The translations under genes and the position numbers were made by a program. From Myxococcales bacterium (lineage in GTDB: Bacteria; Myxococcota_A; UBA9042; GCA-2863065), in assembly GCA_018780435.1 (NCBI GenBank), contig JADMJS010000157.1, positions 621 through 64,620 of the forward strand: a stretch of DNA of 64,000 bases, given 5' to 3'. This document shows, piece after piece, positions 1 to 64,000 of this stretch. Under the pieces are notes generated by a model, which saw only the letters and a list, made by a program, of their open reading frames with translations, searched no databases and was not told the DNA's origin. The first letter of the stretch is position 1. Every line of letters begins with the position of its first letter.

Positions 1-548
1 TGGACCGCCGTGGCGGCACGGTCTTCGTTGGCGCCCGAGAACGCGATCTTGAACTTGCGGGGCAGATACATGAACTCGGGGTGCAAGGCCACGTATTGAC
101 GAAGGATCTCGCAATAGGGCCGACAGTCGAGGAGCTCGTCGGGCGCGACGCCGGCGTAGGGGTCGGTCGTGATGTTCCGAACGCAATTGCCGCTCGTCTG
201 AATGCCGTTCATCTCGACGTCAGCCAGCTCTTGGAGGAGGTCTGGGACCTCGTCGAGCTTCAGCCAGTTGTACTGGAGGTTCTGTCGAGTGGTGAAGTGG
301 CCGAAACCGCGGTCGTACTTCTCAGCGATGGCCCCGAGCTTTCGCATCTGGGCGGAGCTGAGGAGCCCATAGGGGATGGCGACACGCAACATGTAGGCGT
401 GGCGCTGCATGTAGAGGCCGTTCATCAGGCGCAGCGGACGGAACTCGTCTTCCGTCAGCTCGCCCGCATTGCGTCGGCGTACCTGGTCGCGAAACTCCGC
501 GACGCGCTCTTTCACGAACTGGAGGTCCATCGGGGAGTATCGGTACAT
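1..548 (-). CDS. cysI: Nitrite/sulfite reductase hemoprotein subunit, N-terminal part (runs off the window edge)
   Basis: Not in the ORF track; translated by hand from ATG at 548: MYRYSPMDLQFVKERVAEFRDQVRRR...EDEFRPLRLMNGLYMQRHAYMLRVAIPYG...GHFTTRQNLQYNW...IQTSGNCVRNIT...LPRKFKIAFSG. These are typical CysI/NirA motifs. Confidence 0.92.
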   Translation of the reverse strand, partial: MYRYSPMDLQFVKERVAEFRDQVRRRNAGELTEDEFRPLRLMNGLYMQRHAYMLRVAIPYGLLSSAQMRKLGAIAEKYDRGFGHFTTRQNLQYNWLKLDEVPDLLQELADVEMNGIQTSGNCVRNITTDPYAGVAPDELLDCRPYCEILRQYVALHPEFMYLPRKFKIAFSGANEDRAATAV

Positions 549-605
549 GGCGACAGGCTACCGGATGGTCGGCATGAATTGAATTGAATTCTTCGTGAAC
601 TATGG

Positions 606-620
606 ATAAGATCCGCCTAT
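606..620. promoter_or_regulatory. LysR-type binding box (ATA-N9-TAT; T-N11-A) overlapping the regulator start codon
   Basis: ATAAGATCCGCCTAT at 606-620 in the 70 bp divergent cysI/LysR spacer. GAATT is also repeated three times at 576-590. Confidence 0.6.
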
Positions 621-1533
621 GACAGACACACTCCCGTTCACACTGCAGCAGCTCCGAGTCTTCCTCACCGTGGCGGCACGTGGCTCCATCACCGAGGCCG
701 CCGCCGAGCTCGGGGTCACTCAACCCGCCGTCAGCCAGGCGCTCCGCGAGCTGGAGCGAAAGCTGGGCTCGGAGCTGGTGCGGCGCGGGAGCACGCCGCT
801 CGAGCTGAGCGCGACCGGCCTCCGATTTCTCGAAGGCGCTGAACGGATCCTCGCGGCCTGCACTGACGCCGCAGAGCTCCTCGACGGCGGCACGGGCCCG
901 CTCTCGGGCACCTTGGCAATCGGGGCCTCCACCACCATCGGCAACTACGTGTTGCCCTCGGCTATTGGCCAGTTCACCTCGCAGAACCCCAGCACCGAAA
1001 TACAGCTTTGGATCGGCAACAGCGCGGACGTCGTCCACCGTGTTGCCCGCCGCGACATCGAGTTCGGATTCATCGAGGGCCGCTGCCAACACCCGGACAT
1101 CGACGTCACCGAGATCGCCACGGACCACCTGAAGCTCGTCTGTCGGCACGACCACCCGCTCGCGCGTTCGGCCTCCGTGCCGGTCACGGCTCTGGCGGGG
1201 GAAGCGCTCATCCTGCGGGAGCCCGGCTCCGGTACCCGCGAGGTCGTCGAGAACCGGCTCGCCGGCGTCGGTGTCTTCGCGACGGCCCGCATGTGCCTCG
1301 GTAACACCGAAGCGATCAAGACCGCCATCATCGACGGCCATGGCATCTCGCTCCTCAGCGGTCTCACCGTCGAGCGGGAGGTCCTCGCGGGTCTCCTCTG
1401 TGCCATTCCCGTCACGGGCGTCTCCTTGGCCCGCCCCTTCTATCGACTCAAGCTGCGGCGACGGGGCCTGGGCCGACTCGCCGATCGCTTTGCGGCCGCC
1501 GTATCGGGTGCAGCAAAGCTCCCACGCGGGTGA
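619..1533 (+). CDS. LysR-family transcriptional regulator (CysL-like)
   Basis: N-terminal HTH (TLQQLRVF...SITEAAAELGVTQPAVSQALRELE), GASTTIGNYVLP and REPGSGTR motifs; divergent from cysI. Confidence 0.93.
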   Translation: MTDTLPFTLQQLRVFLTVAARGSITEAAAELGVTQPAVSQALRELERKLGSELVRRGSTPLELSATGLRFLEGAERILAACTDAAELLDGGTGPLSGTLAIGASTTIGNYVLPSAIGQFTSQNPSTEIQLWIGNSADVVHRVARRDIEFGFIEGRCQHPDIDVTEIATDHLKLVCRHDHPLARSASVPVTALAGEALILREPGSGTREVVENRLAGVGVFATARMCLGNTEAIKTAIIDGHGISLLSGLTVEREVLAGLLCAIPVTGVSLARPFYRLKLRRRGLGRLADRFAAAVSGAAKLPRG

Positions 1534-1587
1534 CCAAGGGCGTAAGACAAGGCGTCACGACTCCCCCCTGACCCGAAGGTCCTGAGC

Positions 1588-3186
1588 ATGACCACCCCCC
1601 TCATTCCCGGCCCTCTACTCATCGTCGTGATGGACGGCGTCGGGATCGGCCCGAGCGACGGCGGCAACGCCGTGACGTTGGCGCGCACGCCGAACCTCGA
1701 CCGACTCGCGGCGGAGGCGCTGCACACCCGACTCGTCGCCCACGGTCGCGCGGTCGGGCTGCCGAGCGACGACGACATGGGCAACTCCGAGGTCGGTCAC
1801 AACGCCCTCGGCGCGGGCCGCGTCTTCGACCAAGGTGCGACGCTAGTCGAGCGGGCGATCGAGACGGGTGCCCTCTTTCGCGGCGCAGCGTGGCAGGAGG
1901 TCCTGACTGGGGAGACGGTCCACTTCATCGGCCTCCTCTCGGACGGCAACGTGCACAGCCACGAGCGTCACCTCCACGCCATGCTTCGCTCGGCCGCCGC
2001 GTCGGGCAAGCGCCGCCTCCGGGTACACATCCTCCTCGACGGTCGCGACGTCCGGGACGGCTCGGCGCTCGACTACGTTGAGCGCCTCGAAGGGGTGCTC
2101 ACCGAACTGTCCCAGGACGGCACCGACGCCCGAATCGCCAGCGGTGGCGGGCGCATGTTCGTCACCATGGACCGCTATGAGTCCGACTGGCGTATCGTCG
2201 AACGTGGGTGGCGTGCCCACGTCCTGGCGGACGGCGAACGACACTCCACGGCGTCGGCGGCGATCCTTTCGGCTCGGGCCGCGTCGCCCGGGATCTCGGA
2301 CCAGGCTCTCCCGCCCTTCGTCGTGGGCGAAGGTTCGCCCATCCTCGACGGTGACAGTGTCGTCCTCTTCAACTTCCGTGGTGACCGCGCGATGCAGCTC
2401 TCGTCGGCCTTCGAGTCGGGCGACACGTTCACGGCCTTCGACCGCGTCCGCGTGCCGAAGGTGGTCTTCGCCGGGCTCATGCAGTACGACGGCGATCGCG
2501 GCGTCCCGCGCCGCTTCCTCGTGACGCCTCCGGTCATCGACGGCACGCTCACCGAGACGCTCATCGCCGCTGGCGTGCGTCAGTGGGCGTGCAGCGAGAC
2601 GCAGAAGTTCGGTCACGTCACCTACTTCTGGAACGGCAACCGGGCCGACCCCATCGACCCGGCGCTCGACGTGTGGCGCGAGATCCCAAGTGATCTCATG
2701 CCCTTCGAAGAACGTCCTTGGATGAAGTCGGCGGAGCTCACCGACGCCACCGTGGAGGCGCTACGCAGCGGTGCTTACGGTCTGCTGCGCATCAACTTCC
2801 CGAATGGTGACATGGTCGGCCACACGGGCGCCCTCGGACCCACCATCCTCGCCGTGGAAGCCGTCGATCTAGCGCTGGGCCGGCTCATGGCCGCCCTAGG
2901 CGACCTGGGGGGGACCCTGCTCTGCACCGCCGACCATGGGAACGCCGACGAGATGTGGAAGCGTAACAAGAAGGGCGAGCTGCTCAAGGGCGACGACGGC
3001 GGGCCTGTCCCCTCGACGAGCCACTCGCTCGCGCCGGTCCCACTCTACCTCTGGCCTGCACTCCCGGGTTTTGTCCTCCGCACGGGCGGCCTTGCCAACG
3101 TCGCAGCCACGGTGGTCGAACTCCTCGGAGTCCCCGCGCGGGCTGACTGGGCGCCGTCGCTGCTGGTCCCGGCGGCGGAGCCATGA
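1588..3186 (+). CDS. gpmI: 2,3-bisphosphoglycerate-independent phosphoglycerate mutase
   Basis: MDGVG, MGNSEVGH, DGNVHSH, DGRD, NFRGDR, DMVGHTG and ADHGN motifs. Confidence 0.97.
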   Translation: MTTPLIPGPLLIVVMDGVGIGPSDGGNAVTLARTPNLDRLAAEALHTRLVAHGRAVGLPSDDDMGNSEVGHNALGAGRVFDQGATLVERAIETGALFRGAAWQEVLTGETVHFIGLLSDGNVHSHERHLHAMLRSAAASGKRRLRVHILLDGRDVRDGSALDYVERLEGVLTELSQDGTDARIASGGGRMFVTMDRYESDWRIVERGWRAHVLADGERHSTASAAILSARAASPGISDQALPPFVVGEGSPILDGDSVVLFNFRGDRAMQLSSAFESGDTFTAFDRVRVPKVVFAGLMQYDGDRGVPRRFLVTPPVIDGTLTETLIAAGVRQWACSETQKFGHVTYFWNGNRADPIDPALDVWREIPSDLMPFEERPWMKSAELTDATVEALRSGAYGLLRINFPNGDMVGHTGALGPTILAVEAVDLALGRLMAALGDLGGTLLCTADHGNADEMWKRNKKGELLKGDDGGPVPSTSHSLAPVPLYLWPALPGFVLRTGGLANVAATVVELLGVPARADWAPSLLVPAAEP

Positions 3187-3746
3187 GGATCGTCGCCGGC
3201 GAGTTCGGAGGCCGCGTGCTCACGGTCCCGCGTCATGAACTTCGGCCCACCACCGAACGCGTGCGCGAGGCCGTCATGTCGATGCTCGGTCCGTACGTCC
3301 CCGGAGCCCTGGTCCTCGACGTGTTTGCGGGGTCCGGCGCGTATGGCTTCGAAGCGCTCTCGCGGGGCGCCGCGAAGGTCGTGTTCGTCGAGCTCGACGC
3401 GGGATCCTGCAAGACGCTCGAGCAGAACGCGCGCACCTTGAAGGTCGAAGGGCGGGTGACCATCCACCGGGGCGCAGCCCAGCGCTGGCTGCCGAAGCTC
3501 ACGGACCGGTTCGACCTGCTCTTCTGTGACCCGCCTTACGACCTCGATGAGGCGGCCCCCCTCCTCGAGGCGCTCGCCGCGCTGGCCACGCCAACAGCCC
3601 ATCTCCTCTATGAAGCCCGCGCCGGCGCCACGTTACCTGTGCGCGCGGGGCGTTTCGGGCGAAGCGCCCTCCGAAGTTATGGTACCGCCCAGGTGGCAGT
3701 GTACGCTGACGACGAGGCCGCCTCTGACGGGCCGCCGTACACGTGA
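3183..3746 (+). CDS. rsmD: 16S rRNA m2G966 methyltransferase RsmD
   Basis: [36 protein letters not shown] and DPPY motifs; ATGA overlap with gpmI. Confidence 0.93.
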
Positions 3747-3756
3747 GGACACGGCC

Positions 3757-4242
3757 GTGGTGAACGCGATCTATCCGGGCTCGTTTGACCCCATCACGAA
3801 CGGGCACCTCGACATCGCCCGGCGCGCGTTGTCGCTCTTCGACGGCCTCACGGTCCTCATCGCGAAGAACCCGAGAAAGGCCGGCCTCTTCACCATTGAA
3901 GAGCGAACCGCGCTCATCCTCGGGGCCTTCGACCACGATCCCCGTGTGAAGGTCGATTCGTTCGAGGGTCTGCTGGTCGACTACGCACGGTCGGCCAACG
4001 CCAACCTCGTCATTCGCGGGCTACGCGCCGTCGCCGACTTCGAGTACGAGTTTCAGATGGCCAACATGAACCGCCACCTCTATCCCTCGATGGAGACGGC
4101 GTTCCTCATGACGGGTGCGGACTTCTACGTGAGCTCGTCTCTGGTCCGGGAGGTCTCGGCCCTCGGCGGGAACATCGACGATTTGGTCCCGCCTGGCGTC
4201 GCCGCCGCGCTTCGCGAAAAGGTGGCGAAGCGAAGCGGCTGA
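3757..4242 (+). CDS. coaD: Phosphopantetheine adenylyltransferase
   Basis: [37 protein letters not shown]. Start reassigned to GTG 3757 (GAGGA at 3745); usual rsmD-coaD synteny. Confidence 0.96.
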
Positions 4243-4252
4243 GCAGCACGAC

Positions 4253-5569
4253 TCAGCGCTGCTTCTTGACCGGTACCTTGAGCGTGTCACCGGGATCGAG
4301 GCGGGTCCACGAGCGGTTCGGGTTGGCCGCCTTGATGGCCTTGACCGTGACCTTGTAGCTCTTGGCGATCTTGGCGAGCGTCTCGCCGCGCTTGACCGAG
4401 TGGCGGACGAGCTTGACTCCCTTGCCGTAGACCGGCATGCCCGCGTCCTCGTCGCGCTCTTCCGGGGCGCTGGCCTCGTTGACCTCGCCCTTCATCAGAT
4501 CGCCGTGGAACTGGTTCCGGAGCTGTACGAACTCCACGAAGCGCGCGTCCGTCATGGGGATACGAACGAGCTGATCGAGCTGCAGGCCACGGCCACCGAT
4601 GCCCGGGTTCATGCGGCGGATCGTCTCGACGGGGACGTTGCTCCACTGCGCATAGAGCCGCATCGTCTCGCCGCGCTTCACCTTCACGGTGGTGCCGGCC
4701 GGGAGTGGCTTCTCCTCTTTGGCGCCGGGCACCTTCACGGCGACGTTGGCCGGTTTCTGTCCGTCGCGGTGGCGGCGCATGGCCTCGGCCTCGGCGTCGA
4801 GGTCCCAGATCATCTCACCGGCCTTCTTGCCCGGTGGCGCGACCTGGTTCAGAACCGGGACCAGCACGACGTCGCCGAGCTTCAGGTGTTCGAGATCGAC
4901 GTTCCGATTGAAGCGCTTCAGCACCCAGACCGGTACCTCGCCGTGTTTGTTCGCGATCTTCCAGACGTTGTCGCCCTTCGCGACCGTGTGCGCTTCGAGG
5001 CGTTCGACCTCGAAGCGCTGCAGGAACTCGCGCTCTCGTTCAAGCCGGTACTTGTCGCGCCCATCTGTAAAGCGGCGATACGCGTCCGGCGTCAGGAGCA
5101 GCGCCAGTCGCTGGCCGGCACGCAGCTTCGGCCGCGTGAGCCCGCCGTTCGGAAGCAGCTCGGACTCGGGGACACCCGCCCACTCTGAATAGAGCTTTAT
5201 GCTCTCATTGCGCTCGACCACGATGTCGACAGTGCGACCGCCGTCGGCCGCGACCTCCTCGGACGGTGCGAGCGGTGGAGGCTCGTCCCGATCGGCAGCG
5301 GGGGCTTCGGCCGCCTCGGCGAACGGATCGGGACGCTCGGTCTCGCCCCCCTCCCCGCCTTGCGCGACGGCTGTGGGCTCATCGTCGATCGGGGGAATGG
5401 CGCTGGGTGGCATGTCGAGCACAGACGGTTCGGGAGTGGACTCCACGAACCAGGGATCAGGCACCGCCTCTCCGTCACCCCCGTCACCCCCGCCACAGCC
5501 GATGGTCGGCAGCGCCGTTGTGACCGAGATTGTGAACCTGATGATGTGGGCGCGAAGGCGAGTGCGCAT
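4253..5569 (-). CDS. Multi-LysM peptidoglycan-binding protein, probable lipoprotein
   Basis: LysM motifs HTVAKGDNVWKIA, KVKRGETMRLYA...N and HSVKRGETLAKIA...N...L.PGDTLKVP. Lipobox-like TIGC followed by an acidic Pro-rich linker. Start is ATG 5569 or 5605. Confidence 0.8.
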   Translation of the reverse strand: MRTRLRAHIIRFTISVTTALPTIGCGGGDGGDGEAVPDPWFVESTPEPSVLDMPPSAIPPIDDEPTAVAQGGEGGETERPDPFAEAAEAPAADRDEPPPLAPSEEVAADGGRTVDIVVERNESIKLYSEWAGVPESELLPNGGLTRPKLRAGQRLALLLTPDAYRRFTDGRDKYRLEREREFLQRFEVERLEAHTVAKGDNVWKIANKHGEVPVWVLKRFNRNVDLEHLKLGDVVLVPVLNQVAPPGKKAGEMIWDLDAEAEAMRRHRDGQKPANVAVKVPGAKEEKPLPAGTTVKVKRGETMRLYAQWSNVPVETIRRMNPGIGGRGLQLDQLVRIPMTDARFVEFVQLRNQFHGDLMKGEVNEASAPEERDEDAGMPVYGKGVKLVRHSVKRGETLAKIAKSYKVTVKAIKAANPNRSWTRLDPGDTLKVPVKKQR

Positions 5570-5679
5570 GGAGTCTCCCCGAGTTTGGACACCTGCGCGT
5601 ACCATGGGCGACCACTCGGCGCCAGAAACTCACCCTGGTGTTCCAAGCACCTCGAGATCATTGTCGTAACATCTTGTAA

Positions 5680-7116
5680 TCAAACCCGTTTCCTCCCATC
5701 GATTCGCGTCGCGTCGACGCGTTCTCCGAGGGCGGCCTCAAGGGTGCGAGCGAGGTCTGCCAGCTCCGTGTCGAGGACGGTTCGCAGGTCGAGCAACACG
5801 GCATCCTCCTCGAGACGCCCCACCACGGGCGAGCTGGACATACGGAGTCGCGCCGCCAAGGACTCGGCACCTCTGTGTCGGGGCCGGATCCGTACGCCGA
5901 AACTCGGGACCGTCGCGGTCGGCAGCGTGCCGCCTCCGACGCGACCCGACATCGCGACCGCCGCCAGCTCGGCTCGCCCTGCCCCATCGGCGCCGCCAAG
6001 GCCATCGATGAGGGTGGCGCTTCGGCGCTCGAGCTCGACCGTCGGAAGCCCGAGCATCCGGAAGAGCGGGATGCGACGCTCGTGGCTACCGTCGGCAATA
6101 GCGAGCAAGCTTTGTTCGAGGAGAGCGAGCGTGAGCTTGTCGCACCGAAAGGCGCGCATCAGCGGGTGCGACTTCAGTCGGGCGATTGCGGCCCGTTTGC
6201 CGACGACGATGCCGGCCTGTGGCCCGCCCAGCAGCTTGTCGCCGCTCACGGCCACGAGATCGACGCCCGACGCGACGGCGCTCTGGGTGGTGGTGCACTC
6301 GAGCCCATAGGGCCGGAGGTCGACGAAGCACCCGGAGCCGACGTCCCACGCCGAGAGGAGCCCACGTTCACGCGCGAGCCCCGCGAGAGCGTCCGCCTCG
6401 ACCTCCGATGTGAAGCCCACCATCTCGAAGTTGCTGCGGGAGGCCTTGAGGAGCAGCGCCGTCTCGGGGCCGATCGCGCTGCCGTAGTCCTTCAAGTAGG
6501 TCCGGTTCGTGGAACCAACCTCGACGAGCGCGACGCCGGACGTCCGGAATATCTCCGGGAGACGGAAGCTCCCCCCGATCTCGATGAGCTCCCCCCGGCT
6601 GACGATGGCCTGTCGGCCCGCCGCGACGGCGCCGAGGAGGAGCACCATCGCCGCGGCGTTGTTGTTCACGACGACCGCGTCTTCGGCGCCGGTGAGGCGG
6701 CTCAAGACCCGCGCGCAGTGAACGCTGCGGTCACCCCGTTCTCCCGCCTCGAGGTCGAACTCGAGATTGCAGTAGCCGCCCGCGATACGGGCGGCGTCGG
6801 CCAGAAGAGCCGGGTCCATTGGCGCGCGCCCGAGGTTCGTGTGGAGGAGGACGCCGGTGGCGTTGATGACCTTGGTCAAGCTGGGCGTTGCGTCGCGCTC
6901 AAGTGACACGCGCGCGGCCTCGAAGAGCCCTGCTCGCAGTCGCTCCGGCGTCGCGCCGTCTGTCGACGCGAGGGGGAGGTCAGCCCGGAGCGACGCGATG
7001 GCCTCTCGAAACGCATCGGTCACGTTCGAACGCCCAAAGGCTGCTACCAGCGGTAGCGCGCGTGGGTCCGAGAGCAGGACCGAGACGGCGGGGAGTAGTC
7101 GACGATCGATGGTCAC
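5680..7116 (-). CDS. selA: L-seryl-tRNA(Sec) selenium transferase
   Basis: VINATGVLLHTNLGRAP, NLEFDL, VNNNAAA, SRGELIEIGGSFR, EVGSTNRT and the PLP lysine motif SGDKLLGGPQAG. Confidence 0.97.
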   Translation of the reverse strand: MTIDRRLLPAVSVLLSDPRALPLVAAFGRSNVTDAFREAIASLRADLPLASTDGATPERLRAGLFEAARVSLERDATPSLTKVINATGVLLHTNLGRAPMDPALLADAARIAGGYCNLEFDLEAGERGDRSVHCARVLSRLTGAEDAVVVNNNAAAMVLLLGAVAAGRQAIVSRGELIEIGGSFRLPEIFRTSGVALVEVGSTNRTYLKDYGSAIGPETALLLKASRSNFEMVGFTSEVEADALAGLARERGLLSAWDVGSGCFVDLRPYGLECTTTQSAVASGVDLVAVSGDKLLGGPQAGIVVGKRAAIARLKSHPLMRAFRCDKLTLALLEQSLLAIADGSHERRIPLFRMLGLPTVELERRSATLIDGLGGADGAGRAELAAVAMSGRVGGGTLPTATVPSFGVRIRPRHRGAESLAARLRMSSSPVVGRLEEDAVLLDLRTVLDTELADLARTLEAALGERVDATRIDGRKRV

Positions 7117-7191
7117 CGGAGCACCCTACCAGCGTGCACCTCGGCTCGGGAACTTCTGTGACGCCGTTGTCCGGCTCTTCGGCGCCACTTC

Positions 7192-7207
7192 CCAAAGAAA
7201 ACTTTGG
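7192..7207. promoter_or_regulatory. Perfect palindrome, candidate operator upstream of selA
   Basis: CCAAAG-AAAA-CTTTGG, AT-rich, about 75 bp upstream of the selA start. Confidence 0.4.
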
Positions 7208-7452
7208 TACTGAGTCGCAATTGCGGCGCGCCTCGAGAGCGCACGTCGGACGGTCGTTATCACATCGCGACGAGACAACGTGACGAGCTGCCGGACGCGA
7301 CGGTGTTCGGCGTCGGTCGCCCAACACCTTATATTCATTGACTCATCGAGCGTTCCACTTCAAGACGGAGGTACGGCACGAAGGCCCGGCGCCAGTGGGT
7401 TCCGGGTCCGGCGTGACACGCCACCGCGTGGTCTGAAACCTGGCGCCGAGCT

Positions 7453-7481
7453 TTGACAGGGGAAGCGCACGCATCTAGCCT
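7453..7481 (+). promoter_or_regulatory. Sigma70-type promoter for hrcA-grpE
   Basis: TTGACA (7453-7458), 17 nt spacer, TAGCCT (7476-7481), about 70 bp upstream of hrcA. Confidence 0.65.
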
Positions 7482-7552
7482 TTATTTCCGCTCCCGTACT
7501 GGACTTTTGCCCAGACGGAAGGCGAGCGTTCGACCCACCCGAGAGGCAATCC

Positions 7553-8731
7553 TTGCGCGGACAGGCCATCGCCATAGACGGGCGCCCGAGAGAGGTGCTC
7601 CACGCCGCCGTCGAGCGCTACATCGCATCAGCCGAGCCCGTCGCGTCGGCTGTCCTCAGTCGGCCCCTGCGCCTCAGCTCCGCCCTAATCCGGTCGATCA
7701 TGATGGGCCTCGAAGATCGAGGGCTGCTGCAGCAACCACACACCTCCGCCGGACGCATCCCGACCGATCGCGGCTACCGCTTCTACGTCGACGAGCTGCA
7801 TACCGGGATCGCGGCCGCCGAGGCGCCCAACCTCCTCCTCGTGAACGCCGCCCGGGAAGGCCTCCGCACGCTGATGCAGGCGGCACTCGCGGCGCTCACG
7901 GCCCAGACCCAGCTCACCGCGTTCGCGATCGCCGCGACCCGCGAGGAGGAGCTGCATCACCACATCGAGTTCGTGCGCCTCGACGCCGAGCGCCTCCTCG
8001 CCGTACACCTGTCGTCGACCGGCGTCGTGCGGCGGCGCGTCTTCACTCCGCCCATCCCAGCGACCGACGCCCAGCTCGAGCAGTTCCGGAACCTCCTGAA
8101 CGAGCGTTATCGAGGCCTCTCGCTGAAGCAGATCCGAGAGCGGCTCGCGGCCGAGCTCACCGTCCTTCGCGCCGGTGACGCTAACGATGGCGACGACCGA
8201 GCGACCACGAAGCAGGCCCTCGACTTCGGCGATCAGGCCTTCCCCGGCGGCTCCGAGCCCGCCCTCGACGTCGCCGTGGCGGGGCAACACCACCTCCTCG
8301 GCCAACCCGAGTTCAGGCTCGGCACCAGCGCCGCGCGGGTCCTCGAGGAGCTCGAACGTCGCGAGACCTGGCTTCGGCTCCTCGACGCGATGACCTCCGA
8401 CGCCGGGGCGCACAGCCTCCTCGATACCGGCGGGATGCTCGCGTCGGCTGGCGGGAGCGCCTCTCCGCTTCACCACGGGAGCGGCCACGTCTCCGTCTTC
8501 ATCGGGCGAGAGAGCGGCGTCGACGGCCTGAGCGACTGCGCCATCGTCATGGCGCCGATCGACTGGGACGCTGATCATTCGGGGTCGGTCGGGCTGGTCG
8601 GCCCCATGCGCATGGCGTACGCGGCGATGATGGCGACCGTCGAGCTCCTCCGAAACCACCTCTCTCGCGCCCGTGCCGTCGGCGCCGGGCACCTCGACCT
8701 CACCCACACGTCGCGCCCACCCTTGTGTTGA
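7553..8731 (+). CDS. hrcA: Heat-inducible transcriptional repressor HrcA
   Basis: YIASAEPVAS...SSALIRSIM..LEDRGLLQQPHTSAGRIPTDRGYRFYVD and C-terminal GLVGPMRMAY; upstream of grpE. Confidence 0.94.
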   Translation: MRGQAIAIDGRPREVLHAAVERYIASAEPVASAVLSRPLRLSSALIRSIMMGLEDRGLLQQPHTSAGRIPTDRGYRFYVDELHTGIAAAEAPNLLLVNAAREGLRTLMQAALAALTAQTQLTAFAIAATREEELHHHIEFVRLDAERLLAVHLSSTGVVRRRVFTPPIPATDAQLEQFRNLLNERYRGLSLKQIRERLAAELTVLRAGDANDGDDRATTKQALDFGDQAFPGGSEPALDVAVAGQHHLLGQPEFRLGTSAARVLEELERRETWLRLLDAMTSDAGAHSLLDTGGMLASAGGSASPLHHGSGHVSVFIGRESGVDGLSDCAIVMAPIDWDADHSGSVGLVGPMRMAYAAMMATVELLRNHLSRARAVGAGHLDLTHTSRPPLC

Positions 8732-8756
8732 CCCCGATCGCGCGGAGACGTCTTGC

Positions 8757-9779
8757 ATGACCGACCGACCCCCTGAACGACCGCCTGCGGGCACTCGCAC
8801 TATCCCGAAGTCGAGTGGCGGGCTGAAAGCCGAGCTGGACTCTCTCCTCGCGGAGCTGGAAGGGCTCGACATCGAGAGCGAAGTTAGGGCGAAAGCGGAC
8901 GCCGACGACGATCCGTTCGAGATCGATCTCGACGACGCCCCAGCGCCCGCACCGGAGCCTGAACGTCCGCCGGCGATGCCGCCGCAGCGAGCCGATTCGG
9001 GCTTCATGCGCGCGCCGCCTCGGCCCGGGACGGGGCCGCAACATCAGGTTCCGCCGCTTCAGCCGTCCGATCCGATGGTCCCGCTCTTGAAGCGAGAGTT
9101 AGAGCTCGCGCGTCAGGAGCTGGAGGCTTGGAAGAGCAAGGCAGTCAAAGCGGCGACGGAGTTCGACGCGATTCGGAAGCGCCTCCAAAAGGAGAAGTCG
9201 GACGCAGCTCAGTTTGGCAACGAGCAGCTTGTGCGCGATCTCCTCCCCGTGCTCGACACCCTCTCGCTCGCTATCGACCATGCCGGGCCCGAGCGCAACG
9301 ACAAGCTCGCGTCCGGAGTCAAGATGACGCTGCAGATGTTCCTGCAGGTGCTGGCGCGGAGCGGCGTGGAGTCCTTTGGAGCCACGGAGGTCCCCTTCGA
9401 CCCCAAGATTCATCAATCCATGGCCAGGGTTACGGTACCCGGCATGCCGCCGGGCCTCGTCGCCGCCGTGGGTCAACGGGGCTACACTATTCACGGTCGT
9501 TTGCTTCGGCCGGCGCTCGTCACCGTGACCGGCGGAGAGACGGTCGCGGCACCCCCGGACGCGTTCGAGACGCCTCCGCCGGAGCCAGCGCCCACCGAGG
9601 CGCTCGGCGGGCGTCGGCGCTCCACCCCGGACGGCGCGGTGGGTGGGCTCGTGGCCGCCGAGGAGGGCGCGCACGTGCCCGCCTCACTGCGCGCGCCGAC
9701 CCAGCCCGCCATCGCCCACGCATTCTCTGAGCTTGAGACCCGAACATCTCCCGAGGCCACCGATCCAGACGCCGGCTGA
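8757..9779 (+). CDS. grpE: Nucleotide exchange factor GrpE with long N- and C-terminal extensions
   Basis: EFDAIRKR, DLLPVLDTL..AI, FDPKIHQSM and QRGYTIHGRLLRPALVTV. Start set at ATG 8757 (GGAG upstream). Confidence 0.9.
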   Translation: MTDRPPERPPAGTRTIPKSSGGLKAELDSLLAELEGLDIESEVRAKADADDDPFEIDLDDAPAPAPEPERPPAMPPQRADSGFMRAPPRPGTGPQHQVPPLQPSDPMVPLLKRELELARQELEAWKSKAVKAATEFDAIRKRLQKEKSDAAQFGNEQLVRDLLPVLDTLSLAIDHAGPERNDKLASGVKMTLQMFLQVLARSGVESFGATEVPFDPKIHQSMARVTVPGMPPGLVAAVGQRGYTIHGRLLRPALVTVTGGETVAAPPDAFETPPPEPAPTEALGGRRRSTPDGAVGGLVAAEEGAHVPASLRAPTQPAIAHAFSELETRTSPEATDPDAG

Positions 9780-9805
9780 GCGCGTCGAATCCCCCGGAGT
9801 CGCGT

Positions 9806-10216
9806 TCATCCAGGCGCGCGGAAGAGCAAGGTGACGAAGCGTTCACACACCTCTTCGAGCACCTGCGCGCGGCCGTCACTGTCGACGAGGCCGCCACCGT
9901 CGGTGGGGGCAATGTCCTGCATCTTGAGCTCGCGGCCGAGGTCACACGTGACGACGCAGCGCCCGGCGCCGCGATCGAGGTAGACCGCGAGCTGGCGCCC
10001 CGCGAAGATCCAGCGGACCCGCCCATCCGCCTTGGCCCCCCACACCGAGACGCCCAGCCCTGCTGCGGTCGCGATCTCGCCGACCGCCGAGCCGACCGCG
10101 TCGACGAGCTGTGAGTACGCGCCTTCGAGCGCCTGCGTGCGCTGGGCGCCGTCCGCTGCCTCGGTCTCGATCGGCCGCAGCGATGAGATCAGCTGACTCT
10201 TCCAGTCGGTCGCCAT
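9806..10216 (-). CDS. Hypothetical protein (136 aa)
   Basis: ATG with a GGAG RBS and protein-like composition; no motif recognised. Confidence 0.7.
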   Translation of the reverse strand: MATDWKSQLISSLRPIETEAADGAQRTQALEGAYSQLVDAVGSAVGEIATAAGLGVSVWGAKADGRVRWIFAGRQLAVYLDRGAGRCVVTCDLGRELKMQDIAPTDGGGLVDSDGRAQVLEEVCERFVTLLFRAPG

Positions 10217-10269
10217 GAGCTACTCCCTCCAGGTGGGCGTCGCGATCAGCGCCAAGGCGCCCGCCGATG

Positions 10270-10710
10270 TCACTCTACCAGATGGACTGGCGCGAAGGTG
10301 GGGGAGCTCAAGACGTGTTCGATCTCGGCTGACGTGCGATTCTGGCAGCAGAGCGAAATACAGGTGCCTCGAATGAGCCGACGCTCGTCGGGCTGGTGCA
10401 CGCGGCGGGTCCCGTCGCCGCCACCCGGCGTCACATCTGCGGCCGGGAGCGCGCTGGCGAGGAGCGCGTCACAGCGGGTCGGGCAGCTCTCGTCCGCGCA
10501 ACAGCGCCGCTCGAAGCATTGCAGCGCGCCAGACGCCCCCGAAGCGGCGGCACAATCGCCTGCGGAGATGCAGAAGTCCCCGGCCCCACCGGACTGCTCG
10601 GGCACGTCGACCTCCGGGCGGGCGCACGACGCGGCGAGGGCCGCCGTGAGCGCCACGATGAAGATCACCAGTCGGGAGGAGGAGCGGACGCTCAGGACGG
10701 GGGTAGGCAT
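10270..10710 (-). CDS. Cys-rich putative lipoprotein
   Basis: Hydrophobic stretch ending in AASC, then a Cys cluster. Start is ATG 10710 (GGAG RBS) or ATG 10782 (ATGA overlap with the upstream gene). Confidence 0.65.
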   Translation of the reverse strand: MPTPVLSVRSSSRLVIFIVALTAALAASCARPEVDVPEQSGGAGDFCISAGDCAAASGASGALQCFERRCCADESCPTRCDALLASALPAADVTPGGGDGTRRVHQPDERRLIRGTCISLCCQNRTSAEIEHVLSSPTFAPVHLVE

Positions 10711-10778
10711 TCTGGCTCCACGTGGACGAGGGGGCTGGACCTTGCCGAACTTCGGGCCGGGTGTCACGCGGACGTCGT

Positions 10779-11396
10779 TCATCGTGCGCAGCGAAAGCCG
10801 ACACCGCCGGAGCGGGCGTCGGCAGCCTGCGTCAAGACCTCGCTCGGGCGTAGCGCCGCGGCCCCCCAGAAGCCGCCGACACACCTGCCATCATCGCACC
10901 ACTCCCAGACGTTGCCGAGGAGGTCATGGTGGCCGTAGGGGCCGCGTCCCGCGTCGCGCTCGCCACGGCGCCCGGGGTTGCCACGCGCGCCACGGCCGAA
11001 GCAGGCGCGTGCCGCGTCCGGCTCCGCGTTGCCCCAGGGAAAACGTCGCTCGTCGTCGCCTTGAACGGCGCGTGCCCACTCGGCGAGGGTGGGGAGCCGC
11101 TTCCCCGCCCACCGCGCATAGGCGGAGGCGTCGGCGTGGGTGACGCCGACCACGGGCATGTCCGGCTCACCGAAACCCGGACGAAACATCCAGGGTGGAC
11201 GCTCGACCCCACGTCGGCGGGACGCGGCCGTGAGAAACTCAAGGTATTCCTGATTGGTGACCGGGTGGGCGTCGAGGAGAAACGCGGCGACTCGAACGCG
11301 GCGGCCGCCCAAGACGGCCCGCCCACGCGGGACGGGGAGCAGCTCGGCGCCGCGCCGGGGCGGCGGGACCAGCCAATCCCAGAGCGCCCTCATCAC
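10779..11396 (-). CDS. Formylglycine-generating enzyme (FGE-sulfatase/SUMF1) domain protein
   Basis: PVTNQEYLEF, PVVGVTHADASAYARWAGKRLPTLAEW, FPWGN, DLLGNVWEW and GFRCAR. Confidence 0.9.
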   Translation of the reverse strand: MMRALWDWLVPPPRRGAELLPVPRGRAVLGGRRVRVAAFLLDAHPVTNQEYLEFLTAASRRRGVERPPWMFRPGFGEPDMPVVGVTHADASAYARWAGKRLPTLAEWARAVQGDDERRFPWGNAEPDAARACFGRGARGNPGRRGERDAGRGPYGHHDLLGNVWEWCDDGRCVGGFWGAAALRPSEVLTQAADARSGGVGFRCAR

Positions 11397-11409
11397 CGGA
11401 GGGGGCCGT

Positions 11410-11871
11410 TCACGGCTCGAGGAGCTCTTCGGCGATTCTGCGGACGAGATCGGCGTCGACCTGATCCTTGTGGTTCTTCATGATGAGGCCCATCAGCTTG
11501 CCGATCTGCTTGCGCGACGACACCGCGGCCTCGGCGATGGACGCCGTCACGATGGCGCGAGTCTCGGCCTCGCCCAGCTTCTTCGGCAGGAACTGCGACA
11601 GGTAATCGACCTCGAAGGTGAGCCGTTCCGCGTTCTCGGCCCCACGTTCACCGACTTTGACGAACTCCTCGCGGGCCTTCGTCATAGACTTCACATACGC
11701 CGTAATCTCGCGGAGATAGAGCGCGTCATCGACGACGCCCCCGAAACCGTCGGCGGTCTTGGCGAGCTGGATCTTGGAGCGGATGGCGCGGATCACGTCG
11801 AGGACCGCCTGGTCCTTCGCCTTCATCGCGGCCTTCAGGCGTTCGTTGAGATCGTTCTCGATGGCGGACAT
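11410..11871 (-). CDS. GatB/YqeY domain protein
   Basis: LKAAMKAKD...IRAI, E..YLSQFLPKKL and IGKLMG. Start reassigned to ATG 11871 (153 aa). Confidence 0.9.
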   Translation of the reverse strand: MSAIENDLNERLKAAMKAKDQAVLDVIRAIRSKIQLAKTADGFGGVVDDALYLREITAYVKSMTKAREEFVKVGERGAENAERLTFEVDYLSQFLPKKLGEAETRAIVTASIAEAAVSSRKQIGKLMGLIMKNHKDQVDADLVRRIAEELLEP

Positions 11872-11926
11872 AGGAGCTCCGAGGTGCGGCGCCTGACTGC
11901 GAGTCGGGCAGCAGTACGCCGCGGTG

Positions 11927-12841
11927 TCAGGGGGTGGGGAAATCTGGCGCGGTGTCGGCGGCGGCCGACTCACCGGGCACGAGCTCCTCGCCAGCCATGA
12001 TGATGGCGTCGCGAGGAATGTAGACGTCGTCTCGAACCTTTCGGACGTGCGTTCGTCCGGAGGCGTGTGTGGTGACCACGGCGCGATCGACGGTGTAGCC
12101 ATCGAGCCCGAAGAGTTCGAGGCGCTCCGTGCCGGGGCCCATGGTCGGATCAGCGACGACGACGGTCTTGAAGGACCGCTGTGAACGGGCCTCGGTGCGG
12201 AGATCGGAGTAGGTGTTGCGCGCCTTCTCTCCGAAGAGCCGGATGGTTACTCGATCCGCCTCGGCTTCGACGGCGACACGAACCTCGAAGGGATGTGTGT
12301 TTCGAATGACGAGGTCCTTCACGCCGTAGGACACGCTCGCGTCGAAACCAGGTGCGATGTAGACCGGAACCCACGTATGCGCGTAACGCTCGACGATCTC
12401 AAGGCCGCCGAGGACAGCGGCGGCGTGGAGCGTACTCGACGGCTGGCAGACCCCACCGCCGGACTGGTCGACGTACTTGCCGCGGTCGATCGCGGGGGCC
12501 ATTCGGTAGCCGAGGTGTTCGTCGCGCGGACCGACCACGCGGTTGTAGGAGAGCTTCTCGTAGGGCGAGAGGGTGAGCCCGTGAAGGCGCAACGCCGCTT
12601 GACGAACGTTGTGCGCTCGCCGCTCGTGCTCCGCCTTGAAGCGCGTCGTGAACTCCGCTAGCGCAACGCCCGGGAGGGGTTGCGGGGCGAACACGGTGAG
12701 GCCACGGTCGAAGCTCTGCCGCGCGGCAGCCTCCCCGGCCCACATGGCCGCGCCTGCGAACGCCACCAGGGCCAACGCCTTCATCGCCGCGAGTGCAGGC
12801 GGGAGTGCGGGCAGTGTTGGGGTGGACGTGACTCGGCGCAT
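11927..12841 (-). CDS. VanW-family protein, probably secreted
   Basis: R.HNV..AA, SYNRVVGPR, GGGVCQPSSTLH, GLEIVERYAH, Y..PGFDASV and DLVIRN. Start is ATG 12841 or 12784. Confidence 0.88.
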   Translation of the reverse strand: MRRVTSTPTLPALPPALAAMKALALVAFAGAAMWAGEAAARQSFDRGLTVFAPQPLPGVALAEFTTRFKAEHERRAHNVRQAALRLHGLTLSPYEKLSYNRVVGPRDEHLGYRMAPAIDRGKYVDQSGGGVCQPSSTLHAAAVLGGLEIVERYAHTWVPVYIAPGFDASVSYGVKDLVIRNTHPFEVRVAVEAEADRVTIRLFGEKARNTYSDLRTEARSQRSFKTVVVADPTMGPGTERLELFGLDGYTVDRAVVTTHASGRTHVRKVRDDVYIPRDAIIMAGEELVPGESAAADTAPDFPTP

Positions 12842-12935
12842 GGCCGCGGAGCTTATGCGTCCTTCCAGCGTGGCGCCAGAACTCCCGCTCCCCTGCGCTC
12901 GTGCTCTCAATTTCTCTGAGATAGGGGGTATAACG

Positions 12936-15518
12936 GTGAGGACTCGTTCTGGACGGGCAGGACGATCTCGGGGGCCTCCGTTGCGCTACGCCAATCCCTT
13001 GCTGAGCCTCGCGATCGGGAGCCTCGCGATCGGGAGCATCGTCCTCGGCATCGTCCCGCCTTGGTTCGATCCCGAGGCGCAGGCGGCCGACCGGGTGCCG
13101 AAGTCGGCCGCAGCGGAGCGCCTGGACAGCGCGGAGGTCGCGTTCGAGGCGGCGCGACGGCTCGGCGGCGTGAACACGTCCGACGGTCGGGAGCGGCTCG
13201 ACGAGGCAGCCCGCCTCGGGCGAGAGGCCCTCGGGCTCGAGCCAGACTACGTCCGGGCCGCCGTGTTACTCGGCGAGGTCCTGCTGCTGACACGCGAGCA
13301 CGCCGACGCGGATCGGCTCCTCACGAGCGCACTGGTTCACGCTCCGAACGACCTCGCGCTGCTCCATCTCGCCGGGATCCATCGCTTTCGGGCCGGGGCC
13401 CCGGAGCGCGGCGTACCGTTGCTCGAAGCGGTCGTGGCGCGAGATCGCCAGCGTTTCGACGCGGCTTATCTCCTCGCAGGCCACTACTACCGTGTGAAGA
13501 ACGACGCGCGCGCCCTACAACACGCGCTGACCTACCTCGACTCCCGACCGCGGGACGCCGCCGTCCATGGCATGGTGGGCAACCTCCACTTGCGAGCGGG
13601 CCGCGTCCAGCAGGCGATCACGGCCTTCGAGCGCGTCCTCGAGCTCGACCCTGGCAACCTCCCCGTGCGCGTGAACCTCGCCAATGTCCTCTCAGGGCTC
13701 GGCGACCACGCGAAGGCGGTCGAGCTCTACGAGGCCGTGCTGGCGAAAGACCCCACCATGACGATGGTCGAGTTCAACCTCGCGACCGCGTACTGGGCCC
13801 TCGGGCGTTACGGCGCGGCGTCGGCGGCGTTCGGGGCCTTCATCAGCCGGACAGCGGACGGCACCGAGTCGGCCGAGCTCGCTCAGGCATACCACTACGG
13901 CGGTCTCTCGGCGGCGCGTGCCGGCGACACGCCGCTCGGCCTGGAGCGCCTTCGCATCGCGACGGACCTCGCCCCGACCGACCCGTGGCCCCCTTACGCG
14001 GTCGCCGACCTCCTACGAAGAGCACGGAGCGCAGCGAGGGACCGGGAGGCGACGCCCAAAGACGATCTCACCGTTGCGGACTCCTTCATCGCGCTGGCGC
14101 TCCAGCGGAAGGACGACGCCCCAGCCATTCAGCAGCTAGCGGGCCGTATCGCCCGAGATCGCGGGGACTTGAGGCGCGCCCGGCGTCACTTCGAGACCGC
14201 CCAGTCGCTCGCACCGAAGAACGCGCTCGTACGAGCGGAGCTCGGCCACGTGCGAGTGCTTTCGGGCGATCTCGATGGCGGGATCGATGACCTCGAGACC
14301 GCACGCCTGCTCGACGCACGAGAGCCCAAGGTGTCGCCGTGGCTGTCGGCGGCGCGGACCCAACGCGCCGTGCTGCGGATGCGCGCCGGTGACGACCTCG
14401 CCGCCGAGTCCGACCTGCGTCGGGCGCTCGAAGTCGGCCCGCTGCTCGCCGCCACGTGGAACCTCGCGTGGCTCCTCGACCTTCGCGGGGAGCCGCTCCC
14501 GGCGATGCTGGAGGTGCGGCGTGCGCTCGTGGCGTCGCCGGAGGACTCCGATCTCAACTTGCTCCTGGCCTACTTCTCGGCCCGGACGGGTGCCTTCGCC
14601 GACGTCCCCGCCGCGCTCGCGAAGGCCGGCGCGGCACGCGACACCGGCCTTCGCGACGTGGTCTACGGGGCCCTGCTCGCTTCCCGAGGCGAATCCGAAG
14701 CCGCGGTGGCGGCCTACGAGAGCGCGCTCGCCCTCGGCTTCGAGACCAGCGGCGCCATCGCTGAGGTGTGGCTCGACGACGCTGCGGAACACCTGCGGCA
14801 GCGCCGTCCCGCGGAGGCCCTCGCGGCGCTGAGTAAGCTGGCGGACGCGCTCCCCCCCGTCCTGGCTCGCGCCCGAACCACGCTCGAGGTGGTCGCGCTC
14901 TTGTCCCTCGACGGCGCAGCCGGCGGCCGCCCGAAGGGGCTCGACTACCACCGCCTCGAGCGGCTCCTGGCCGTCCTGTCACGGGGGGACCGACGGCTCC
15001 CGCCCCTCCTCGTCGAGCTCGGGCTCGCCCCGCTCATGGAGGAGCTCGACTTCCTCACGGCGTTCGTCGCCTACCGGCTCGGCGACGGCACGCGGGCATG
15101 GGCTTCACTAGACCCGCTGATCCGGGCTAAGCACCCGGACGCCATCGGCCTGGGCGTGGTGGTGCTCCTCGAGCTCGCGGAAGGCGACTTCGCGAAGCGC
15201 GCCTATGACGCCGCCGCGTCCCGCGTCGAGCGGGCGCTCGAGCTCGCGCCCGGCGATCCCTGGGTGCGACACGCGGCCGCTTGCCTCGCGATGGCCCGGG
15301 GCGACGACGACGGCGCGAGTCGGGCTTTCGAGACGCTGGCAGCCACGCGCACGCCCCCCGAAGCCATGTTGAACTTCGGCCAGGTGCTCGCCGACCTGCG
15401 TGGGCGAAGCGTGGAGGCGCATACCTGGTTCCGGCGTTATCTGGAGCAAGGCGGCGTAGTCGCGCGATCCATCGCGAAACGGCGCATCGAGCGCGTCGAG
15501 AGGTACATCTCACCATGA
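12936..15518 (+). CDS. Secreted or membrane-anchored TPR-repeat protein
   Basis: Many TPR motifs (e.g. GNLHLRAGRVQQAITAFERVLELDP) and an N-terminal hydrophobic segment. Start is probably GTG 12936 rather than 12609. Confidence 0.85.
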   Translation: MRTRSGRAGRSRGPPLRYANPLLSLAIGSLAIGSIVLGIVPPWFDPEAQAADRVPKSAAAERLDSAEVAFEAARRLGGVNTSDGRERLDEAARLGREALGLEPDYVRAAVLLGEVLLLTREHADADRLLTSALVHAPNDLALLHLAGIHRFRAGAPERGVPLLEAVVARDRQRFDAAYLLAGHYYRVKNDARALQHALTYLDSRPRDAAVHGMVGNLHLRAGRVQQAITAFERVLELDPGNLPVRVNLANVLSGLGDHAKAVELYEAVLAKDPTMTMVEFNLATAYWALGRYGAASAAFGAFISRTADGTESAELAQAYHYGGLSAARAGDTPLGLERLRIATDLAPTDPWPPYAVADLLRRARSAARDREATPKDDLTVADSFIALALQRKDDAPAIQQLAGRIARDRGDLRRARRHFETAQSLAPKNALVRAELGHVRVLSGDLDGGIDDLETARLLDAREPKVSPWLSAARTQRAVLRMRAGDDLAAESDLRRALEVGPLLAATWNLAWLLDLRGEPLPAMLEVRRALVASPEDSDLNLLLAYFSARTGAFADVPAALAKAGAARDTGLRDVVYGALLASRGESEAAVAAYESALALGFETSGAIAEVWLDDAAEHLRQRRPAEALAALSKLADALPPVLARARTTLEVVALLSLDGAAGGRPKGLDYHRLERLLAVLSRGDRRLPPLLVELGLAPLMEELDFLTAFVAYRLGDGTRAWASLDPLIRAKHPDAIGLGVVVLLELAEGDFAKRAYDAAASRVERALELAPGDPWVRHAAACLAMARGDDDGASRAFETLAATRTPPEAMLNFGQVLADLRGRSVEAHTWFRRYLEQGGVVARSIAKRRIERVERYISP
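13004..13033 (+). repeat. 15 bp in-frame tandem duplication within the signal/TM segment
   Basis: GAGCCTCGCGATCGG twice, encoding SLAIG-SLAIG. Confidence 0.85.
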
Positions 15519-16534
15519 CGACCGCCCTCACCTGGCGCCGCGCGGCCATGTGGCTGCTCGCCGGCATCTGCGTCTCGATGAGCGCGCTCGCCGACGCGCC
15601 GCGCCCCTTCGAGCTCGGGGTCTACGTCCCACGGTTGCCCTTCACCGACGGCGTCACCCGGAACGCCTATGCCCGCGACGTCGCGGCCTCGCTCGCCGAC
15701 GCGACGGGGCTCCCGGTACGTGGACAGGCCTTCTCGTCGCGCAGTGACGTGGTGAAGTGGATGGAGGCCGGTCGGCTCGACTTGGTCTTCGTCGACGCCT
15801 CGTTCCTCGCGTCCGGCTCGGGCACGACGCTGCTCGGCAACGCCACGGGCCCCTCGGGGCCGTCGCCTCGGTTGGTCCTCTTCGGTGCGGGTTCTCCCGA
15901 GGGCACGGCGGGTGTCACGACCGCGCCGTCGATCGAGCGACTCCGATCGCTTCGGCTCGCGGTGCCGGGCGCGACACCGGTCGAGCTGCGGCTCCTGTCG
16001 AACGTGGGCTTCGAGTCGGTGCTTCGGGTGTCCGAGACCTTCCGAGAGATCGTGGACGCGCCCGACCTCGCCGAAGCCGTGCGGCGCGTGCAGCTCGGGC
16101 AAGCGGACGCGGTCATCGGCTGGGAGGGCACCGCACCGGCGCTGTCGCCGATCGTCGACCTGGCGCGTTTCCCGTTGCCGGTGCTCGTCGGCTTAAAAGC
16201 GCTCCCGGAGGACGCACGTACAACCTTCGCGTCCGCGCTCCGCGGCGACGGGATCGCGCTGCCGGCAGTCGGCCCGATTACGCGCCTCCAAGCGCTCGGA
16301 GCCGACTTGCAGGGCCCCATCGAAGAAGCGGCGTCGCGGACGGAGGGACGCGCGCCGGCACCTCGCCCCATCTGGGCCCCCGTACCGACGTGGCCAGAGC
16401 GCGGTCTCGCCGGTGCCGAGTGGGACTTGTCGCGCCTCGGCACCGTCGGTCGCGACGTCGCGCCACGCCGCTCGCCCCGCCTGGAGGTGCCCCGCGACCG
16501 ATTCTGGGTGCCAGAGCTCCCGCCCGCGGATTGA
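15515..16534 (+). CDS. Periplasmic binding-protein-like protein (PhnD/SsuA-like fold)
   Basis: Signal peptide; LADATGLPV...GRLDLVFVD and AVRRVQLGQADAVI motifs. ATGA coupling to the TPR gene. Confidence 0.6.
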   Translation: MTTALTWRRAAMWLLAGICVSMSALADAPRPFELGVYVPRLPFTDGVTRNAYARDVAASLADATGLPVRGQAFSSRSDVVKWMEAGRLDLVFVDASFLASGSGTTLLGNATGPSGPSPRLVLFGAGSPEGTAGVTTAPSIERLRSLRLAVPGATPVELRLLSNVGFESVLRVSETFREIVDAPDLAEAVRRVQLGQADAVIGWEGTAPALSPIVDLARFPLPVLVGLKALPEDARTTFASALRGDGIALPAVGPITRLQALGADLQGPIEEAASRTEGRAPAPRPIWAPVPTWPERGLAGAEWDLSRLGTVGRDVAPRRSPRLEVPRDRFWVPELPPAD

Positions 16535-16714
16535 CGAGCCGTAGCCACGCATCTCGCGGAAAATTCAGCTCGAATCGACACATCGAGCCTGTCACGGTCT
16601 GCTAGGCTGCGCCTATCGCGACCCTACGGCACCTTGACCAGTCAGGTGAAGCCAGGAGCTTAGGCGGCCAGGTGGTGTGAGGCGCTAACCCAAAAACGTT
16701 GAAGGAGCACGTGT

Positions 16715-17506
16715 ATGACTGAAGCATGGCGCGCGGGACTCAGACCCGAAGTCCTCGAACGCTGGGCGACGCTCGTCGCGGCGGCACGGCAGGCGACACC
16801 CGCGTCCCCGCTACCTGCCGGTGTCGACGCTGCGTCCCTGCAGTCGACCGTCATGACGTGCGCGGAGGCCAAGGGCTTCGTGGCGCTCATGCCCGGCGAC
16901 GAGCAGGGATCCACGACGGTGGCGGTCGCGACGAAGGCACACCACCTCACGCCGCACTTCGCTGCGATCGGCGTCGGCCGGGTCGACGGGTGGGCAGCGA
17001 CCGTGTTGGCGATCGCCGATGCGGAGCCCTTACCGCTACACGCCCCGCCCACCGAGCCCATCATGCCCGCGGGCACGTCGCAGACCCCGTCGATCAGCCG
17101 TGAGGACGCGGCCGCTCTTCAGCGTGCAATCCGGGCGGCCTTCGCGGTGCGTGTCGGCTTCCGACTGCTCGGAGACCCCGCCGTTGGACTCGCCATCGGC
17201 CCCGAAGGAGCAACCCCGCCCCTCGACCCGAGCCAGGGCACCATCTTGCAGAACCCCCAAGGCGCGACCTTCGTCTACCTTCCGTTTCGAATGTGGAGCG
17301 ATGTCATCACGGTGACCATGCTCGAGCAGGGCCTCGTCACGGTGCTGCCGTCCGGTGACACCCAGTTCCTGGTGCCCATCCCTTCTGAGATCCCGGCGTG
17401 GTCGCTCATCGAGACCTTGGCCGACGGCGGCCTCCCGAGCGACGTACACACGTTCATTCACCTGATCGTGCGCCTCTTCGGCCCGAGCGCGTCGCGCCCG
17501 AACTAG
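16715..17506 (+). CDS. Hypothetical protein (263 aa)
   Basis: AAGGAG RBS before the ATG and protein-like composition; no motif recognised. Confidence 0.7.
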   Translation: MTEAWRAGLRPEVLERWATLVAAARQATPASPLPAGVDAASLQSTVMTCAEAKGFVALMPGDEQGSTTVAVATKAHHLTPHFAAIGVGRVDGWAATVLAIADAEPLPLHAPPTEPIMPAGTSQTPSISREDAAALQRAIRAAFAVRVGFRLLGDPAVGLAIGPEGATPPLDPSQGTILQNPQGATFVYLPFRMWSDVITVTMLEQGLVTVLPSGDTQFLVPIPSEIPAWSLIETLADGGLPSDVHTFIHLIVRLFGPSASRPN

Positions 17507-17522
17507 CGCAGCGAAAGCAGGG

Positions 17523-20500
17523 CTACGGCGCCGGCGCCGCCTCGATCCAGTGCGCCGGGTTGGCGGGCGTCGGACCGTGCTTGACCGTCAACGTCAGGGG
17601 CGACGCCGAGACCGTGGCCGCGTCGAAGTCGGCGCCGGGCTGCAGCGTGACCGAGTGGGTCCCCGCCGTGCCGATGGTGAAGTCGAGCGTGATGAAGTTC
17701 GGGTTGCCAGTGATGCTGCCGGTGACGCCGACGTAGGCTTGGGTGATGACCGGGCCGGACGACGGGCTGAAGATGACCATCTGGTGCTGGTCCGCCGGGC
17801 AGCTCCCACCGAGCTGGGCGCAGGTGTTGACCTGGTGACCCGACGACAGCGTCACGCTCTCGTTCGGCGCCTTCACGGAACAGGAGGCGCAGCGACCTGA
17901 CGCGGCGTCACAGATGGGCGCATCGGCCGGGAAGGTCGTGGCGCAGTAGCCCTCCGGCTTGTTCGAGCAGACCGTCGCCGGGTTGTTCGGGAGCGGGTTA
18001 CAGGCATAGACGCCGTTGAAGGTCGCGCCCGCGGGGAGCGCAAGCGTGAGATTCGCCGCCGCCGGCGCCGAGCCCGCCTGAGCGCTGCGTGCCATGGCGA
18101 GCGTGCAACGCACGTTCTCGCCGGCCGACCCCGTGATCTCGCACAGGATCGGCGTGCACGCGTTGTCGACGCAGCGCGAGCCACTCTTGCACTGGCCGTC
18201 CACGACGCACAGCGCCGGACAGGCATTGACGGTCTGGTCGAGCGCGCCCGTGCAGGCGACGTCGAGGTAGTCGCCACAGAGCCGGGTCTGGCCCGCGCCA
18301 CACGCCGAGTCGTCCGGGACGACCTCCGACCCGCAGACCGAGTTCGTACACACCGCCTCGAGCCGCTCGCCGCTACAGGTGCCGGCGTCGGTGCAGGACG
18401 CCGAGGTCGTATACGCGGCCGGGCAGTCGAGCGCCGTCGCGCAGCAATCGCCGCCCGAGCAGCAGCGACCGCCGCCGCAGTAGCCGCTCAGGCAGTCGCC
18501 TCCGACCGTACACGCGCCGCCATCGGCGACGCCCTGAACGCACTGGCCGGCCTGGCAGAGGAAGCCCTGGCCACAATTCGCGCTCGTGGTGCAGGGGTCG
18601 CCCGCACCGCCACTCGTCGAGCAGACGCTCGCGAGGCAGACGAGGCCGTCCTGGCACTCGGACGACAGCGTGCACCCCGATCCCGCAGGCCCATCCACGG
18701 CACACGCACCCGCGGAGCAGTGGTACGCGACATCGCAGTCCGAATCAGTGGCGCATGGGGCGCCTGTCCCCCCCGCCGGGTTGCACACGCCGAGCGCGCA
18801 GACGAGGTCCGGTGTACACATCGCGTCACTCGTACAGCCGTCGCCGATGCCAACGTCCGCCGCGCAAACGCCCGCCGCGCAGTGGAACGCCGGACCGCAG
18901 TCCGAGTCGGCCGTACAGGCCTCCCCACCTCCCAGCGGTTCACGACACTGGCCCGACGAACACGTGAGCCCGTCTGCACATTCGCTCGTTGACGCACAGC
19001 CGCCGCCGAGTCCGACGTCGGTCGTACATACGCCCGAGGCACAGTGGAAGCCCGCCGCGCAGTCGGTATCGACCGTACAGGCGCCACCGCCGCCCAGCTC
19101 TTCCGAACAGACACCGGCGATGCAGGTATACCCGGCGACACAATCCGACGGCGCCGTACACGCAGCGCCGGGCCCGAGGTCGGGCACACATTGGCCTGTC
19201 GGCTCGTCGCAATGTAGTCCGGCGCCGCAGCCGCCGTCGGTCACACACGGATCCCCCGCGCCGCCTGCTTCGACACAGGTCCCCTGGCCGCACACGAGGG
19301 GTGCCGCGCAGTCCGTATCGACGTCACAGCCGGCCCCGGCCCCACCATCGGCGACGCACGTCTCGAGCGCCTCGTTGCAGTGGAAGCCAGGACCGCAGTC
19401 GACGTCCTGAACGCATCCGGTCGTGATGACGGGCGCACAGAGGCCGGCCTGGCAGATGAGCCCGTCGCCGCAGTCCGAGTCGGTCGAGCAGGTCCCGCCG
19501 ATCGGCTGATCGGCCGCACAGAAGCCGAGCCCCTCGTCGCAGTGGAAGCCGGCCGCGCAGTCGGTGTCGGACACACAGGTGGCGCCGCCGCCGCCCGCCG
19601 GGGCGCAGGCGCCCGAGTCGCAGATCGAGCCGGCGACGCAGTCGCCATCGACGACGCAAGGCCCGCCATTGCCGACATCGGCCGCACAGGTTCCGGTCGC
19701 GACAGCGCAATGGTAACCAATGGCGCACTCGGCGTCGGACGTGCACGCGTCGCCACCACCGCCCTGCACGGTGCAGACTCCCGCGAGGCAGGTGTAGTCG
19801 GCGATGCAGTCGGAGTCCTGGCCGCAGGCCCCACCGCCGGGGACGTCGACGGCGCATTGACCCGTAGTCTCGTTGCAGTGGCGATCGGACGGGCAATCGA
19901 GGTCCGACGTACAGGTGGCGCCCGGATCCGTACAGAGGCCCGCGTCACAGACCTGGCCGATGAGGCAGTCCGATACCGCCGTGCAGGGACCACCCGGGAG
20001 GATCGCGGTACACTGGCCGATCAGCTCGTCGCAGCGGTATCCGGCGGCGCAGTCGGCGTCGACGACACAGGCATCGCCGCCGCCGCCCGCTTCGCCGCAG
20101 ACGCCCGCCGTGCAGATGAGGGTGTCGGCGCAGTCGCCATCGACGGTGCAGGCCCCGCCGATCGGCGAGTCGGGCGCACACGTGCCCGTCGCTTCGACGC
20201 AATGAAGGCCGACGCCGCAGTCGGCATCGACCACACAGGCGTCACCGAGGCCACCCGCTTCGGTGCAGACACCGGCTTGGCAGGCGAAGCCGGAGACACA
20301 GTCCGAGTCCTCAGCGCACGCACCGCCCCCGGGTACGTCGACGGCGCAGGTCCCGGCCGCGCAGTGGTAGGCCTCGGCGCAATCGCTGTCGAGCGTACAC
20401 GCATCGCCGCCCGTGCCCGACGGCTGGCAGGTTCCGCCGAGGCAGGAGAGCCCACTCGCACAATCGGTGTCGACCACACACGCGCCACCACCGCCGATGT

Positions 20501-23500
20501 CGGCCGCGCAGGAACCGGTCGCTTCGTTGCAGTGGTAGCCGGAGGCGCAATCGCCATCGGTGGTGCAGGCGTCGCCCGAACCACCCGCCGCGGTGCAGGT
20601 GCCAGCCTGGCAAACGTAACCTTGGGTGCAGTCCGAGTCGACCGCGCAGAGCCCACCCGCCGGGACATCTGACGCACAGACCCCGAGCGCTTCGTCACAG
20701 TGCGACGCCGCGACGCAGTCGGCGTCGGTCGTGCAAGCATCGCCGGCGCCGCCGAGAGTGGTGCAGACCCCGGCCTGACAGGAGAAGCCCGCCTGACAGT
20801 CGCTGTCGACGCTGCAAGCGCCCCCGCTGGGGACGTCCACGACGCAAGTCCCGCCCGCTTCATCGCAATGGAAGCCCGGTCCGCAGGCCGCGTCGACGGT
20901 GCACGGATCGCCAACGCCGCCTTCGGGGACACAGGCGCCATCGCGACACCAGAGCCCCGACGCGCAGTCGGACCCGGTACTGCAAGTCCCCCCGGAGGGG
21001 ACGTCGGCAGTACACTGACCGGTGGTCTCATTGCAGTGGTAGCCAGTGGCGCAATCCGTATCGACCGTACACGCGTCGCCGCTCCCGCCGGCCACGTCGC
21101 ACGTTCCAGAGATACACGCGAGCTCGGTCGTACATTGTGCGTCGCTGGTGCACGGCACTCCGGGGCCTCCCTGGGCAGCGCACACGCCGGTCGCCGAGCA
21201 GTAGTACCCCACGGCGCAGTCAGCATCGATGGTACAACTGTCTCCGACGCCACCGGCGGCTTGGCAGGTCCCCGCGGAGCAGATGAGCGCCTCGGCGCAG
21301 TCACCATCGACGCTGCAAGCACCGCCTGTGCCGATGTCGGCCGCGCATTGGCCCGTCGTCAAGTTGCAGTGGTAGCCCACCTGGCACTCATCATCGAGAC
21401 TGCAAGCCGAACCCGTCCCTCCACCCGCCGAGCAGGTGCCCCCAACACACACGAGGAGCGCGCCACAGTCGCTGGACTCGACGCAGCTCCCTCCTGTCCC
21501 GACATCGACGGCGCAGGTGCCGGTCACTTCATTGCAGTGGGTTCCAGCCGCGCAGTCGCCGTCGCCAACACACGCGCCGCCGACGCCCGACGGGTTCACG
21601 CAGACCCCGGCATTACAGATGAGGGGGGTGCCGCAGTCGGAGTCTTGGCCGCATGCAGCGCCCGGTCCGAAGTCCGCGACGCAGACGCCCGCGCCTTCAT
21701 CGCAGTGATAGCCGGTGCCACAATCGCCATCGAGGGTACACGCGTCGCCCGGGCCACCGGCCGGGGCGCAGACGCCACCGATGCAGGTGAGCCCCGCGCC
21801 GCAGTCCGAGTCCGCGATGCAACCCGTGCCCGCGCCACCGTCGAGGACGCAGAGGCCCGACTGCTCGTTGCAGTGGAGGCCGTCGGCGCACTGCGTGTCG
21901 ACGAGACAGCTCCCACCTTCACCGAGGCGCGGCGTGCAGCCCGTGGCTCCGCAGTAGAAGTCCGAAGCGCACTCCGTGTCGGACAAACACGCCGCACCCG
22001 CGCCGCCGTCGGCTTCGCACGTCCCCGTTTGGAAGTCGCAGTGATAGGCCGCGGCGCAATCGACGTCGGTCGTACAGGCATCACCGGTGCCACCACCGGC
22101 CTGGCACGTCCCCGCCGTGCAGACGAGCGTTCCGGCACAATCGGCGGAGGTATCGCAAACGCCACCGGGGCCCGAGTCGCCGACGCAGGTCCCGGTCGGT
22201 TCGTCGCAGTGGTATTCCGCGGCACAGTCGCCGTCCAACACGCACGGCGAGCCGGTCGTGCCACCAACGCCGCACGCGCCAGCGTTGCAGACGAGCCCGG
22301 CTTCGCACTGCTCGGGCCGATCACACGCGGCGCCGGTCCCACCGTCGGCCGTGCAGGCGCCGGACGCGCAGTAGAACGTGCTGGCGCAATCACCATCGGT
22401 CACGCACGGACTGCCGGCCGTCCCGGCGGGCGCACACAGCCCCGAGGAGCAGATGGAGCCCGCGACGCAGTCGGCGTCGACGGTGCACCCCCCTCCGTTC
22501 GGGACGTCCGTCACGCAGGTCCCGTTCGTCTCGTCGCAGTGAAGTGCCGCCCCACAGTCCGCGTCCTCGACGCACGCGGCGCCGGTGCCGCCCGGGGTCG
22601 CACAAACGGCGCTCGCGCACACGAGCCCGGTCGCGCAGTCGGCGTCGATGCCGCAAGCATCGCCAGCGTTGCCATCGGGCTCGCACCCGCCCGTCGCCTC
22701 GACGCAGTGTTGATCGGCGGCGCATTGGTCGTCGGTCGTACAGCCACCGGTACAGAGCCCTGCCGTGCAGGTGAGCCCGTCGGCGCATTGAAGCGTCTCG
22801 GCGCAAGCCGAGCCAGCGCCGAGGTCCGGCGCACACTGGCCCGAGGTGCAGTGATAGCCGGCCGCGCATTGGTCCTGGGTCGTACACGCGTCGCCGGTTC
22901 CGCCAGCGTCTGTGCAGGTGCTGGCCACACACGCAAGGCCCGCCGCACAATCCGACGAGGTGGTACAGCCACCCCCTGGACCGACGTCGGCCGTACACTC
23001 ACCCTGAGCTTCGTCGCAATGATACCCGGCCGCGCAGGCGCCATCCGTCGTGCACGGATCGCCGCCCGCGCCCGGAACGACGCACGTGCCATTGGCGCAG
23101 GAGAGGCCGTCCTGACAGTCGACCGTCGTCACGCAAGCGCCGCCGGGTCCGCTGACCGGGACGCAGGTGGTCGTGCCCGGGTCGCAGCGGAGCCCTGGTG
23201 CACAATCCGCCGTGATCGCACACGCGTCGCCCGAACCACTCGGGAGCTGACAGGTGCCGGCGAGACAGGTCAGCGTGCCGCCACAGTCGCTCGCCGACAC
23301 GCATCCGTCTCCGGGTCCACCGTCAGCGGCGCAGGCGCCCGTCGTCTCGTTGCAGTGATAACCGGACGCACAATCGCCATCGACGACGCAGGCGTCGCCG
23401 CCCGTCCCAGCCGGGACGCACGTGCCCGCCGTGCAGACGAGGCTGCTCGCGCAGTCCGAATCGACGGCGCAGCCGGCGCCGGTGCCGCCATCGGCCTGAC

Positions 23501-25865
23501 ATGTCCCTCCCGCTTCGTCGCAGTGGTAACCGGACGCGCAGTCGGCGTCGATGACGCACGCATCGCCGGCCCCGCCGGCCTGCACACACACGCCGGCCTC
23601 ACAGATGAGCGTGGACGCACAATCCGAGTCCACCGAGCAGGCCTCGCCGGCCCCCGCGTCGGCGACACAGGTGTTGCCAGGGCCACAGTGATACGCCGCC
23701 GCACACTCCGCGTCGGTCGTGCAGGCGTCGCCTCCCGTGCCGAGGACCGTACATACGCCAGCCAGACATCCGAGCCCGTCAGCGCAATCACCATCGACGA
23801 CGCACGCGCCGCCGGCCGGTTGGTCGGCGACACAGGTGGTCGTGCCTTCGTCGCAGTGGAGGCCGTCACCACAATCGGTGTCGACGTTGCAGTCACCACC
23901 GGAGCCCGAGACGGGGGCGCAGACACCCGCGCTGCACGTGAGGCCCGCGCCGCAATCGCTCGGCACGACGCAGGCGGCGCCGGTGGTCCCGTCGGGGACG
24001 CACGAGCCCGCCGCTTCGTCGCAATGAAGCTCGGCGGCGCAGTCGGTGTCGACCGTGCAGCTCCCGCCTGTCCCCGACGCGGGGGCGCAGAGGCCGGAGA
24101 TACACGCGAGGTCGCTCTGACATTCGGACGCGTCGGTACAGCCGGCGCCGACGCCGCCATCCGGCGTACACTGTCCAGCGCCTTCGTCGCAGAACTCGGA
24201 CGCGGCACACTCCGAGTCGAGCGCGCAGCCCCCGCCCGCCGGCAAGGCGCATTGCCCGGCTTGGCACGTCAGCTCCTCGGCACATTGGGCGGTCGTCGTA
24301 CACGCCGAACCCGGGAGCCCGTCGGCGACACACTCGCCCGTGACCGGGCTGCAGTAGTAGGCCGCCGCACAGTCGGCGTCGGTCGCACACGGCGACGTCG
24401 TCGTGCCGGCGTCCTGGCAGGTGCCGCTGGTGCAGACGAGGACACCGGCACAGTCGCCGTCGCGGGTGCACGCCCCGCCCGAGGTGACATCGGCGGCACA
24501 GGTCCCGCTTCCGAAGTCGCAATGGAATGCGGTGGCGCAGTCGCCGTCCGCCGTGCAGGCGGTCCCGCCGGTGCCGGGCTCCGCGCACACCCCGGCGTCG
24601 CAGACGAGGCCGACCGTGCAGTCGGTGTCGACGCCGCAGGGGCCGCCACTCACGACGTCGGCGACGCACAGGCCGGAGACCTCGTTGCAGTGAAGCCCAT
24701 CGGCGCAGTCGGCGTCTTCCACGCAGCTCCCGCCCGATCCGACTTGGGGCGCACAGACGCCCGCGATGCAGGTCAGGCCGGCGCCGCAGTCCGAGTCCGC
24801 GGAACAGGTGCTGCCGGTCGAGCCGTCGGCAATACAGGTCCCGGTCGTTTCGTTACAATGGAAGCCATTGGCACAATCGTTGTCGACGCCACAGCCGGTG
24901 CCGGTACCACCGCCGATCTCACAGGTTGCGACAGCACAAACCTGCCCGATGGGGCAATCGGTCTTCACGGCGCAGCAGGTGGCGGTGACATCGGGATCGG
25001 CGGCGTCGACGAGGCCATCGCAGTCGTTGTCGAGGAGATCGCAGGACGCCTCGGCAAGCTCGTAGGTCGTGAGCACAGCAGCGTAATCGGCCGGCGTGCA
25101 GGCGCTCCACGCGCCCCCGAGACAGAGGCTGGCGCGTTTGTTCGCGTCGCCGCAAACGCCGACTGTGTTCTCGCACGGGACGACGTCGTCCGTGGTCAGC
25201 GACGGGTCGTCGCGGTCGACCAGCAGATCACAGGTGTCGTCGATGCCGTTGCACATCTCAAGCGCGAGGTGAGAGCGAGTGGGATCGAGATCCTGGCAGT
25301 CGTCCGCGTCCGGATCGCCGTCGCCATCGGAGTCCCGATCGCAGAAGTTGAGGCGCCCGTCCCCGTCGACGTCGGGCGAGTTCGGGCCCGATATCTGGCC
25401 GAGCAGCATCTGGATCATGAACTGGAAGTCGACGTTCGAGATGTCGTCGTCACAGTTCAAGTCGGCGTTCCGGCGCTGCGTCGTGCCGAGACAGGTCGCG
25501 GAGACCTCGGTGTCGCTTGCGCACGTGACCGCGGGGTCTTCTCCGATGGTCACCGTGTCGGCGAGGCAGTCGGGCACGCATATCTTGAAGCCGGCATAGG
25601 CGCGCTGGCAGACGCCTTCCGGGCAATCTCCATCGACCGAACAGGCGTCCCCGGTGACGGGCTCCTGCAGCGTCCAGAGCTCGTGGGTGAGGACGAGGCA
25701 CTGGAGGTCCGCTGACGTCACCCGGTCATCACCGGTGAGGTCGCCGGCAGGGGCCGTCGTGATGGGGACCGCCCACGCCGCGATAGGCGATGCGAGCAGA
25801 ATAGCGACGGCGGCAGCGGTGAGGCGGGCTGATCCGCCGAGTCGATGGAGAATCGAGTTCATCAC
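17523..25865 (-). CDS. Giant secreted Cys-rich repeat protein: split dockerin-like N-terminus, Ca-binding/MopE-like motifs, about 60-70 four-Cys modules, C-terminal cohesin-like domain
   Basis: Signal peptide AWA|VP; GDLTGDDRVTSADLQCL...ADLNCDDDISNVDFQFMIQMLLG; EMCNGIDDTCD and CDLLDNDCDG; long GxxCxxDxDCxxGxxC array. Start is coupled to the upstream stop (GTGA/TGATG). Confidence 0.88.
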   Translation of the reverse strand: MMNSILHRLGGSARLTAAAVAILLASPIAAWAVPITTAPAGDLTGDDRVTSADLQCLVLTHELWTLQEPVTGDACSVDGDCPEGVCQRAYAGFKICVPDCLADTVTIGEDPAVTCASDTEVSATCLGTTQRRNADLNCDDDISNVDFQFMIQMLLGQISGPNSPDVDGDGRLNFCDRDSDGDGDPDADDCQDLDPTRSHLALEMCNGIDDTCDLLVDRDDPSLTTDDVVPCENTVGVCGDANKRASLCLGGAWSACTPADYAAVLTTYELAEASCDLLDNDCDGLVDAADPDVTATCCAVKTDCPIGQVCAVATCEIGGGTGTGCGVDNDCANGFHCNETTGTCIADGSTGSTCSADSDCGAGLTCIAGVCAPQVGSGGSCVEDADCADGLHCNEVSGLCVADVVSGGPCGVDTDCTVGLVCDAGVCAEPGTGGTACTADGDCATAFHCDFGSGTCAADVTSGGACTRDGDCAGVLVCTSGTCQDAGTTTSPCATDADCAAAYYCSPVTGECVADGLPGSACTTTAQCAEELTCQAGQCALPAGGGCALDSECAASEFCDEGAGQCTPDGGVGAGCTDASECQSDLACISGLCAPASGTGGSCTVDTDCAAELHCDEAAGSCVPDGTTGAACVVPSDCGAGLTCSAGVCAPVSGSGGDCNVDTDCGDGLHCDEGTTTCVADQPAGGACVVDGDCADGLGCLAGVCTVLGTGGDACTTDAECAAAYHCGPGNTCVADAGAGEACSVDSDCASTLICEAGVCVQAGGAGDACVIDADCASGYHCDEAGGTCQADGGTGAGCAVDSDCASSLVCTAGTCVPAGTGGDACVVDGDCASGYHCNETTGACAADGGPGDGCVSASDCGGTLTCLAGTCQLPSGSGDACAITADCAPGLRCDPGTTTCVPVSGPGGACVTTVDCQDGLSCANGTCVVPGAGGDPCTTDGACAAGYHCDEAQGECTADVGPGGGCTTSSDCAAGLACVASTCTDAGGTGDACTTQDQCAAGYHCTSGQCAPDLGAGSACAETLQCADGLTCTAGLCTGGCTTDDQCAADQHCVEATGGCEPDGNAGDACGIDADCATGLVCASAVCATPGGTGAACVEDADCGAALHCDETNGTCVTDVPNGGGCTVDADCVAGSICSSGLCAPAGTAGSPCVTDGDCASTFYCASGACTADGGTGAACDRPEQCEAGLVCNAGACGVGGTTGSPCVLDGDCAAEYHCDEPTGTCVGDSGPGGVCDTSADCAGTLVCTAGTCQAGGGTGDACTTDVDCAAAYHCDFQTGTCEADGGAGAACLSDTECASDFYCGATGCTPRLGEGGSCLVDTQCADGLHCNEQSGLCVLDGGAGTGCIADSDCGAGLTCIGGVCAPAGGPGDACTLDGDCGTGYHCDEGAGVCVADFGPGAACGQDSDCGTPLICNAGVCVNPSGVGGACVGDGDCAAGTHCNEVTGTCAVDVGTGGSCVESSDCGALLVCVGGTCSAGGGTGSACSLDDECQVGYHCNLTTGQCAADIGTGGACSVDGDCAEALICSAGTCQAAGGVGDSCTIDADCAVGYYCSATGVCAAQGGPGVPCTSDAQCTTELACISGTCDVAGGSGDACTVDTDCATGYHCNETTGQCTADVPSGGTCSTGSDCASGLWCRDGACVPEGGVGDPCTVDAACGPGFHCDEAGGTCVVDVPSGGACSVDSDCQAGFSCQAGVCTTLGGAGDACTTDADCVAASHCDEALGVCASDVPAGGLCAVDSDCTQGYVCQAGTCTAAGGSGDACTTDGDCASGYHCNEATGSCAADIGGGGACVVDTDCASGLSCLGGTCQPSGTGGDACTLDSDCAEAYHCAAGTCAVDVPGGGACAEDSDCVSGFACQAGVCTEAGGLGDACVVDADCGVGLHCVEATGTCAPDSPIGGACTVDGDCADTLICTAGVCGEAGGGGDACVVDADCAAGYRCDELIGQCTAILPGGPCTAVSDCLIGQVCDAGLCTDPGATCTSDLDCPSDRHCNETTGQCAVDVPGGGACGQDSDCIADYTCLAGVCTVQGGGGDACTSDAECAIGYHCAVATGTCAADVGNGGPCVVDGDCVAGSICDSGACAPAGGGGATCVSDTDCAAGFHCDEGLGFCAADQPIGGTCSTDSDCGDGLICQAGLCAPVITTGCVQDVDCGPGFHCNEALETCVADGGAGAGCDVDTDCAAPLVCGQGTCVEAGGAGDPCVTDGGCGAGLHCDEPTGQCVPDLGPGAACTAPSDCVAGYTCIAGVCSEELGGGGACTVDTDCAAGFHCASGVCTTDVGLGGGCASTSECADGLTCSSGQCREPLGGGEACTADSDCGPAFHCAAGVCAADVGIGDGCTSDAMCTPDLVCALGVCNPAGGTGAPCATDSDCDVAYHCSAGACAVDGPAGSGCTLSSECQDGLVCLASVCSTSGGAGDPCTTSANCGQGFLCQAGQCVQGVADGGACTVGGDCLSGYCGGGRCCSGGDCCATALDCPAAYTTSASCTDAGTCSGERLEAVCTNSVCGSEVVPDDSACGAGQTRLCGDYLDVACTGALDQTVNACPALCVVDGQCKSGSRCVDNACTPILCEITGSAGENVRCTLAMARSAQAGSAPAAANLTLALPAGATFNGVYACNPLPNNPATVCSNKPEGYCATTFPADAPICDAASGRCASCSVKAPNESVTLSSGHQVNTCAQLGGSCPADQHQMVIFSPSSGPVITQAYVGVTGSITGNPNFITLDFTIGTAGTHSVTLQPGADFDAATVSASPLTLTVKHGPTPANPAHWIEAAPAP
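18470..24980 (-). repeat. Degenerate tandem array of about 33 aa four-cysteine modules, alternating A/B types (about 200 bp di-repeat)
   Basis: Type A GGACxxDxDCxxGLxCxAGxC alternates with type B GDACxxDxDCxxGYHCxExxGxC through the translation; boundaries are approximate. Confidence 0.85.
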
Positions 25866-28729
25866 TTCACCTCCGTCACGAAGCCGCGACCGGGTCCAAG
25901 AGGCAGCAGCTCCCAGGGGAGCTCGAGACCATTCGGGGGATTGAGCGACACGTCGCTGACGCCGACCCGGAACGGCGAGGCCGGCGTGAACGTGGCGGCG
26001 AGCCTGAAGCGCGCCTTCAAGAGCAGTGGATCACCGCTCACGGAGCCGCCGGAGTCGATGACGGCGCCCGTCAGCGGCGTTGACGGCTGCGACGAGTGAT
26101 AGACCGTCAGGGCGAGCTTGTTCGCCCAGTCTTTCTTGTGCTTCGGGATGCCGATGACTTGGTGGTGCGCAGGCTCGAGGCTGCCCCACACGCAGGCGCC
26201 GCCGTTCTCGTCGCACTCGGCGAGCGAATAGTCGAAGCAGATGGCGCCGAAACACGCGGCGTCGACCACGTCGATGAGCTGGGCCTCGGTCGCCTTCCAC
26301 TGCAGGACGACATCGAAGCCGGTGGGCAGGGCGGAGCCGGTGAGCGACGCGACTTGGACGAGGCAGTCGACCTCGTCGGTCGCGTTACCTGCGAGCTCGC
26401 ACATCGTCCCGACGACACAGCCGACGGGCGCGTCGTGCAGACATCCCTCGCTGGGGCTGCAGCTATCGAGAGTGCAGTCGATGCCGTCGTCGCACGATTG
26501 CGGCTGACCGTCGCACACGCCGGTCGCGGGTGCACAGGCCCAGTCGACCTTACATTGGTACCCATCCGGCGGGCACACGACCACGGTGGCCGGGTCGAGC
26601 TCACACGTCCCCGCGTTGCACACGAGGACGCCGGTACAGGCGTCCCCGTCGTCTTTGGCGATGCAGTCGTCGTCGCCTTCGCAGCCGCACGTGGCCACGT
26701 CTGGGACGCCACTACAGCCGATCGGCGAACACTGGTCGTTCATGGTGCAAGGGTCCCCGTCGTCGCACGCGCCCATGCCGTCGCTCTGCTTGCAACCTTG
26801 ACCGACGACGCACGTGCCAACCGAACACGCGACGCCGTCGTCGCAAGCGCCGTCGTCCGGTGTGATGGCGCAGCCCGTCTCGGGCTCGCAGGCGTCGAGT
26901 GTACACGCGATCCCATCGTCGCAGCCGACGGGCACGCCCGTGCAGACGGCGGCGCCGCTGCACTTGTCGTCTTGGGTGCAGGCGTCGTCGTCATCGCAAA
27001 GAGCGCCGACCTTGGCGGTGGGCTCACAAGCGCCGGTCGCGGGGTCGCACGCGCTGTCGACGCACGGGCTGTCGTCGTTGCAGACCGGTGGTGCCTTGGG
27101 CTCGACGTCGCAATGGCCAGCCCCATCACACGCGCCGGTGGTCGTACAGGCGTCGTCGACGGGGCACGCCATCGTGTCGGCGGCGAACTGACCTCCCACG
27201 CACTGACCGTTCTGGCACGCGTCTGACGTCGTACAGGGGTTTTCATCGTCACAAGCGCCGTCGGTGGCTGCGTTCGAACAGAGCCCCGCGGTGCAGGCGT
27301 CCGCCGTACACGGATTCAGGTCCGCGCAGAGCGTCGTGCCGCAGGGGACCTCGCCCGTGAGGACCACGGCCCCCACCAGCTTCGAGGTGAGCTCGACACC
27401 TGCGGCGGTGTAGGCCTCGACCGCCTTCAGATGCACCGGCGCAGCGAGCGTGTCTTTGGTCAGCACGAAGCGGAAGGTGGTGACCTCGGCGTCGCCAACG
27501 ACCTGCTCGTCCTCGACGAAGGCCATCGTGATCGGCCGGTTCGGATCGCCCAGGTGGGCGAGCTCAACGGTGCCCTGCCCCGCCCAGTCGGCCGGCGCCG
27601 GCGGGCTGGCGATCAGAGTGTGGCCGCTCGGGTCGAGGGCGCTGCCAGCGTCGGGGCGGAGGACCGTCGTGCATGGTCCTCCGTTCGGGAAGCAGACCCG
27701 GTCCTCGAAGCCGGCGAAGCTGGCGTCGCCTTCCGGCCAGGCGAGCGCGAAAGCGAGGGTGGCGGCCGCGGCTTCATCGCCGGCAGACCGCGCGAGCTGA
27801 AGATCACAACGAACGACGTCTCCCACCTTGCCAGAGAGGACACAGAGCACGGCGCAATCGGCTTCCACGTCGGCGTCACAGGCGCCGCCGGCGCAGACAC
27901 CAGCGCCGCCGCACGCGCTGGCGATCTGGCAGGCGCCGCCGTCGTTCGGTGCGGACGAACACTTCCCGTCATTCCCGCAGGTCTCGGTGGTGCAGACGTT
28001 GCCGTCGTCGCAGTCGGCGTTGGTGCTACAACAGGGGACGGACGGGTCGAGGTCGTGCTGGCAGCCGAGGGTGGGGTCGCACGAGTCGGCGGTGCACGCC
28101 TTGCCGTCGTCGCAGTTCAGCGGGCCGACCGACAGGCACCCGGACGCTGCCTGACAGCTCTCGGCGCCATTGCAGACGTTCGAGTCGTCTTCGCAGGAGA
28201 GCGGCGCGCCCGGGACACACCCCGTCGATGGTTCGCAGCTCTCGGGGCCATTGCAGGCGTCGCCGTCGGCACACGAGAGCGGCGTCCCGGGCTCGCACCC
28301 CGCGGCGCCGCAGGTCTCCGCGCCATTGCAGGCGTTGCCGTCAGAGCAGCCGGGCGTGGTGGGTTCGCAGATGAGGTCCGCTGCCGACGCGCCCGGCGCC
28401 GGCTCGACGCATCGGTCGCCGAACGAACAGGCGTCGCCATCGTCGCACGTCGCGCCGAGTGCCGCGGGCCCCGTGGTGCAGAAGCCGCCCTCGCACACGC
28501 CGACCTGGCAGGCCCCTGCAGGGCATTCGGCGTCGGTGTCGCAGGCGGTCACCGTGGTGTCGCCCGTTCCCGTGGCATCGCCGCTCACGTCGGTCGAGAC
28601 GTCGTCGGAGGTCACGGGCGGTGCCGATGACTCTCCCCCGCACGCGAGTACCAGGGTGAGTACGAAGGTCCGCCCGTAAGAGGCTCGGAGGATGGACCGC
28701 GTGAGGCAGGTCCAGTGTTTCTGTATCAT
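25862..28729 (-). CDS. Cys-rich lipoprotein with CDDGNxCT/CNG repeats and two cohesin-like domains
   Basis: Lipobox VLAC-GG. Start reassigned to ATG 28729 (GGAG RBS). Non-repeat domains begin LCVLSGKVGDVVRC and MCELAGNATDEVDC. Confidence 0.85.
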   Translation of the reverse strand: MIQKHWTCLTRSILRASYGRTFVLTLVLACGGESSAPPVTSDDVSTDVSGDATGTGDTTVTACDTDAECPAGACQVGVCEGGFCTTGPAALGATCDDGDACSFGDRCVEPAPGASAADLICEPTTPGCSDGNACNGAETCGAAGCEPGTPLSCADGDACNGPESCEPSTGCVPGAPLSCEDDSNVCNGAESCQAASGCLSVGPLNCDDGKACTADSCDPTLGCQHDLDPSVPCCSTNADCDDGNVCTTETCGNDGKCSSAPNDGGACQIASACGGAGVCAGGACDADVEADCAVLCVLSGKVGDVVRCDLQLARSAGDEAAAATLAFALAWPEGDASFAGFEDRVCFPNGGPCTTVLRPDAGSALDPSGHTLIASPPAPADWAGQGTVELAHLGDPNRPITMAFVEDEQVVGDAEVTTFRFVLTKDTLAAPVHLKAVEAYTAAGVELTSKLVGAVVLTGEVPCGTTLCADLNPCTADACTAGLCSNAATDGACDDENPCTTSDACQNGQCVGGQFAADTMACPVDDACTTTGACDGAGHCDVEPKAPPVCNDDSPCVDSACDPATGACEPTAKVGALCDDDDACTQDDKCSGAAVCTGVPVGCDDGIACTLDACEPETGCAITPDDGACDDGVACSVGTCVVGQGCKQSDGMGACDDGDPCTMNDQCSPIGCSGVPDVATCGCEGDDDCIAKDDGDACTGVLVCNAGTCELDPATVVVCPPDGYQCKVDWACAPATGVCDGQPQSCDDGIDCTLDSCSPSEGCLHDAPVGCVVGTMCELAGNATDEVDCLVQVASLTGSALPTGFDVVLQWKATEAQLIDVVDAACFGAICFDYSLAECDENGGACVWGSLEPAHHQVIGIPKHKKDWANKLALTVYHSSQPSTPLTGAVIDSGGSVSGDPLLLKARFRLAATFTPASPFRVGVSDVSLNPPNGLELPWELLPLGPGRGFVTEVK

Positions 28730-29060
28730 CACGTCGTCTCTCCACCGCCGCATGCGGAGTCGCGACTCTAGCACTTCTCGGAGCGGAAGCCGACATCGGA
28801 CTTGCGTCTTGACGCGATTCCGACAGGAACCTCGGCCAACCTTCCGGACGAACGCTACGTGGAGATGGACCAAATCTGGAGAGGCCCGTCCCACCGCGAT
28901 CCTCGTGGAAGTGGACCCCTGGTCCAACTCCATCTGTTGAATCCGGCCTTCTTTTGGCCGAGGTTCCTGTCCGACGCCCGAGTGCACGGGGCGAATTGGG
29001 ACATCGTCCCGCAAAACCGCCCCAAAGAGAGTACCGAAAGCCCGTGGACCCTCGCCCGAC

Positions 29061-38187: not shown

Positions 38188-39273
38188 GTGAACAGGCGCC
38201 TCTGGGTCTTCGCGACGGTCACCGCGGGCGTGCTCTCGGGCTCGGGGTGTCGCTGCTCGGCGCAAGAGTCCGGCCCGGCGGTGACGACTGCTCAGCACGG
38301 CCCCTTGAGGGAAGTCGTGTTCCACGGCATGTGCGACGCGTCGGCGGCAGTGCCCCTCTCGGGGAACGTATTCATGGTGGCGGACGATGAGGACAACGTC
38401 CTCCGGGCCTATGACGCCGAGCGTGGGGGGCCGCCGCTGTGGTCGGTGGACGTCTCGGCGGCGATCGGGATCGCGGCCCAGCCGACTAGGCCCGGCAAGA
38501 AGCCGAAGCGCGCCCCGGAGGCCGATCTCGAAGGGGCCACACGCGTCGGCGACTTGGGCTTCTGGATGAGCTCCCATGGCCGGAACAGCTCCGGGAAGCT
38601 GAAACGTGAACGGCTACGGCTCTTTGCGACGCGCCTGCCGGGAGATAGCGACGCGGCGGCCGGTGACGCGGCGGTCTCCGTCGTGGGCCGGGCCTACGAG
38701 GGGCTCCTCGGCGACCTCATCGCGGAGCCGCGACTCGGTGCCTTCGGCTTGGCCGCCGCCGCCGAGCTGGCGCCGAAAGACCCCGGCGGCTTCAACCTCG
38801 AGGGCATGACCGCGCGCCCCGATGGAGGGGTGTGGCTCGGGTTTCGGAACCCCATCCCCGGGGGCCTCGCGCTCCTGGTTCCCCTCCTCAACCCGGAAGC
38901 GCTCGTCAATGGCGCCGCGGCGCGTTTCGGCGACCCGGTCCGCCTCGACCTCGGCGGGCTCGGGGTGCGGGCTCTCTCGGAGCTCGACGGCGAGATCATC
39001 ATCGCGGCGGGCAGTTACGAGAGTGGTGGCGTGGCGCGTCTCTATCGGTGGCGCGAGGGGCGAGCGCCCGTCGCGGTGACGGAGCTCACCTTCCATGACT
39101 TCAATCCGGAGGGCGTCTTCTCACCGGTAGGGCGACAGGACTTCCTGCTCATCAGCGACGACGGACGCCGCAAGATCGATGGGAGCGAGTGCAAGACGCT
39201 CAAAGACTCGTCGAAGAAGCGCTTCCGCGCGGTGTGGGTGCCGGAGGGTACCTTCCCGGGCGCCGCTCCCTGA
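38188..39273 (+). CDS. Secreted DUF3616-like (beta-propeller) protein
   Basis: CDASAAV, VADDEDN, DLEGA, SSHGRN, NLEG, GFRNP, NPEG and SDDG motifs. Confidence 0.75.
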   Translation: MNRRLWVFATVTAGVLSGSGCRCSAQESGPAVTTAQHGPLREVVFHGMCDASAAVPLSGNVFMVADDEDNVLRAYDAERGGPPLWSVDVSAAIGIAAQPTRPGKKPKRAPEADLEGATRVGDLGFWMSSHGRNSSGKLKRERLRLFATRLPGDSDAAAGDAAVSVVGRAYEGLLGDLIAEPRLGAFGLAAAAELAPKDPGGFNLEGMTARPDGGVWLGFRNPIPGGLALLVPLLNPEALVNGAAARFGDPVRLDLGGLGVRALSELDGEIIIAAGSYESGGVARLYRWREGRAPVAVTELTFHDFNPEGVFSPVGRQDFLLISDDGRRKIDGSECKTLKDSSKKRFRAVWVPEGTFPGAAP

Positions 39274-39325
39274 CCGCCAAACCATGTGGTAGGGTTCGCA
39301 CCCTGCTCTCGGCCCCCGAGTTACG

Positions 39326-40297
39326 ATGCCGCAACGCTCCCATGATCCACGTCCAGACGAGACCCTGTCACCGTACCGGACGTACTCGCGTGCCGAGTGG
39401 GCGGCGCTACGGGAACACGAGACCCAGCCGCTCACGGCGGACGAGGTCGCTCGGCTCCGGTCGCTGAACGATCCCATCTCGCTCGAGGAGGTGGGTGAGA
39501 TCTACCTCCCGCTGTCCCGCCTGCTCTCCTTGCACGTCACGGCGACGCAGTCGCTGTTTGCGGCCACCCAGCGCTTCATGCGGTCGCCGGATGCCGTGAA
39601 GACGCCGTTCATTCTGGGCGTCGCGGGTTCGGTCGCGGTTGGGAAGTCCACGACGGCGCGTGTACTTCAGGCGCTGCTCTCGCGTTGGCCGGGGTCGCCG
39701 CGCGTCTCGCTCATCACGACCGACGGCTTCTTGCTCCCCAACACGGCGCTCGCCGAGCGCGGCCTGATGGCGCGAAAGGGCTTCCCGGAGAGCTACGACA
39801 CCCGCGGGCTCCTGCGCTTTCTGAGCGACATCAAAGCGGGCCGTCGTCGGGTCGAAGCGCCCGTGTATTCGCACCTGTCGTACGACGTCATCCCAGGCGC
39901 GAGCGTGGTCCTCGACGAGCCGGACATCGTCATCGTCGAAGGGCTCAACGTCCTGCAGCCGGCGCGTTTGCCACCGGACGGCGAACACGTCCCCTTCGTG
40001 TCGGACTTCTTCGACTTCTCGGTCTACCTCGACGCGGAGGAGTCGCTGCTGCGGACGTGGTACGTCGAGCGCTTCATGCGCCTCCGAGAAACGGCGTTCC
40101 GCGACCCGCGATCCTACTTCGTGAAGTACGCCGCGCTCGGCGAGGCCGAGGCGCTCGACGTCGCCGGCAGCGTCTGGGACGCCATCAACCTCGTGAACCT
40201 GCGGGAGAACATCCGCCCCACGCGTCAGCGCGCGAAGCTCATCCTGCGCAAAGGCCAGGACCACCTCATCGACGAGGTCTCGTTGCGCCGGATCTGA
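39326..40297 (+). CDS. coaA: Type I pantothenate kinase
   Basis: [53 protein letters not shown] and VSDFFDFS. Confidence 0.97.
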
Positions 40298-40316
40298 CGC
40301 GTCTCCTGGGTGGGCG

Positions 40317-41876
40317 CTACTGCCAGGTGCCCGTGAGGGCCGACGGGGCGTAGCGTCGCACTCGGACCCAATCGTAAGACCAGGGGATGCCGCCGAAGGC
40401 CGTCGAGCCGACGAAGATCCGGTCGCGTCCAGTCCCCCGGGCTTGAAATGTGGAACAGGTCCCGTCGAGCGTCAGGCAGGCGCGGACCTGACCGCCGTGC
40501 AGTTGGACGGCGACGACGGACGTCGTGCCTCGAATGTTGGTCGACGAGAACGACGTGGTCTGGCCAGTGCCGTAATAGAGCGAATGGGTCGGGCCCTCGT
40601 CGTCGCACACCCAGCCGACGGCGGCGTTGTTCTGGGTGGCAGTGGTCGTGAAGTCCGAGCTGACGGCCGCGACGATCGGATCGGCGTCGCTGGTACCGGT
40701 GGCCGCGATGGTTATGCGGGTCTCAAGCGTGACGCTCTCCGAAAGCAGCGCGGACGAGGACATCAGGCCACATTCCCGGTTGTTGGCGTTTTGGGCGCCA
40801 CTGCGGAGCTCGCCACCGCTCACAGACGGCGTGCACGTGTCGGTGGCGATCTGCCAGCGGACGAGGTCGATGGGCGCGCCGAAGTCCTCATAGAAGTCGA
40901 AGACCTCCGGCGCCGAGTCGACGCCGCTCGCGGCGGCCTTCTGGAAGACGAAGGCGGCGCTCGACGACGCGGCGAGCGTCGGGAGCTTCACCCAGACGAC
41001 GTTCGAGGCCGCCTTGCCGCACTCGCCGCTCGGCTGCTCGAAGCAGTAGGGGACCGCCGCGCCGCCGGGTGCGAGCACCTCGAAGATGGGCCCATAGACG
41101 GCGATGAAGTCGGCCACGTCGACCCGAAGCTGATAGTCGGACACGGCGGACCCGTTCGGGTTCTGGACTTGGAAGACCCGCGACAGCCCCTCGAAGGAGC
41201 CACCCACCGCCGTCCACGCGAGGCCGTTGCAGAAGCGGAGCTGCTTCGAGGCCTTGTCGTACTGAATGGCGCCTTCGAGCGCGGGGCTGCACTCGGCCGT
41301 GGTCGCCGCGACGCGAATGGCGCCGCCGACATCGAGCGCGACGACCGGCGCCGGCTGACTGACCCCCACGAAGCCCGCCGCGTCCTGAACGAGCGCCGAG
41401 GCGCCAAGGCCGTCAGGCGTGAGTAGAGCCAAGCTGCCGTGCTCGTCCTGAGTGATACCGAGCTGACTGGCTCCGACGCAGCCGGTACACGCGAGCGCCC
41501 CCGCCTCGTGCGCATACGCCGCCACTTCGGCCCAAGGGACCGCAGAGAGCGGCCGCCGCGGAAGCTCCGGCTCTTGCTCGACCGACACGGACACCCACAG
41601 CGCGTCATGGTCCCGCCAGAGGGTCGTCGGGAGCGCCGTGAAGGCCCCGAGCTTGAGCGAGAAGAGGCCATCCCCCACGGGCACGGCCGGATGGATCTCA
41701 CTCCAGACGAGCGTGCCCGCGCTCTCGGCGGTCCAGAGGCCGACCTTCACGGTATAGAGCCCGTCGGTGACGGGCCCGGCGGCGTTCCGAAGCTGCCCTT
41801 GGACGGGAGTGCCGTCGTAGGCCAGCGCGGCGGGGGAGAGCGCGAGGGCGAGTGCAGTGAGGATGGCGGGTCGCAT
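40317..41876 (-). CDS. Secreted fibre/adhesin-like protein with C-terminal DUF2341-like domain
   Basis: Signal peptide from ATG 41876. QGQL...WSE...DGLFSLKLG...L.AVPWA head; VGVSQPAP..LDVGG...C...EGAIQYD...FCNG..W fibre motif; VWVKLP and VFDFYEDF. Confidence 0.7.
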   Translation of the reverse strand: MRPAILTALALALSPAALAYDGTPVQGQLRNAAGPVTDGLYTVKVGLWTAESAGTLVWSEIHPAVPVGDGLFSLKLGAFTALPTTLWRDHDALWVSVSVEQEPELPRRPLSAVPWAEVAAYAHEAGALACTGCVGASQLGITQDEHGSLALLTPDGLGASALVQDAAGFVGVSQPAPVVALDVGGAIRVAATTAECSPALEGAIQYDKASKQLRFCNGLAWTAVGGSFEGLSRVFQVQNPNGSAVSDYQLRVDVADFIAVYGPIFEVLAPGGAAVPYCFEQPSGECGKAASNVVWVKLPTLAASSSAAFVFQKAAASGVDSAPEVFDFYEDFGAPIDLVRWQIATDTCTPSVSGGELRSGAQNANNRECGLMSSSALLSESVTLETRITIAATGTSDADPIVAAVSSDFTTTATQNNAAVGWVCDDEGPTHSLYYGTGQTTSFSSTNIRGTTSVVAVQLHGGQVRACLTLDGTCSTFQARGTGRDRIFVGSTAFGGIPWSYDWVRVRRYAPSALTGTWQ

Positions 41877-42114
41877 GGCGCTACCATTGCGAAGTTTCTT
41901 GGGGATGTCGAGGGCGTCGGCATGCCACCCCCTGCCTTCCCCATATCTCGCTGACATTTGTGTTCAGGAGCCCGGCGCCAGGCACGAACGAGTCGCCGCG
42001 ACCATCGAGAGACCTCGCTGACCCTTGAATTCAGGAGCCGCGGGCATCGATTCGAACGTTGCCGTGTGGCATAAGGGCCGTGTCCCCCTGGCAGCACTAC
42101 AAGGAGTTCCCTAC

Positions 42115-43065
42115 ATGACGCCACGCTGGTCCGCCCCTTCGGCCGTTCTTTTCTCCCTAGCCCTCGCTGCCGCGTCGTCGGGATGCGGCGGGGACAGCAG
42201 CGCCGCGTCGTCTTCGGCTGGGTCCGACGCCAGCATCGGAAGCGACGCAGCCGGTGGGACCCCGGGGGGCCTCGACGCGTCCAAGGAGGGCGGAGCGGAC
42301 TCGGACGGCGCTGAGGGCACGGATGGGACCGACGGCAAGGATGGGACCGACGGCACGGATGGGACCGACGGCACGGATGGGGCCGACGGCACGGATGGGG
42401 CCGACGGCAGAGATGGGACCGAGGGTACGGACGCCATCGACGCGTCGAGCGGGACCGACGGCGCCGACGAAGCCGGCACGTTTCCCAACGGCTCAAGCTG
42501 CGCGTTAGACGATGAATGCGCCTCGGGCCACTGCTACAGCTTTCCCCTCCAGGACGGCTCCTGCGGGGAGTGCAAGGAAGACGCCGACTGCCCGGGGGGC
42601 GGATGCAGCCCTCCGAGCCCGTTCACGAAACGGCCTTCGGCGTGCTCCGATGGGCAACTGGGGAGTGGCTGCGAGACGGCTGCGGCATGTCAGGACGGGC
42701 TCGTGTGCCTCAACGTGTTCACCCTCTTCGGCCTAATTCCGCTCCAGACCTGCGGCAATTGCCAGAGCGACTGGGAATGCCCGGTCGGTCAGGTGTGCGC
42801 CCCAGTGGGGTCGATTTCCGAGGTCACGGGTCAGAGAGAGTGCGTGCCGAAGAAATCGCGCCCTCAGGACGCGATCTGCGACGCGGAGGGCGGCGGAGAC
42901 GCCGCCTGTGTGGGAGTGTGCTCGCTGGTCGTCTACAACGGCTTGGATTTGTTCGGGGCCTGCGGCGAGTGCAAGGCCGATGCGGACTGCACAGGCGGAC
43001 TTACGTGTCTCCCCGGTGAGTTCGATGGCTTAACGGGCGAGCTCGCCGGCTCGCGGTGCCAGTAG
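42115..43065 (+). CDS. Cys-rich lipoprotein with acidic G-x-D repeat linker
   Basis: AAGGAG RBS, ATG 42115, lipobox SSGC-GG, (GTD)n tract and CGECxxDADC modules. Confidence 0.8.
   Translation: MTPRWSAPSAVLFSLALAAASSGCGGDSSAASSSAGSDASIGSDAAGGTPGGLDASKEGGADSDGAEGTDGTDGKDGTDGTDGTDGTDGADGTDGADGRDGTEGTDAIDASSGTDGADEAGTFPNGSSCALDDECASGHCYSFPLQDGSCGECKEDADCPGGGCSPPSPFTKRPSACSDGQLGSGCETAAACQDGLVCLNVFTLFGLIPLQTCGNCQSDWECPVGQVCAPVGSISEVTGQRECVPKKSRPQDAICDAEGGGDAACVGVCSLVVYNGLDLFGACGECKADADCTGGLTCLPGEFDGLTGELAGSRCQ
42316..42423 (+). repeat. 18 bp tandem repeat, six copies (VNTR-like)
   Basis: GGCACGGATGGGACCGAC and variants, six in-frame copies. Confidence 0.9.
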
Positions 43066-43104
43066 TCCCCCGCCCTCGCTCGCGCTTGCGGTTCTCGCTG
43101 ACCG

Positions 43105-43315
43105 TTGCGAAAGAGCTGGGGTGGTGTGGAGGCCATCACCGTCGCCGTCGAGCAGCTCGCGAGCCTCGACGAGGCCACCCGACTCTTCTACTATGACCTC
43201 GTCGTCTCGCGTCTCGACGAGGCGTCACGCTCCAGGCAGCAAGCACTCGTGCATGCACCTGGATACCACTACGAATCCGAGTTCGCTCGACGCTACAAGG
43301 CCGAGGGCAAGGCCA
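43105..43315 (+). pseudogene. Fragment resembling the C-terminus of Rpn/YhgA-like proteins
   Basis: LDEATRLFYYDLVVSRL.EASR...GYHYESEFARRYKAEGKA; no nuclease domain, and similarity ends about 30 bp before the vapC stop. Confidence 0.45.
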
Positions 43316-43343
43316 GCCCACGACAGTTTACGCGGCGAAATCG

Positions 43344-43757
43344 TCAGCTTACGGTCAAGAGTCCCATGGCACGAGCCGCTGTGGCCAACTGCACATCGTG
43401 AGTGGCTAGTATCAGCGAGGTCGTTCGCGACTGGCTCCATAAGACTGCCGTCGCCAAGTGAATTGCGTCGACCGTCCCGAGGGGAGTTGGAAACGGCTCG
43501 GCAGCCCGTCGGAGCACGACCGGAGTCACGTCCACGCGTTCCATACGCTCGAGTAGACGTATCACCAGCCCTCGCCGGTCCGCGAGGTCCTCGACGTCAA
43601 TCAGTCCCTGACGATAGCGCCGATCAAGGGTCCGGAGGCACTCGACCTCGGTCAGAGTGCTGGTGACGGCTTGCGAGATTGCGAGCCAATCAGTGAGGCG
43701 GTCGGGTTGCGATAGCACAACTCGGAGCAAGACCGACGAGTCCACGTAGGCGATCAC
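43344..43757 (-). CDS. vapC: Type II toxin, VapC/PIN domain
   Basis: YVDSSVLL, LTEVE, LGTVDAIHLATA and THDVQLATAA; GTGA overlap with the antitoxin. Confidence 0.93.
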   Translation of the reverse strand: MIAYVDSSVLLRVVLSQPDRLTDWLAISQAVTSTLTEVECLRTLDRRYRQGLIDVEDLADRRGLVIRLLERMERVDVTPVVLRRAAEPFPTPLGTVDAIHLATAVLWSQSRTTSLILATHDVQLATAARAMGLLTVS

Positions 43758-44047
43758 AGCCGGTCCGCGCGTTCCTCGCGAAGCTGGTCGAGCACATCCA
43801 CACTCGCGGAACGCGGCTCCAGCGACTCCCGAGACGCCGTCGGACGTCTTGGGGGCCCGAGGAGTGGCACGTCGTGGAGCGCACCGTTGGCACTGCGTAC
43901 TGTCAGTTCGAGGCCCACGGCGGCGATCGGGATGATTCGAGCGATCGGCTCGCGACGGTCGAGGACCAGGACAGTCTCGCCACGGCGAACGGCTTGAAGG
44001 TGTTCGCTCAGATGAGCCTTGAGTTCAGCGGTGCCGACAGTAGTCAT
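43754..44047 (-). CDS. Phd/YefM-family antitoxin
   Basis: VGTAELKAHLSEHLQAVRRGETVLV.DR..PIARIIP. Confidence 0.92.
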   Translation of the reverse strand: MTTVGTAELKAHLSEHLQAVRRGETVLVLDRREPIARIIPIAAVGLELTVRSANGALHDVPLLGPPRRPTASRESLEPRSASVDVLDQLREERADRL

Positions 44048-44099
44048 AGGGCCAGATGATAGTCATCGATAGTCATTCCGTCAAAGCGGTTCATGACGG
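44041..44099. promoter_or_regulatory. Candidate TA autoregulatory operator
   Basis: TAGTCAT three times (44041, 44060, 44070), palindrome GATGA-TAG-TCATC (44055-44067), and inverted repeat CCGTCA...TGACGG. Confidence 0.6.
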
Positions 44100-44211
44100 C
44101 ATGGACCGGGCAGTTAGGAGCTCTGAGGCCGCCCCCCGAAAAGGCCGCCCACTCAGCCGGCCTCTCCAGACCAATGTCTCGGTCCACCGTCGCTCGACAG
44201 CGCTCCACCGC

Positions 44212-45264
44212 TCATCGCCTCGAGTAGTGCGCCTCGACCGCCCGCGCCATCCGCTCGGCCGAGAACGCGTCCCGGACGCGCGCCGGACCACCCGAGCCCG
44301 AGATCGAGCGGGCGAGCGCCGCCGCCAGCGCGCCGTCGCGCCGCTCCACCACCAGGACCCCGTCGCGCTCCCCGCCGAGCTCCACGAGCGGCCCGCCCGC
44401 TGTGACGAGGACCGGCTTTCCGAGCTGCATCGCTTCGAGGAGGACGAGCGGTAGGTCGACCTTGCCCGCGAGCGAGGTCGCCGGCATCGCGACCACGTCG
44501 ACGCTCGCGAGCAGCGTCGGCATCGAGTCCACCACGCCCAGGAACACGCCCCGCGCGCCGAGCCGGGCCCGTAGTCGGGCTTCGGTGGCGGCCCGCCCTG
44601 CCCCCTTCGGGCGGCACGCGAGGACCAATACCGTGTCTGGTGTCGCCAAGACCGCGTCGGCTAGGGGCTCCGCGCCGCCGCCCTCGGACAAATCCCCGGC
44701 GAACAGAACGAGCCGCGCACCGGTCGGGAGCCCGAAGCGGGCGCGGTCCGGGGTCGGGACGGACACGAGCGGAGGAAGGCCCGGATGGACGACGTGGACA
44801 TCACGCGCCCCCGCCGCCCGGAGGCGCTCGGCCGTGTATTCACTGACCGCGAGGTGGGTGTCCGCGAAGAACGTGGGCTCCCCGACCGGCTCCGAGGCGA
44901 CCGTGTGCACGAGGCGTCGCCGCTTGAAGGTGAAGAGCGTCCGCACGATGGCGCTCGTCTTCGGATTGGGCGCGAAGAAGAAATGGTAGGTCGGGATGGC
45001 GTCCGGCCGCGCCAGCCGCAGCGCCACACGGGCGTTCTGGGCTAGCGACGGGGCGTAGTGCGACTCGGCCCCGTAGATGCGGTCGAAGACCGGTGGGACC
45101 ACGGCGTGACGCCACCATGCGTGGGACCCGCTCGGGTGCTCCGGCCCCACGAGGCAATGAAATCGGGTACTTTGGGCGTAGAGGACGAGATCTCGCGCGA
45201 GGTTCTTCGAGCCGTCCGTCCACGGCGGGACGAGGGGCTTAGAGACCAGCAGGACCTCGTTCAT
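44212..45264 (-). CDS. Glycosyltransferase family 4
   Basis: AVSEYT, LVLFAG, FLGVVDSM..LLASVDV and PLVLLEAMQLGKPVL. Confidence 0.88.
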   Translation of the reverse strand: MNEVLLVSKPLVPPWTDGSKNLARDLVLYAQSTRFHCLVGPEHPSGSHAWWRHAVVPPVFDRIYGAESHYAPSLAQNARVALRLARPDAIPTYHFFFAPNPKTSAIVRTLFTFKRRRLVHTVASEPVGEPTFFADTHLAVSEYTAERLRAAGARDVHVVHPGLPPLVSVPTPDRARFGLPTGARLVLFAGDLSEGGGAEPLADAVLATPDTVLVLACRPKGAGRAATEARLRARLGARGVFLGVVDSMPTLLASVDVVAMPATSLAGKVDLPLVLLEAMQLGKPVLVTAGGPLVELGGERDGVLVVERRDGALAAALARSISGSGGPARVRDAFSAERMARAVEAHYSRR

Positions 45265-45283
45265 CGCGCCCCGCCCAAGGCCG

Positions 45284-47701
45284 TCAACTGCGCAGCACGC
45301 CGCCGAGCTCGGCTACGGCAGCCACGATCCCCTTCGTGAAGCCCGCCACCTCGTCACTCGTGAGCGACCGGTCGTCGAGCCGGAACACGAGGTGGTAGGC
45401 ATCGGAACGCGTCCCGTTCGGGAGCGGGAAGGAGCTCATCCAGCTCAGCTCGCGCAGCGGCGCACCCGCCGCCCCTCGCCGAATCGCGTCCGCGACGGCG
45501 GCCGTGGGTAGCGCCACCGGCACTTCGAAGGCGACGTCGAACGGGACGGCCGGGAAGCGCGCCAGCGGCGTGTACCGCGTCGCGCCTTCACCCTCCGCGA
45601 GCAGTAGGTCGAGATCGAGCTCGGCCAGTGCGGTCGGGCGCCGCAAGTCGAGGGCTCGGGCCGCGGCCGGGTGCAGCAAGGTCAGGTAGCCCGCGTGCGC
45701 GTCGCCCACGAACACCTCGAGCGACCGCGACGGGTGCAGCCACGTCGCGCGAAGGCCGACCGCCCCCGCTTCGGGCCGCTTGAACGTGATGCGGTCCGGG
45801 CGTGCCCGCGTCGCGGCGATGACCGCGTCCACGAGCCCCCGCAGCGTGCGCCATTGCGCCTCGGGACCGTCCGTCTTCTCCGAAACGACGGCGCCGACCA
45901 TGCGGGGCTGGTGCGGGAGCCCCTCGCCACGCGGGTCGAAGACGCGCCCGATCTCGTACATCCGGATTCGGTCCGTCTGCCGGGCGTTGCGTTCGGCGTG
46001 GGTGAGCAGGTTCGGCGCCAGCCAACACCGGAGCCGATCTTGCTCCGACGAGAGCGAGTTCTGGAGCTCGACCCGGCCGCCGAGATCAGCGCCGAGGCGC
46101 TCAAGCAGCGGCTTGCTGTCGAACGCGTAGCTCACTGTCTCGGACATGGCAGCGCCGAGCGAGAGCACGCGGCGCACCCGGCGCTCCTGGAGCTTCTCGA
46201 CCGGCAGCCGCGGCGCGCTCATGAGGACCTGAGCCGCGACCGGCGGGATCTCGGAGTACCCGTGCAGTCGGCCGACCTCCTCGATGAGGTCCTCTTCGAT
46301 GCGCACGTCACGCGTCGCGCGCCAGCTCGGGACGTCGACCGTGAGCGTGCCCGGCGCGCCGTCGCGGACGCCGAAGCCGAGGCCGCGCAAGAAGGTCTCG
46401 ACCCGAGCCTTCGGCATCTCGAGCCCGAGCCGCTCGGACACGGCCGAGAGGCGCAGGGTCAACGTGAGCGGCGCCGGGAGGGGCGCGCAGACGTCGGTGA
46501 GCGGCGAGCTGATCCGCGCGCCAGGGACGGTCTCCACGAGGAGCCGCGCGAAGAGGTGCGCCGCCGACGCCGCGAGGTGGGGATCGAGCGCCTTCTCGAA
46601 ACGCGCTGACGCGTCCGTGCGAAGCCCGAGCCGCGACGAGGTCTTGCGGACGCTGTCCGCCGAGAAGTTGGCGGCTTCGAGGACCACCGACGTGGTCTCT
46701 TCGCCGATCTCCGAGTTCTCGCCGCCCATGACGCCGGCGATCGCGACGGCACGCGCAGCCCCCGCCGCGTCTGCCGTGGCAATCACCACCGCCCCCTCCG
46801 GGAGAACCCGGTCCTGCCCATCGAGCGTGCGGAACGCCTCCTGCGGGCCGGCGCTCCGCACGACGATGCCGCCGGCGTCGAGCTTCCCAGAATCGAAGGC
46901 ATGGATGGGGTTGCCCAAGTCGAGCATCACGAAGTTCGTGAGGTCGACGACGTTCGACCGAGGCCGCTGCCCGACCGCCCGGAGCGCCCATGCGAGCCAC
47001 GCGGGGGACGGACCGACCGTCACGCCATCGAAGCGCAGCGCGAGGTAACGCGGGCAGAGCTCCGCCGACTCGACGCGTACCGGCACGCGCTCCCCGTTAG
47101 ACGGGATCGGCAGCGGCGCCGACTCGGGCCGAAGCGGCCGTCCCGTGAGCGACGCGACTTCGCGCGCGATGCCGCGGTGACCCCAGAGGTCCGGCCTATG
47201 CGTGATGGCCTTGTTGTCGACCTCGAAGACGACGTCACGGACGGGCAGCGCGTCCACGAGCGCCTGCCCCGGGGTGCCCTCGTCGAGGATCAAGATGCCG
47301 CCGTGCTCTTCGGACAGCCCAAGCTCGGCCTCGGACGCAAGCATACCTGCGCTCTCGACCCCGCGGACGGCCGCCACCTCGATGCGCGTCCCATCTGGGA
47401 GCGTCGTGCCGGGCGGTACCCACGCCGCCAGCCGCCCAACGGCGTCTTTCGCGTTCGGCGCGCCGCAGACGAGGCGCTGCTCCGACGCACCGTCCGAGAT
47501 GCGGACCAGCGAGAGCTTGTCGGAGCTCGGATGTTTGTCCACCTCGAGCACGCGTACCAAGGTCACCCGCTCGATGCCCTTGCCGAGCTCATGAATGCCG
47601 TCGAGCTCCGCGACCTTGAGCGTGAAGAGGCGACCCACCTCGTGCGGGTCGAGCCCGTCCGTGTCGAGGTGCCGTGAGAGCCAATTCCAAGAGATGCGCA
47701 T
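45284..47701 (-). CDS. pheT: Phenylalanine-tRNA ligase beta subunit
   Basis: MRISWNWL, VCGAPN, RGVESAGML, RTDASARFEK, VPSWRAT.D...DLIEEVGR and RFPAV.FD. Confidence 0.97.
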   Translation of the reverse strand: MRISWNWLSRHLDTDGLDPHEVGRLFTLKVAELDGIHELGKGIERVTLVRVLEVDKHPSSDKLSLVRISDGASEQRLVCGAPNAKDAVGRLAAWVPPGTTLPDGTRIEVAAVRGVESAGMLASEAELGLSEEHGGILILDEGTPGQALVDALPVRDVVFEVDNKAITHRPDLWGHRGIAREVASLTGRPLRPESAPLPIPSNGERVPVRVESAELCPRYLALRFDGVTVGPSPAWLAWALRAVGQRPRSNVVDLTNFVMLDLGNPIHAFDSGKLDAGGIVVRSAGPQEAFRTLDGQDRVLPEGAVVIATADAAGAARAVAIAGVMGGENSEIGEETTSVVLEAANFSADSVRKTSSRLGLRTDASARFEKALDPHLAASAAHLFARLLVETVPGARISSPLTDVCAPLPAPLTLTLRLSAVSERLGLEMPKARVETFLRGLGFGVRDGAPGTLTVDVPSWRATRDVRIEEDLIEEVGRLHGYSEIPPVAAQVLMSAPRLPVEKLQERRVRRVLSLGAAMSETVSYAFDSKPLLERLGADLGGRVELQNSLSSEQDRLRCWLAPNLLTHAERNARQTDRIRMYEIGRVFDPRGEGLPHQPRMVGAVVSEKTDGPEAQWRTLRGLVDAVIAATRARPDRITFKRPEAGAVGLRATWLHPSRSLEVFVGDAHAGYLTLLHPAAARALDLRRPTALAELDLDLLLAEGEGATRYTPLARFPAVPFDVAFEVPVALPTAAVADAIRRGAAGAPLRELSWMSSFPLPNGTRSDAYHLVFRLDDRSLTSDEVAGFTKGIVAAVAELGGVLRS

Positions 47702-47743
47702 GACCAGTCCTGAAGAACGGGAGGGGCGGGAGTAGGCGACGCG

Positions 47744-48760
47744 TCAGGCGAACTGCTGCAAGAAGCGCAGGTCGCCGCCGAGCACGTGCCGGATGTCATC
47801 GATGCCGTAGCGCATCATCACGAGGCGCGAGAGCCCCATCCCGAAGGCCCACGCCTGCCACTCGGCGGGATCGAGCCCCGCGTGGCGCAGCACGTTCGGG
47901 TGTACGAGCCCGCAGCCGAGCGTCTCGACCCAGCCCGAGTGTTTGCAGACACGACAGCCGGCCCCGCCGCAGAGCAGGCACTGCATGTCGAGCTCGAAGC
48001 CCGGCTCCACGAAGGGGAAGTAGCCGGGCCGCAGCCGCACGGTGACCTCCCGCTCGAAGACCTGCGAGAGCATGATCTTCATCGTGCTGATGAGGCCGGC
48101 GACCGACACCACGCGGTCGACGAAGAGCCCCTCGAGCTGATGGAAGGTGTGCTCGTGGGACGCGTCGAGCGCTTCGTTGCGGAACACTTTGCCCGGGAAC
48201 GCGGCGCGAAACGGCGGCGCGAACTGCTTCATCGCCCGGATTTGGCCCGGCGATGTGTGGGTCCGAAGCACATGACCATCTTTTGTCCAGAAGGTGTCCT
48301 GCATGTCGCGCGCAGGGTGGTGCTTCGGGATATTGAGCGCCTCGAAGTTCATGAAGTCGGTCTCGACCTCACCGTAGTCGAGCACCATGAAGCCCATGGC
48401 CGTGAAGATGTCCTCAAGGCGCTCTTGCACGAGCGTCAGCGGGTGGAAGGACCCGAGGTCCGGCCGGGCCCCCGGCACGCTCACGTCGAAGGTCGTGTCC
48501 GCGAGCTCCCGGGCGATGGCGCCCTGCACGAGCGCGACCTTCCGCGCTTCGAGCGCCTGCGTGACCGTGGCCTTGGCGACGTTGATGGCCTTGCCGATGG
48601 GGCCGCGCTCGGCTGGCGGCGCCGCGCCGATGAGCCGCGTGAGCTCGGTGATGGTGCCCTTCTTGCCGAGCAGCCCTACCTCGAGGTCGCGGAGCGTGGC
48701 CTCGGTGTCGGCCGCCGCGATCTCGGCGAGCGCACTCTCAACGGTCGTGTCGATGTTCAC
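47744..48760 (-). CDS. pheS: Phenylalanine-tRNA ligase alpha subunit
   Basis: LGKKG, NFEALNIP.HHPARDMQDTF, LRTHTS, FPFVEP and AFGMG. Confidence 0.98.
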   Translation of the reverse strand: MNIDTTVESALAEIAAADTEATLRDLEVGLLGKKGTITELTRLIGAAPPAERGPIGKAINVAKATVTQALEARKVALVQGAIARELADTTFDVSVPGARPDLGSFHPLTLVQERLEDIFTAMGFMVLDYGEVETDFMNFEALNIPKHHPARDMQDTFWTKDGHVLRTHTSPGQIRAMKQFAPPFRAAFPGKVFRNEALDASHEHTFHQLEGLFVDRVVSVAGLISTMKIMLSQVFEREVTVRLRPGYFPFVEPGFELDMQCLLCGGAGCRVCKHSGWVETLGCGLVHPNVLRHAGLDPAEWQAWAFGMGLSRLVMMRYGIDDIRHVLGGDLRFLQQFA

Positions 48761-48765
48761 GGCGT

Positions 48766-48987
48766 TCAGCTCTCTTCCATCTCGATGAGGACGAGGCCGT
48801 CGAGGACGGACGCGCCTTCGGTCACGTGAATGGCGGTGATGGTCCCACCCACGGGGGCCTCGACCGGGATCTCCATCTTCATCGACTCGAGGATGATGAG
48901 GGTGTCGCCTTCGTCGACCGTCGCGCCGACGGTGGTCTCGATCTTCCAGACCGTCCCCGTGAGGGGCGCCTTGATCTTCTCGGACAT
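48766..48987 (-). CDS. Biotin carboxyl carrier protein (stand-alone biotinyl domain)
   Basis: ILESMKMEIPVEAP biotinylation motif. Confidence 0.93.
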   Translation of the reverse strand: MSEKIKAPLTGTVWKIETTVGATVDEGDTLIILESMKMEIPVEAPVGGTITAIHVTEGASVLDGLVLIEMEES

Positions 48988-48999
48988 GGGTGCCTCGGA

Positions 49000-49041
49000 G
49001 AGCCGTGAGGCTCAGACGTCATCGAGCCGTGAGGCTCAGAC
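49000..49041. repeat. Two direct copies of an 18 bp hairpin unit
   Basis: GAGCCGTGAGGCTCAGAC at 49000-49017 and 49024-49041; each contains GAGCC-GTGA-GGCTC. Confidence 0.85.
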
Positions 49042-50412
49042 TTTCCAGTGGTTTTCGAGGAAGCGGGTCGACAGCTCGCCGGCGCGGAAGGCCGGGTGGC
49101 GGACGAGCCAGCGATGAAAGGAGAGGTTCGACACGACGCCCTCGATGACGGTGGCGTCGAGCGCCGTTTCGAGACGCGCGGTCGCGTCCTCCCGCGTGGC
49201 GCCGTGCACGACGAGCTTGGCCATGAGCGAGTCGTAGAAGGGCGCGATGGTGGTGCCGAGCTCGATCCCGGCGTCCACGCGCGCCCCCTCGGGCCATTCG
49301 AGCGCCGTCACCTGCCCGGGCTGCGGCAAGAAGTTCTTGGCCGGGTCCTCCGCGCAGAGCCGGACCTCGATGGCGTGGCCCGTGATCGGCGGCGGCACGA
49401 GCGAGCCGCCGAAGTCGAGCCGCTCGCCGTTCGCGACCCGGAGCTGCCAGCCCGGCAGGTCAAGCCCGGTGACGAGCTCGGTGACCGGGTGTTCGACCTG
49501 AAGGCGCGTGTTCATCTCCATGAAGTAGAAGGCGCCATCCTGATCGACCAGGAACTCGACGGTCCCGACGCCCTGATACCCGACGGCGCGCCCGAGCGCG
49601 ACGGCAGCCTCGCCCATCCGCTCCCGGAGGCCGGGGAACTGGGCCATCACCGGGGACGGAGCCTCCTCCAGCACCTTCTGGTGGCGGCGCTGAATCGAAC
49701 ACTCGCGCTCGTAGAGGGACACTCCGTTTCCGTGCTGGTCGAAGAGGACCTGGATCTCGATGTGGCGCGGCGCCGCGAGGTAGCGCTCGAGGTAGACCGC
49801 GCCCGAGCCGAAGGCCCGCTCCGCCCGCGACTTGCAGCGCTCGAGTGCCTTGCCGAGCTTTTCGGCTGACGGCGCGACCTCCATGCCGATGCCGCCACCG
49901 CCGGCCGACGCCTTGATCAGCACGGGATAGCCGATGGCGTCGGCGACCGCTGCCGCATCCTCCGGCGAGACGGCGCCGTCCGAACCGGGGACCATCGGCA
50001 GCCCGTGCCGGCGCGCGGTGGCGCGGGCCGCGATCTTGTCGCCCATCGCCGCGATGGCCGACGGCGGAGGGCCGATCCAGCGGAGCCCGACCGCGATGAC
50101 CTTTTCGGCGAAGGCCGCGTTCTCGCTGAGGAGTCCGTAACCCGGGTGGATGGCGTCGGCACCGGCGCGGTCGGCGGCGGCGAGGAGGGACTCGACGTTC
50201 AGATAGGACTGCTGAACCGGGGCCGGCCCGATGAGCTCGGCCCGAGTCGCGGCCTTCACGTGCGGCGCGCCCGCATCGGCCTCCGAGTACACGGCCACGG
50301 TCTCGACCCCGAGTGTGCGGTAGTGCGACACGAGGCGATGGGCGATCTCACCGCGATTGGCGACGAGCACGCGGGCGATCGGAGTGCGGGTGGGCGATGA
50401 AGCGATCGTCAT
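49036..50412 (-). CDS. Biotin carboxylase subunit of an acyl-CoA carboxylase
   Basis: VLVANRGEIA, IHPGYGLLSEN, KASAGGGG.GM, ERECSIQRRHQK, EMNTRLQVEHPVTE and FYDSLMAK. Confidence 0.96.
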   Translation of the reverse strand: MTIASSPTRTPIARVLVANRGEIAHRLVSHYRTLGVETVAVYSEADAGAPHVKAATRAELIGPAPVQQSYLNVESLLAAADRAGADAIHPGYGLLSENAAFAEKVIAVGLRWIGPPPSAIAAMGDKIAARATARRHGLPMVPGSDGAVSPEDAAAVADAIGYPVLIKASAGGGGIGMEVAPSAEKLGKALERCKSRAERAFGSGAVYLERYLAAPRHIEIQVLFDQHGNGVSLYERECSIQRRHQKVLEEAPSPVMAQFPGLRERMGEAAVALGRAVGYQGVGTVEFLVDQDGAFYFMEMNTRLQVEHPVTELVTGLDLPGWQLRVANGERLDFGGSLVPPPITGHAIEVRLCAEDPAKNFLPQPGQVTALEWPEGARVDAGIELGTTIAPFYDSLMAKLVVHGATREDATARLETALDATVIEGVVSNLSFHRWLVRHPAFRAGELSTRFLENHWKV

Positions 50413-50669
50413 GGCGCCGGGAAGCTACCACTCAGACTCCCCGATGTCACAGATGGTCGTCTCGGCACGCGCTCCAGCGGCGCGATGCCCCAAAAGCGCG
50501 TTTCTTGCGGCCCTGAGCCCCCGGGAGTTTCATGCCGGCCAGCGCGCACGTCTCTGAGCAGTGCGGCTCGGCGTGGCGGCCGGCGGGCGATTGAATGGTC
50601 GCCAGCCCGGCGCGTCAGAGCGCGAGCACGACGCTGGCACGGCGAGACCGCCCGACGAGGAGGACAGCG

Positions 50670-52133
50670 ATGACGAGCTCCCATCATCACCGGACGGCAC
50701 GCCGGCTCGCCGGTGTCGCCCTGACGTCGGTGTTCTTCGCCGGGACCGCGCTCTCCGACATCCCCGCCGCGCCGACACCCGCCGGGGAAGCCGAGAAGAA
50801 GTTCGGCGGGCTCGTCGATGGCCGCGTCGGCATCGGCCAGGTCGACGAAGACCTCTTCCTCTCCATCAACATCGGGACCGTCCTCACCTGGTGGAAGCTC
50901 GGAGTGGGCATCCAAGTCCCCTTGCGCTTCCGCGTGATGGACGAAGACCCGCAGAACGACGGCGTCCTCCGAAAAGAAGACTGGGACGAGGTCAGCGACT
51001 GGACCCGCGTCGTTCGCTTCATCTCGTGGGGCACGCCGGACGAGTGGCTTTACGCCCGCATCGGCGTCCTCGAAGGCACGACCATTGGGCACGGCACCAT
51101 CGTCGACCGGTACATGAACGTCATCGACGCCGACCACTATCAAACCGGCCTCCAGTTCAAGCTCGACATGGACGTCGCCGGTGGCGAGCTCTTCCTCGAC
51201 AACCTGATCGATCCCGAGATCTTTGGCATGCGCGCCTTCATGCGACCGCTGCAGCTCTGGAGCGGCGCGCCGGACCTCGCCAAGGCCTTCGAGGTCGGCT
51301 TCACGCTCGTTACCGACGGCGTCGCGCCGATGCACTACGTCACGGAAGAAAAGCCGCGCGTCGGCGGCGGCTTCGATATCGTCAAACAAGTCAACGAAGA
51401 CGGCGAGCTGGTCGTGACCTCGGAGGCCGCCGTGCTCGTTGGCTTCGACCTCGGCTGGCTCTGGCGGCCCGTCGATTGGTTCGCGTTCCGCCCCTATACC
51501 GACGTGAACTTCCTGGCGGCGACCGGCGGCACCGGCTTCCACACGGGCGCCGCCGCCACCTTCGACATCGCGAGCGTCGTCACCCTGGGGACGCGCGTCG
51601 AATACCGGGTCGTTACCGCCGATTACGCCCCGTCGTGGGTGAACTCCTGGTACGAGATCGAGCGCGTGGACTATCTCCCCGCGCCCGCCGGACCCGCACC
51701 ACGCGAACGCGTGAGCAAGCTCAAGTACTACACGCTCCTCGACGACGCAGGCGAAGAGGACGCGCGCCACGGCTGGCACGCGAGCCTCGACCTCACGATC
51801 ATGAAGGCCATCACCTTCTGGGCATTGCTTGAGGACTACCAGGGCCCCGACAACGCCAACCTGACGATCGGGGTCACCCTCCCCTACATCGCGGGCGTCC
51901 GTGCCCAGGTCTACTACTCGAAGCGCAACTTCGACGAGCCCTCAGAGGCCTTCGATCTCGACCGCGGTCTCTTCGTGGCCGACTTCCGGTACAAGTTTTG
52001 GGGCCCGATGTTTGCGTTCGCGACCTATTCGCGGGAGTGGCGGCTCGACAAAGACCCGCTCTCCGGCTCGTTCGGCGAGTACGAGACCATCAACGACTGG
52101 GACCTCGGAGTGGGCGCGGAGTTCGAGTTCTGA
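50670..52133 (+). CDS. Putative outer-membrane beta-barrel protein
   Basis: GAGGAGGA RBS, ATG 50670, signal peptide, aromatic amphipathic strands and a C-terminal GVGAEFEF. Confidence 0.75.
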   Translation: MTSSHHHRTARRLAGVALTSVFFAGTALSDIPAAPTPAGEAEKKFGGLVDGRVGIGQVDEDLFLSINIGTVLTWWKLGVGIQVPLRFRVMDEDPQNDGVLRKEDWDEVSDWTRVVRFISWGTPDEWLYARIGVLEGTTIGHGTIVDRYMNVIDADHYQTGLQFKLDMDVAGGELFLDNLIDPEIFGMRAFMRPLQLWSGAPDLAKAFEVGFTLVTDGVAPMHYVTEEKPRVGGGFDIVKQVNEDGELVVTSEAAVLVGFDLGWLWRPVDWFAFRPYTDVNFLAATGGTGFHTGAAATFDIASVVTLGTRVEYRVVTADYAPSWVNSWYEIERVDYLPAPAGPAPRERVSKLKYYTLLDDAGEEDARHGWHASLDLTIMKAITFWALLEDYQGPDNANLTIGVTLPYIAGVRAQVYYSKRNFDEPSEAFDLDRGLFVADFRYKFWGPMFAFATYSREWRLDKDPLSGSFGEYETINDWDLGVGAEFEF

Positions 52134-52166
52134 ACTCCCTCGAAAGCCCGCACGTTCGAGTCGAAG

Positions 52167-52195
52167 TTGACCCTCTCCCGCGCGACCTTTACGGT
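52167..52195 (+). promoter_or_regulatory. Sigma70-like promoter
   Basis: TTGACC-N17-TACGGT upstream of the lipoprotein gene. Confidence 0.45.
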
Positions 52196-52278
52196 ACCGC
52201 GGTCCGGCGCCCGGCCAGCGCGAGACTCTGTCCCTCGGCCACGCTGTGGACGGCCATGTCCACTCGCTCTACGGAGAG

Positions 52279-52758
52279 ATGATGCCCCGTCGTTTCGCGA
52301 TCTCGTTCCTGCTGGCCGCTGGCCTCGTCGCCTGCGCCCCGACGTACATCCAGGGCACGGAGATCGAAGACACCCCGGCCAACCGAGAGATCGTGGGCAT
52401 GGTCGAGTCGTATCGGAAGGCGCTCGAAGAGCGGGACGAGGTGACCCTCCTCCGTTTGATCTCGCGGCGTTACGTCGAGAACGGGTCGACCACCGACACG
52501 TCCGACGACGACTACGGCTACGAAGCGCTCACCCAGCGCGTCTTGCCGAAGCTCCACGACAACATCAAAGACATCCAGTACCGCGTTCAACTGCGCCGCG
52601 TGGCCATCTCGGGTGACCGTGCGTTCGCCGAGTTCGAGTTCGTGGCGCGCTTCCTCTACTCCGAAGGGGGTCGCGACCGATGGCAAGCGTTGAACGACTT
52701 CAACCGACTCGACTTCACGCTCGAGGACGGCGCCTGGAAGATCGAGAGCGGCCTCTGA
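52279..52758 (+). CDS. Lipoprotein with NTF2-like fold
   Basis: Lipobox LVAC; YRKALEERD...L..LIS..Y, ISGDRAFAEF and EDGAWKIESGL. Confidence 0.8.
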   Translation: MMPRRFAISFLLAAGLVACAPTYIQGTEIEDTPANREIVGMVESYRKALEERDEVTLLRLISRRYVENGSTTDTSDDDYGYEALTQRVLPKLHDNIKDIQYRVQLRRVAISGDRAFAEFEFVARFLYSEGGRDRWQALNDFNRLDFTLEDGAWKIESGL

Positions 52759-55394
52759 GCTCTCGCCTGACGCGGTCCGTTCTAGGGCTGCTCCTCCTCG
52801 TCACCGTCTTCGCCTCCGCCGCGTCGGCGGAAGGGCTCGAGAGCGGACGTTCGGCGCTCGCCCGCGGCGACTATCCGGAAGCCCTGAAGCTGCTCGAAGC
52901 CGCGCACGCGGCCAAGACCCCGGGGGCCGACCTGGTCCTCGTCGGCGCCTACCTCGAGACCGGTCGTTACGATGCGCTGAAGCCAGTCGCGCTCGCGGTC
53001 GCCGCCTCGGAGAAGCGCGGTAACGATCGGTGGGCGGCCGCCGAGACGGCCCTCGGCCGAGTCGAGGCGGAGACCGGCGACTACAAGGCCGCCATCAAGC
53101 GGCTCAAAGACGTCGTCAAACACAGCCGTCGTTTCCTCGAAGCGCGCATCGTGCTCTCAGAGGTCCTCTATCTGACGGGCACGTCACGGGACAAGCTCAC
53201 GGAGGCAGACCAGATCGCGGACTTCTACCAGGAGGGCGAGGTCAAGACGGCGCGCGACCTCGCGTGGCTTGGGCGGGCGCTCACGCTCACCGAGTACTAC
53301 CAGAACGCCAATGAGGTCTTCGGTGAAGCGGTCGAGGCGGACCCCTCGGACCTCGTCGCCCACCAGTACTGGGCCGAGCTCTTCCTCCGCGCCGGCAAGA
53401 ACGAACGTGAAGCCGACGTCTCGGTGCGCGAGATCCTGAAGCGCAACGCCTACCACCCCGCCGCCTTGGTGCTCGCAGGGAGCATGGACATGTCGTCGGA
53501 CTCCGACGCGAGCGCTGCCACGGACCGCGTCGAACGCGCGCTCGCCGTGAACCCGCGCTTCTTGCCGGCGCACCACCTGCGGGCGCGAATCCTCATCGAC
53601 ACCGAACAGGTGGAGGCCGCCGTGGCGGCGCTGACGGAAGCGCTCGCCGTCAACCCGAAACACCCGATGACGCACACGCTCATCGGGGCCGCGCGCCTTC
53701 TGCTCGAAGACAATGCCGGCTTCGAAGCGTCGATGAAGGCGGCCATGGCGACCAACCCGCGTTACGCCGAGGGGTGGGCCACGGTCGCCGAGATCATCGA
53801 GCGCCGCCACCGCTACCCGGAGGCGCTAGAGTTCCACCGCAAGGCTATCAAGCTCGACAAGGAGTACTGGCCAGCGTGGGTGGGCCTCGGCATGGGGCTC
53901 TCACGCGCAGGGCAGGACGACGAAGCCGCCAAGATCTTGGAGCAGGCCTTCGATGGCGACTCCTTCAACGTCCACGCCTACAACATGACCGAGTACTTCT
54001 ACGACGGCACCGCCAAACGGATGGAGTGGGTGGACGCCACGCCCTTCCGGTTACGCCTCGAACGCGACCAAGCGGCCATCCTCGCGCCGCTCGTGAAGCC
54101 GCTCCTGAAAGACGCGTGGGATCGGTACCGAAAGCAGTACGACTACGAGCCGACGAAGCCGCTTCACGTCGAGTACTTCTCGGACCGTAAGATCTTCGCG
54201 GTCCGGACGGTCGGCTCCCCCGGGCTCGCGGCGCACGGCGTGTGTTTCGGCCACGTCGTCACGGCCGCGTCGCCGTCGAACGCCGACAACAACTGGCCTA
54301 TGGTCCTCTGGCACGAGCTCGCCCACATCTGGCACCACCAGATGTCTCGGGGGCGTGTCCCCCGCTGGTTCACAGAGGGGCTCGCCGAGCTCGAGACGAC
54401 TCGGCTCAAGACCTATTGGAAGCGCGAGCTCGATAACGCGCTGTGGCTTGGGCTCTCGGGCGGATCCCTGAAGGGGATCGCGGAGTTCAACACCATGTTC
54501 ACCCACGCGAAGTCCATCGAAGGCATCATCCTCGCCTACTACTACGCGACGCAGGTGGTCCGGTACATCGAGTCCAAGTGGGGCTACGCGGTGCTGCCGA
54601 AGATGCTCTCGGCGTGGGGCGATCGAAAGAGCACCGCCGTCGTATTCGAGACCATCCTCGGTACCGACCTAAAGGCCTTCGACCGCGACCTGGTCGCCTG
54701 GCTCCGGTCGACCTGGCTGAAGCGTTACGTCGGCTCTTTTGCGCCGAACGAATTGCCACCCGGCGACCCGGCGGGCCAAGCGCTCGAAAAAGCGCAAGCC
54801 GACGTGCGTGCTCAGAAGTGGCCCGAAGCCAAAGAAGCCGTGGCGAGTATTTTTGCGGCCGGTCACGACAGCGCGGACTTGCGTGAGCTCGCCGCGCGTA
54901 TCGCTCACGCCGTGCAGGACTGGGACGCGGTCATTGAGCACACGCGTAAGGGCCTCGAACGCGACCCGCAGCGTGTCGACTTCCACGGGCTGCTCGTCGA
55001 TGCCTACGGCGCCAAGTCCGACGACGCCGGGCTCTATCAAGCGCTGACCGAACTAGCCGAGATCACGGAGGATGATGTCGCCCTGATGCTACGCATCGCG
55101 GAGATGGCCCGTCGTAACAAGGACGCCCCTGGGCAGACCGAATATGCACGCCGGGCCCTGGAAGTCGCGCCCTTCGTCCGGTCCGTTCGTGTAGCCGTCG
55201 CGCGAGCGCACCTAGCGAGCGGCCGCGCTGACGACGCCCTTCGAGAATGTGAGGTCGGACTGAGCTTGCCTGACGAAGCCGGTGACGCCGAGGTCCTCGC
55301 GGTGAAGGCGGACGCGCTCGAAGCTCTCGGCCGAGTCGATGACGCCAAAGCCCTGAGAGCCCGCGCGCCGAAGCCCGAGCCGGTCGACCTGTGA
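52680..55394 (+). CDS. TPR-repeat protein with zincin (peptidase MA-like) domain
   Basis: TPR arrays flank VLWHELAHIW...VPRWFTEGLA (HEXXH plus downstream E). Signal-peptide-like segment near 52770-52830, so the true start may be downstream of 52680. Confidence 0.85.
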   Translation: MASVERLQPTRLHARGRRLEDRERPLSSRLTRSVLGLLLLVTVFASAASAEGLESGRSALARGDYPEALKLLEAAHAAKTPGADLVLVGAYLETGRYDALKPVALAVAASEKRGNDRWAAAETALGRVEAETGDYKAAIKRLKDVVKHSRRFLEARIVLSEVLYLTGTSRDKLTEADQIADFYQEGEVKTARDLAWLGRALTLTEYYQNANEVFGEAVEADPSDLVAHQYWAELFLRAGKNEREADVSVREILKRNAYHPAALVLAGSMDMSSDSDASAATDRVERALAVNPRFLPAHHLRARILIDTEQVEAAVAALTEALAVNPKHPMTHTLIGAARLLLEDNAGFEASMKAAMATNPRYAEGWATVAEIIERRHRYPEALEFHRKAIKLDKEYWPAWVGLGMGLSRAGQDDEAAKILEQAFDGDSFNVHAYNMTEYFYDGTAKRMEWVDATPFRLRLERDQAAILAPLVKPLLKDAWDRYRKQYDYEPTKPLHVEYFSDRKIFAVRTVGSPGLAAHGVCFGHVVTAASPSNADNNWPMVLWHELAHIWHHQMSRGRVPRWFTEGLAELETTRLKTYWKRELDNALWLGLSGGSLKGIAEFNTMFTHAKSIEGIILAYYYATQVVRYIESKWGYAVLPKMLSAWGDRKSTAVVFETILGTDLKAFDRDLVAWLRSTWLKRYVGSFAPNELPPGDPAGQALEKAQADVRAQKWPEAKEAVASIFAAGHDSADLRELAARIAHAVQDWDAVIEHTRKGLERDPQRVDFHGLLVDAYGAKSDDAGLYQALTELAEITEDDVALMLRIAEMARRNKDAPGQTEYARRALEVAPFVRSVRVAVARAHLASGRADDALRECEVGLSLPDEAGDAEVLAVKADALEALGRVDDAKALRARAPKPEPVDL

Positions 55395-55422
55395 TCGCGC
55401 CGCGCGCGCGCGTCCGGCGCAG

Positions 55423-55980
55423 GTGAGCCTCTTCCTCGCGCTCGCATTGCCTGACGTGGTGCGGTCCCACGTCGCCGATGTCATCGAGCACGGCCGCGCG
55501 ACGCCCGGCCTGAACGCGCGCTGGCTTCGGCCTGAGCGGCTCCACGTCACCGTGTTGTTCCTGGGCCGGCCGCTGGATCCGGCCACCCTGGCCGCACGAA
55601 TGCCGGATCTCGCCGCGCGGCACGCCCCGATTCAGCTCGGTGTGAAGGGCGCCGGCCTCTTCACGACGCCGCGTGCGCCATCGGTATTATGGCTCGGCCT
55701 GCACGGCGACCTTGGCGGCTTGATGGCGCTGAGAGCGGACGCTCTCCGGGTCTTCGCCGATGCCGTCGACCCACTGGAGGTGGGGCGACACTTTCAACCT
55801 CACGTGACCTTGGCTCGGGGGAAGCGCCCGGGTGAACTCGACGGCATGGCGGCTAGGTTGTCCGAGCTCACTGTCCCGAAGGTGGCGCTGGACTCGCTCC
55901 ACCTCTACGAGAGTGGCGGCGATGCGTTCACGAGCCATCGCGCTGAGTCTCTGATGACGCCGATCGTGGGTGCCCCGTGA
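55423..55980 (+). CDS. thpR: RNA 2',3'-cyclic phosphodiesterase (2H family)
   Basis: LFLAL, LHVTVLFLG, VLWLG and FQPHVTLAR (two HxT motifs). Confidence 0.92.
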   Translation: MSLFLALALPDVVRSHVADVIEHGRATPGLNARWLRPERLHVTVLFLGRPLDPATLAARMPDLAARHAPIQLGVKGAGLFTTPRAPSVLWLGLHGDLGGLMALRADALRVFADAVDPLEVGRHFQPHVTLARGKRPGELDGMAARLSELTVPKVALDSLHLYESGGDAFTSHRAESLMTPIVGAP

Positions 55981-56027
55981 CAATGTCGCTTGCCAGTCCG
56001 GCCGCGCAGGAATAGAAGGCGCGACCG

Positions 56028-58199
56028 ATGGGTTCGCCAGAGCCACCTAAAGATACCCCCGTTCCCAAGTCCCGACGCGACCGCGGTCGCAACACGTCGG
56101 ACGACTTGAGTCCGTTGCCTGCGGTCGGGGACGACGCCGGTCACCTCCCCACTCGGCGTGCAACGCGGCACACGCGGGCCATCGCCGCCCGCGACGAACA
56201 CGAACACGAGGACGGGAATGCGGGCCATGCCCACCGGGCCGAGCCGAAGGACCAGAAGGCCTTTCTGTTGCTCGCGCTCGCGGCGCTCGGCGTGGTCTAC
56301 GGCGACATCGGCACCAGCCCGCTCTATGCGGTCAACGACATCTTCTTCGGGCACTCGCCCATCGAGCTGAGTCAGGACGCCGCGCTCGGCTCCACCAGCC
56401 TCATCCTGTGGGCCATCACCATTGTCGTGACGGTTAAGTATGTGTGGTTCGTGTTGCAAGCCGACCACCATGGCGAAGGCGGCGTGTTCGCGCTCCTCGC
56501 GCTCCTGCAAGAGAAAGGCGGCAAGGCCGTCCTGATCATGACACCGGTCCTCATCCTGGCGGCCGGGCTCCTCTATGGCGACGGGCTCATCACGCCCGCC
56601 ATATCGGTATTGGGCGCCATCGAGGGGATCAAGCTCGCGGCCCCGAACCTCGGGCCGTACATCGTCACTATCGCGGTCGTCATCATCACGGGGCTCTTTG
56701 CGTTTCAGTCACGAGGGACTGAGCGCGTTGGCCGCCTCTTCGGGCCCGTGGTCCTCGTCTGGTTCTTTGCGATCGCCGTCGTAGGCACCGTTCAGATCGC
56801 GCTGCACCCTCAGATCCTGGCGGCCTGGAACCCGATCTACGCGGTGCGATTCCTGATGAGCGACGGCGGCGCACACGCACTCGGCGTGATGGGCTCCGTC
56901 ATCCTCGTCGTCACCGGCGGAGAAGCGCTCTACGCCGACATGGGCCACTTCGGAAAGAAGCCGATTCGCGCCGCTTGGCTCAAGGCGGTCTACCCTGCCC
57001 TGATCGTGAACTACCTCGGCCAGGGCGCGTACATCTACGGCGGCGAGCCCGTTCGCGCGGGCAACATCTTCTACAGCTTGGTGCCGGACTGGGGCCTCAT
57101 CCCCATGATCGTCGTCGCGACGTCGGCGGCCATCATCGCGAGCCAAGCGCTCATCACGGGCGCTTACAGCCTGACTCAGCAGGCAATCGCGCTCGGCCTC
57201 TTTCCGCGCTTTCAGATCGTGCACACGAGCGGTGACAACGAGGGGCAGATCTACCTCCCCTTCATCAACCGTTGCCTCTGGGCCGGCTGCGTTCTCTTGG
57301 TCATCGGCTTCAAGGAGAGCGTTCGACTCGCCGCGGCCTACGGCCTCGCCGTCGCGGGGGTCATGTTGGCCACATCCATCGCGATGATGGTCATCTCGAA
57401 CCAGCGCTGGGGCTGGCCGAAGTGGCGGTCCGCGCTCGTCTTCGTGCCGCTGGCGGCCATCGACGTGCTCTTCCTCGCGGCGAACAGCCTCAAGTTCTTC
57501 GACGGCGGGTGGGTCCCGCTCCTCATCGGCGGCGTGCTCTTCATCATCATGACGACGTGGTACTGGGGCCGCGAGCAGCTCGCCGACTCCTACCGCCGCT
57601 ACTCGTCGGAGTCGATGACGGTCGAAGAGCTCATCCGCCAAAAGGCGCAAGCCGGTGAAGTCCCGCAGCTCCCGCGCAGCATCGTCTTCATGGCGAGCCG
57701 TTCGGTGGACGACGTCACCGACCGCGTCCCAACACTGCTTCAGCTCTTCTTCGATCGTTATGGTGCGCTCCCGAAACACATCATCTTCCTGACGGTGCGT
57801 CAGGAGCACGTGCCCTTCGTGCGCCCCGCCGAACGATACCGCCTCATCACCTTCGACACCGACGGCAAACACGGCACGGTGATGAGTGTGCAGGCCAGCT
57901 ACGGCTACATGGAGCGTCCCGAAGTCCGCAAGGACCTCTCCGCGCTCAAGGGCTACCGCCGCGTCAAGATGCCCGGCGACCCCCGCCGCTGGCTGGTCCT
58001 CGCCGGTCAGGAGAATGTGCTGGTCTCCGAAGACCAGACCCTGCTCTACCGGCTCCGCATGGCGCTCTTCCGAATCACGCTGCGAAACTCGGCGCCCGCG
58101 TGGCAGTATTTCGGCTTCGGCGCCGACTCGGGCGTCACGACCGAGACCATCCACGTCCGCCCGCGGAGCACGCCACCGCCGGAGCCGGAGCCGTTCTAG
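56028..58199 (+). CDS. kup: KUP/HAK/KT potassium transporter
   Basis: LGVVYGDIGTSPLY, GEGGVFAL, DGLITPAISV, TGGEALYADMGHFG and GQIYLP. Confidence 0.97.
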   Translation: MGSPEPPKDTPVPKSRRDRGRNTSDDLSPLPAVGDDAGHLPTRRATRHTRAIAARDEHEHEDGNAGHAHRAEPKDQKAFLLLALAALGVVYGDIGTSPLYAVNDIFFGHSPIELSQDAALGSTSLILWAITIVVTVKYVWFVLQADHHGEGGVFALLALLQEKGGKAVLIMTPVLILAAGLLYGDGLITPAISVLGAIEGIKLAAPNLGPYIVTIAVVIITGLFAFQSRGTERVGRLFGPVVLVWFFAIAVVGTVQIALHPQILAAWNPIYAVRFLMSDGGAHALGVMGSVILVVTGGEALYADMGHFGKKPIRAAWLKAVYPALIVNYLGQGAYIYGGEPVRAGNIFYSLVPDWGLIPMIVVATSAAIIASQALITGAYSLTQQAIALGLFPRFQIVHTSGDNEGQIYLPFINRCLWAGCVLLVIGFKESVRLAAAYGLAVAGVMLATSIAMMVISNQRWGWPKWRSALVFVPLAAIDVLFLAANSLKFFDGGWVPLLIGGVLFIIMTTWYWGREQLADSYRRYSSESMTVEELIRQKAQAGEVPQLPRSIVFMASRSVDDVTDRVPTLLQLFFDRYGALPKHIIFLTVRQEHVPFVRPAERYRLITFDTDGKHGTVMSVQASYGYMERPEVRKDLSALKGYRRVKMPGDPRRWLVLAGQENVLVSEDQTLLYRLRMALFRITLRNSAPAWQYFGFGADSGVTTETIHVRPRSTPPPEPEPF

Positions 58200-58273
58200 C
58201 CGCCGCGCCTCCCTCCTGTCTCGACGCGTGTGATTTCCATGACCAGCCGGTCTTTCCTTCAGGAGGGTCATCG

Positions 58274-58287
58274 TGGGCCGAAGCCCA
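58274..58287 (-). terminator. C(UUCG)G hairpin between the convergent kup and ATPase genes
   Basis: Minus strand TGGGC-TTCG-GCCCA, about 60 bp after the ATPase stop; no U-tract. Confidence 0.35.
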
Positions 58288-58347
58288 AGTTCTAGGGCAG
58301 GGCGACCTCGACGAGCCGGCGGGCTTCGCACTAATTGGTCGACGGCG

Positions 58348-59880
58348 CTACCGCTCGACGACCTCGCGCAGCTCGTCACACTGAGAGAGAGCAAACTGCT
58401 GTTGTTCTCTGGTCATCTTCGACTTGGTGGCGCACTTGAGGACCCACGACTCTTCATCCTCGCTGGCATTCGTCGCGTACATTGACAGCACTACCAATTT
58501 CAACAGGTCCGAATCCAACCCGGCTCTCCTCCCCATGCTCAAATCCCGGATCACCGGCCACCACGTGGCATCCCGCGAGGCAATGGCGCACCACGAGATG
58601 TACTCGAGCAGCCAGCGCTCGGTCGGTGGGCCGAGGGCCAAGTCGTGGATTCCCTGAAGCGCCCTGAAGAACTTCGGAGAGCGATCCAAAGGCGGAGCTC
58701 GGGCGCTATGTGGTGAGGGTTCGAACTTGCCCCGTACCCAGGAGAAGTCGACACCGGGTACCACAGAGCTAACGTCCTCGACGATCACGATCATCTGCCG
58801 TCGATAGACGCCCGCCGATCTCAATAGGCCCTCTGCCGTCCGTCGGACGACATCGGACGCCCGTTCCCACTGTTCGAACTGGACGATTCCCGACTCGCCG
58901 TCGATGGCCTGCCACATGTCGGCGTGAGGAGAGAGTCCCGCTAGGTTCACGGGGTGCACATGGACACCGGCGGCAACGGCGACCTGCACTAGCGCTGTCG
59001 ATTCTCCCAGCCCAGCCACGATGGCCCAACTACCCCGAAGCAAGAGCGGAACATCCGGGCCTCTCGGGATGAGTATCGGGGGAAGCTCCTTCCTCGCAGT
59101 GATCTCTGGCGCGCCACGGGCGACCGCCGCGAAGTCGGGCCAGACTTCGAGGCGACGACGTCGAACTCCGTAACTATGTGGACCCGGCAGGCTCAGGGAG
59201 TGTCGGCTCTTGGTCAGGAGGAGTTGCGTGGACAGCTGGCGCGACTCAGGGTCGAGGCCACGCTCCAAGCGAAAGACGACATCGCAGACGAACTCATGAA
59301 GTCCCACCGAGCGGTCATTGGACTCCACGATCACAACGGGGCTGACGCCCATGCGTTGCTCCAAGCCGTGAACCCAACTCGCAAAATCAACTCGGGAGAC
59401 TCCAGGACTCCCATCTTCGACGAGGACCCCATCGAGAAGCACTGAGCGTATGGGCAGGTCGGTAGTAGAATCCTCGACGCGCTGCCACACCTCGTCGAGC
59501 GCCGCAGACAGGAGTTCTCCGCTGGTGGGTGCTTCATCACCACCAACGGGCTTGGGCAATGTGACCACATGGACGAGTCCGTCCGAGTCTATCGCACTTG
59601 ACGGGAGTCCGAGGAGCGCCGCTTTGTGCACAATCTCCGCTGGACTCGACTCCACGAGGAGCACCAACGTCCGGCCACCGCCAGAACTCGCGATGGCATG
59701 AGCCACAGCCAAGCCCAACGTCGTCTTTCCGGTTCCGGCGGCGCCCACGATGGCGACGGAGGTGCTCGGCGGTTGCCCAGCAGCCTTGGCTACCAACGGA
59801 AGCCCCTCTGGAACGAAGACGTTCTCGAGTCGTCCAATGGAAAACGACGTCACTCGACTGGTGGCGGGGTCCGACTTCAC
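58348..59880 (-). CDS. KaiC/RAD55-like RecA-superfamily ATPase with a degenerate second domain
   Basis: Walker A GAAGTGKT, Walker B VLLDG, EFVCDVVFRL and LLLTKSR...GPHSY...LEVWP; a second RGSWAIVAG segment lacks GKT. Confidence 0.75.
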   Translation of the reverse strand: MKSDPATSRVTSFSIGRLENVFVPEGLPLVAKAAGQPPSTSVAIVGAAGTGKTTLGLAVAHAIASSGGGRTLVLLVESSPAEIVHKAALLGLPSSAIDSDGLVHVVTLPKPVGGDEAPTSGELLSAALDEVWQRVEDSTTDLPIRSVLLDGVLVEDGSPGVSRVDFASWVHGLEQRMGVSPVVIVESNDRSVGLHEFVCDVVFRLERGLDPESRQLSTQLLLTKSRHSLSLPGPHSYGVRRRRLEVWPDFAAVARGAPEITARKELPPILIPRGPDVPLLLRGSWAIVAGLGESTALVQVAVAAGVHVHPVNLAGLSPHADMWQAIDGESGIVQFEQWERASDVVRRTAEGLLRSAGVYRRQMIVIVEDVSSVVPGVDFSWVRGKFEPSPHSARAPPLDRSPKFFRALQGIHDLALGPPTERWLLEYISWCAIASRDATWWPVIRDLSMGRRAGLDSDLLKLVVLSMYATNASEDEESWVLKCATKSKMTREQQQFALSQCDELREVVER

Positions 59881-59942
59881 CGCACTAGTCCAGAAATGAA
59901 GCGTGGCCGCGGCGGCCGGCCTTGGGCAGCGTAAACTGACGC

Positions 59943-60554
59943 CTACTCCCCCCTCAGCAGACGATCAAAGTCGGCATAGCCGTCGCCAAGCTCCAACACT
60001 GCTCGGCCCCGTAGCTCGTTCAGACCGTCATGGTCACCCTTGGCCATGAGGATTCTGCCTCGCAGCGCGGACATCTCCGGGGTTGGTTCCAGTCCAAGCG
60101 CTTCCGCCTGTCGAGCCTCTCTCTCAGCGGCCTCGAGATCTCCCTTCTTCAACCAGGCCTCAGCCCATCGTCGCGAGGAGGTGTAGACGTTCTCCCGCTG
60201 CGGGCGGGCCGCGCTTGCGTCAACGAGGAACACTGAACTCTCTCCGCGCTCCAGAACGAGCCAGCTGTGAAGTTCCCTGCGTAGATCTGGATGCGAAAAG
60301 CCGCGACGTACAATCCACACTGCCGGATGGGCAGGTAATTTCTGGGCGGTATCGAATCGAAAGGCGCCACCCTGATTGATCAGAATCTCCAGTTCGGCGA
60401 CGTCCATCGGCTCGCCTTCGGGTCGCCCCAACCCCGAGAAGCCACTTACTAACAGCATTCCCCCGGACTCGAGGACGGCGATCGGCCGGCCCGTCGCGAA
60501 GGTACTTCGACCGCACAAGGCCCCGGTCGTAGCGATAGCCCTGATCTCAGACAT
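59943..60554 (-). CDS. Hypothetical protein with C-terminal TPR-like helices
   Basis: AEAWLKKGDLEAAEREARQAEAL...ALRGRILMAKGD; overlaps the upstream gene by 8 bp. Confidence 0.65.
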   Translation of the reverse strand: MSEIRAIATTGALCGRSTFATGRPIAVLESGGMLLVSGFSGLGRPEGEPMDVAELEILINQGGAFRFDTAQKLPAHPAVWIVRRGFSHPDLRRELHSWLVLERGESSVFLVDASAARPQRENVYTSSRRWAEAWLKKGDLEAAEREARQAEALGLEPTPEMSALRGRILMAKGDHDGLNELRGRAVLELGDGYADFDRLLRGE

Positions 60555-61317
60555 TCGCGTCGGCTCCTCTTGGTCCCCAGTTCATCCTGATCACGTAAGT
60601 CGCGATGCGCTCCGTAAATGTCGCTCCGTATCCCGACGTAGGCAACGCGACGATGCGAGAGCGTAGCGGTGCGCCCGGAGGCAGTTCATCGAGAAGCTCA
60701 TCTCTGTCAGCCGTCGACTCAGCAATGACCAACATCACCTCGACGCCACCGAGGTCGACTCCGCTGGTTCGCTGCACTTCCACAGTCCAGGACCGCCGAT
60801 CCCCGCCCGTTAGGCCGTGGTAAGGATCTCGATCGGGCGACGCGTCCTGGTCGGCCCTCAAGTACCTCGGTGCGGACTCGAAGTGTGTCTTTACATAGAA
60901 GGAGACGAACTCGTCCAAGTCCGCCTCTGGCCCAACGTGTTGCTCGATGAACGCCGCGGGAGAATATGGTGCAGTGGTTCCATGGGTCCATTTCGGCACG
61001 GCGAAGCCAAGAGCCACAGCGCCGGTATCGAAAGGCGTGTAAGTTCCGGCATTCGAACCGGACCTGCAAAGTATGGCGTATTGACCCTTCGGATAAGCGC
61101 CCACACCGACGAAGAAGTAGGCATGCGCGTCAGCACCGAGTGCCGCGGCTGCGGCCGCGGGGGAAGGGCGAGTCGCGATGATGCCGCTTCGGAATAGATC
61201 CAACGACGCCGTCCGGTGGACGAGCGGGAGTGGAGGGAGCGGATCTGCGGTCTTCAGTAGCGGTTCCCAGTACTTGCCACGAATCCTGGCTCTCTGGTGT
61301 TCGAGGGACGCCAACAT
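60547..61317 (-). CDS. Hypothetical protein, possible ADP-ribosyltransferase-like fold
   Basis: LVHRT...GII, AYFFVG..AY, PFDTGA and RRSWTVEVQ. Start is probably ATG 61317, because 61380 lies inside a hairpin. Confidence 0.65.
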   Translation of the reverse strand: MLASLEHQRARIRGKYWEPLLKTADPLPPLPLVHRTASLDLFRSGIIATRPSPAAAAAALGADAHAYFFVGVGAYPKGQYAILCRSGSNAGTYTPFDTGAVALGFAVPKWTHGTTAPYSPAAFIEQHVGPEADLDEFVSFYVKTHFESAPRYLRADQDASPDRDPYHGLTGGDRRSWTVEVQRTSGVDLGGVEVMLVIAESTADRDELLDELPPGAPLRSRIVALPTSGYGATFTERIATYVIRMNWGPRGADANV

Positions 61318-61349
61318 CTCTGAAATGCTGCCAGTCCGAGTGGAAGCGC

Positions 61350-61378
61350 GCAAGGGCGGCGGTTCTCGCCGCCCTTGC
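61350..61378 (-). terminator. Strong hairpin just downstream of gdhA
   Basis: GCAAGGGCGGCG-N5-CGCCGCCCTTGC, a 12 bp perfect stem about 10 bp after the stop; weak U-tract. Confidence 0.65.
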
Positions 61379-61387
61379 ACGGCTTGG

Positions 61388-62917
61388 TTACTGTGAGAAA
61401 CCTTCGAGCGAGTAGTGGCTCTTGATGCGCTCGAGCGCCAGCGCCATCGCGGCTTCGCGGACCGTGATGGGCTTGCCGATCGTGCGGATGAGCTGGCTGA
61501 ACTGCGGGTGACGGGCAGACGTACGGCCCTCGGCGATGTCGAGGATGAGCCCGTAATTGTCCTGCATGCAGTTCTCGAGACGGGTGTTCACCTCCTCGAG
61601 GGTCCATGCCGACATCTGAAGGTTCTGCACCCACTCGTAGTAGGACACGGTCACGCCGCCCGCGTTGCAGATGACGTCCGGGATGATGTGGACGCCCTTG
61701 CGGAGCAGGATCGGTTCGGCGGCCGCTTGCGTGGGGCCATTGGCGCCCTCCGCGATGAGCTTGACCTTCATGTTCTCGGCGATATCGGGCGTGATGACGT
61801 CTTGGAGCGCCGCCGGGATGGCGATGTCGGCCTGCGTGCGCCAGAACTGCGCTTCGGTGATGGCGTCGGCCCCACGGAAGTTCGCGACGGTGCGGCGGAC
61901 GTTGCCGGGGTCAGTGCAGTGCTCGTCGAGCGCCGCGATGTCGATGCCGTCGCCGTTGGCGATAGCGCCCCAACGGTCCTGGACCGCGACGCACTTGTGG
62001 CCGCGCTCGACGAGGAGCTTGGCGGCCCAGCTCCCCACGTTGCCGTAGCCCTGAACGATGAAGGAGCAGGGCCGGGCCACCTCGGGGTGGCGCTTCAGCC
62101 ACTCTTCGATGCAGATCATCACGCCGCGGCCGGTCGCTTCGTTGCGTCCGAGTGAACCGCCGATGCGGACGTCCTTGCCGGTGATGACGGCGCGGAGCGC
62201 ATGGCGATCGCGTTCACCGTCCGAGTACTGGCGGTACATCCAGCCCATGATCTGGCTGTTGGTCCCCATGTCGGGCGCCGGGATGTCGTAGTAGGGGCCG
62301 ATGATGCTCTTGAGCTTGTAGACGAAGCGCGTGGAGATGCGCTCGAGCTCGCGCTGAGAGAAGTTCTCCGGGTCGATGCGCACGCCGCCCTTGCCGCCGC
62401 CGAAGGGCACACCCGCGATGGCCGTCTTCCAGGTCATCTCGGCCGCGAGCAGCTTGAAGAGGTCGATGTGGACGTCTTGGTGAAAGCGAAGTCCACCCTT
62501 GTACGGGCCACGCGCGTTGTTGTGCTGCACGCGGTAGCCCTTGAACTGGCGGGGCTCGCCCTTGACGAGGCGATAGACCTTGCCGTCCTTCAGGCGGAGC
62601 GCGCCGTCGACGAGCGCGAGGTTGCCCTCGTCGAAGACGTTCGGATTGAAGACGACGTTGCCGTCGGCCAGCACCTCGAGCTTGTTCTCCACAATGAAGG
62701 GGCGGTCGAACACGATGTTCGACGCCGGCACGTGGGCGTAACGGCTGACCTCGGCGTCCGGGACGGGCCGAAGGCGGTCTTCGAGCTCGGCCGTGAAGTT
62801 GAGCATGACCTCCTTGGTAGGTTGGGCCAGCTCCAGGCGAACGCGCTGCGGCAGCTTGATGAGGTCCGCGACCCGATTGAAGAGCTGCATCTGCTCTTCA
62901 TAGATGATTCTTTCCAT
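61388..62917 (-). CDS. gdhA: Glu/Leu/Phe/Val dehydrogenase (glutamate dehydrogenase) with an N-terminal insertion
   Basis: GYRVQHNNARGPYKGGLRF, MTWK, GGGKGG, DIPAPDMGT, ATGRG, QGYGNVG, EGANGP and NAGGVTVSYYEWVQN. Confidence 0.93.
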   Translation of the reverse strand: MERIIYEEQMQLFNRVADLIKLPQRVRLELAQPTKEVMLNFTAELEDRLRPVPDAEVSRYAHVPASNIVFDRPFIVENKLEVLADGNVVFNPNVFDEGNLALVDGALRLKDGKVYRLVKGEPRQFKGYRVQHNNARGPYKGGLRFHQDVHIDLFKLLAAEMTWKTAIAGVPFGGGKGGVRIDPENFSQRELERISTRFVYKLKSIIGPYYDIPAPDMGTNSQIMGWMYRQYSDGERDRHALRAVITGKDVRIGGSLGRNEATGRGVMICIEEWLKRHPEVARPCSFIVQGYGNVGSWAAKLLVERGHKCVAVQDRWGAIANGDGIDIAALDEHCTDPGNVRRTVANFRGADAITEAQFWRTQADIAIPAALQDVITPDIAENMKVKLIAEGANGPTQAAAEPILLRKGVHIIPDVICNAGGVTVSYYEWVQNLQMSAWTLEEVNTRLENCMQDNYGLILDIAEGRTSARHPQFSQLIRTIGKPITVREAAMALALERIKSHYSLEGFSQ

Positions 62918-63024
62918 CGTGATTCCTCGTGTTCTCCAGGTCCTATCTCAGGGTCCGGGCCGAAGCCCGGATGGGGGTCGCGGCGACCGTCGCGAGCGAC
63001 GAGCGCGCTAGCGTGGGGGCGTCC

Positions 63025-64000
63025 TCAGTGGGCGGCCTTCTGTGCCGCCGGGAGGAGCACGTGAAATCGTGCGCCTTCGCCGGGCCGGCTGTGGAGCTTC
63101 ACTTCACCGCCGTGACGGTGGACGATGTCGCGGACGATGACGAGGCCGAGCCCAGTGCCGGCTTCGCGGGTCGTGACGTTGGGTTCGAAGACCGCTTCGT
63201 GGAGGTGGGCGGGGATACCGACGCCGTCGTCCGTGACCGTGATGCGGACTCGGGCCTCGGTCCCCGTCGTGTCGAGATCGGTCGTGACGTCGATGCGCCC
63301 GCGCCGATTCCCTTCCATCGCTTCAACCGCGTTGAGGATGAGGTTCTGGAGGACTTGGAACATGAGGTCCGAATCAGCGAGCACGTCGGGCAGGCTCTCG
63401 GCGAGGTGCGTCTCGAGCGAGGCCCACGAGGGCAGCCCTTTGTCCTGTGCGTACAGCTCGACGGCGTCCAAGACGAGCTTGTTGGGGCTTACGGGGAGCA
63501 GGACCGGGTCCGGGATTCGTGAGAAGCCGAGGAAGCTGCGCGCGAAGCGGTCGAGGCGGGCGAGCGCGTCGAGGACGATTCGCGCCATGCGGCGTGTCTC
63601 TTCGGGTTCGAGGCGCCCATCTTCGAGCCGGGCGACCAGGTGCTCGGTGACGAGGCCGAGGCCGGTGACCGAGTTCTTCATCTCGTGTGCGGCGATGGCG
63701 GCCATCCGCTTGAACGATTCGACCTCTTTCCGCTCGATGACGTCGGTGAGATCGCGGAAGACGATGACGTCGCCGAGCCGCCGACCGGTGCGGTCGATGA
63801 CGGGGCTGCCCGACACGCCGAAGCGCCCGGTGCGACCGTCGAGGAGCGGCAAGCGGACGTCGTCGAGGTGGCGCGTGCGGCGATCTCGGCTTCGGGCGCC
63901 ATCCGAATCGGCCCCGTCGGGCGGCGGGAGCACCTTCTCAAGTCCGAGCGTCGTGAGCCGCGACGGGATGTTGTCGCGTCCGATGAGGCGAGCGGCCATC
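63025..64000 (-). CDS. PAS-containing sensor histidine kinase, C-terminal part (runs off the window edge)
   Basis: VIVFRDLT, AAHEMKN, QVLQNLILNA, DDGVGI and GTGLGL. Confidence 0.92.
   Translation of the reverse strand, partial: MAARLIGRDNIPSRLTTLGLEKVLPPPDGADSDGARSRDRRTRHLDDVRLPLLDGRTGRFGVSGSPVIDRTGRRLGDVIVFRDLTDVIERKEVESFKRMAAIAAHEMKNSVTGLGLVTEHLVARLEDGRLEPEETRRMARIVLDALARLDRFARSFLGFSRIPDPVLLPVSPNKLVLDAVELYAQDKGLPSWASLETHLAESLPDVLADSDLMFQVLQNLILNAVEAMEGNRRGRIDVTTDLDTTGTEARVRITVTDDGVGIPAHLHEAVFEPNVTTREAGTGLGLVIVRDIVHRHGGEVKLHSRPGEGARFHVLLPAAQKAAH

Follow-up and report, generated by a model that had tools for sequence, protein, structure and literature searches.

A giant cysteine-rich rod protein with dockerin-like and cohesin-like ends, a candidate for head-to-tail surface assembly in a Myxococcales bacterium

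In cellulosomes, a plug (the dockerin) is bound by a socket (the cohesin) on one sheet face of the latter, formed by strands 8-3-6-5 (1OHZ, Clostridium thermocellum). Type I dockerins (Pfam PF00404) are compact, at about 60-70 aa, and only a short linker separates their repeats. Some scaffoldins act as adaptors and have a cohesin as well as a dockerin, among them ScaC of R. flavefaciens and ScaB of A. cellulolyticus. The cohesin of Ruminococcus bromii Amy4 was measured to bind the dockerin present in its own polypeptide; it was suggested that multimers arise through this self-recognition, and the Amy4 cohesin is also contested by other dockerin-bearing proteins (PMC4611034). Non-cellulosomal cohesin and dockerin proteins of ANME archaea and their sulfate-reducing partners have been proposed as adhesins (PMC10553843). 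Among the matches listed in a literature search for cohesin and dockerin in Myxococc- taxa, none described the system considered here, and searches on Cys-rich lipoprotein systems of cohesin-like or dockerin-like type found no related literature. A preprint on giant genes (10.1101/2023.11.21.568195) concerns other proteins in the parts cited.

In the 64,000-nucleotide stretch of DNA analysed here (the window), four genes encode comparable modules (Table 1): two candidate anchor proteins (P0002 and P0003), a giant rod (P0001) with a head and a tail, and a head-only protein with TIG repeats. The locus resembles cellulosomes in the modelled fold of the tail (1ohz_A at Z 9.1, rmsd 2.9 A, 122 residues aligned), in a plug with two Ca-loop and helix repeats, in several sockets per anchor protein with plug-bearing subunits encoded nearby, and in a predicted contact that engages both plug helices. 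It differs in that the socket family has no sequence match to Pfam Cohesin or PDB cohesins, the plug lies at the N-terminus and is interrupted by an insert of ~68 aa with conserved Cys, no enzyme payloads are seen, anchoring would be by lipoprotein rather than by SLH or sortase, and all modules are Cys-rich in a host of a high-GC MAG lineage. Adaptor scaffoldins share with the rod a plug at one end, a socket of a different type at the other and a gene beside that of an anchoring scaffoldin; the rod differs in the 2,145-aa disulfide-rich spacer between its modules, and in that one structure prediction favours its head on its own tail type. Amy4 also has a cohesin and a dockerin in one protein, but it is an amylase with canonical modules recognisable by Pfam, whereas the rod is non-catalytic and its binding is a prediction (PMC4611034). 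The ANME proteins likewise place cohesin-dockerin pairs beyond polysaccharide degradation, probably in surface or matrix assembly; they were found by standard domain annotation (PMC10553843), whereas Pfam misses the family of the rod, which occurs together with Dickkopf_N/DUF7107-type repeats and lipoprotein anchors.

Table 1. Features of the rod locus, with positions in the window
Feature	Position	Strand	Extent or content	Basis
Rod gene P0001	17523..25862	(-)	2779 aa from ATG	ORF, start context, Pfam
Tail, putative cohesin-fold domain, tail subtype	17526..18170	(-)	aa 2566-2780	family HMM, AF2, VIA-align, tail-type alignment
Cys-rich connector	18171..18539	(-)	aa 2443-2565; CC..CC motif	translation; similar module in aligned relatives
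Four-Cys units	18540..24974	(-)	78 units, aa 298-2442	regex count; Pfam DUF7107 and Dickkopf_N
TSP3-like/MopE-motif Cys-rich region	24978..25373	(-)	aa 165-296	Pfam Cu-binding_MopE, 30.2 bits
Dockerin-like head	25266..25769	(-)	aa 33-200	Pfam Dockerin_1 and alignments; partner chain in complex prediction
Head F-hand 2	25395-25469	(-)	Ca-loop/TSP3-like stretch follows	
Head Cys-rich insert	25470-25673	(-)		
Head F-hand 1	25674-25742	(-)		
Putative signal peptide	25770..25862	(-)	ends AWA before VPITT; probable cleavage site	read from translation
Shine-Dalgarno motif and stop/start overlap	25860..25874	(-)	GGAGG 25874-25870; TGATG 25864-25860	sequence
Putative anchor lipoprotein P0002	25862..28729	(-)	from M96, putative lipobox LVLAC	translation; domain searches
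P0002 cohesin-like A1	27347-27859	(-)		
P0002 cohesin-like A2	25865-26422	(-)		
Second anchor-like protein P0003	29061..32027	(-)		
P0003 cohesin-like A1	30552-31112	(-)		
P0003 cohesin-like A2	29064-29615	(-)		
Head-only TIG protein	32198..35404	(+)	1068 aa; N-terminal head (~32270-32770) and IPT/TIG repeats	

The rod is encoded by one single gene in the window, an open reading frame of 2780 codons (17523..25865), and its start codon is likely the ATG at 25862-25860. The stop codon of P0002 overlaps this ATG, and the GGAGG motif lies 7 nt upstream of it; from the overlap and the motif we infer that P0002 and the rod are translationally coupled. The original prediction had stated coupling outright, to which the analysis adds these two features of the junction. 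The position of the rod signal peptide is conserved across 16 head-bearing relatives. P0002, read from M96 as its probable start, has a basic n-region, a hydrophobic core and LVLAC followed by GG, and LVLAC fits what we take to be the lipobox consensus; in P0003, FPGC comes after the signal peptide and is read here as a non-canonical lipobox. Judged by these motifs, export as a lipoprotein is better indicated for P0002 than for P0003. The gene for the TIG protein (6 TIG stretches, 59.3 bits) is divergent from the anchor genes, and the head that it encodes is 39% identical to that of the rod (E 2e-33). In all six loci with an open reading frame for both head and tail (the window, L038, L035, L045, L046 and L049), the gene immediately upstream of the rod encodes an anchor, and a gene joining a head to TIG repeats occurs within the cluster in the window, the congener and L045. 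Across the 401 genomes searched, whose related members are not independent, a head match was found in 9 of the 12 with the cohesin-like family, as against 6 of the 389 others.

Between the two ends, we counted 78 consecutive C-x5-C-x5-C-x4-6-C units with periods of 27 and 29 over 2,145 aa, close to the 2,200 aa or so of four-Cys repeats first estimated. The cores of the units alternate between 18 and 20 residues, and the linkers are Gly-rich and nine residues long. Pfam matched the rod above cut-off with DUF7107 (E 3.6e-124, 405.4 bits, 41 stretches), of which no mention was found in the literature, and with Dickkopf_N (E 2e-116, 380.6 bits, 32 stretches). A segment of the rod gave nothing significant against PDB sequences (best E 0.13), and NCBIfam matched 0 families across three proteins. 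The ortholog in the congener, the only match in a single-protein scan of genome contigs, aligns collinearly along its full length, with about 85% identity and 0 gaps, and is spread over two contigs that overlap by 41 aa. Contigs from an independent study (X3 and X4, a single sample) span 17000-26500 without insertions or deletions; the joints in these contigs, all with sides of 28 letters or fewer, were disregarded, as such joints often arise from repeats or other organisms. The repeat number across strains, proposed earlier as a check, is therefore unvaried in the congener and in the independent population, and the idea of a rapidly varying repeat array was dropped. Exact conservation of length between species in a repeat protein of 2,779 aa is a clean case of selection on length.

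The tail was assigned through its own family and through its model. Against a family profile built without the rod, it scored 58.5 bits (E 3.9e-20). An AF2 model from a 40-sequence alignment (pLDDT 76, pTM 0.73) was compared by VIA-align with 48,161 chains, and cohesin modules filled ranks 1-18 (Z 9.7-6.7, rmsd 2.4-3.6 A, 114-130 residues aligned); the 12 chains at Z>=8 were cohesins without exception, and the first non-cohesin appeared at Z 6.5. Foldseek with the same model gave a cohesin in all matches listed from ranks 1-20, at E values of only 0.012-0.051. An earlier model from 5 sequences was poor (pLDDT 59.6) and its searches ambiguous (Foldseek E 0.02-0.3; VIA-align Z 7.8-7.0, with Csp protease domains tying with cohesins); the 40-sequence model superseded it. 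As modelled, the tail thus has the cohesin fold, a nine-stranded flattened beta-sandwich of the jelly-roll type. Pfam Cohesin (PF00963; types I-III) had no match at E<=10 in any of the five cohesin-like domains, and the 40-sequence profile found no cohesin among PDB sequences, its one match (E 0.99) being due to chance. In the ESM Atlas the tail scored 0.81-0.82, and one such cluster has 12% Cohesin members, which we treat as a lead only. At E<=1e-3 the family comprises 281 cluster representatives, and a single protein can hold as many as 8 copies; an H..P..W motif is present in 195 of 250 of its domains. The tail lacks this motif, with Cys in place of both P and W, and contains a Cys-rich insert that is visible in the alignment. 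A cohesin-like C-terminal module without P...W and with an extra Cys-rich insert had been predicted from the DNA, and both the model and the alignment bear this out. A search for longer relatives of the tail, covering proteins up to 2000 aa, found P0026 alone. A cohesin-fold family that escapes Pfam suggests that assembly of the cohesin-dockerin type extends further beyond cellulosomes than annotation shows, and also to diderm-like high-GC bacteria.

The head contains two F-hand-like segments (aa ~42-64 and ~133-157), in each of which a helix pattern comes after a D-x-[NT]-x-D loop; the segments are kept in 18 aligned and 9 trimmed heads. By sequence, the head would therefore carry the two Ca-binding loop and helix repeats expected of a dockerin, in a form less compact than type I, with ~68 aa containing conserved Cys between the repeats. 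Pfam Dockerin_1, with a curated cut-off of 22.9 bits, matched at 21.4 bits on the whole protein, at 24.5 on the N-terminal 296 aa and at 23.4 in the genome scan, and its best stretch spans only the second repeat and the Ca loop that follows; the relative P0157 reached 26.4 bits. The dockerin-like N-terminal module of the original prediction is hence upheld by borderline Pfam matches together with the two-repeat motif. No PDB sequence matched the head significantly, and six of its nine weak matches were type I dockerins (E 1.1-2.1). Its ESM Atlas scores of 0.87 to clusters with 10-54% Dockerin_1 members are again only a lead. Sixteen head-bearing relatives keep both F-hand motifs, with payloads of LTD, fibrinogen-C-like, TIG and Dickkopf-type repeats, and no enzyme payload was seen in the head-bearing proteins examined.

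We then consider whether the two ends could meet. In a four-chain complex prediction (head, tail and two anchor cohesins), the head of the rod docked on its own tail with a score of 0.67. The runs gave 0.73, 0.67 and 0.65, agreed in at least 77% of contacts and had a partner pLDDT of at least 72; the best of three controls, in which the tail was replaced and both anchor cohesins were kept, reached 0.06. The fall of the score once the tail was replaced suggests that the predicted docking depended on the tail. Contacts were predicted on helix 1 (18-34) and helix 3 (111-125) of the head, and on residues 37-40, 115-122, 130-138 and 181-191 of the tail, in a stretch that brackets the C..C pair replacing P..W. 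By strand order alone, the tail contacts map to strands 3, 5, 6 and 8. The predicted interface was not enriched for conservation among 8 tail-type domains (0.38 over 28 positions vs 0.40 over 140). Among solved complexes 116 of 157 attained the score mark, as did 2 of 215 mismatched pairs; these counts hold only roughly here because the four-chain job, with its own alignments, was unlike the calibration. Since cohesin-dockerin complexes have already been solved, the pass may reflect fold-level memory. Cousins of true partners pass as well (10 of 12 colicin pairs in the test of the tool), and the tail may have its true partner in the head of the TIG protein, the head of the rod passing as a cousin of the latter. 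For the head with the two anchor cohesins, the 0.06 obtained with the tail replaced, and the lack of a confident contact of chain 3 in the full job, neither support nor refute head-anchor binding. Within these bounds, the prediction supports head-to-tail docking of the rod. Amy4, with a cohesin that accepts its own dockerin, provides a precedent (PMC4611034).

The ends of the rod resemble the plug and socket of cellulosomes, and rods may therefore join end to end. Our best explanation, offered tentatively, is that a non-enzymatic, cohesin-dockerin-like cell-surface assembly, in which rods concatenate head to tail, is the product of the four genes at 17523-35404; that the rod cluster is such an assembly, divergent in sequence and capable of polymerisation, is plausible. 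P0002 and P0003 would be exported as lipoproteins, each with two anchor-type cohesin-fold modules, and the rod would be secreted via its Sec signal peptide. Its N-terminal, split dockerin-like head with Ca loops would be the plug, the 78 four-Cys units, presumably disulfide-bonded, would form a spacer of fixed length, and the C-terminal tail-type cohesin-fold module would be the socket. If the tail takes head modules, that of another rod included, rods could thus concatenate head to tail, and the last free tail would be occupied by the neighbouring head and TIG protein as a tip or cap. The assembly would presumably lie at the cell surface, with heads attached to the anchor cohesins, would form a polymer in the cell and would have an adhesive or matrix role; by rough reckoning, an extended rod might measure some 100-200 nm. 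A more elaborate form of this proposal, open-ended extracellular fibres made without pilus machinery from disulfide-stapled rods, a diverged cohesin-dockerin pair, two-socket lipoprotein roots and a TIG-protein cap competing for the same socket, is unlikely to hold in every part. Of the head-to-tail polymerisation first predicted, the docking has thus gained a passing structure prediction and the polymer itself is plausible. If the head-tail contact is real, it would offer a simple route to long surface fibres from self-joining monomers, and possibly a disulfide-stabilised plug-and-socket pair for protein engineering.

Against a polymer, the length of the rod is kept without a single gap in the congener, which a ruler or adaptor would explain no less well than an open-ended polymer. 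The head of the rod may bind only anchor cohesins and its tail only the head of the TIG protein, which would give a stalk of one rod without self-polymerisation, a possible though somewhat doubtful arrangement. It would account for the anchor-then-rod order in six of six rod loci, with the TGATG overlap in the window, for the head and TIG gene in the cluster of the window, the congener and L045, and for a monomer length that is exactly the same in two species whose rods are about 85% identical; in cellulosomes, adaptor scaffoldins that pair a single cohesin with a single dockerin set a precedent for it. At the H..P..W positions, inside the predicted interface, the tail is also unlike 195 of 250 family domains, and the altered motif could serve to prevent self-binding. 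However, the structure prediction put the rod's own head on the tail (0.67 vs 0.06 for the best control, with the tail replaced), subject to the limits described for that prediction. A fixed-length spacer that switches specificity had been the alternative in the original prediction; it fits the conserved length and the anchor-then-rod order, and we leave it beside the polymer reading.

Head-to-tail concatenation and the one-rod stalk both take the ends to be binding modules. It is improbable, in our view, that the ends are not a binding pair at all, the head being a Ca-binding structural or matrix module (EF-hand/TSP3), the cohesin folds generic beta-sandwich spacers or adhesin domains, and the rod a stand-alone fibrillar adhesin or matrix protein. 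The dockerin match on the whole protein, under the cut-off at 21.4 bits, and the non-significant E values against PDB dockerins would be in keeping with this, as would a cohesin-like family without a sequence link to cohesins, payloads of head-bearing proteins that all look adhesive rather than enzymatic, and the wide occurrence of beta-sandwich folds among adhesins, which turn up further down the VIA-align list. However, the top 18 structural matches are cohesins and not adhesin Ig domains, the head and cohesin-like families share operons and co-occur (9 of 12 genomes vs 6 of 389), and the complex prediction passed while all three controls stayed at or below 0.06.

The gene has internal repeats and comes from a fragmented MAG in 783 contigs, which could point to a pseudogene or to an artefact of assembly or repeats. 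For the 2,779-aa reading frame this is very improbable, given that its repeats are diverged (double units share a mean identity of 45%, and 68% at most), that the congener ortholog is full-length, collinear and gapless, that X3 and X4 are free of insertions and deletions, and that Pfam matches reach E values of about 1e-124. The host of the rod gene is a groundwater bacterium.

The window (G+C ~69%) is part of contig C409 of the MAG (9.35 Mb, 783 contigs, 94% complete). The rod ORF and its module layout proved to be as originally predicted, with every described part present in the sequence. A product of 2779 aa is likely, because the TGA of the upstream ORF overlaps the ATG, which has a GGAGG motif 7 nt ahead of it; with overlap and motif in place, the proposed translational coupling to the upstream gene can fairly be inferred from the sequence. 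The product contains 362 Cys (13% of residues). In its four-Cys array, 18- and 20-residue cores alternate, each core leading into a Gly-rich linker of 9 residues, and Pfam matched the array to DUF7107 (41 stretches, E 3.6e-124) and Dickkopf_N (32 stretches, E 2e-116). The connector, with a CC..CC motif, recurs in the relatives P0155-P0158 and P0168, at times in several copies, and has the look of an independent, still unnamed module.

Positions of the rod gene, its modules and other features (in the window unless aa, a locus or a contig is given)
Feature	Position	Strand	Remark
Rod ORF	17523..25865	-	2780 codons
Upstream stop	25864-25862		TGA
Rod start	25862-25860		ATG
Signal peptide			first element of product
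Head	aa 33-200		second element
Head, coding region	25266-25769	-	codes for aa 33-200
TSP3/MopE-like stretch	after head		Pfam Cu-binding_MopE, 30.2 bits
Four-Cys array	aa 298-2442		follows TSP3/MopE-like stretch; 78 consecutive units, C-x5-C-x5-C-x4-6-C
Cys-rich connector	18171-18539		between array and tail
Tail (C-terminal domain)	aa 2566-2780		last element
Head-plus-TIG gene	32198-35404	+	divergently transcribed
LysM protein	4253-5605	-	envelope-related
SelA	5680-7116	-	selenocysteine synthase, E 3.6e-128
VanW-like protein	11927-12910	-	envelope-related
Large TPR protein	12609-15518	+	envelope-related
ORF, sub-threshold collagen-repeat match	42025-43065	+	envelope-related
L032 protein	8693-12001 (G000:C516)		within 2418-aa frame
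L033 protein	2704-4473 (G000:C384)		589 aa
L034 protein	611-2935 (G000:C393)		774 aa
L035 relative	6388-17991		3868-aa frame
L049 relative	3116-12964		at least 3283 aa
Cohesin-like domain, genome of same family	G369:C7:2443-2961		in 4911-aa open frame

The rod repeats are old; double units share a mean identity of 45% (maximum 68%). The ortholog of a related species of the same genus is split over two contigs, whose products align without gaps to frame positions 5-2429 (85% identity) and 2389-2834 (84%) and have 41 identical residues in common. Contigs from an independent metagenome study of groundwater (X3 and X4, from one sample) jointly span 17000-26500 and show neither insertions nor deletions; they are short contigs rather than single molecules. 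Repeat number across strains had been named as a check on the original prediction, and since the ortholog is gapless and X3 and X4 lack insertions and deletions, no variation was seen in this material. Within the genus, rod length is fixed.

The window holds five related domains (the tail, and two each in the upstream anchor-like proteins P0002 and P0003), none of which matched Pfam Cohesin at E<=10. Combined into one profile, the five domains retrieved 281 cluster representatives at E<=1e-3 from 1.84 billion proteins, with up to 8 copies per protein. The tail is a true member of this family, because a profile of 237 family domains built without the rod gave it a score of 58.5 bits, with E 3.9e-20 for one target, across profile positions 2-169 of 192. 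No cohesin was found among PDB sequences with a 40-sequence tail profile. An initial model from 5 sequences was of too low quality to decide the fold. The AlphaFold2 model from the 40-sequence alignment (pLDDT 76, pTM 0.73) was of low confidence solely in the Cys-rich insert. A VIA-align search of 48,161 chains placed cohesin modules at every rank from 1 to 18 (Z 9.7-6.7, rmsd 2.4-3.6 A, 114-130 aligned residues), and each of the 12 chains at Z>=8 was a cohesin; a Csp protease domain, at Z 6.5, was the best match of another fold. Foldseek gave a cohesin in every row shown (ranks 1-20), albeit at E values of only 0.012-0.051. In its modelled fold the tail is a cohesin; in sequence it is not.

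An H..P..W motif is found in 195 of 250 family domains (155 proteins). The tail had been noted to lack P...W, and this was borne out: it keeps the His, has Cys at or beside both other positions and bears an insert rich in Cys. The altered motif and the insert are common to eight tail-type domains of different lineages, and all seven of their proteins with a known N-terminus start with a head (the remaining one, P0026, is fragmentary). By these traits the tail is a distinct subtype.

The head consists of two loop-plus-helix repeats (~42-64 and 133-157) separated by ~68 residues with conserved Cys. Dockerin_1 (cut-off 22.9 bits) scored 21.4 on the whole rod protein, under the cut-off, 24.5 on an N-terminal fragment, 23.4 in the genome scan and 26.4 on the relative P0157; PDB dockerins were matched solely at non-significant E values. 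We regard the head as dockerin-like with borderline Pfam support. In another 16 proteins (E 1e-51 to 7e-20) it immediately follows the signal peptide; as payloads these carry LTD, fibrinogen-C-like, Dicty_CTDC or Dickkopf-type repeats, with no enzyme seen among them. The head is thus a conserved, portable module. This genome has two heads, 39% identical (E 2e-33), one on the rod and one on the divergent gene at 32198-35404, where IPT/TIG repeats come after it. Cys24 (DLQC) and Cys106 (DLNC), one in each F-hand repeat, are invariant in 9/9 aligned heads, and a disulfide stapling both repeats is possible. In genomes G254 and G294 (8 cohesin-like matches apiece), head matches cover the second half alone (~residues 90-167; 4 copies each); these may be plugs of a variant type whose first repeat differs or is lacking.

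Complex prediction was set up as a competition for the rod head between its own tail and the C-terminal and internal anchor modules of P0002. Head and tail scored 0.67 (runs 0.73, 0.67 and 0.65), against 0.06 for the best of three controls; the score mark is reached by 116/157 solved complexes and 2/215 mismatched pairs, in a calibration unlike this four-chain job with its own alignments. Contact agreement between runs was at least 77%, and partner pLDDT at least 72. Both controls with a replaced head scored 0.00, and exchange of the tail alone dropped the score to 0.06, so that the confident interface is tail-dependent. Helices 1 and 3 of the head were predicted to contact tail residues 37-40, 115-122, 130-138 and 181-191, which, mapped by strand order alone, would be the face cohesins use for dockerins; the C..C pair replacing P..W lies inside this patch. 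A smaller contact of head residues 29-34 with the P0002 C-terminal module did not stand on its own. The prediction lends support, short of proof, to binding of rod head to rod tail. The pass may reflect fold-level memory of solved cohesin-dockerin complexes, and close cousins of a true partner, such as the TIG protein head, can pass. Predicted tail interface residues were not more conserved than the rest of the tail (0.38 vs 0.40).

Among 401 genomes sampled from the phylum, a full head was found in seven, all of one class, and the cohesin-like family in 12. Head matches occurred in 9/12 genomes with the family vs 6/389 others, a pattern rather than a test, because kin are not independent. Head and cohesin-like tail share one ORF at six distinct loci fetched from genomes and metagenomes (the window, L038, L035, L045, L046 and L049), and at each of the six this ORF is immediately preceded, on its own strand, by a gene with two anchor-type cohesin-like domains. 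The related species' locus L039 has the window's layout, and truncated head genes at L041 and L047 have an upstream neighbour of this kind. The remaining head genes in the comparison lack one: the TIG gene and its copy in the related species, those of L040, L042, L043, L048, L037 (same contig as L052), L050 and L051, and, at L045 and L046, the genes with a head only. A head-plus-TIG gene lies within the cluster in the window, the related species and L045. Head-plus-tail proteins differ widely in length between lineages (676, 701, 1556 and 2779 aa as ORFs or deposited proteins; 1432, 2611, 3868 and at least 3283 aa as open frames). In the largest, L035 and L049, the cohesin-like domain is non-terminal; ~670 residues without a Pfam match follow it in L035.

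The best-supported reading, which we consider probable, is that the cluster encodes a cohesin-dockerin-like, non-enzymatic surface assembly; its exposure at the surface, its dependence on Ca, the disulfide bonds and the stiffness of the rod are inferred. A tentative proposal within this reading is head-to-tail docking of rods, with the TIG protein head capping the chain. It has a precedent in Amy4 of R. bromii, whose cohesin binds its own protein's dockerin and other dockerins (PMC4611034). The main rival is a strict adaptor, in which an anchor holds one rod of defined length with a TIG tip; gene order, the exact conservation of rod length and the altered tail motif all favour it, and we hold it to be somewhat less likely than head-to-tail docking. 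The kind of system is already known, since cohesin/dockerin proteins outside cellulosomes have been described and put forward as adhesins (PMC10553843). The sequence families, split N-terminal plug, lipoprotein anchors and giant fixed-length Cys-rich spacer appear new, with no description of them in the literature searched, subscription journals lying mostly outside it.

No secretion-system genes were seen adjoining the cluster. Elsewhere in the genome, the lipoprotein-like proteins of L032 and L033 each have one anchor-type cohesin-like domain at their start, and that of L032 also has repeated Cys-rich modules, C-type-lectin-like by eye. The C-terminus of the L034 protein forms a compact dockerin-like module whose two repeats look canonical (Dockerin_1 exceeds its cut-off at 23.2 bits; no other Pfam family found), and this protein could be a partner for anchor-type modules. 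Within the window, the SelA gene is present, so the organism probably uses selenocysteine.
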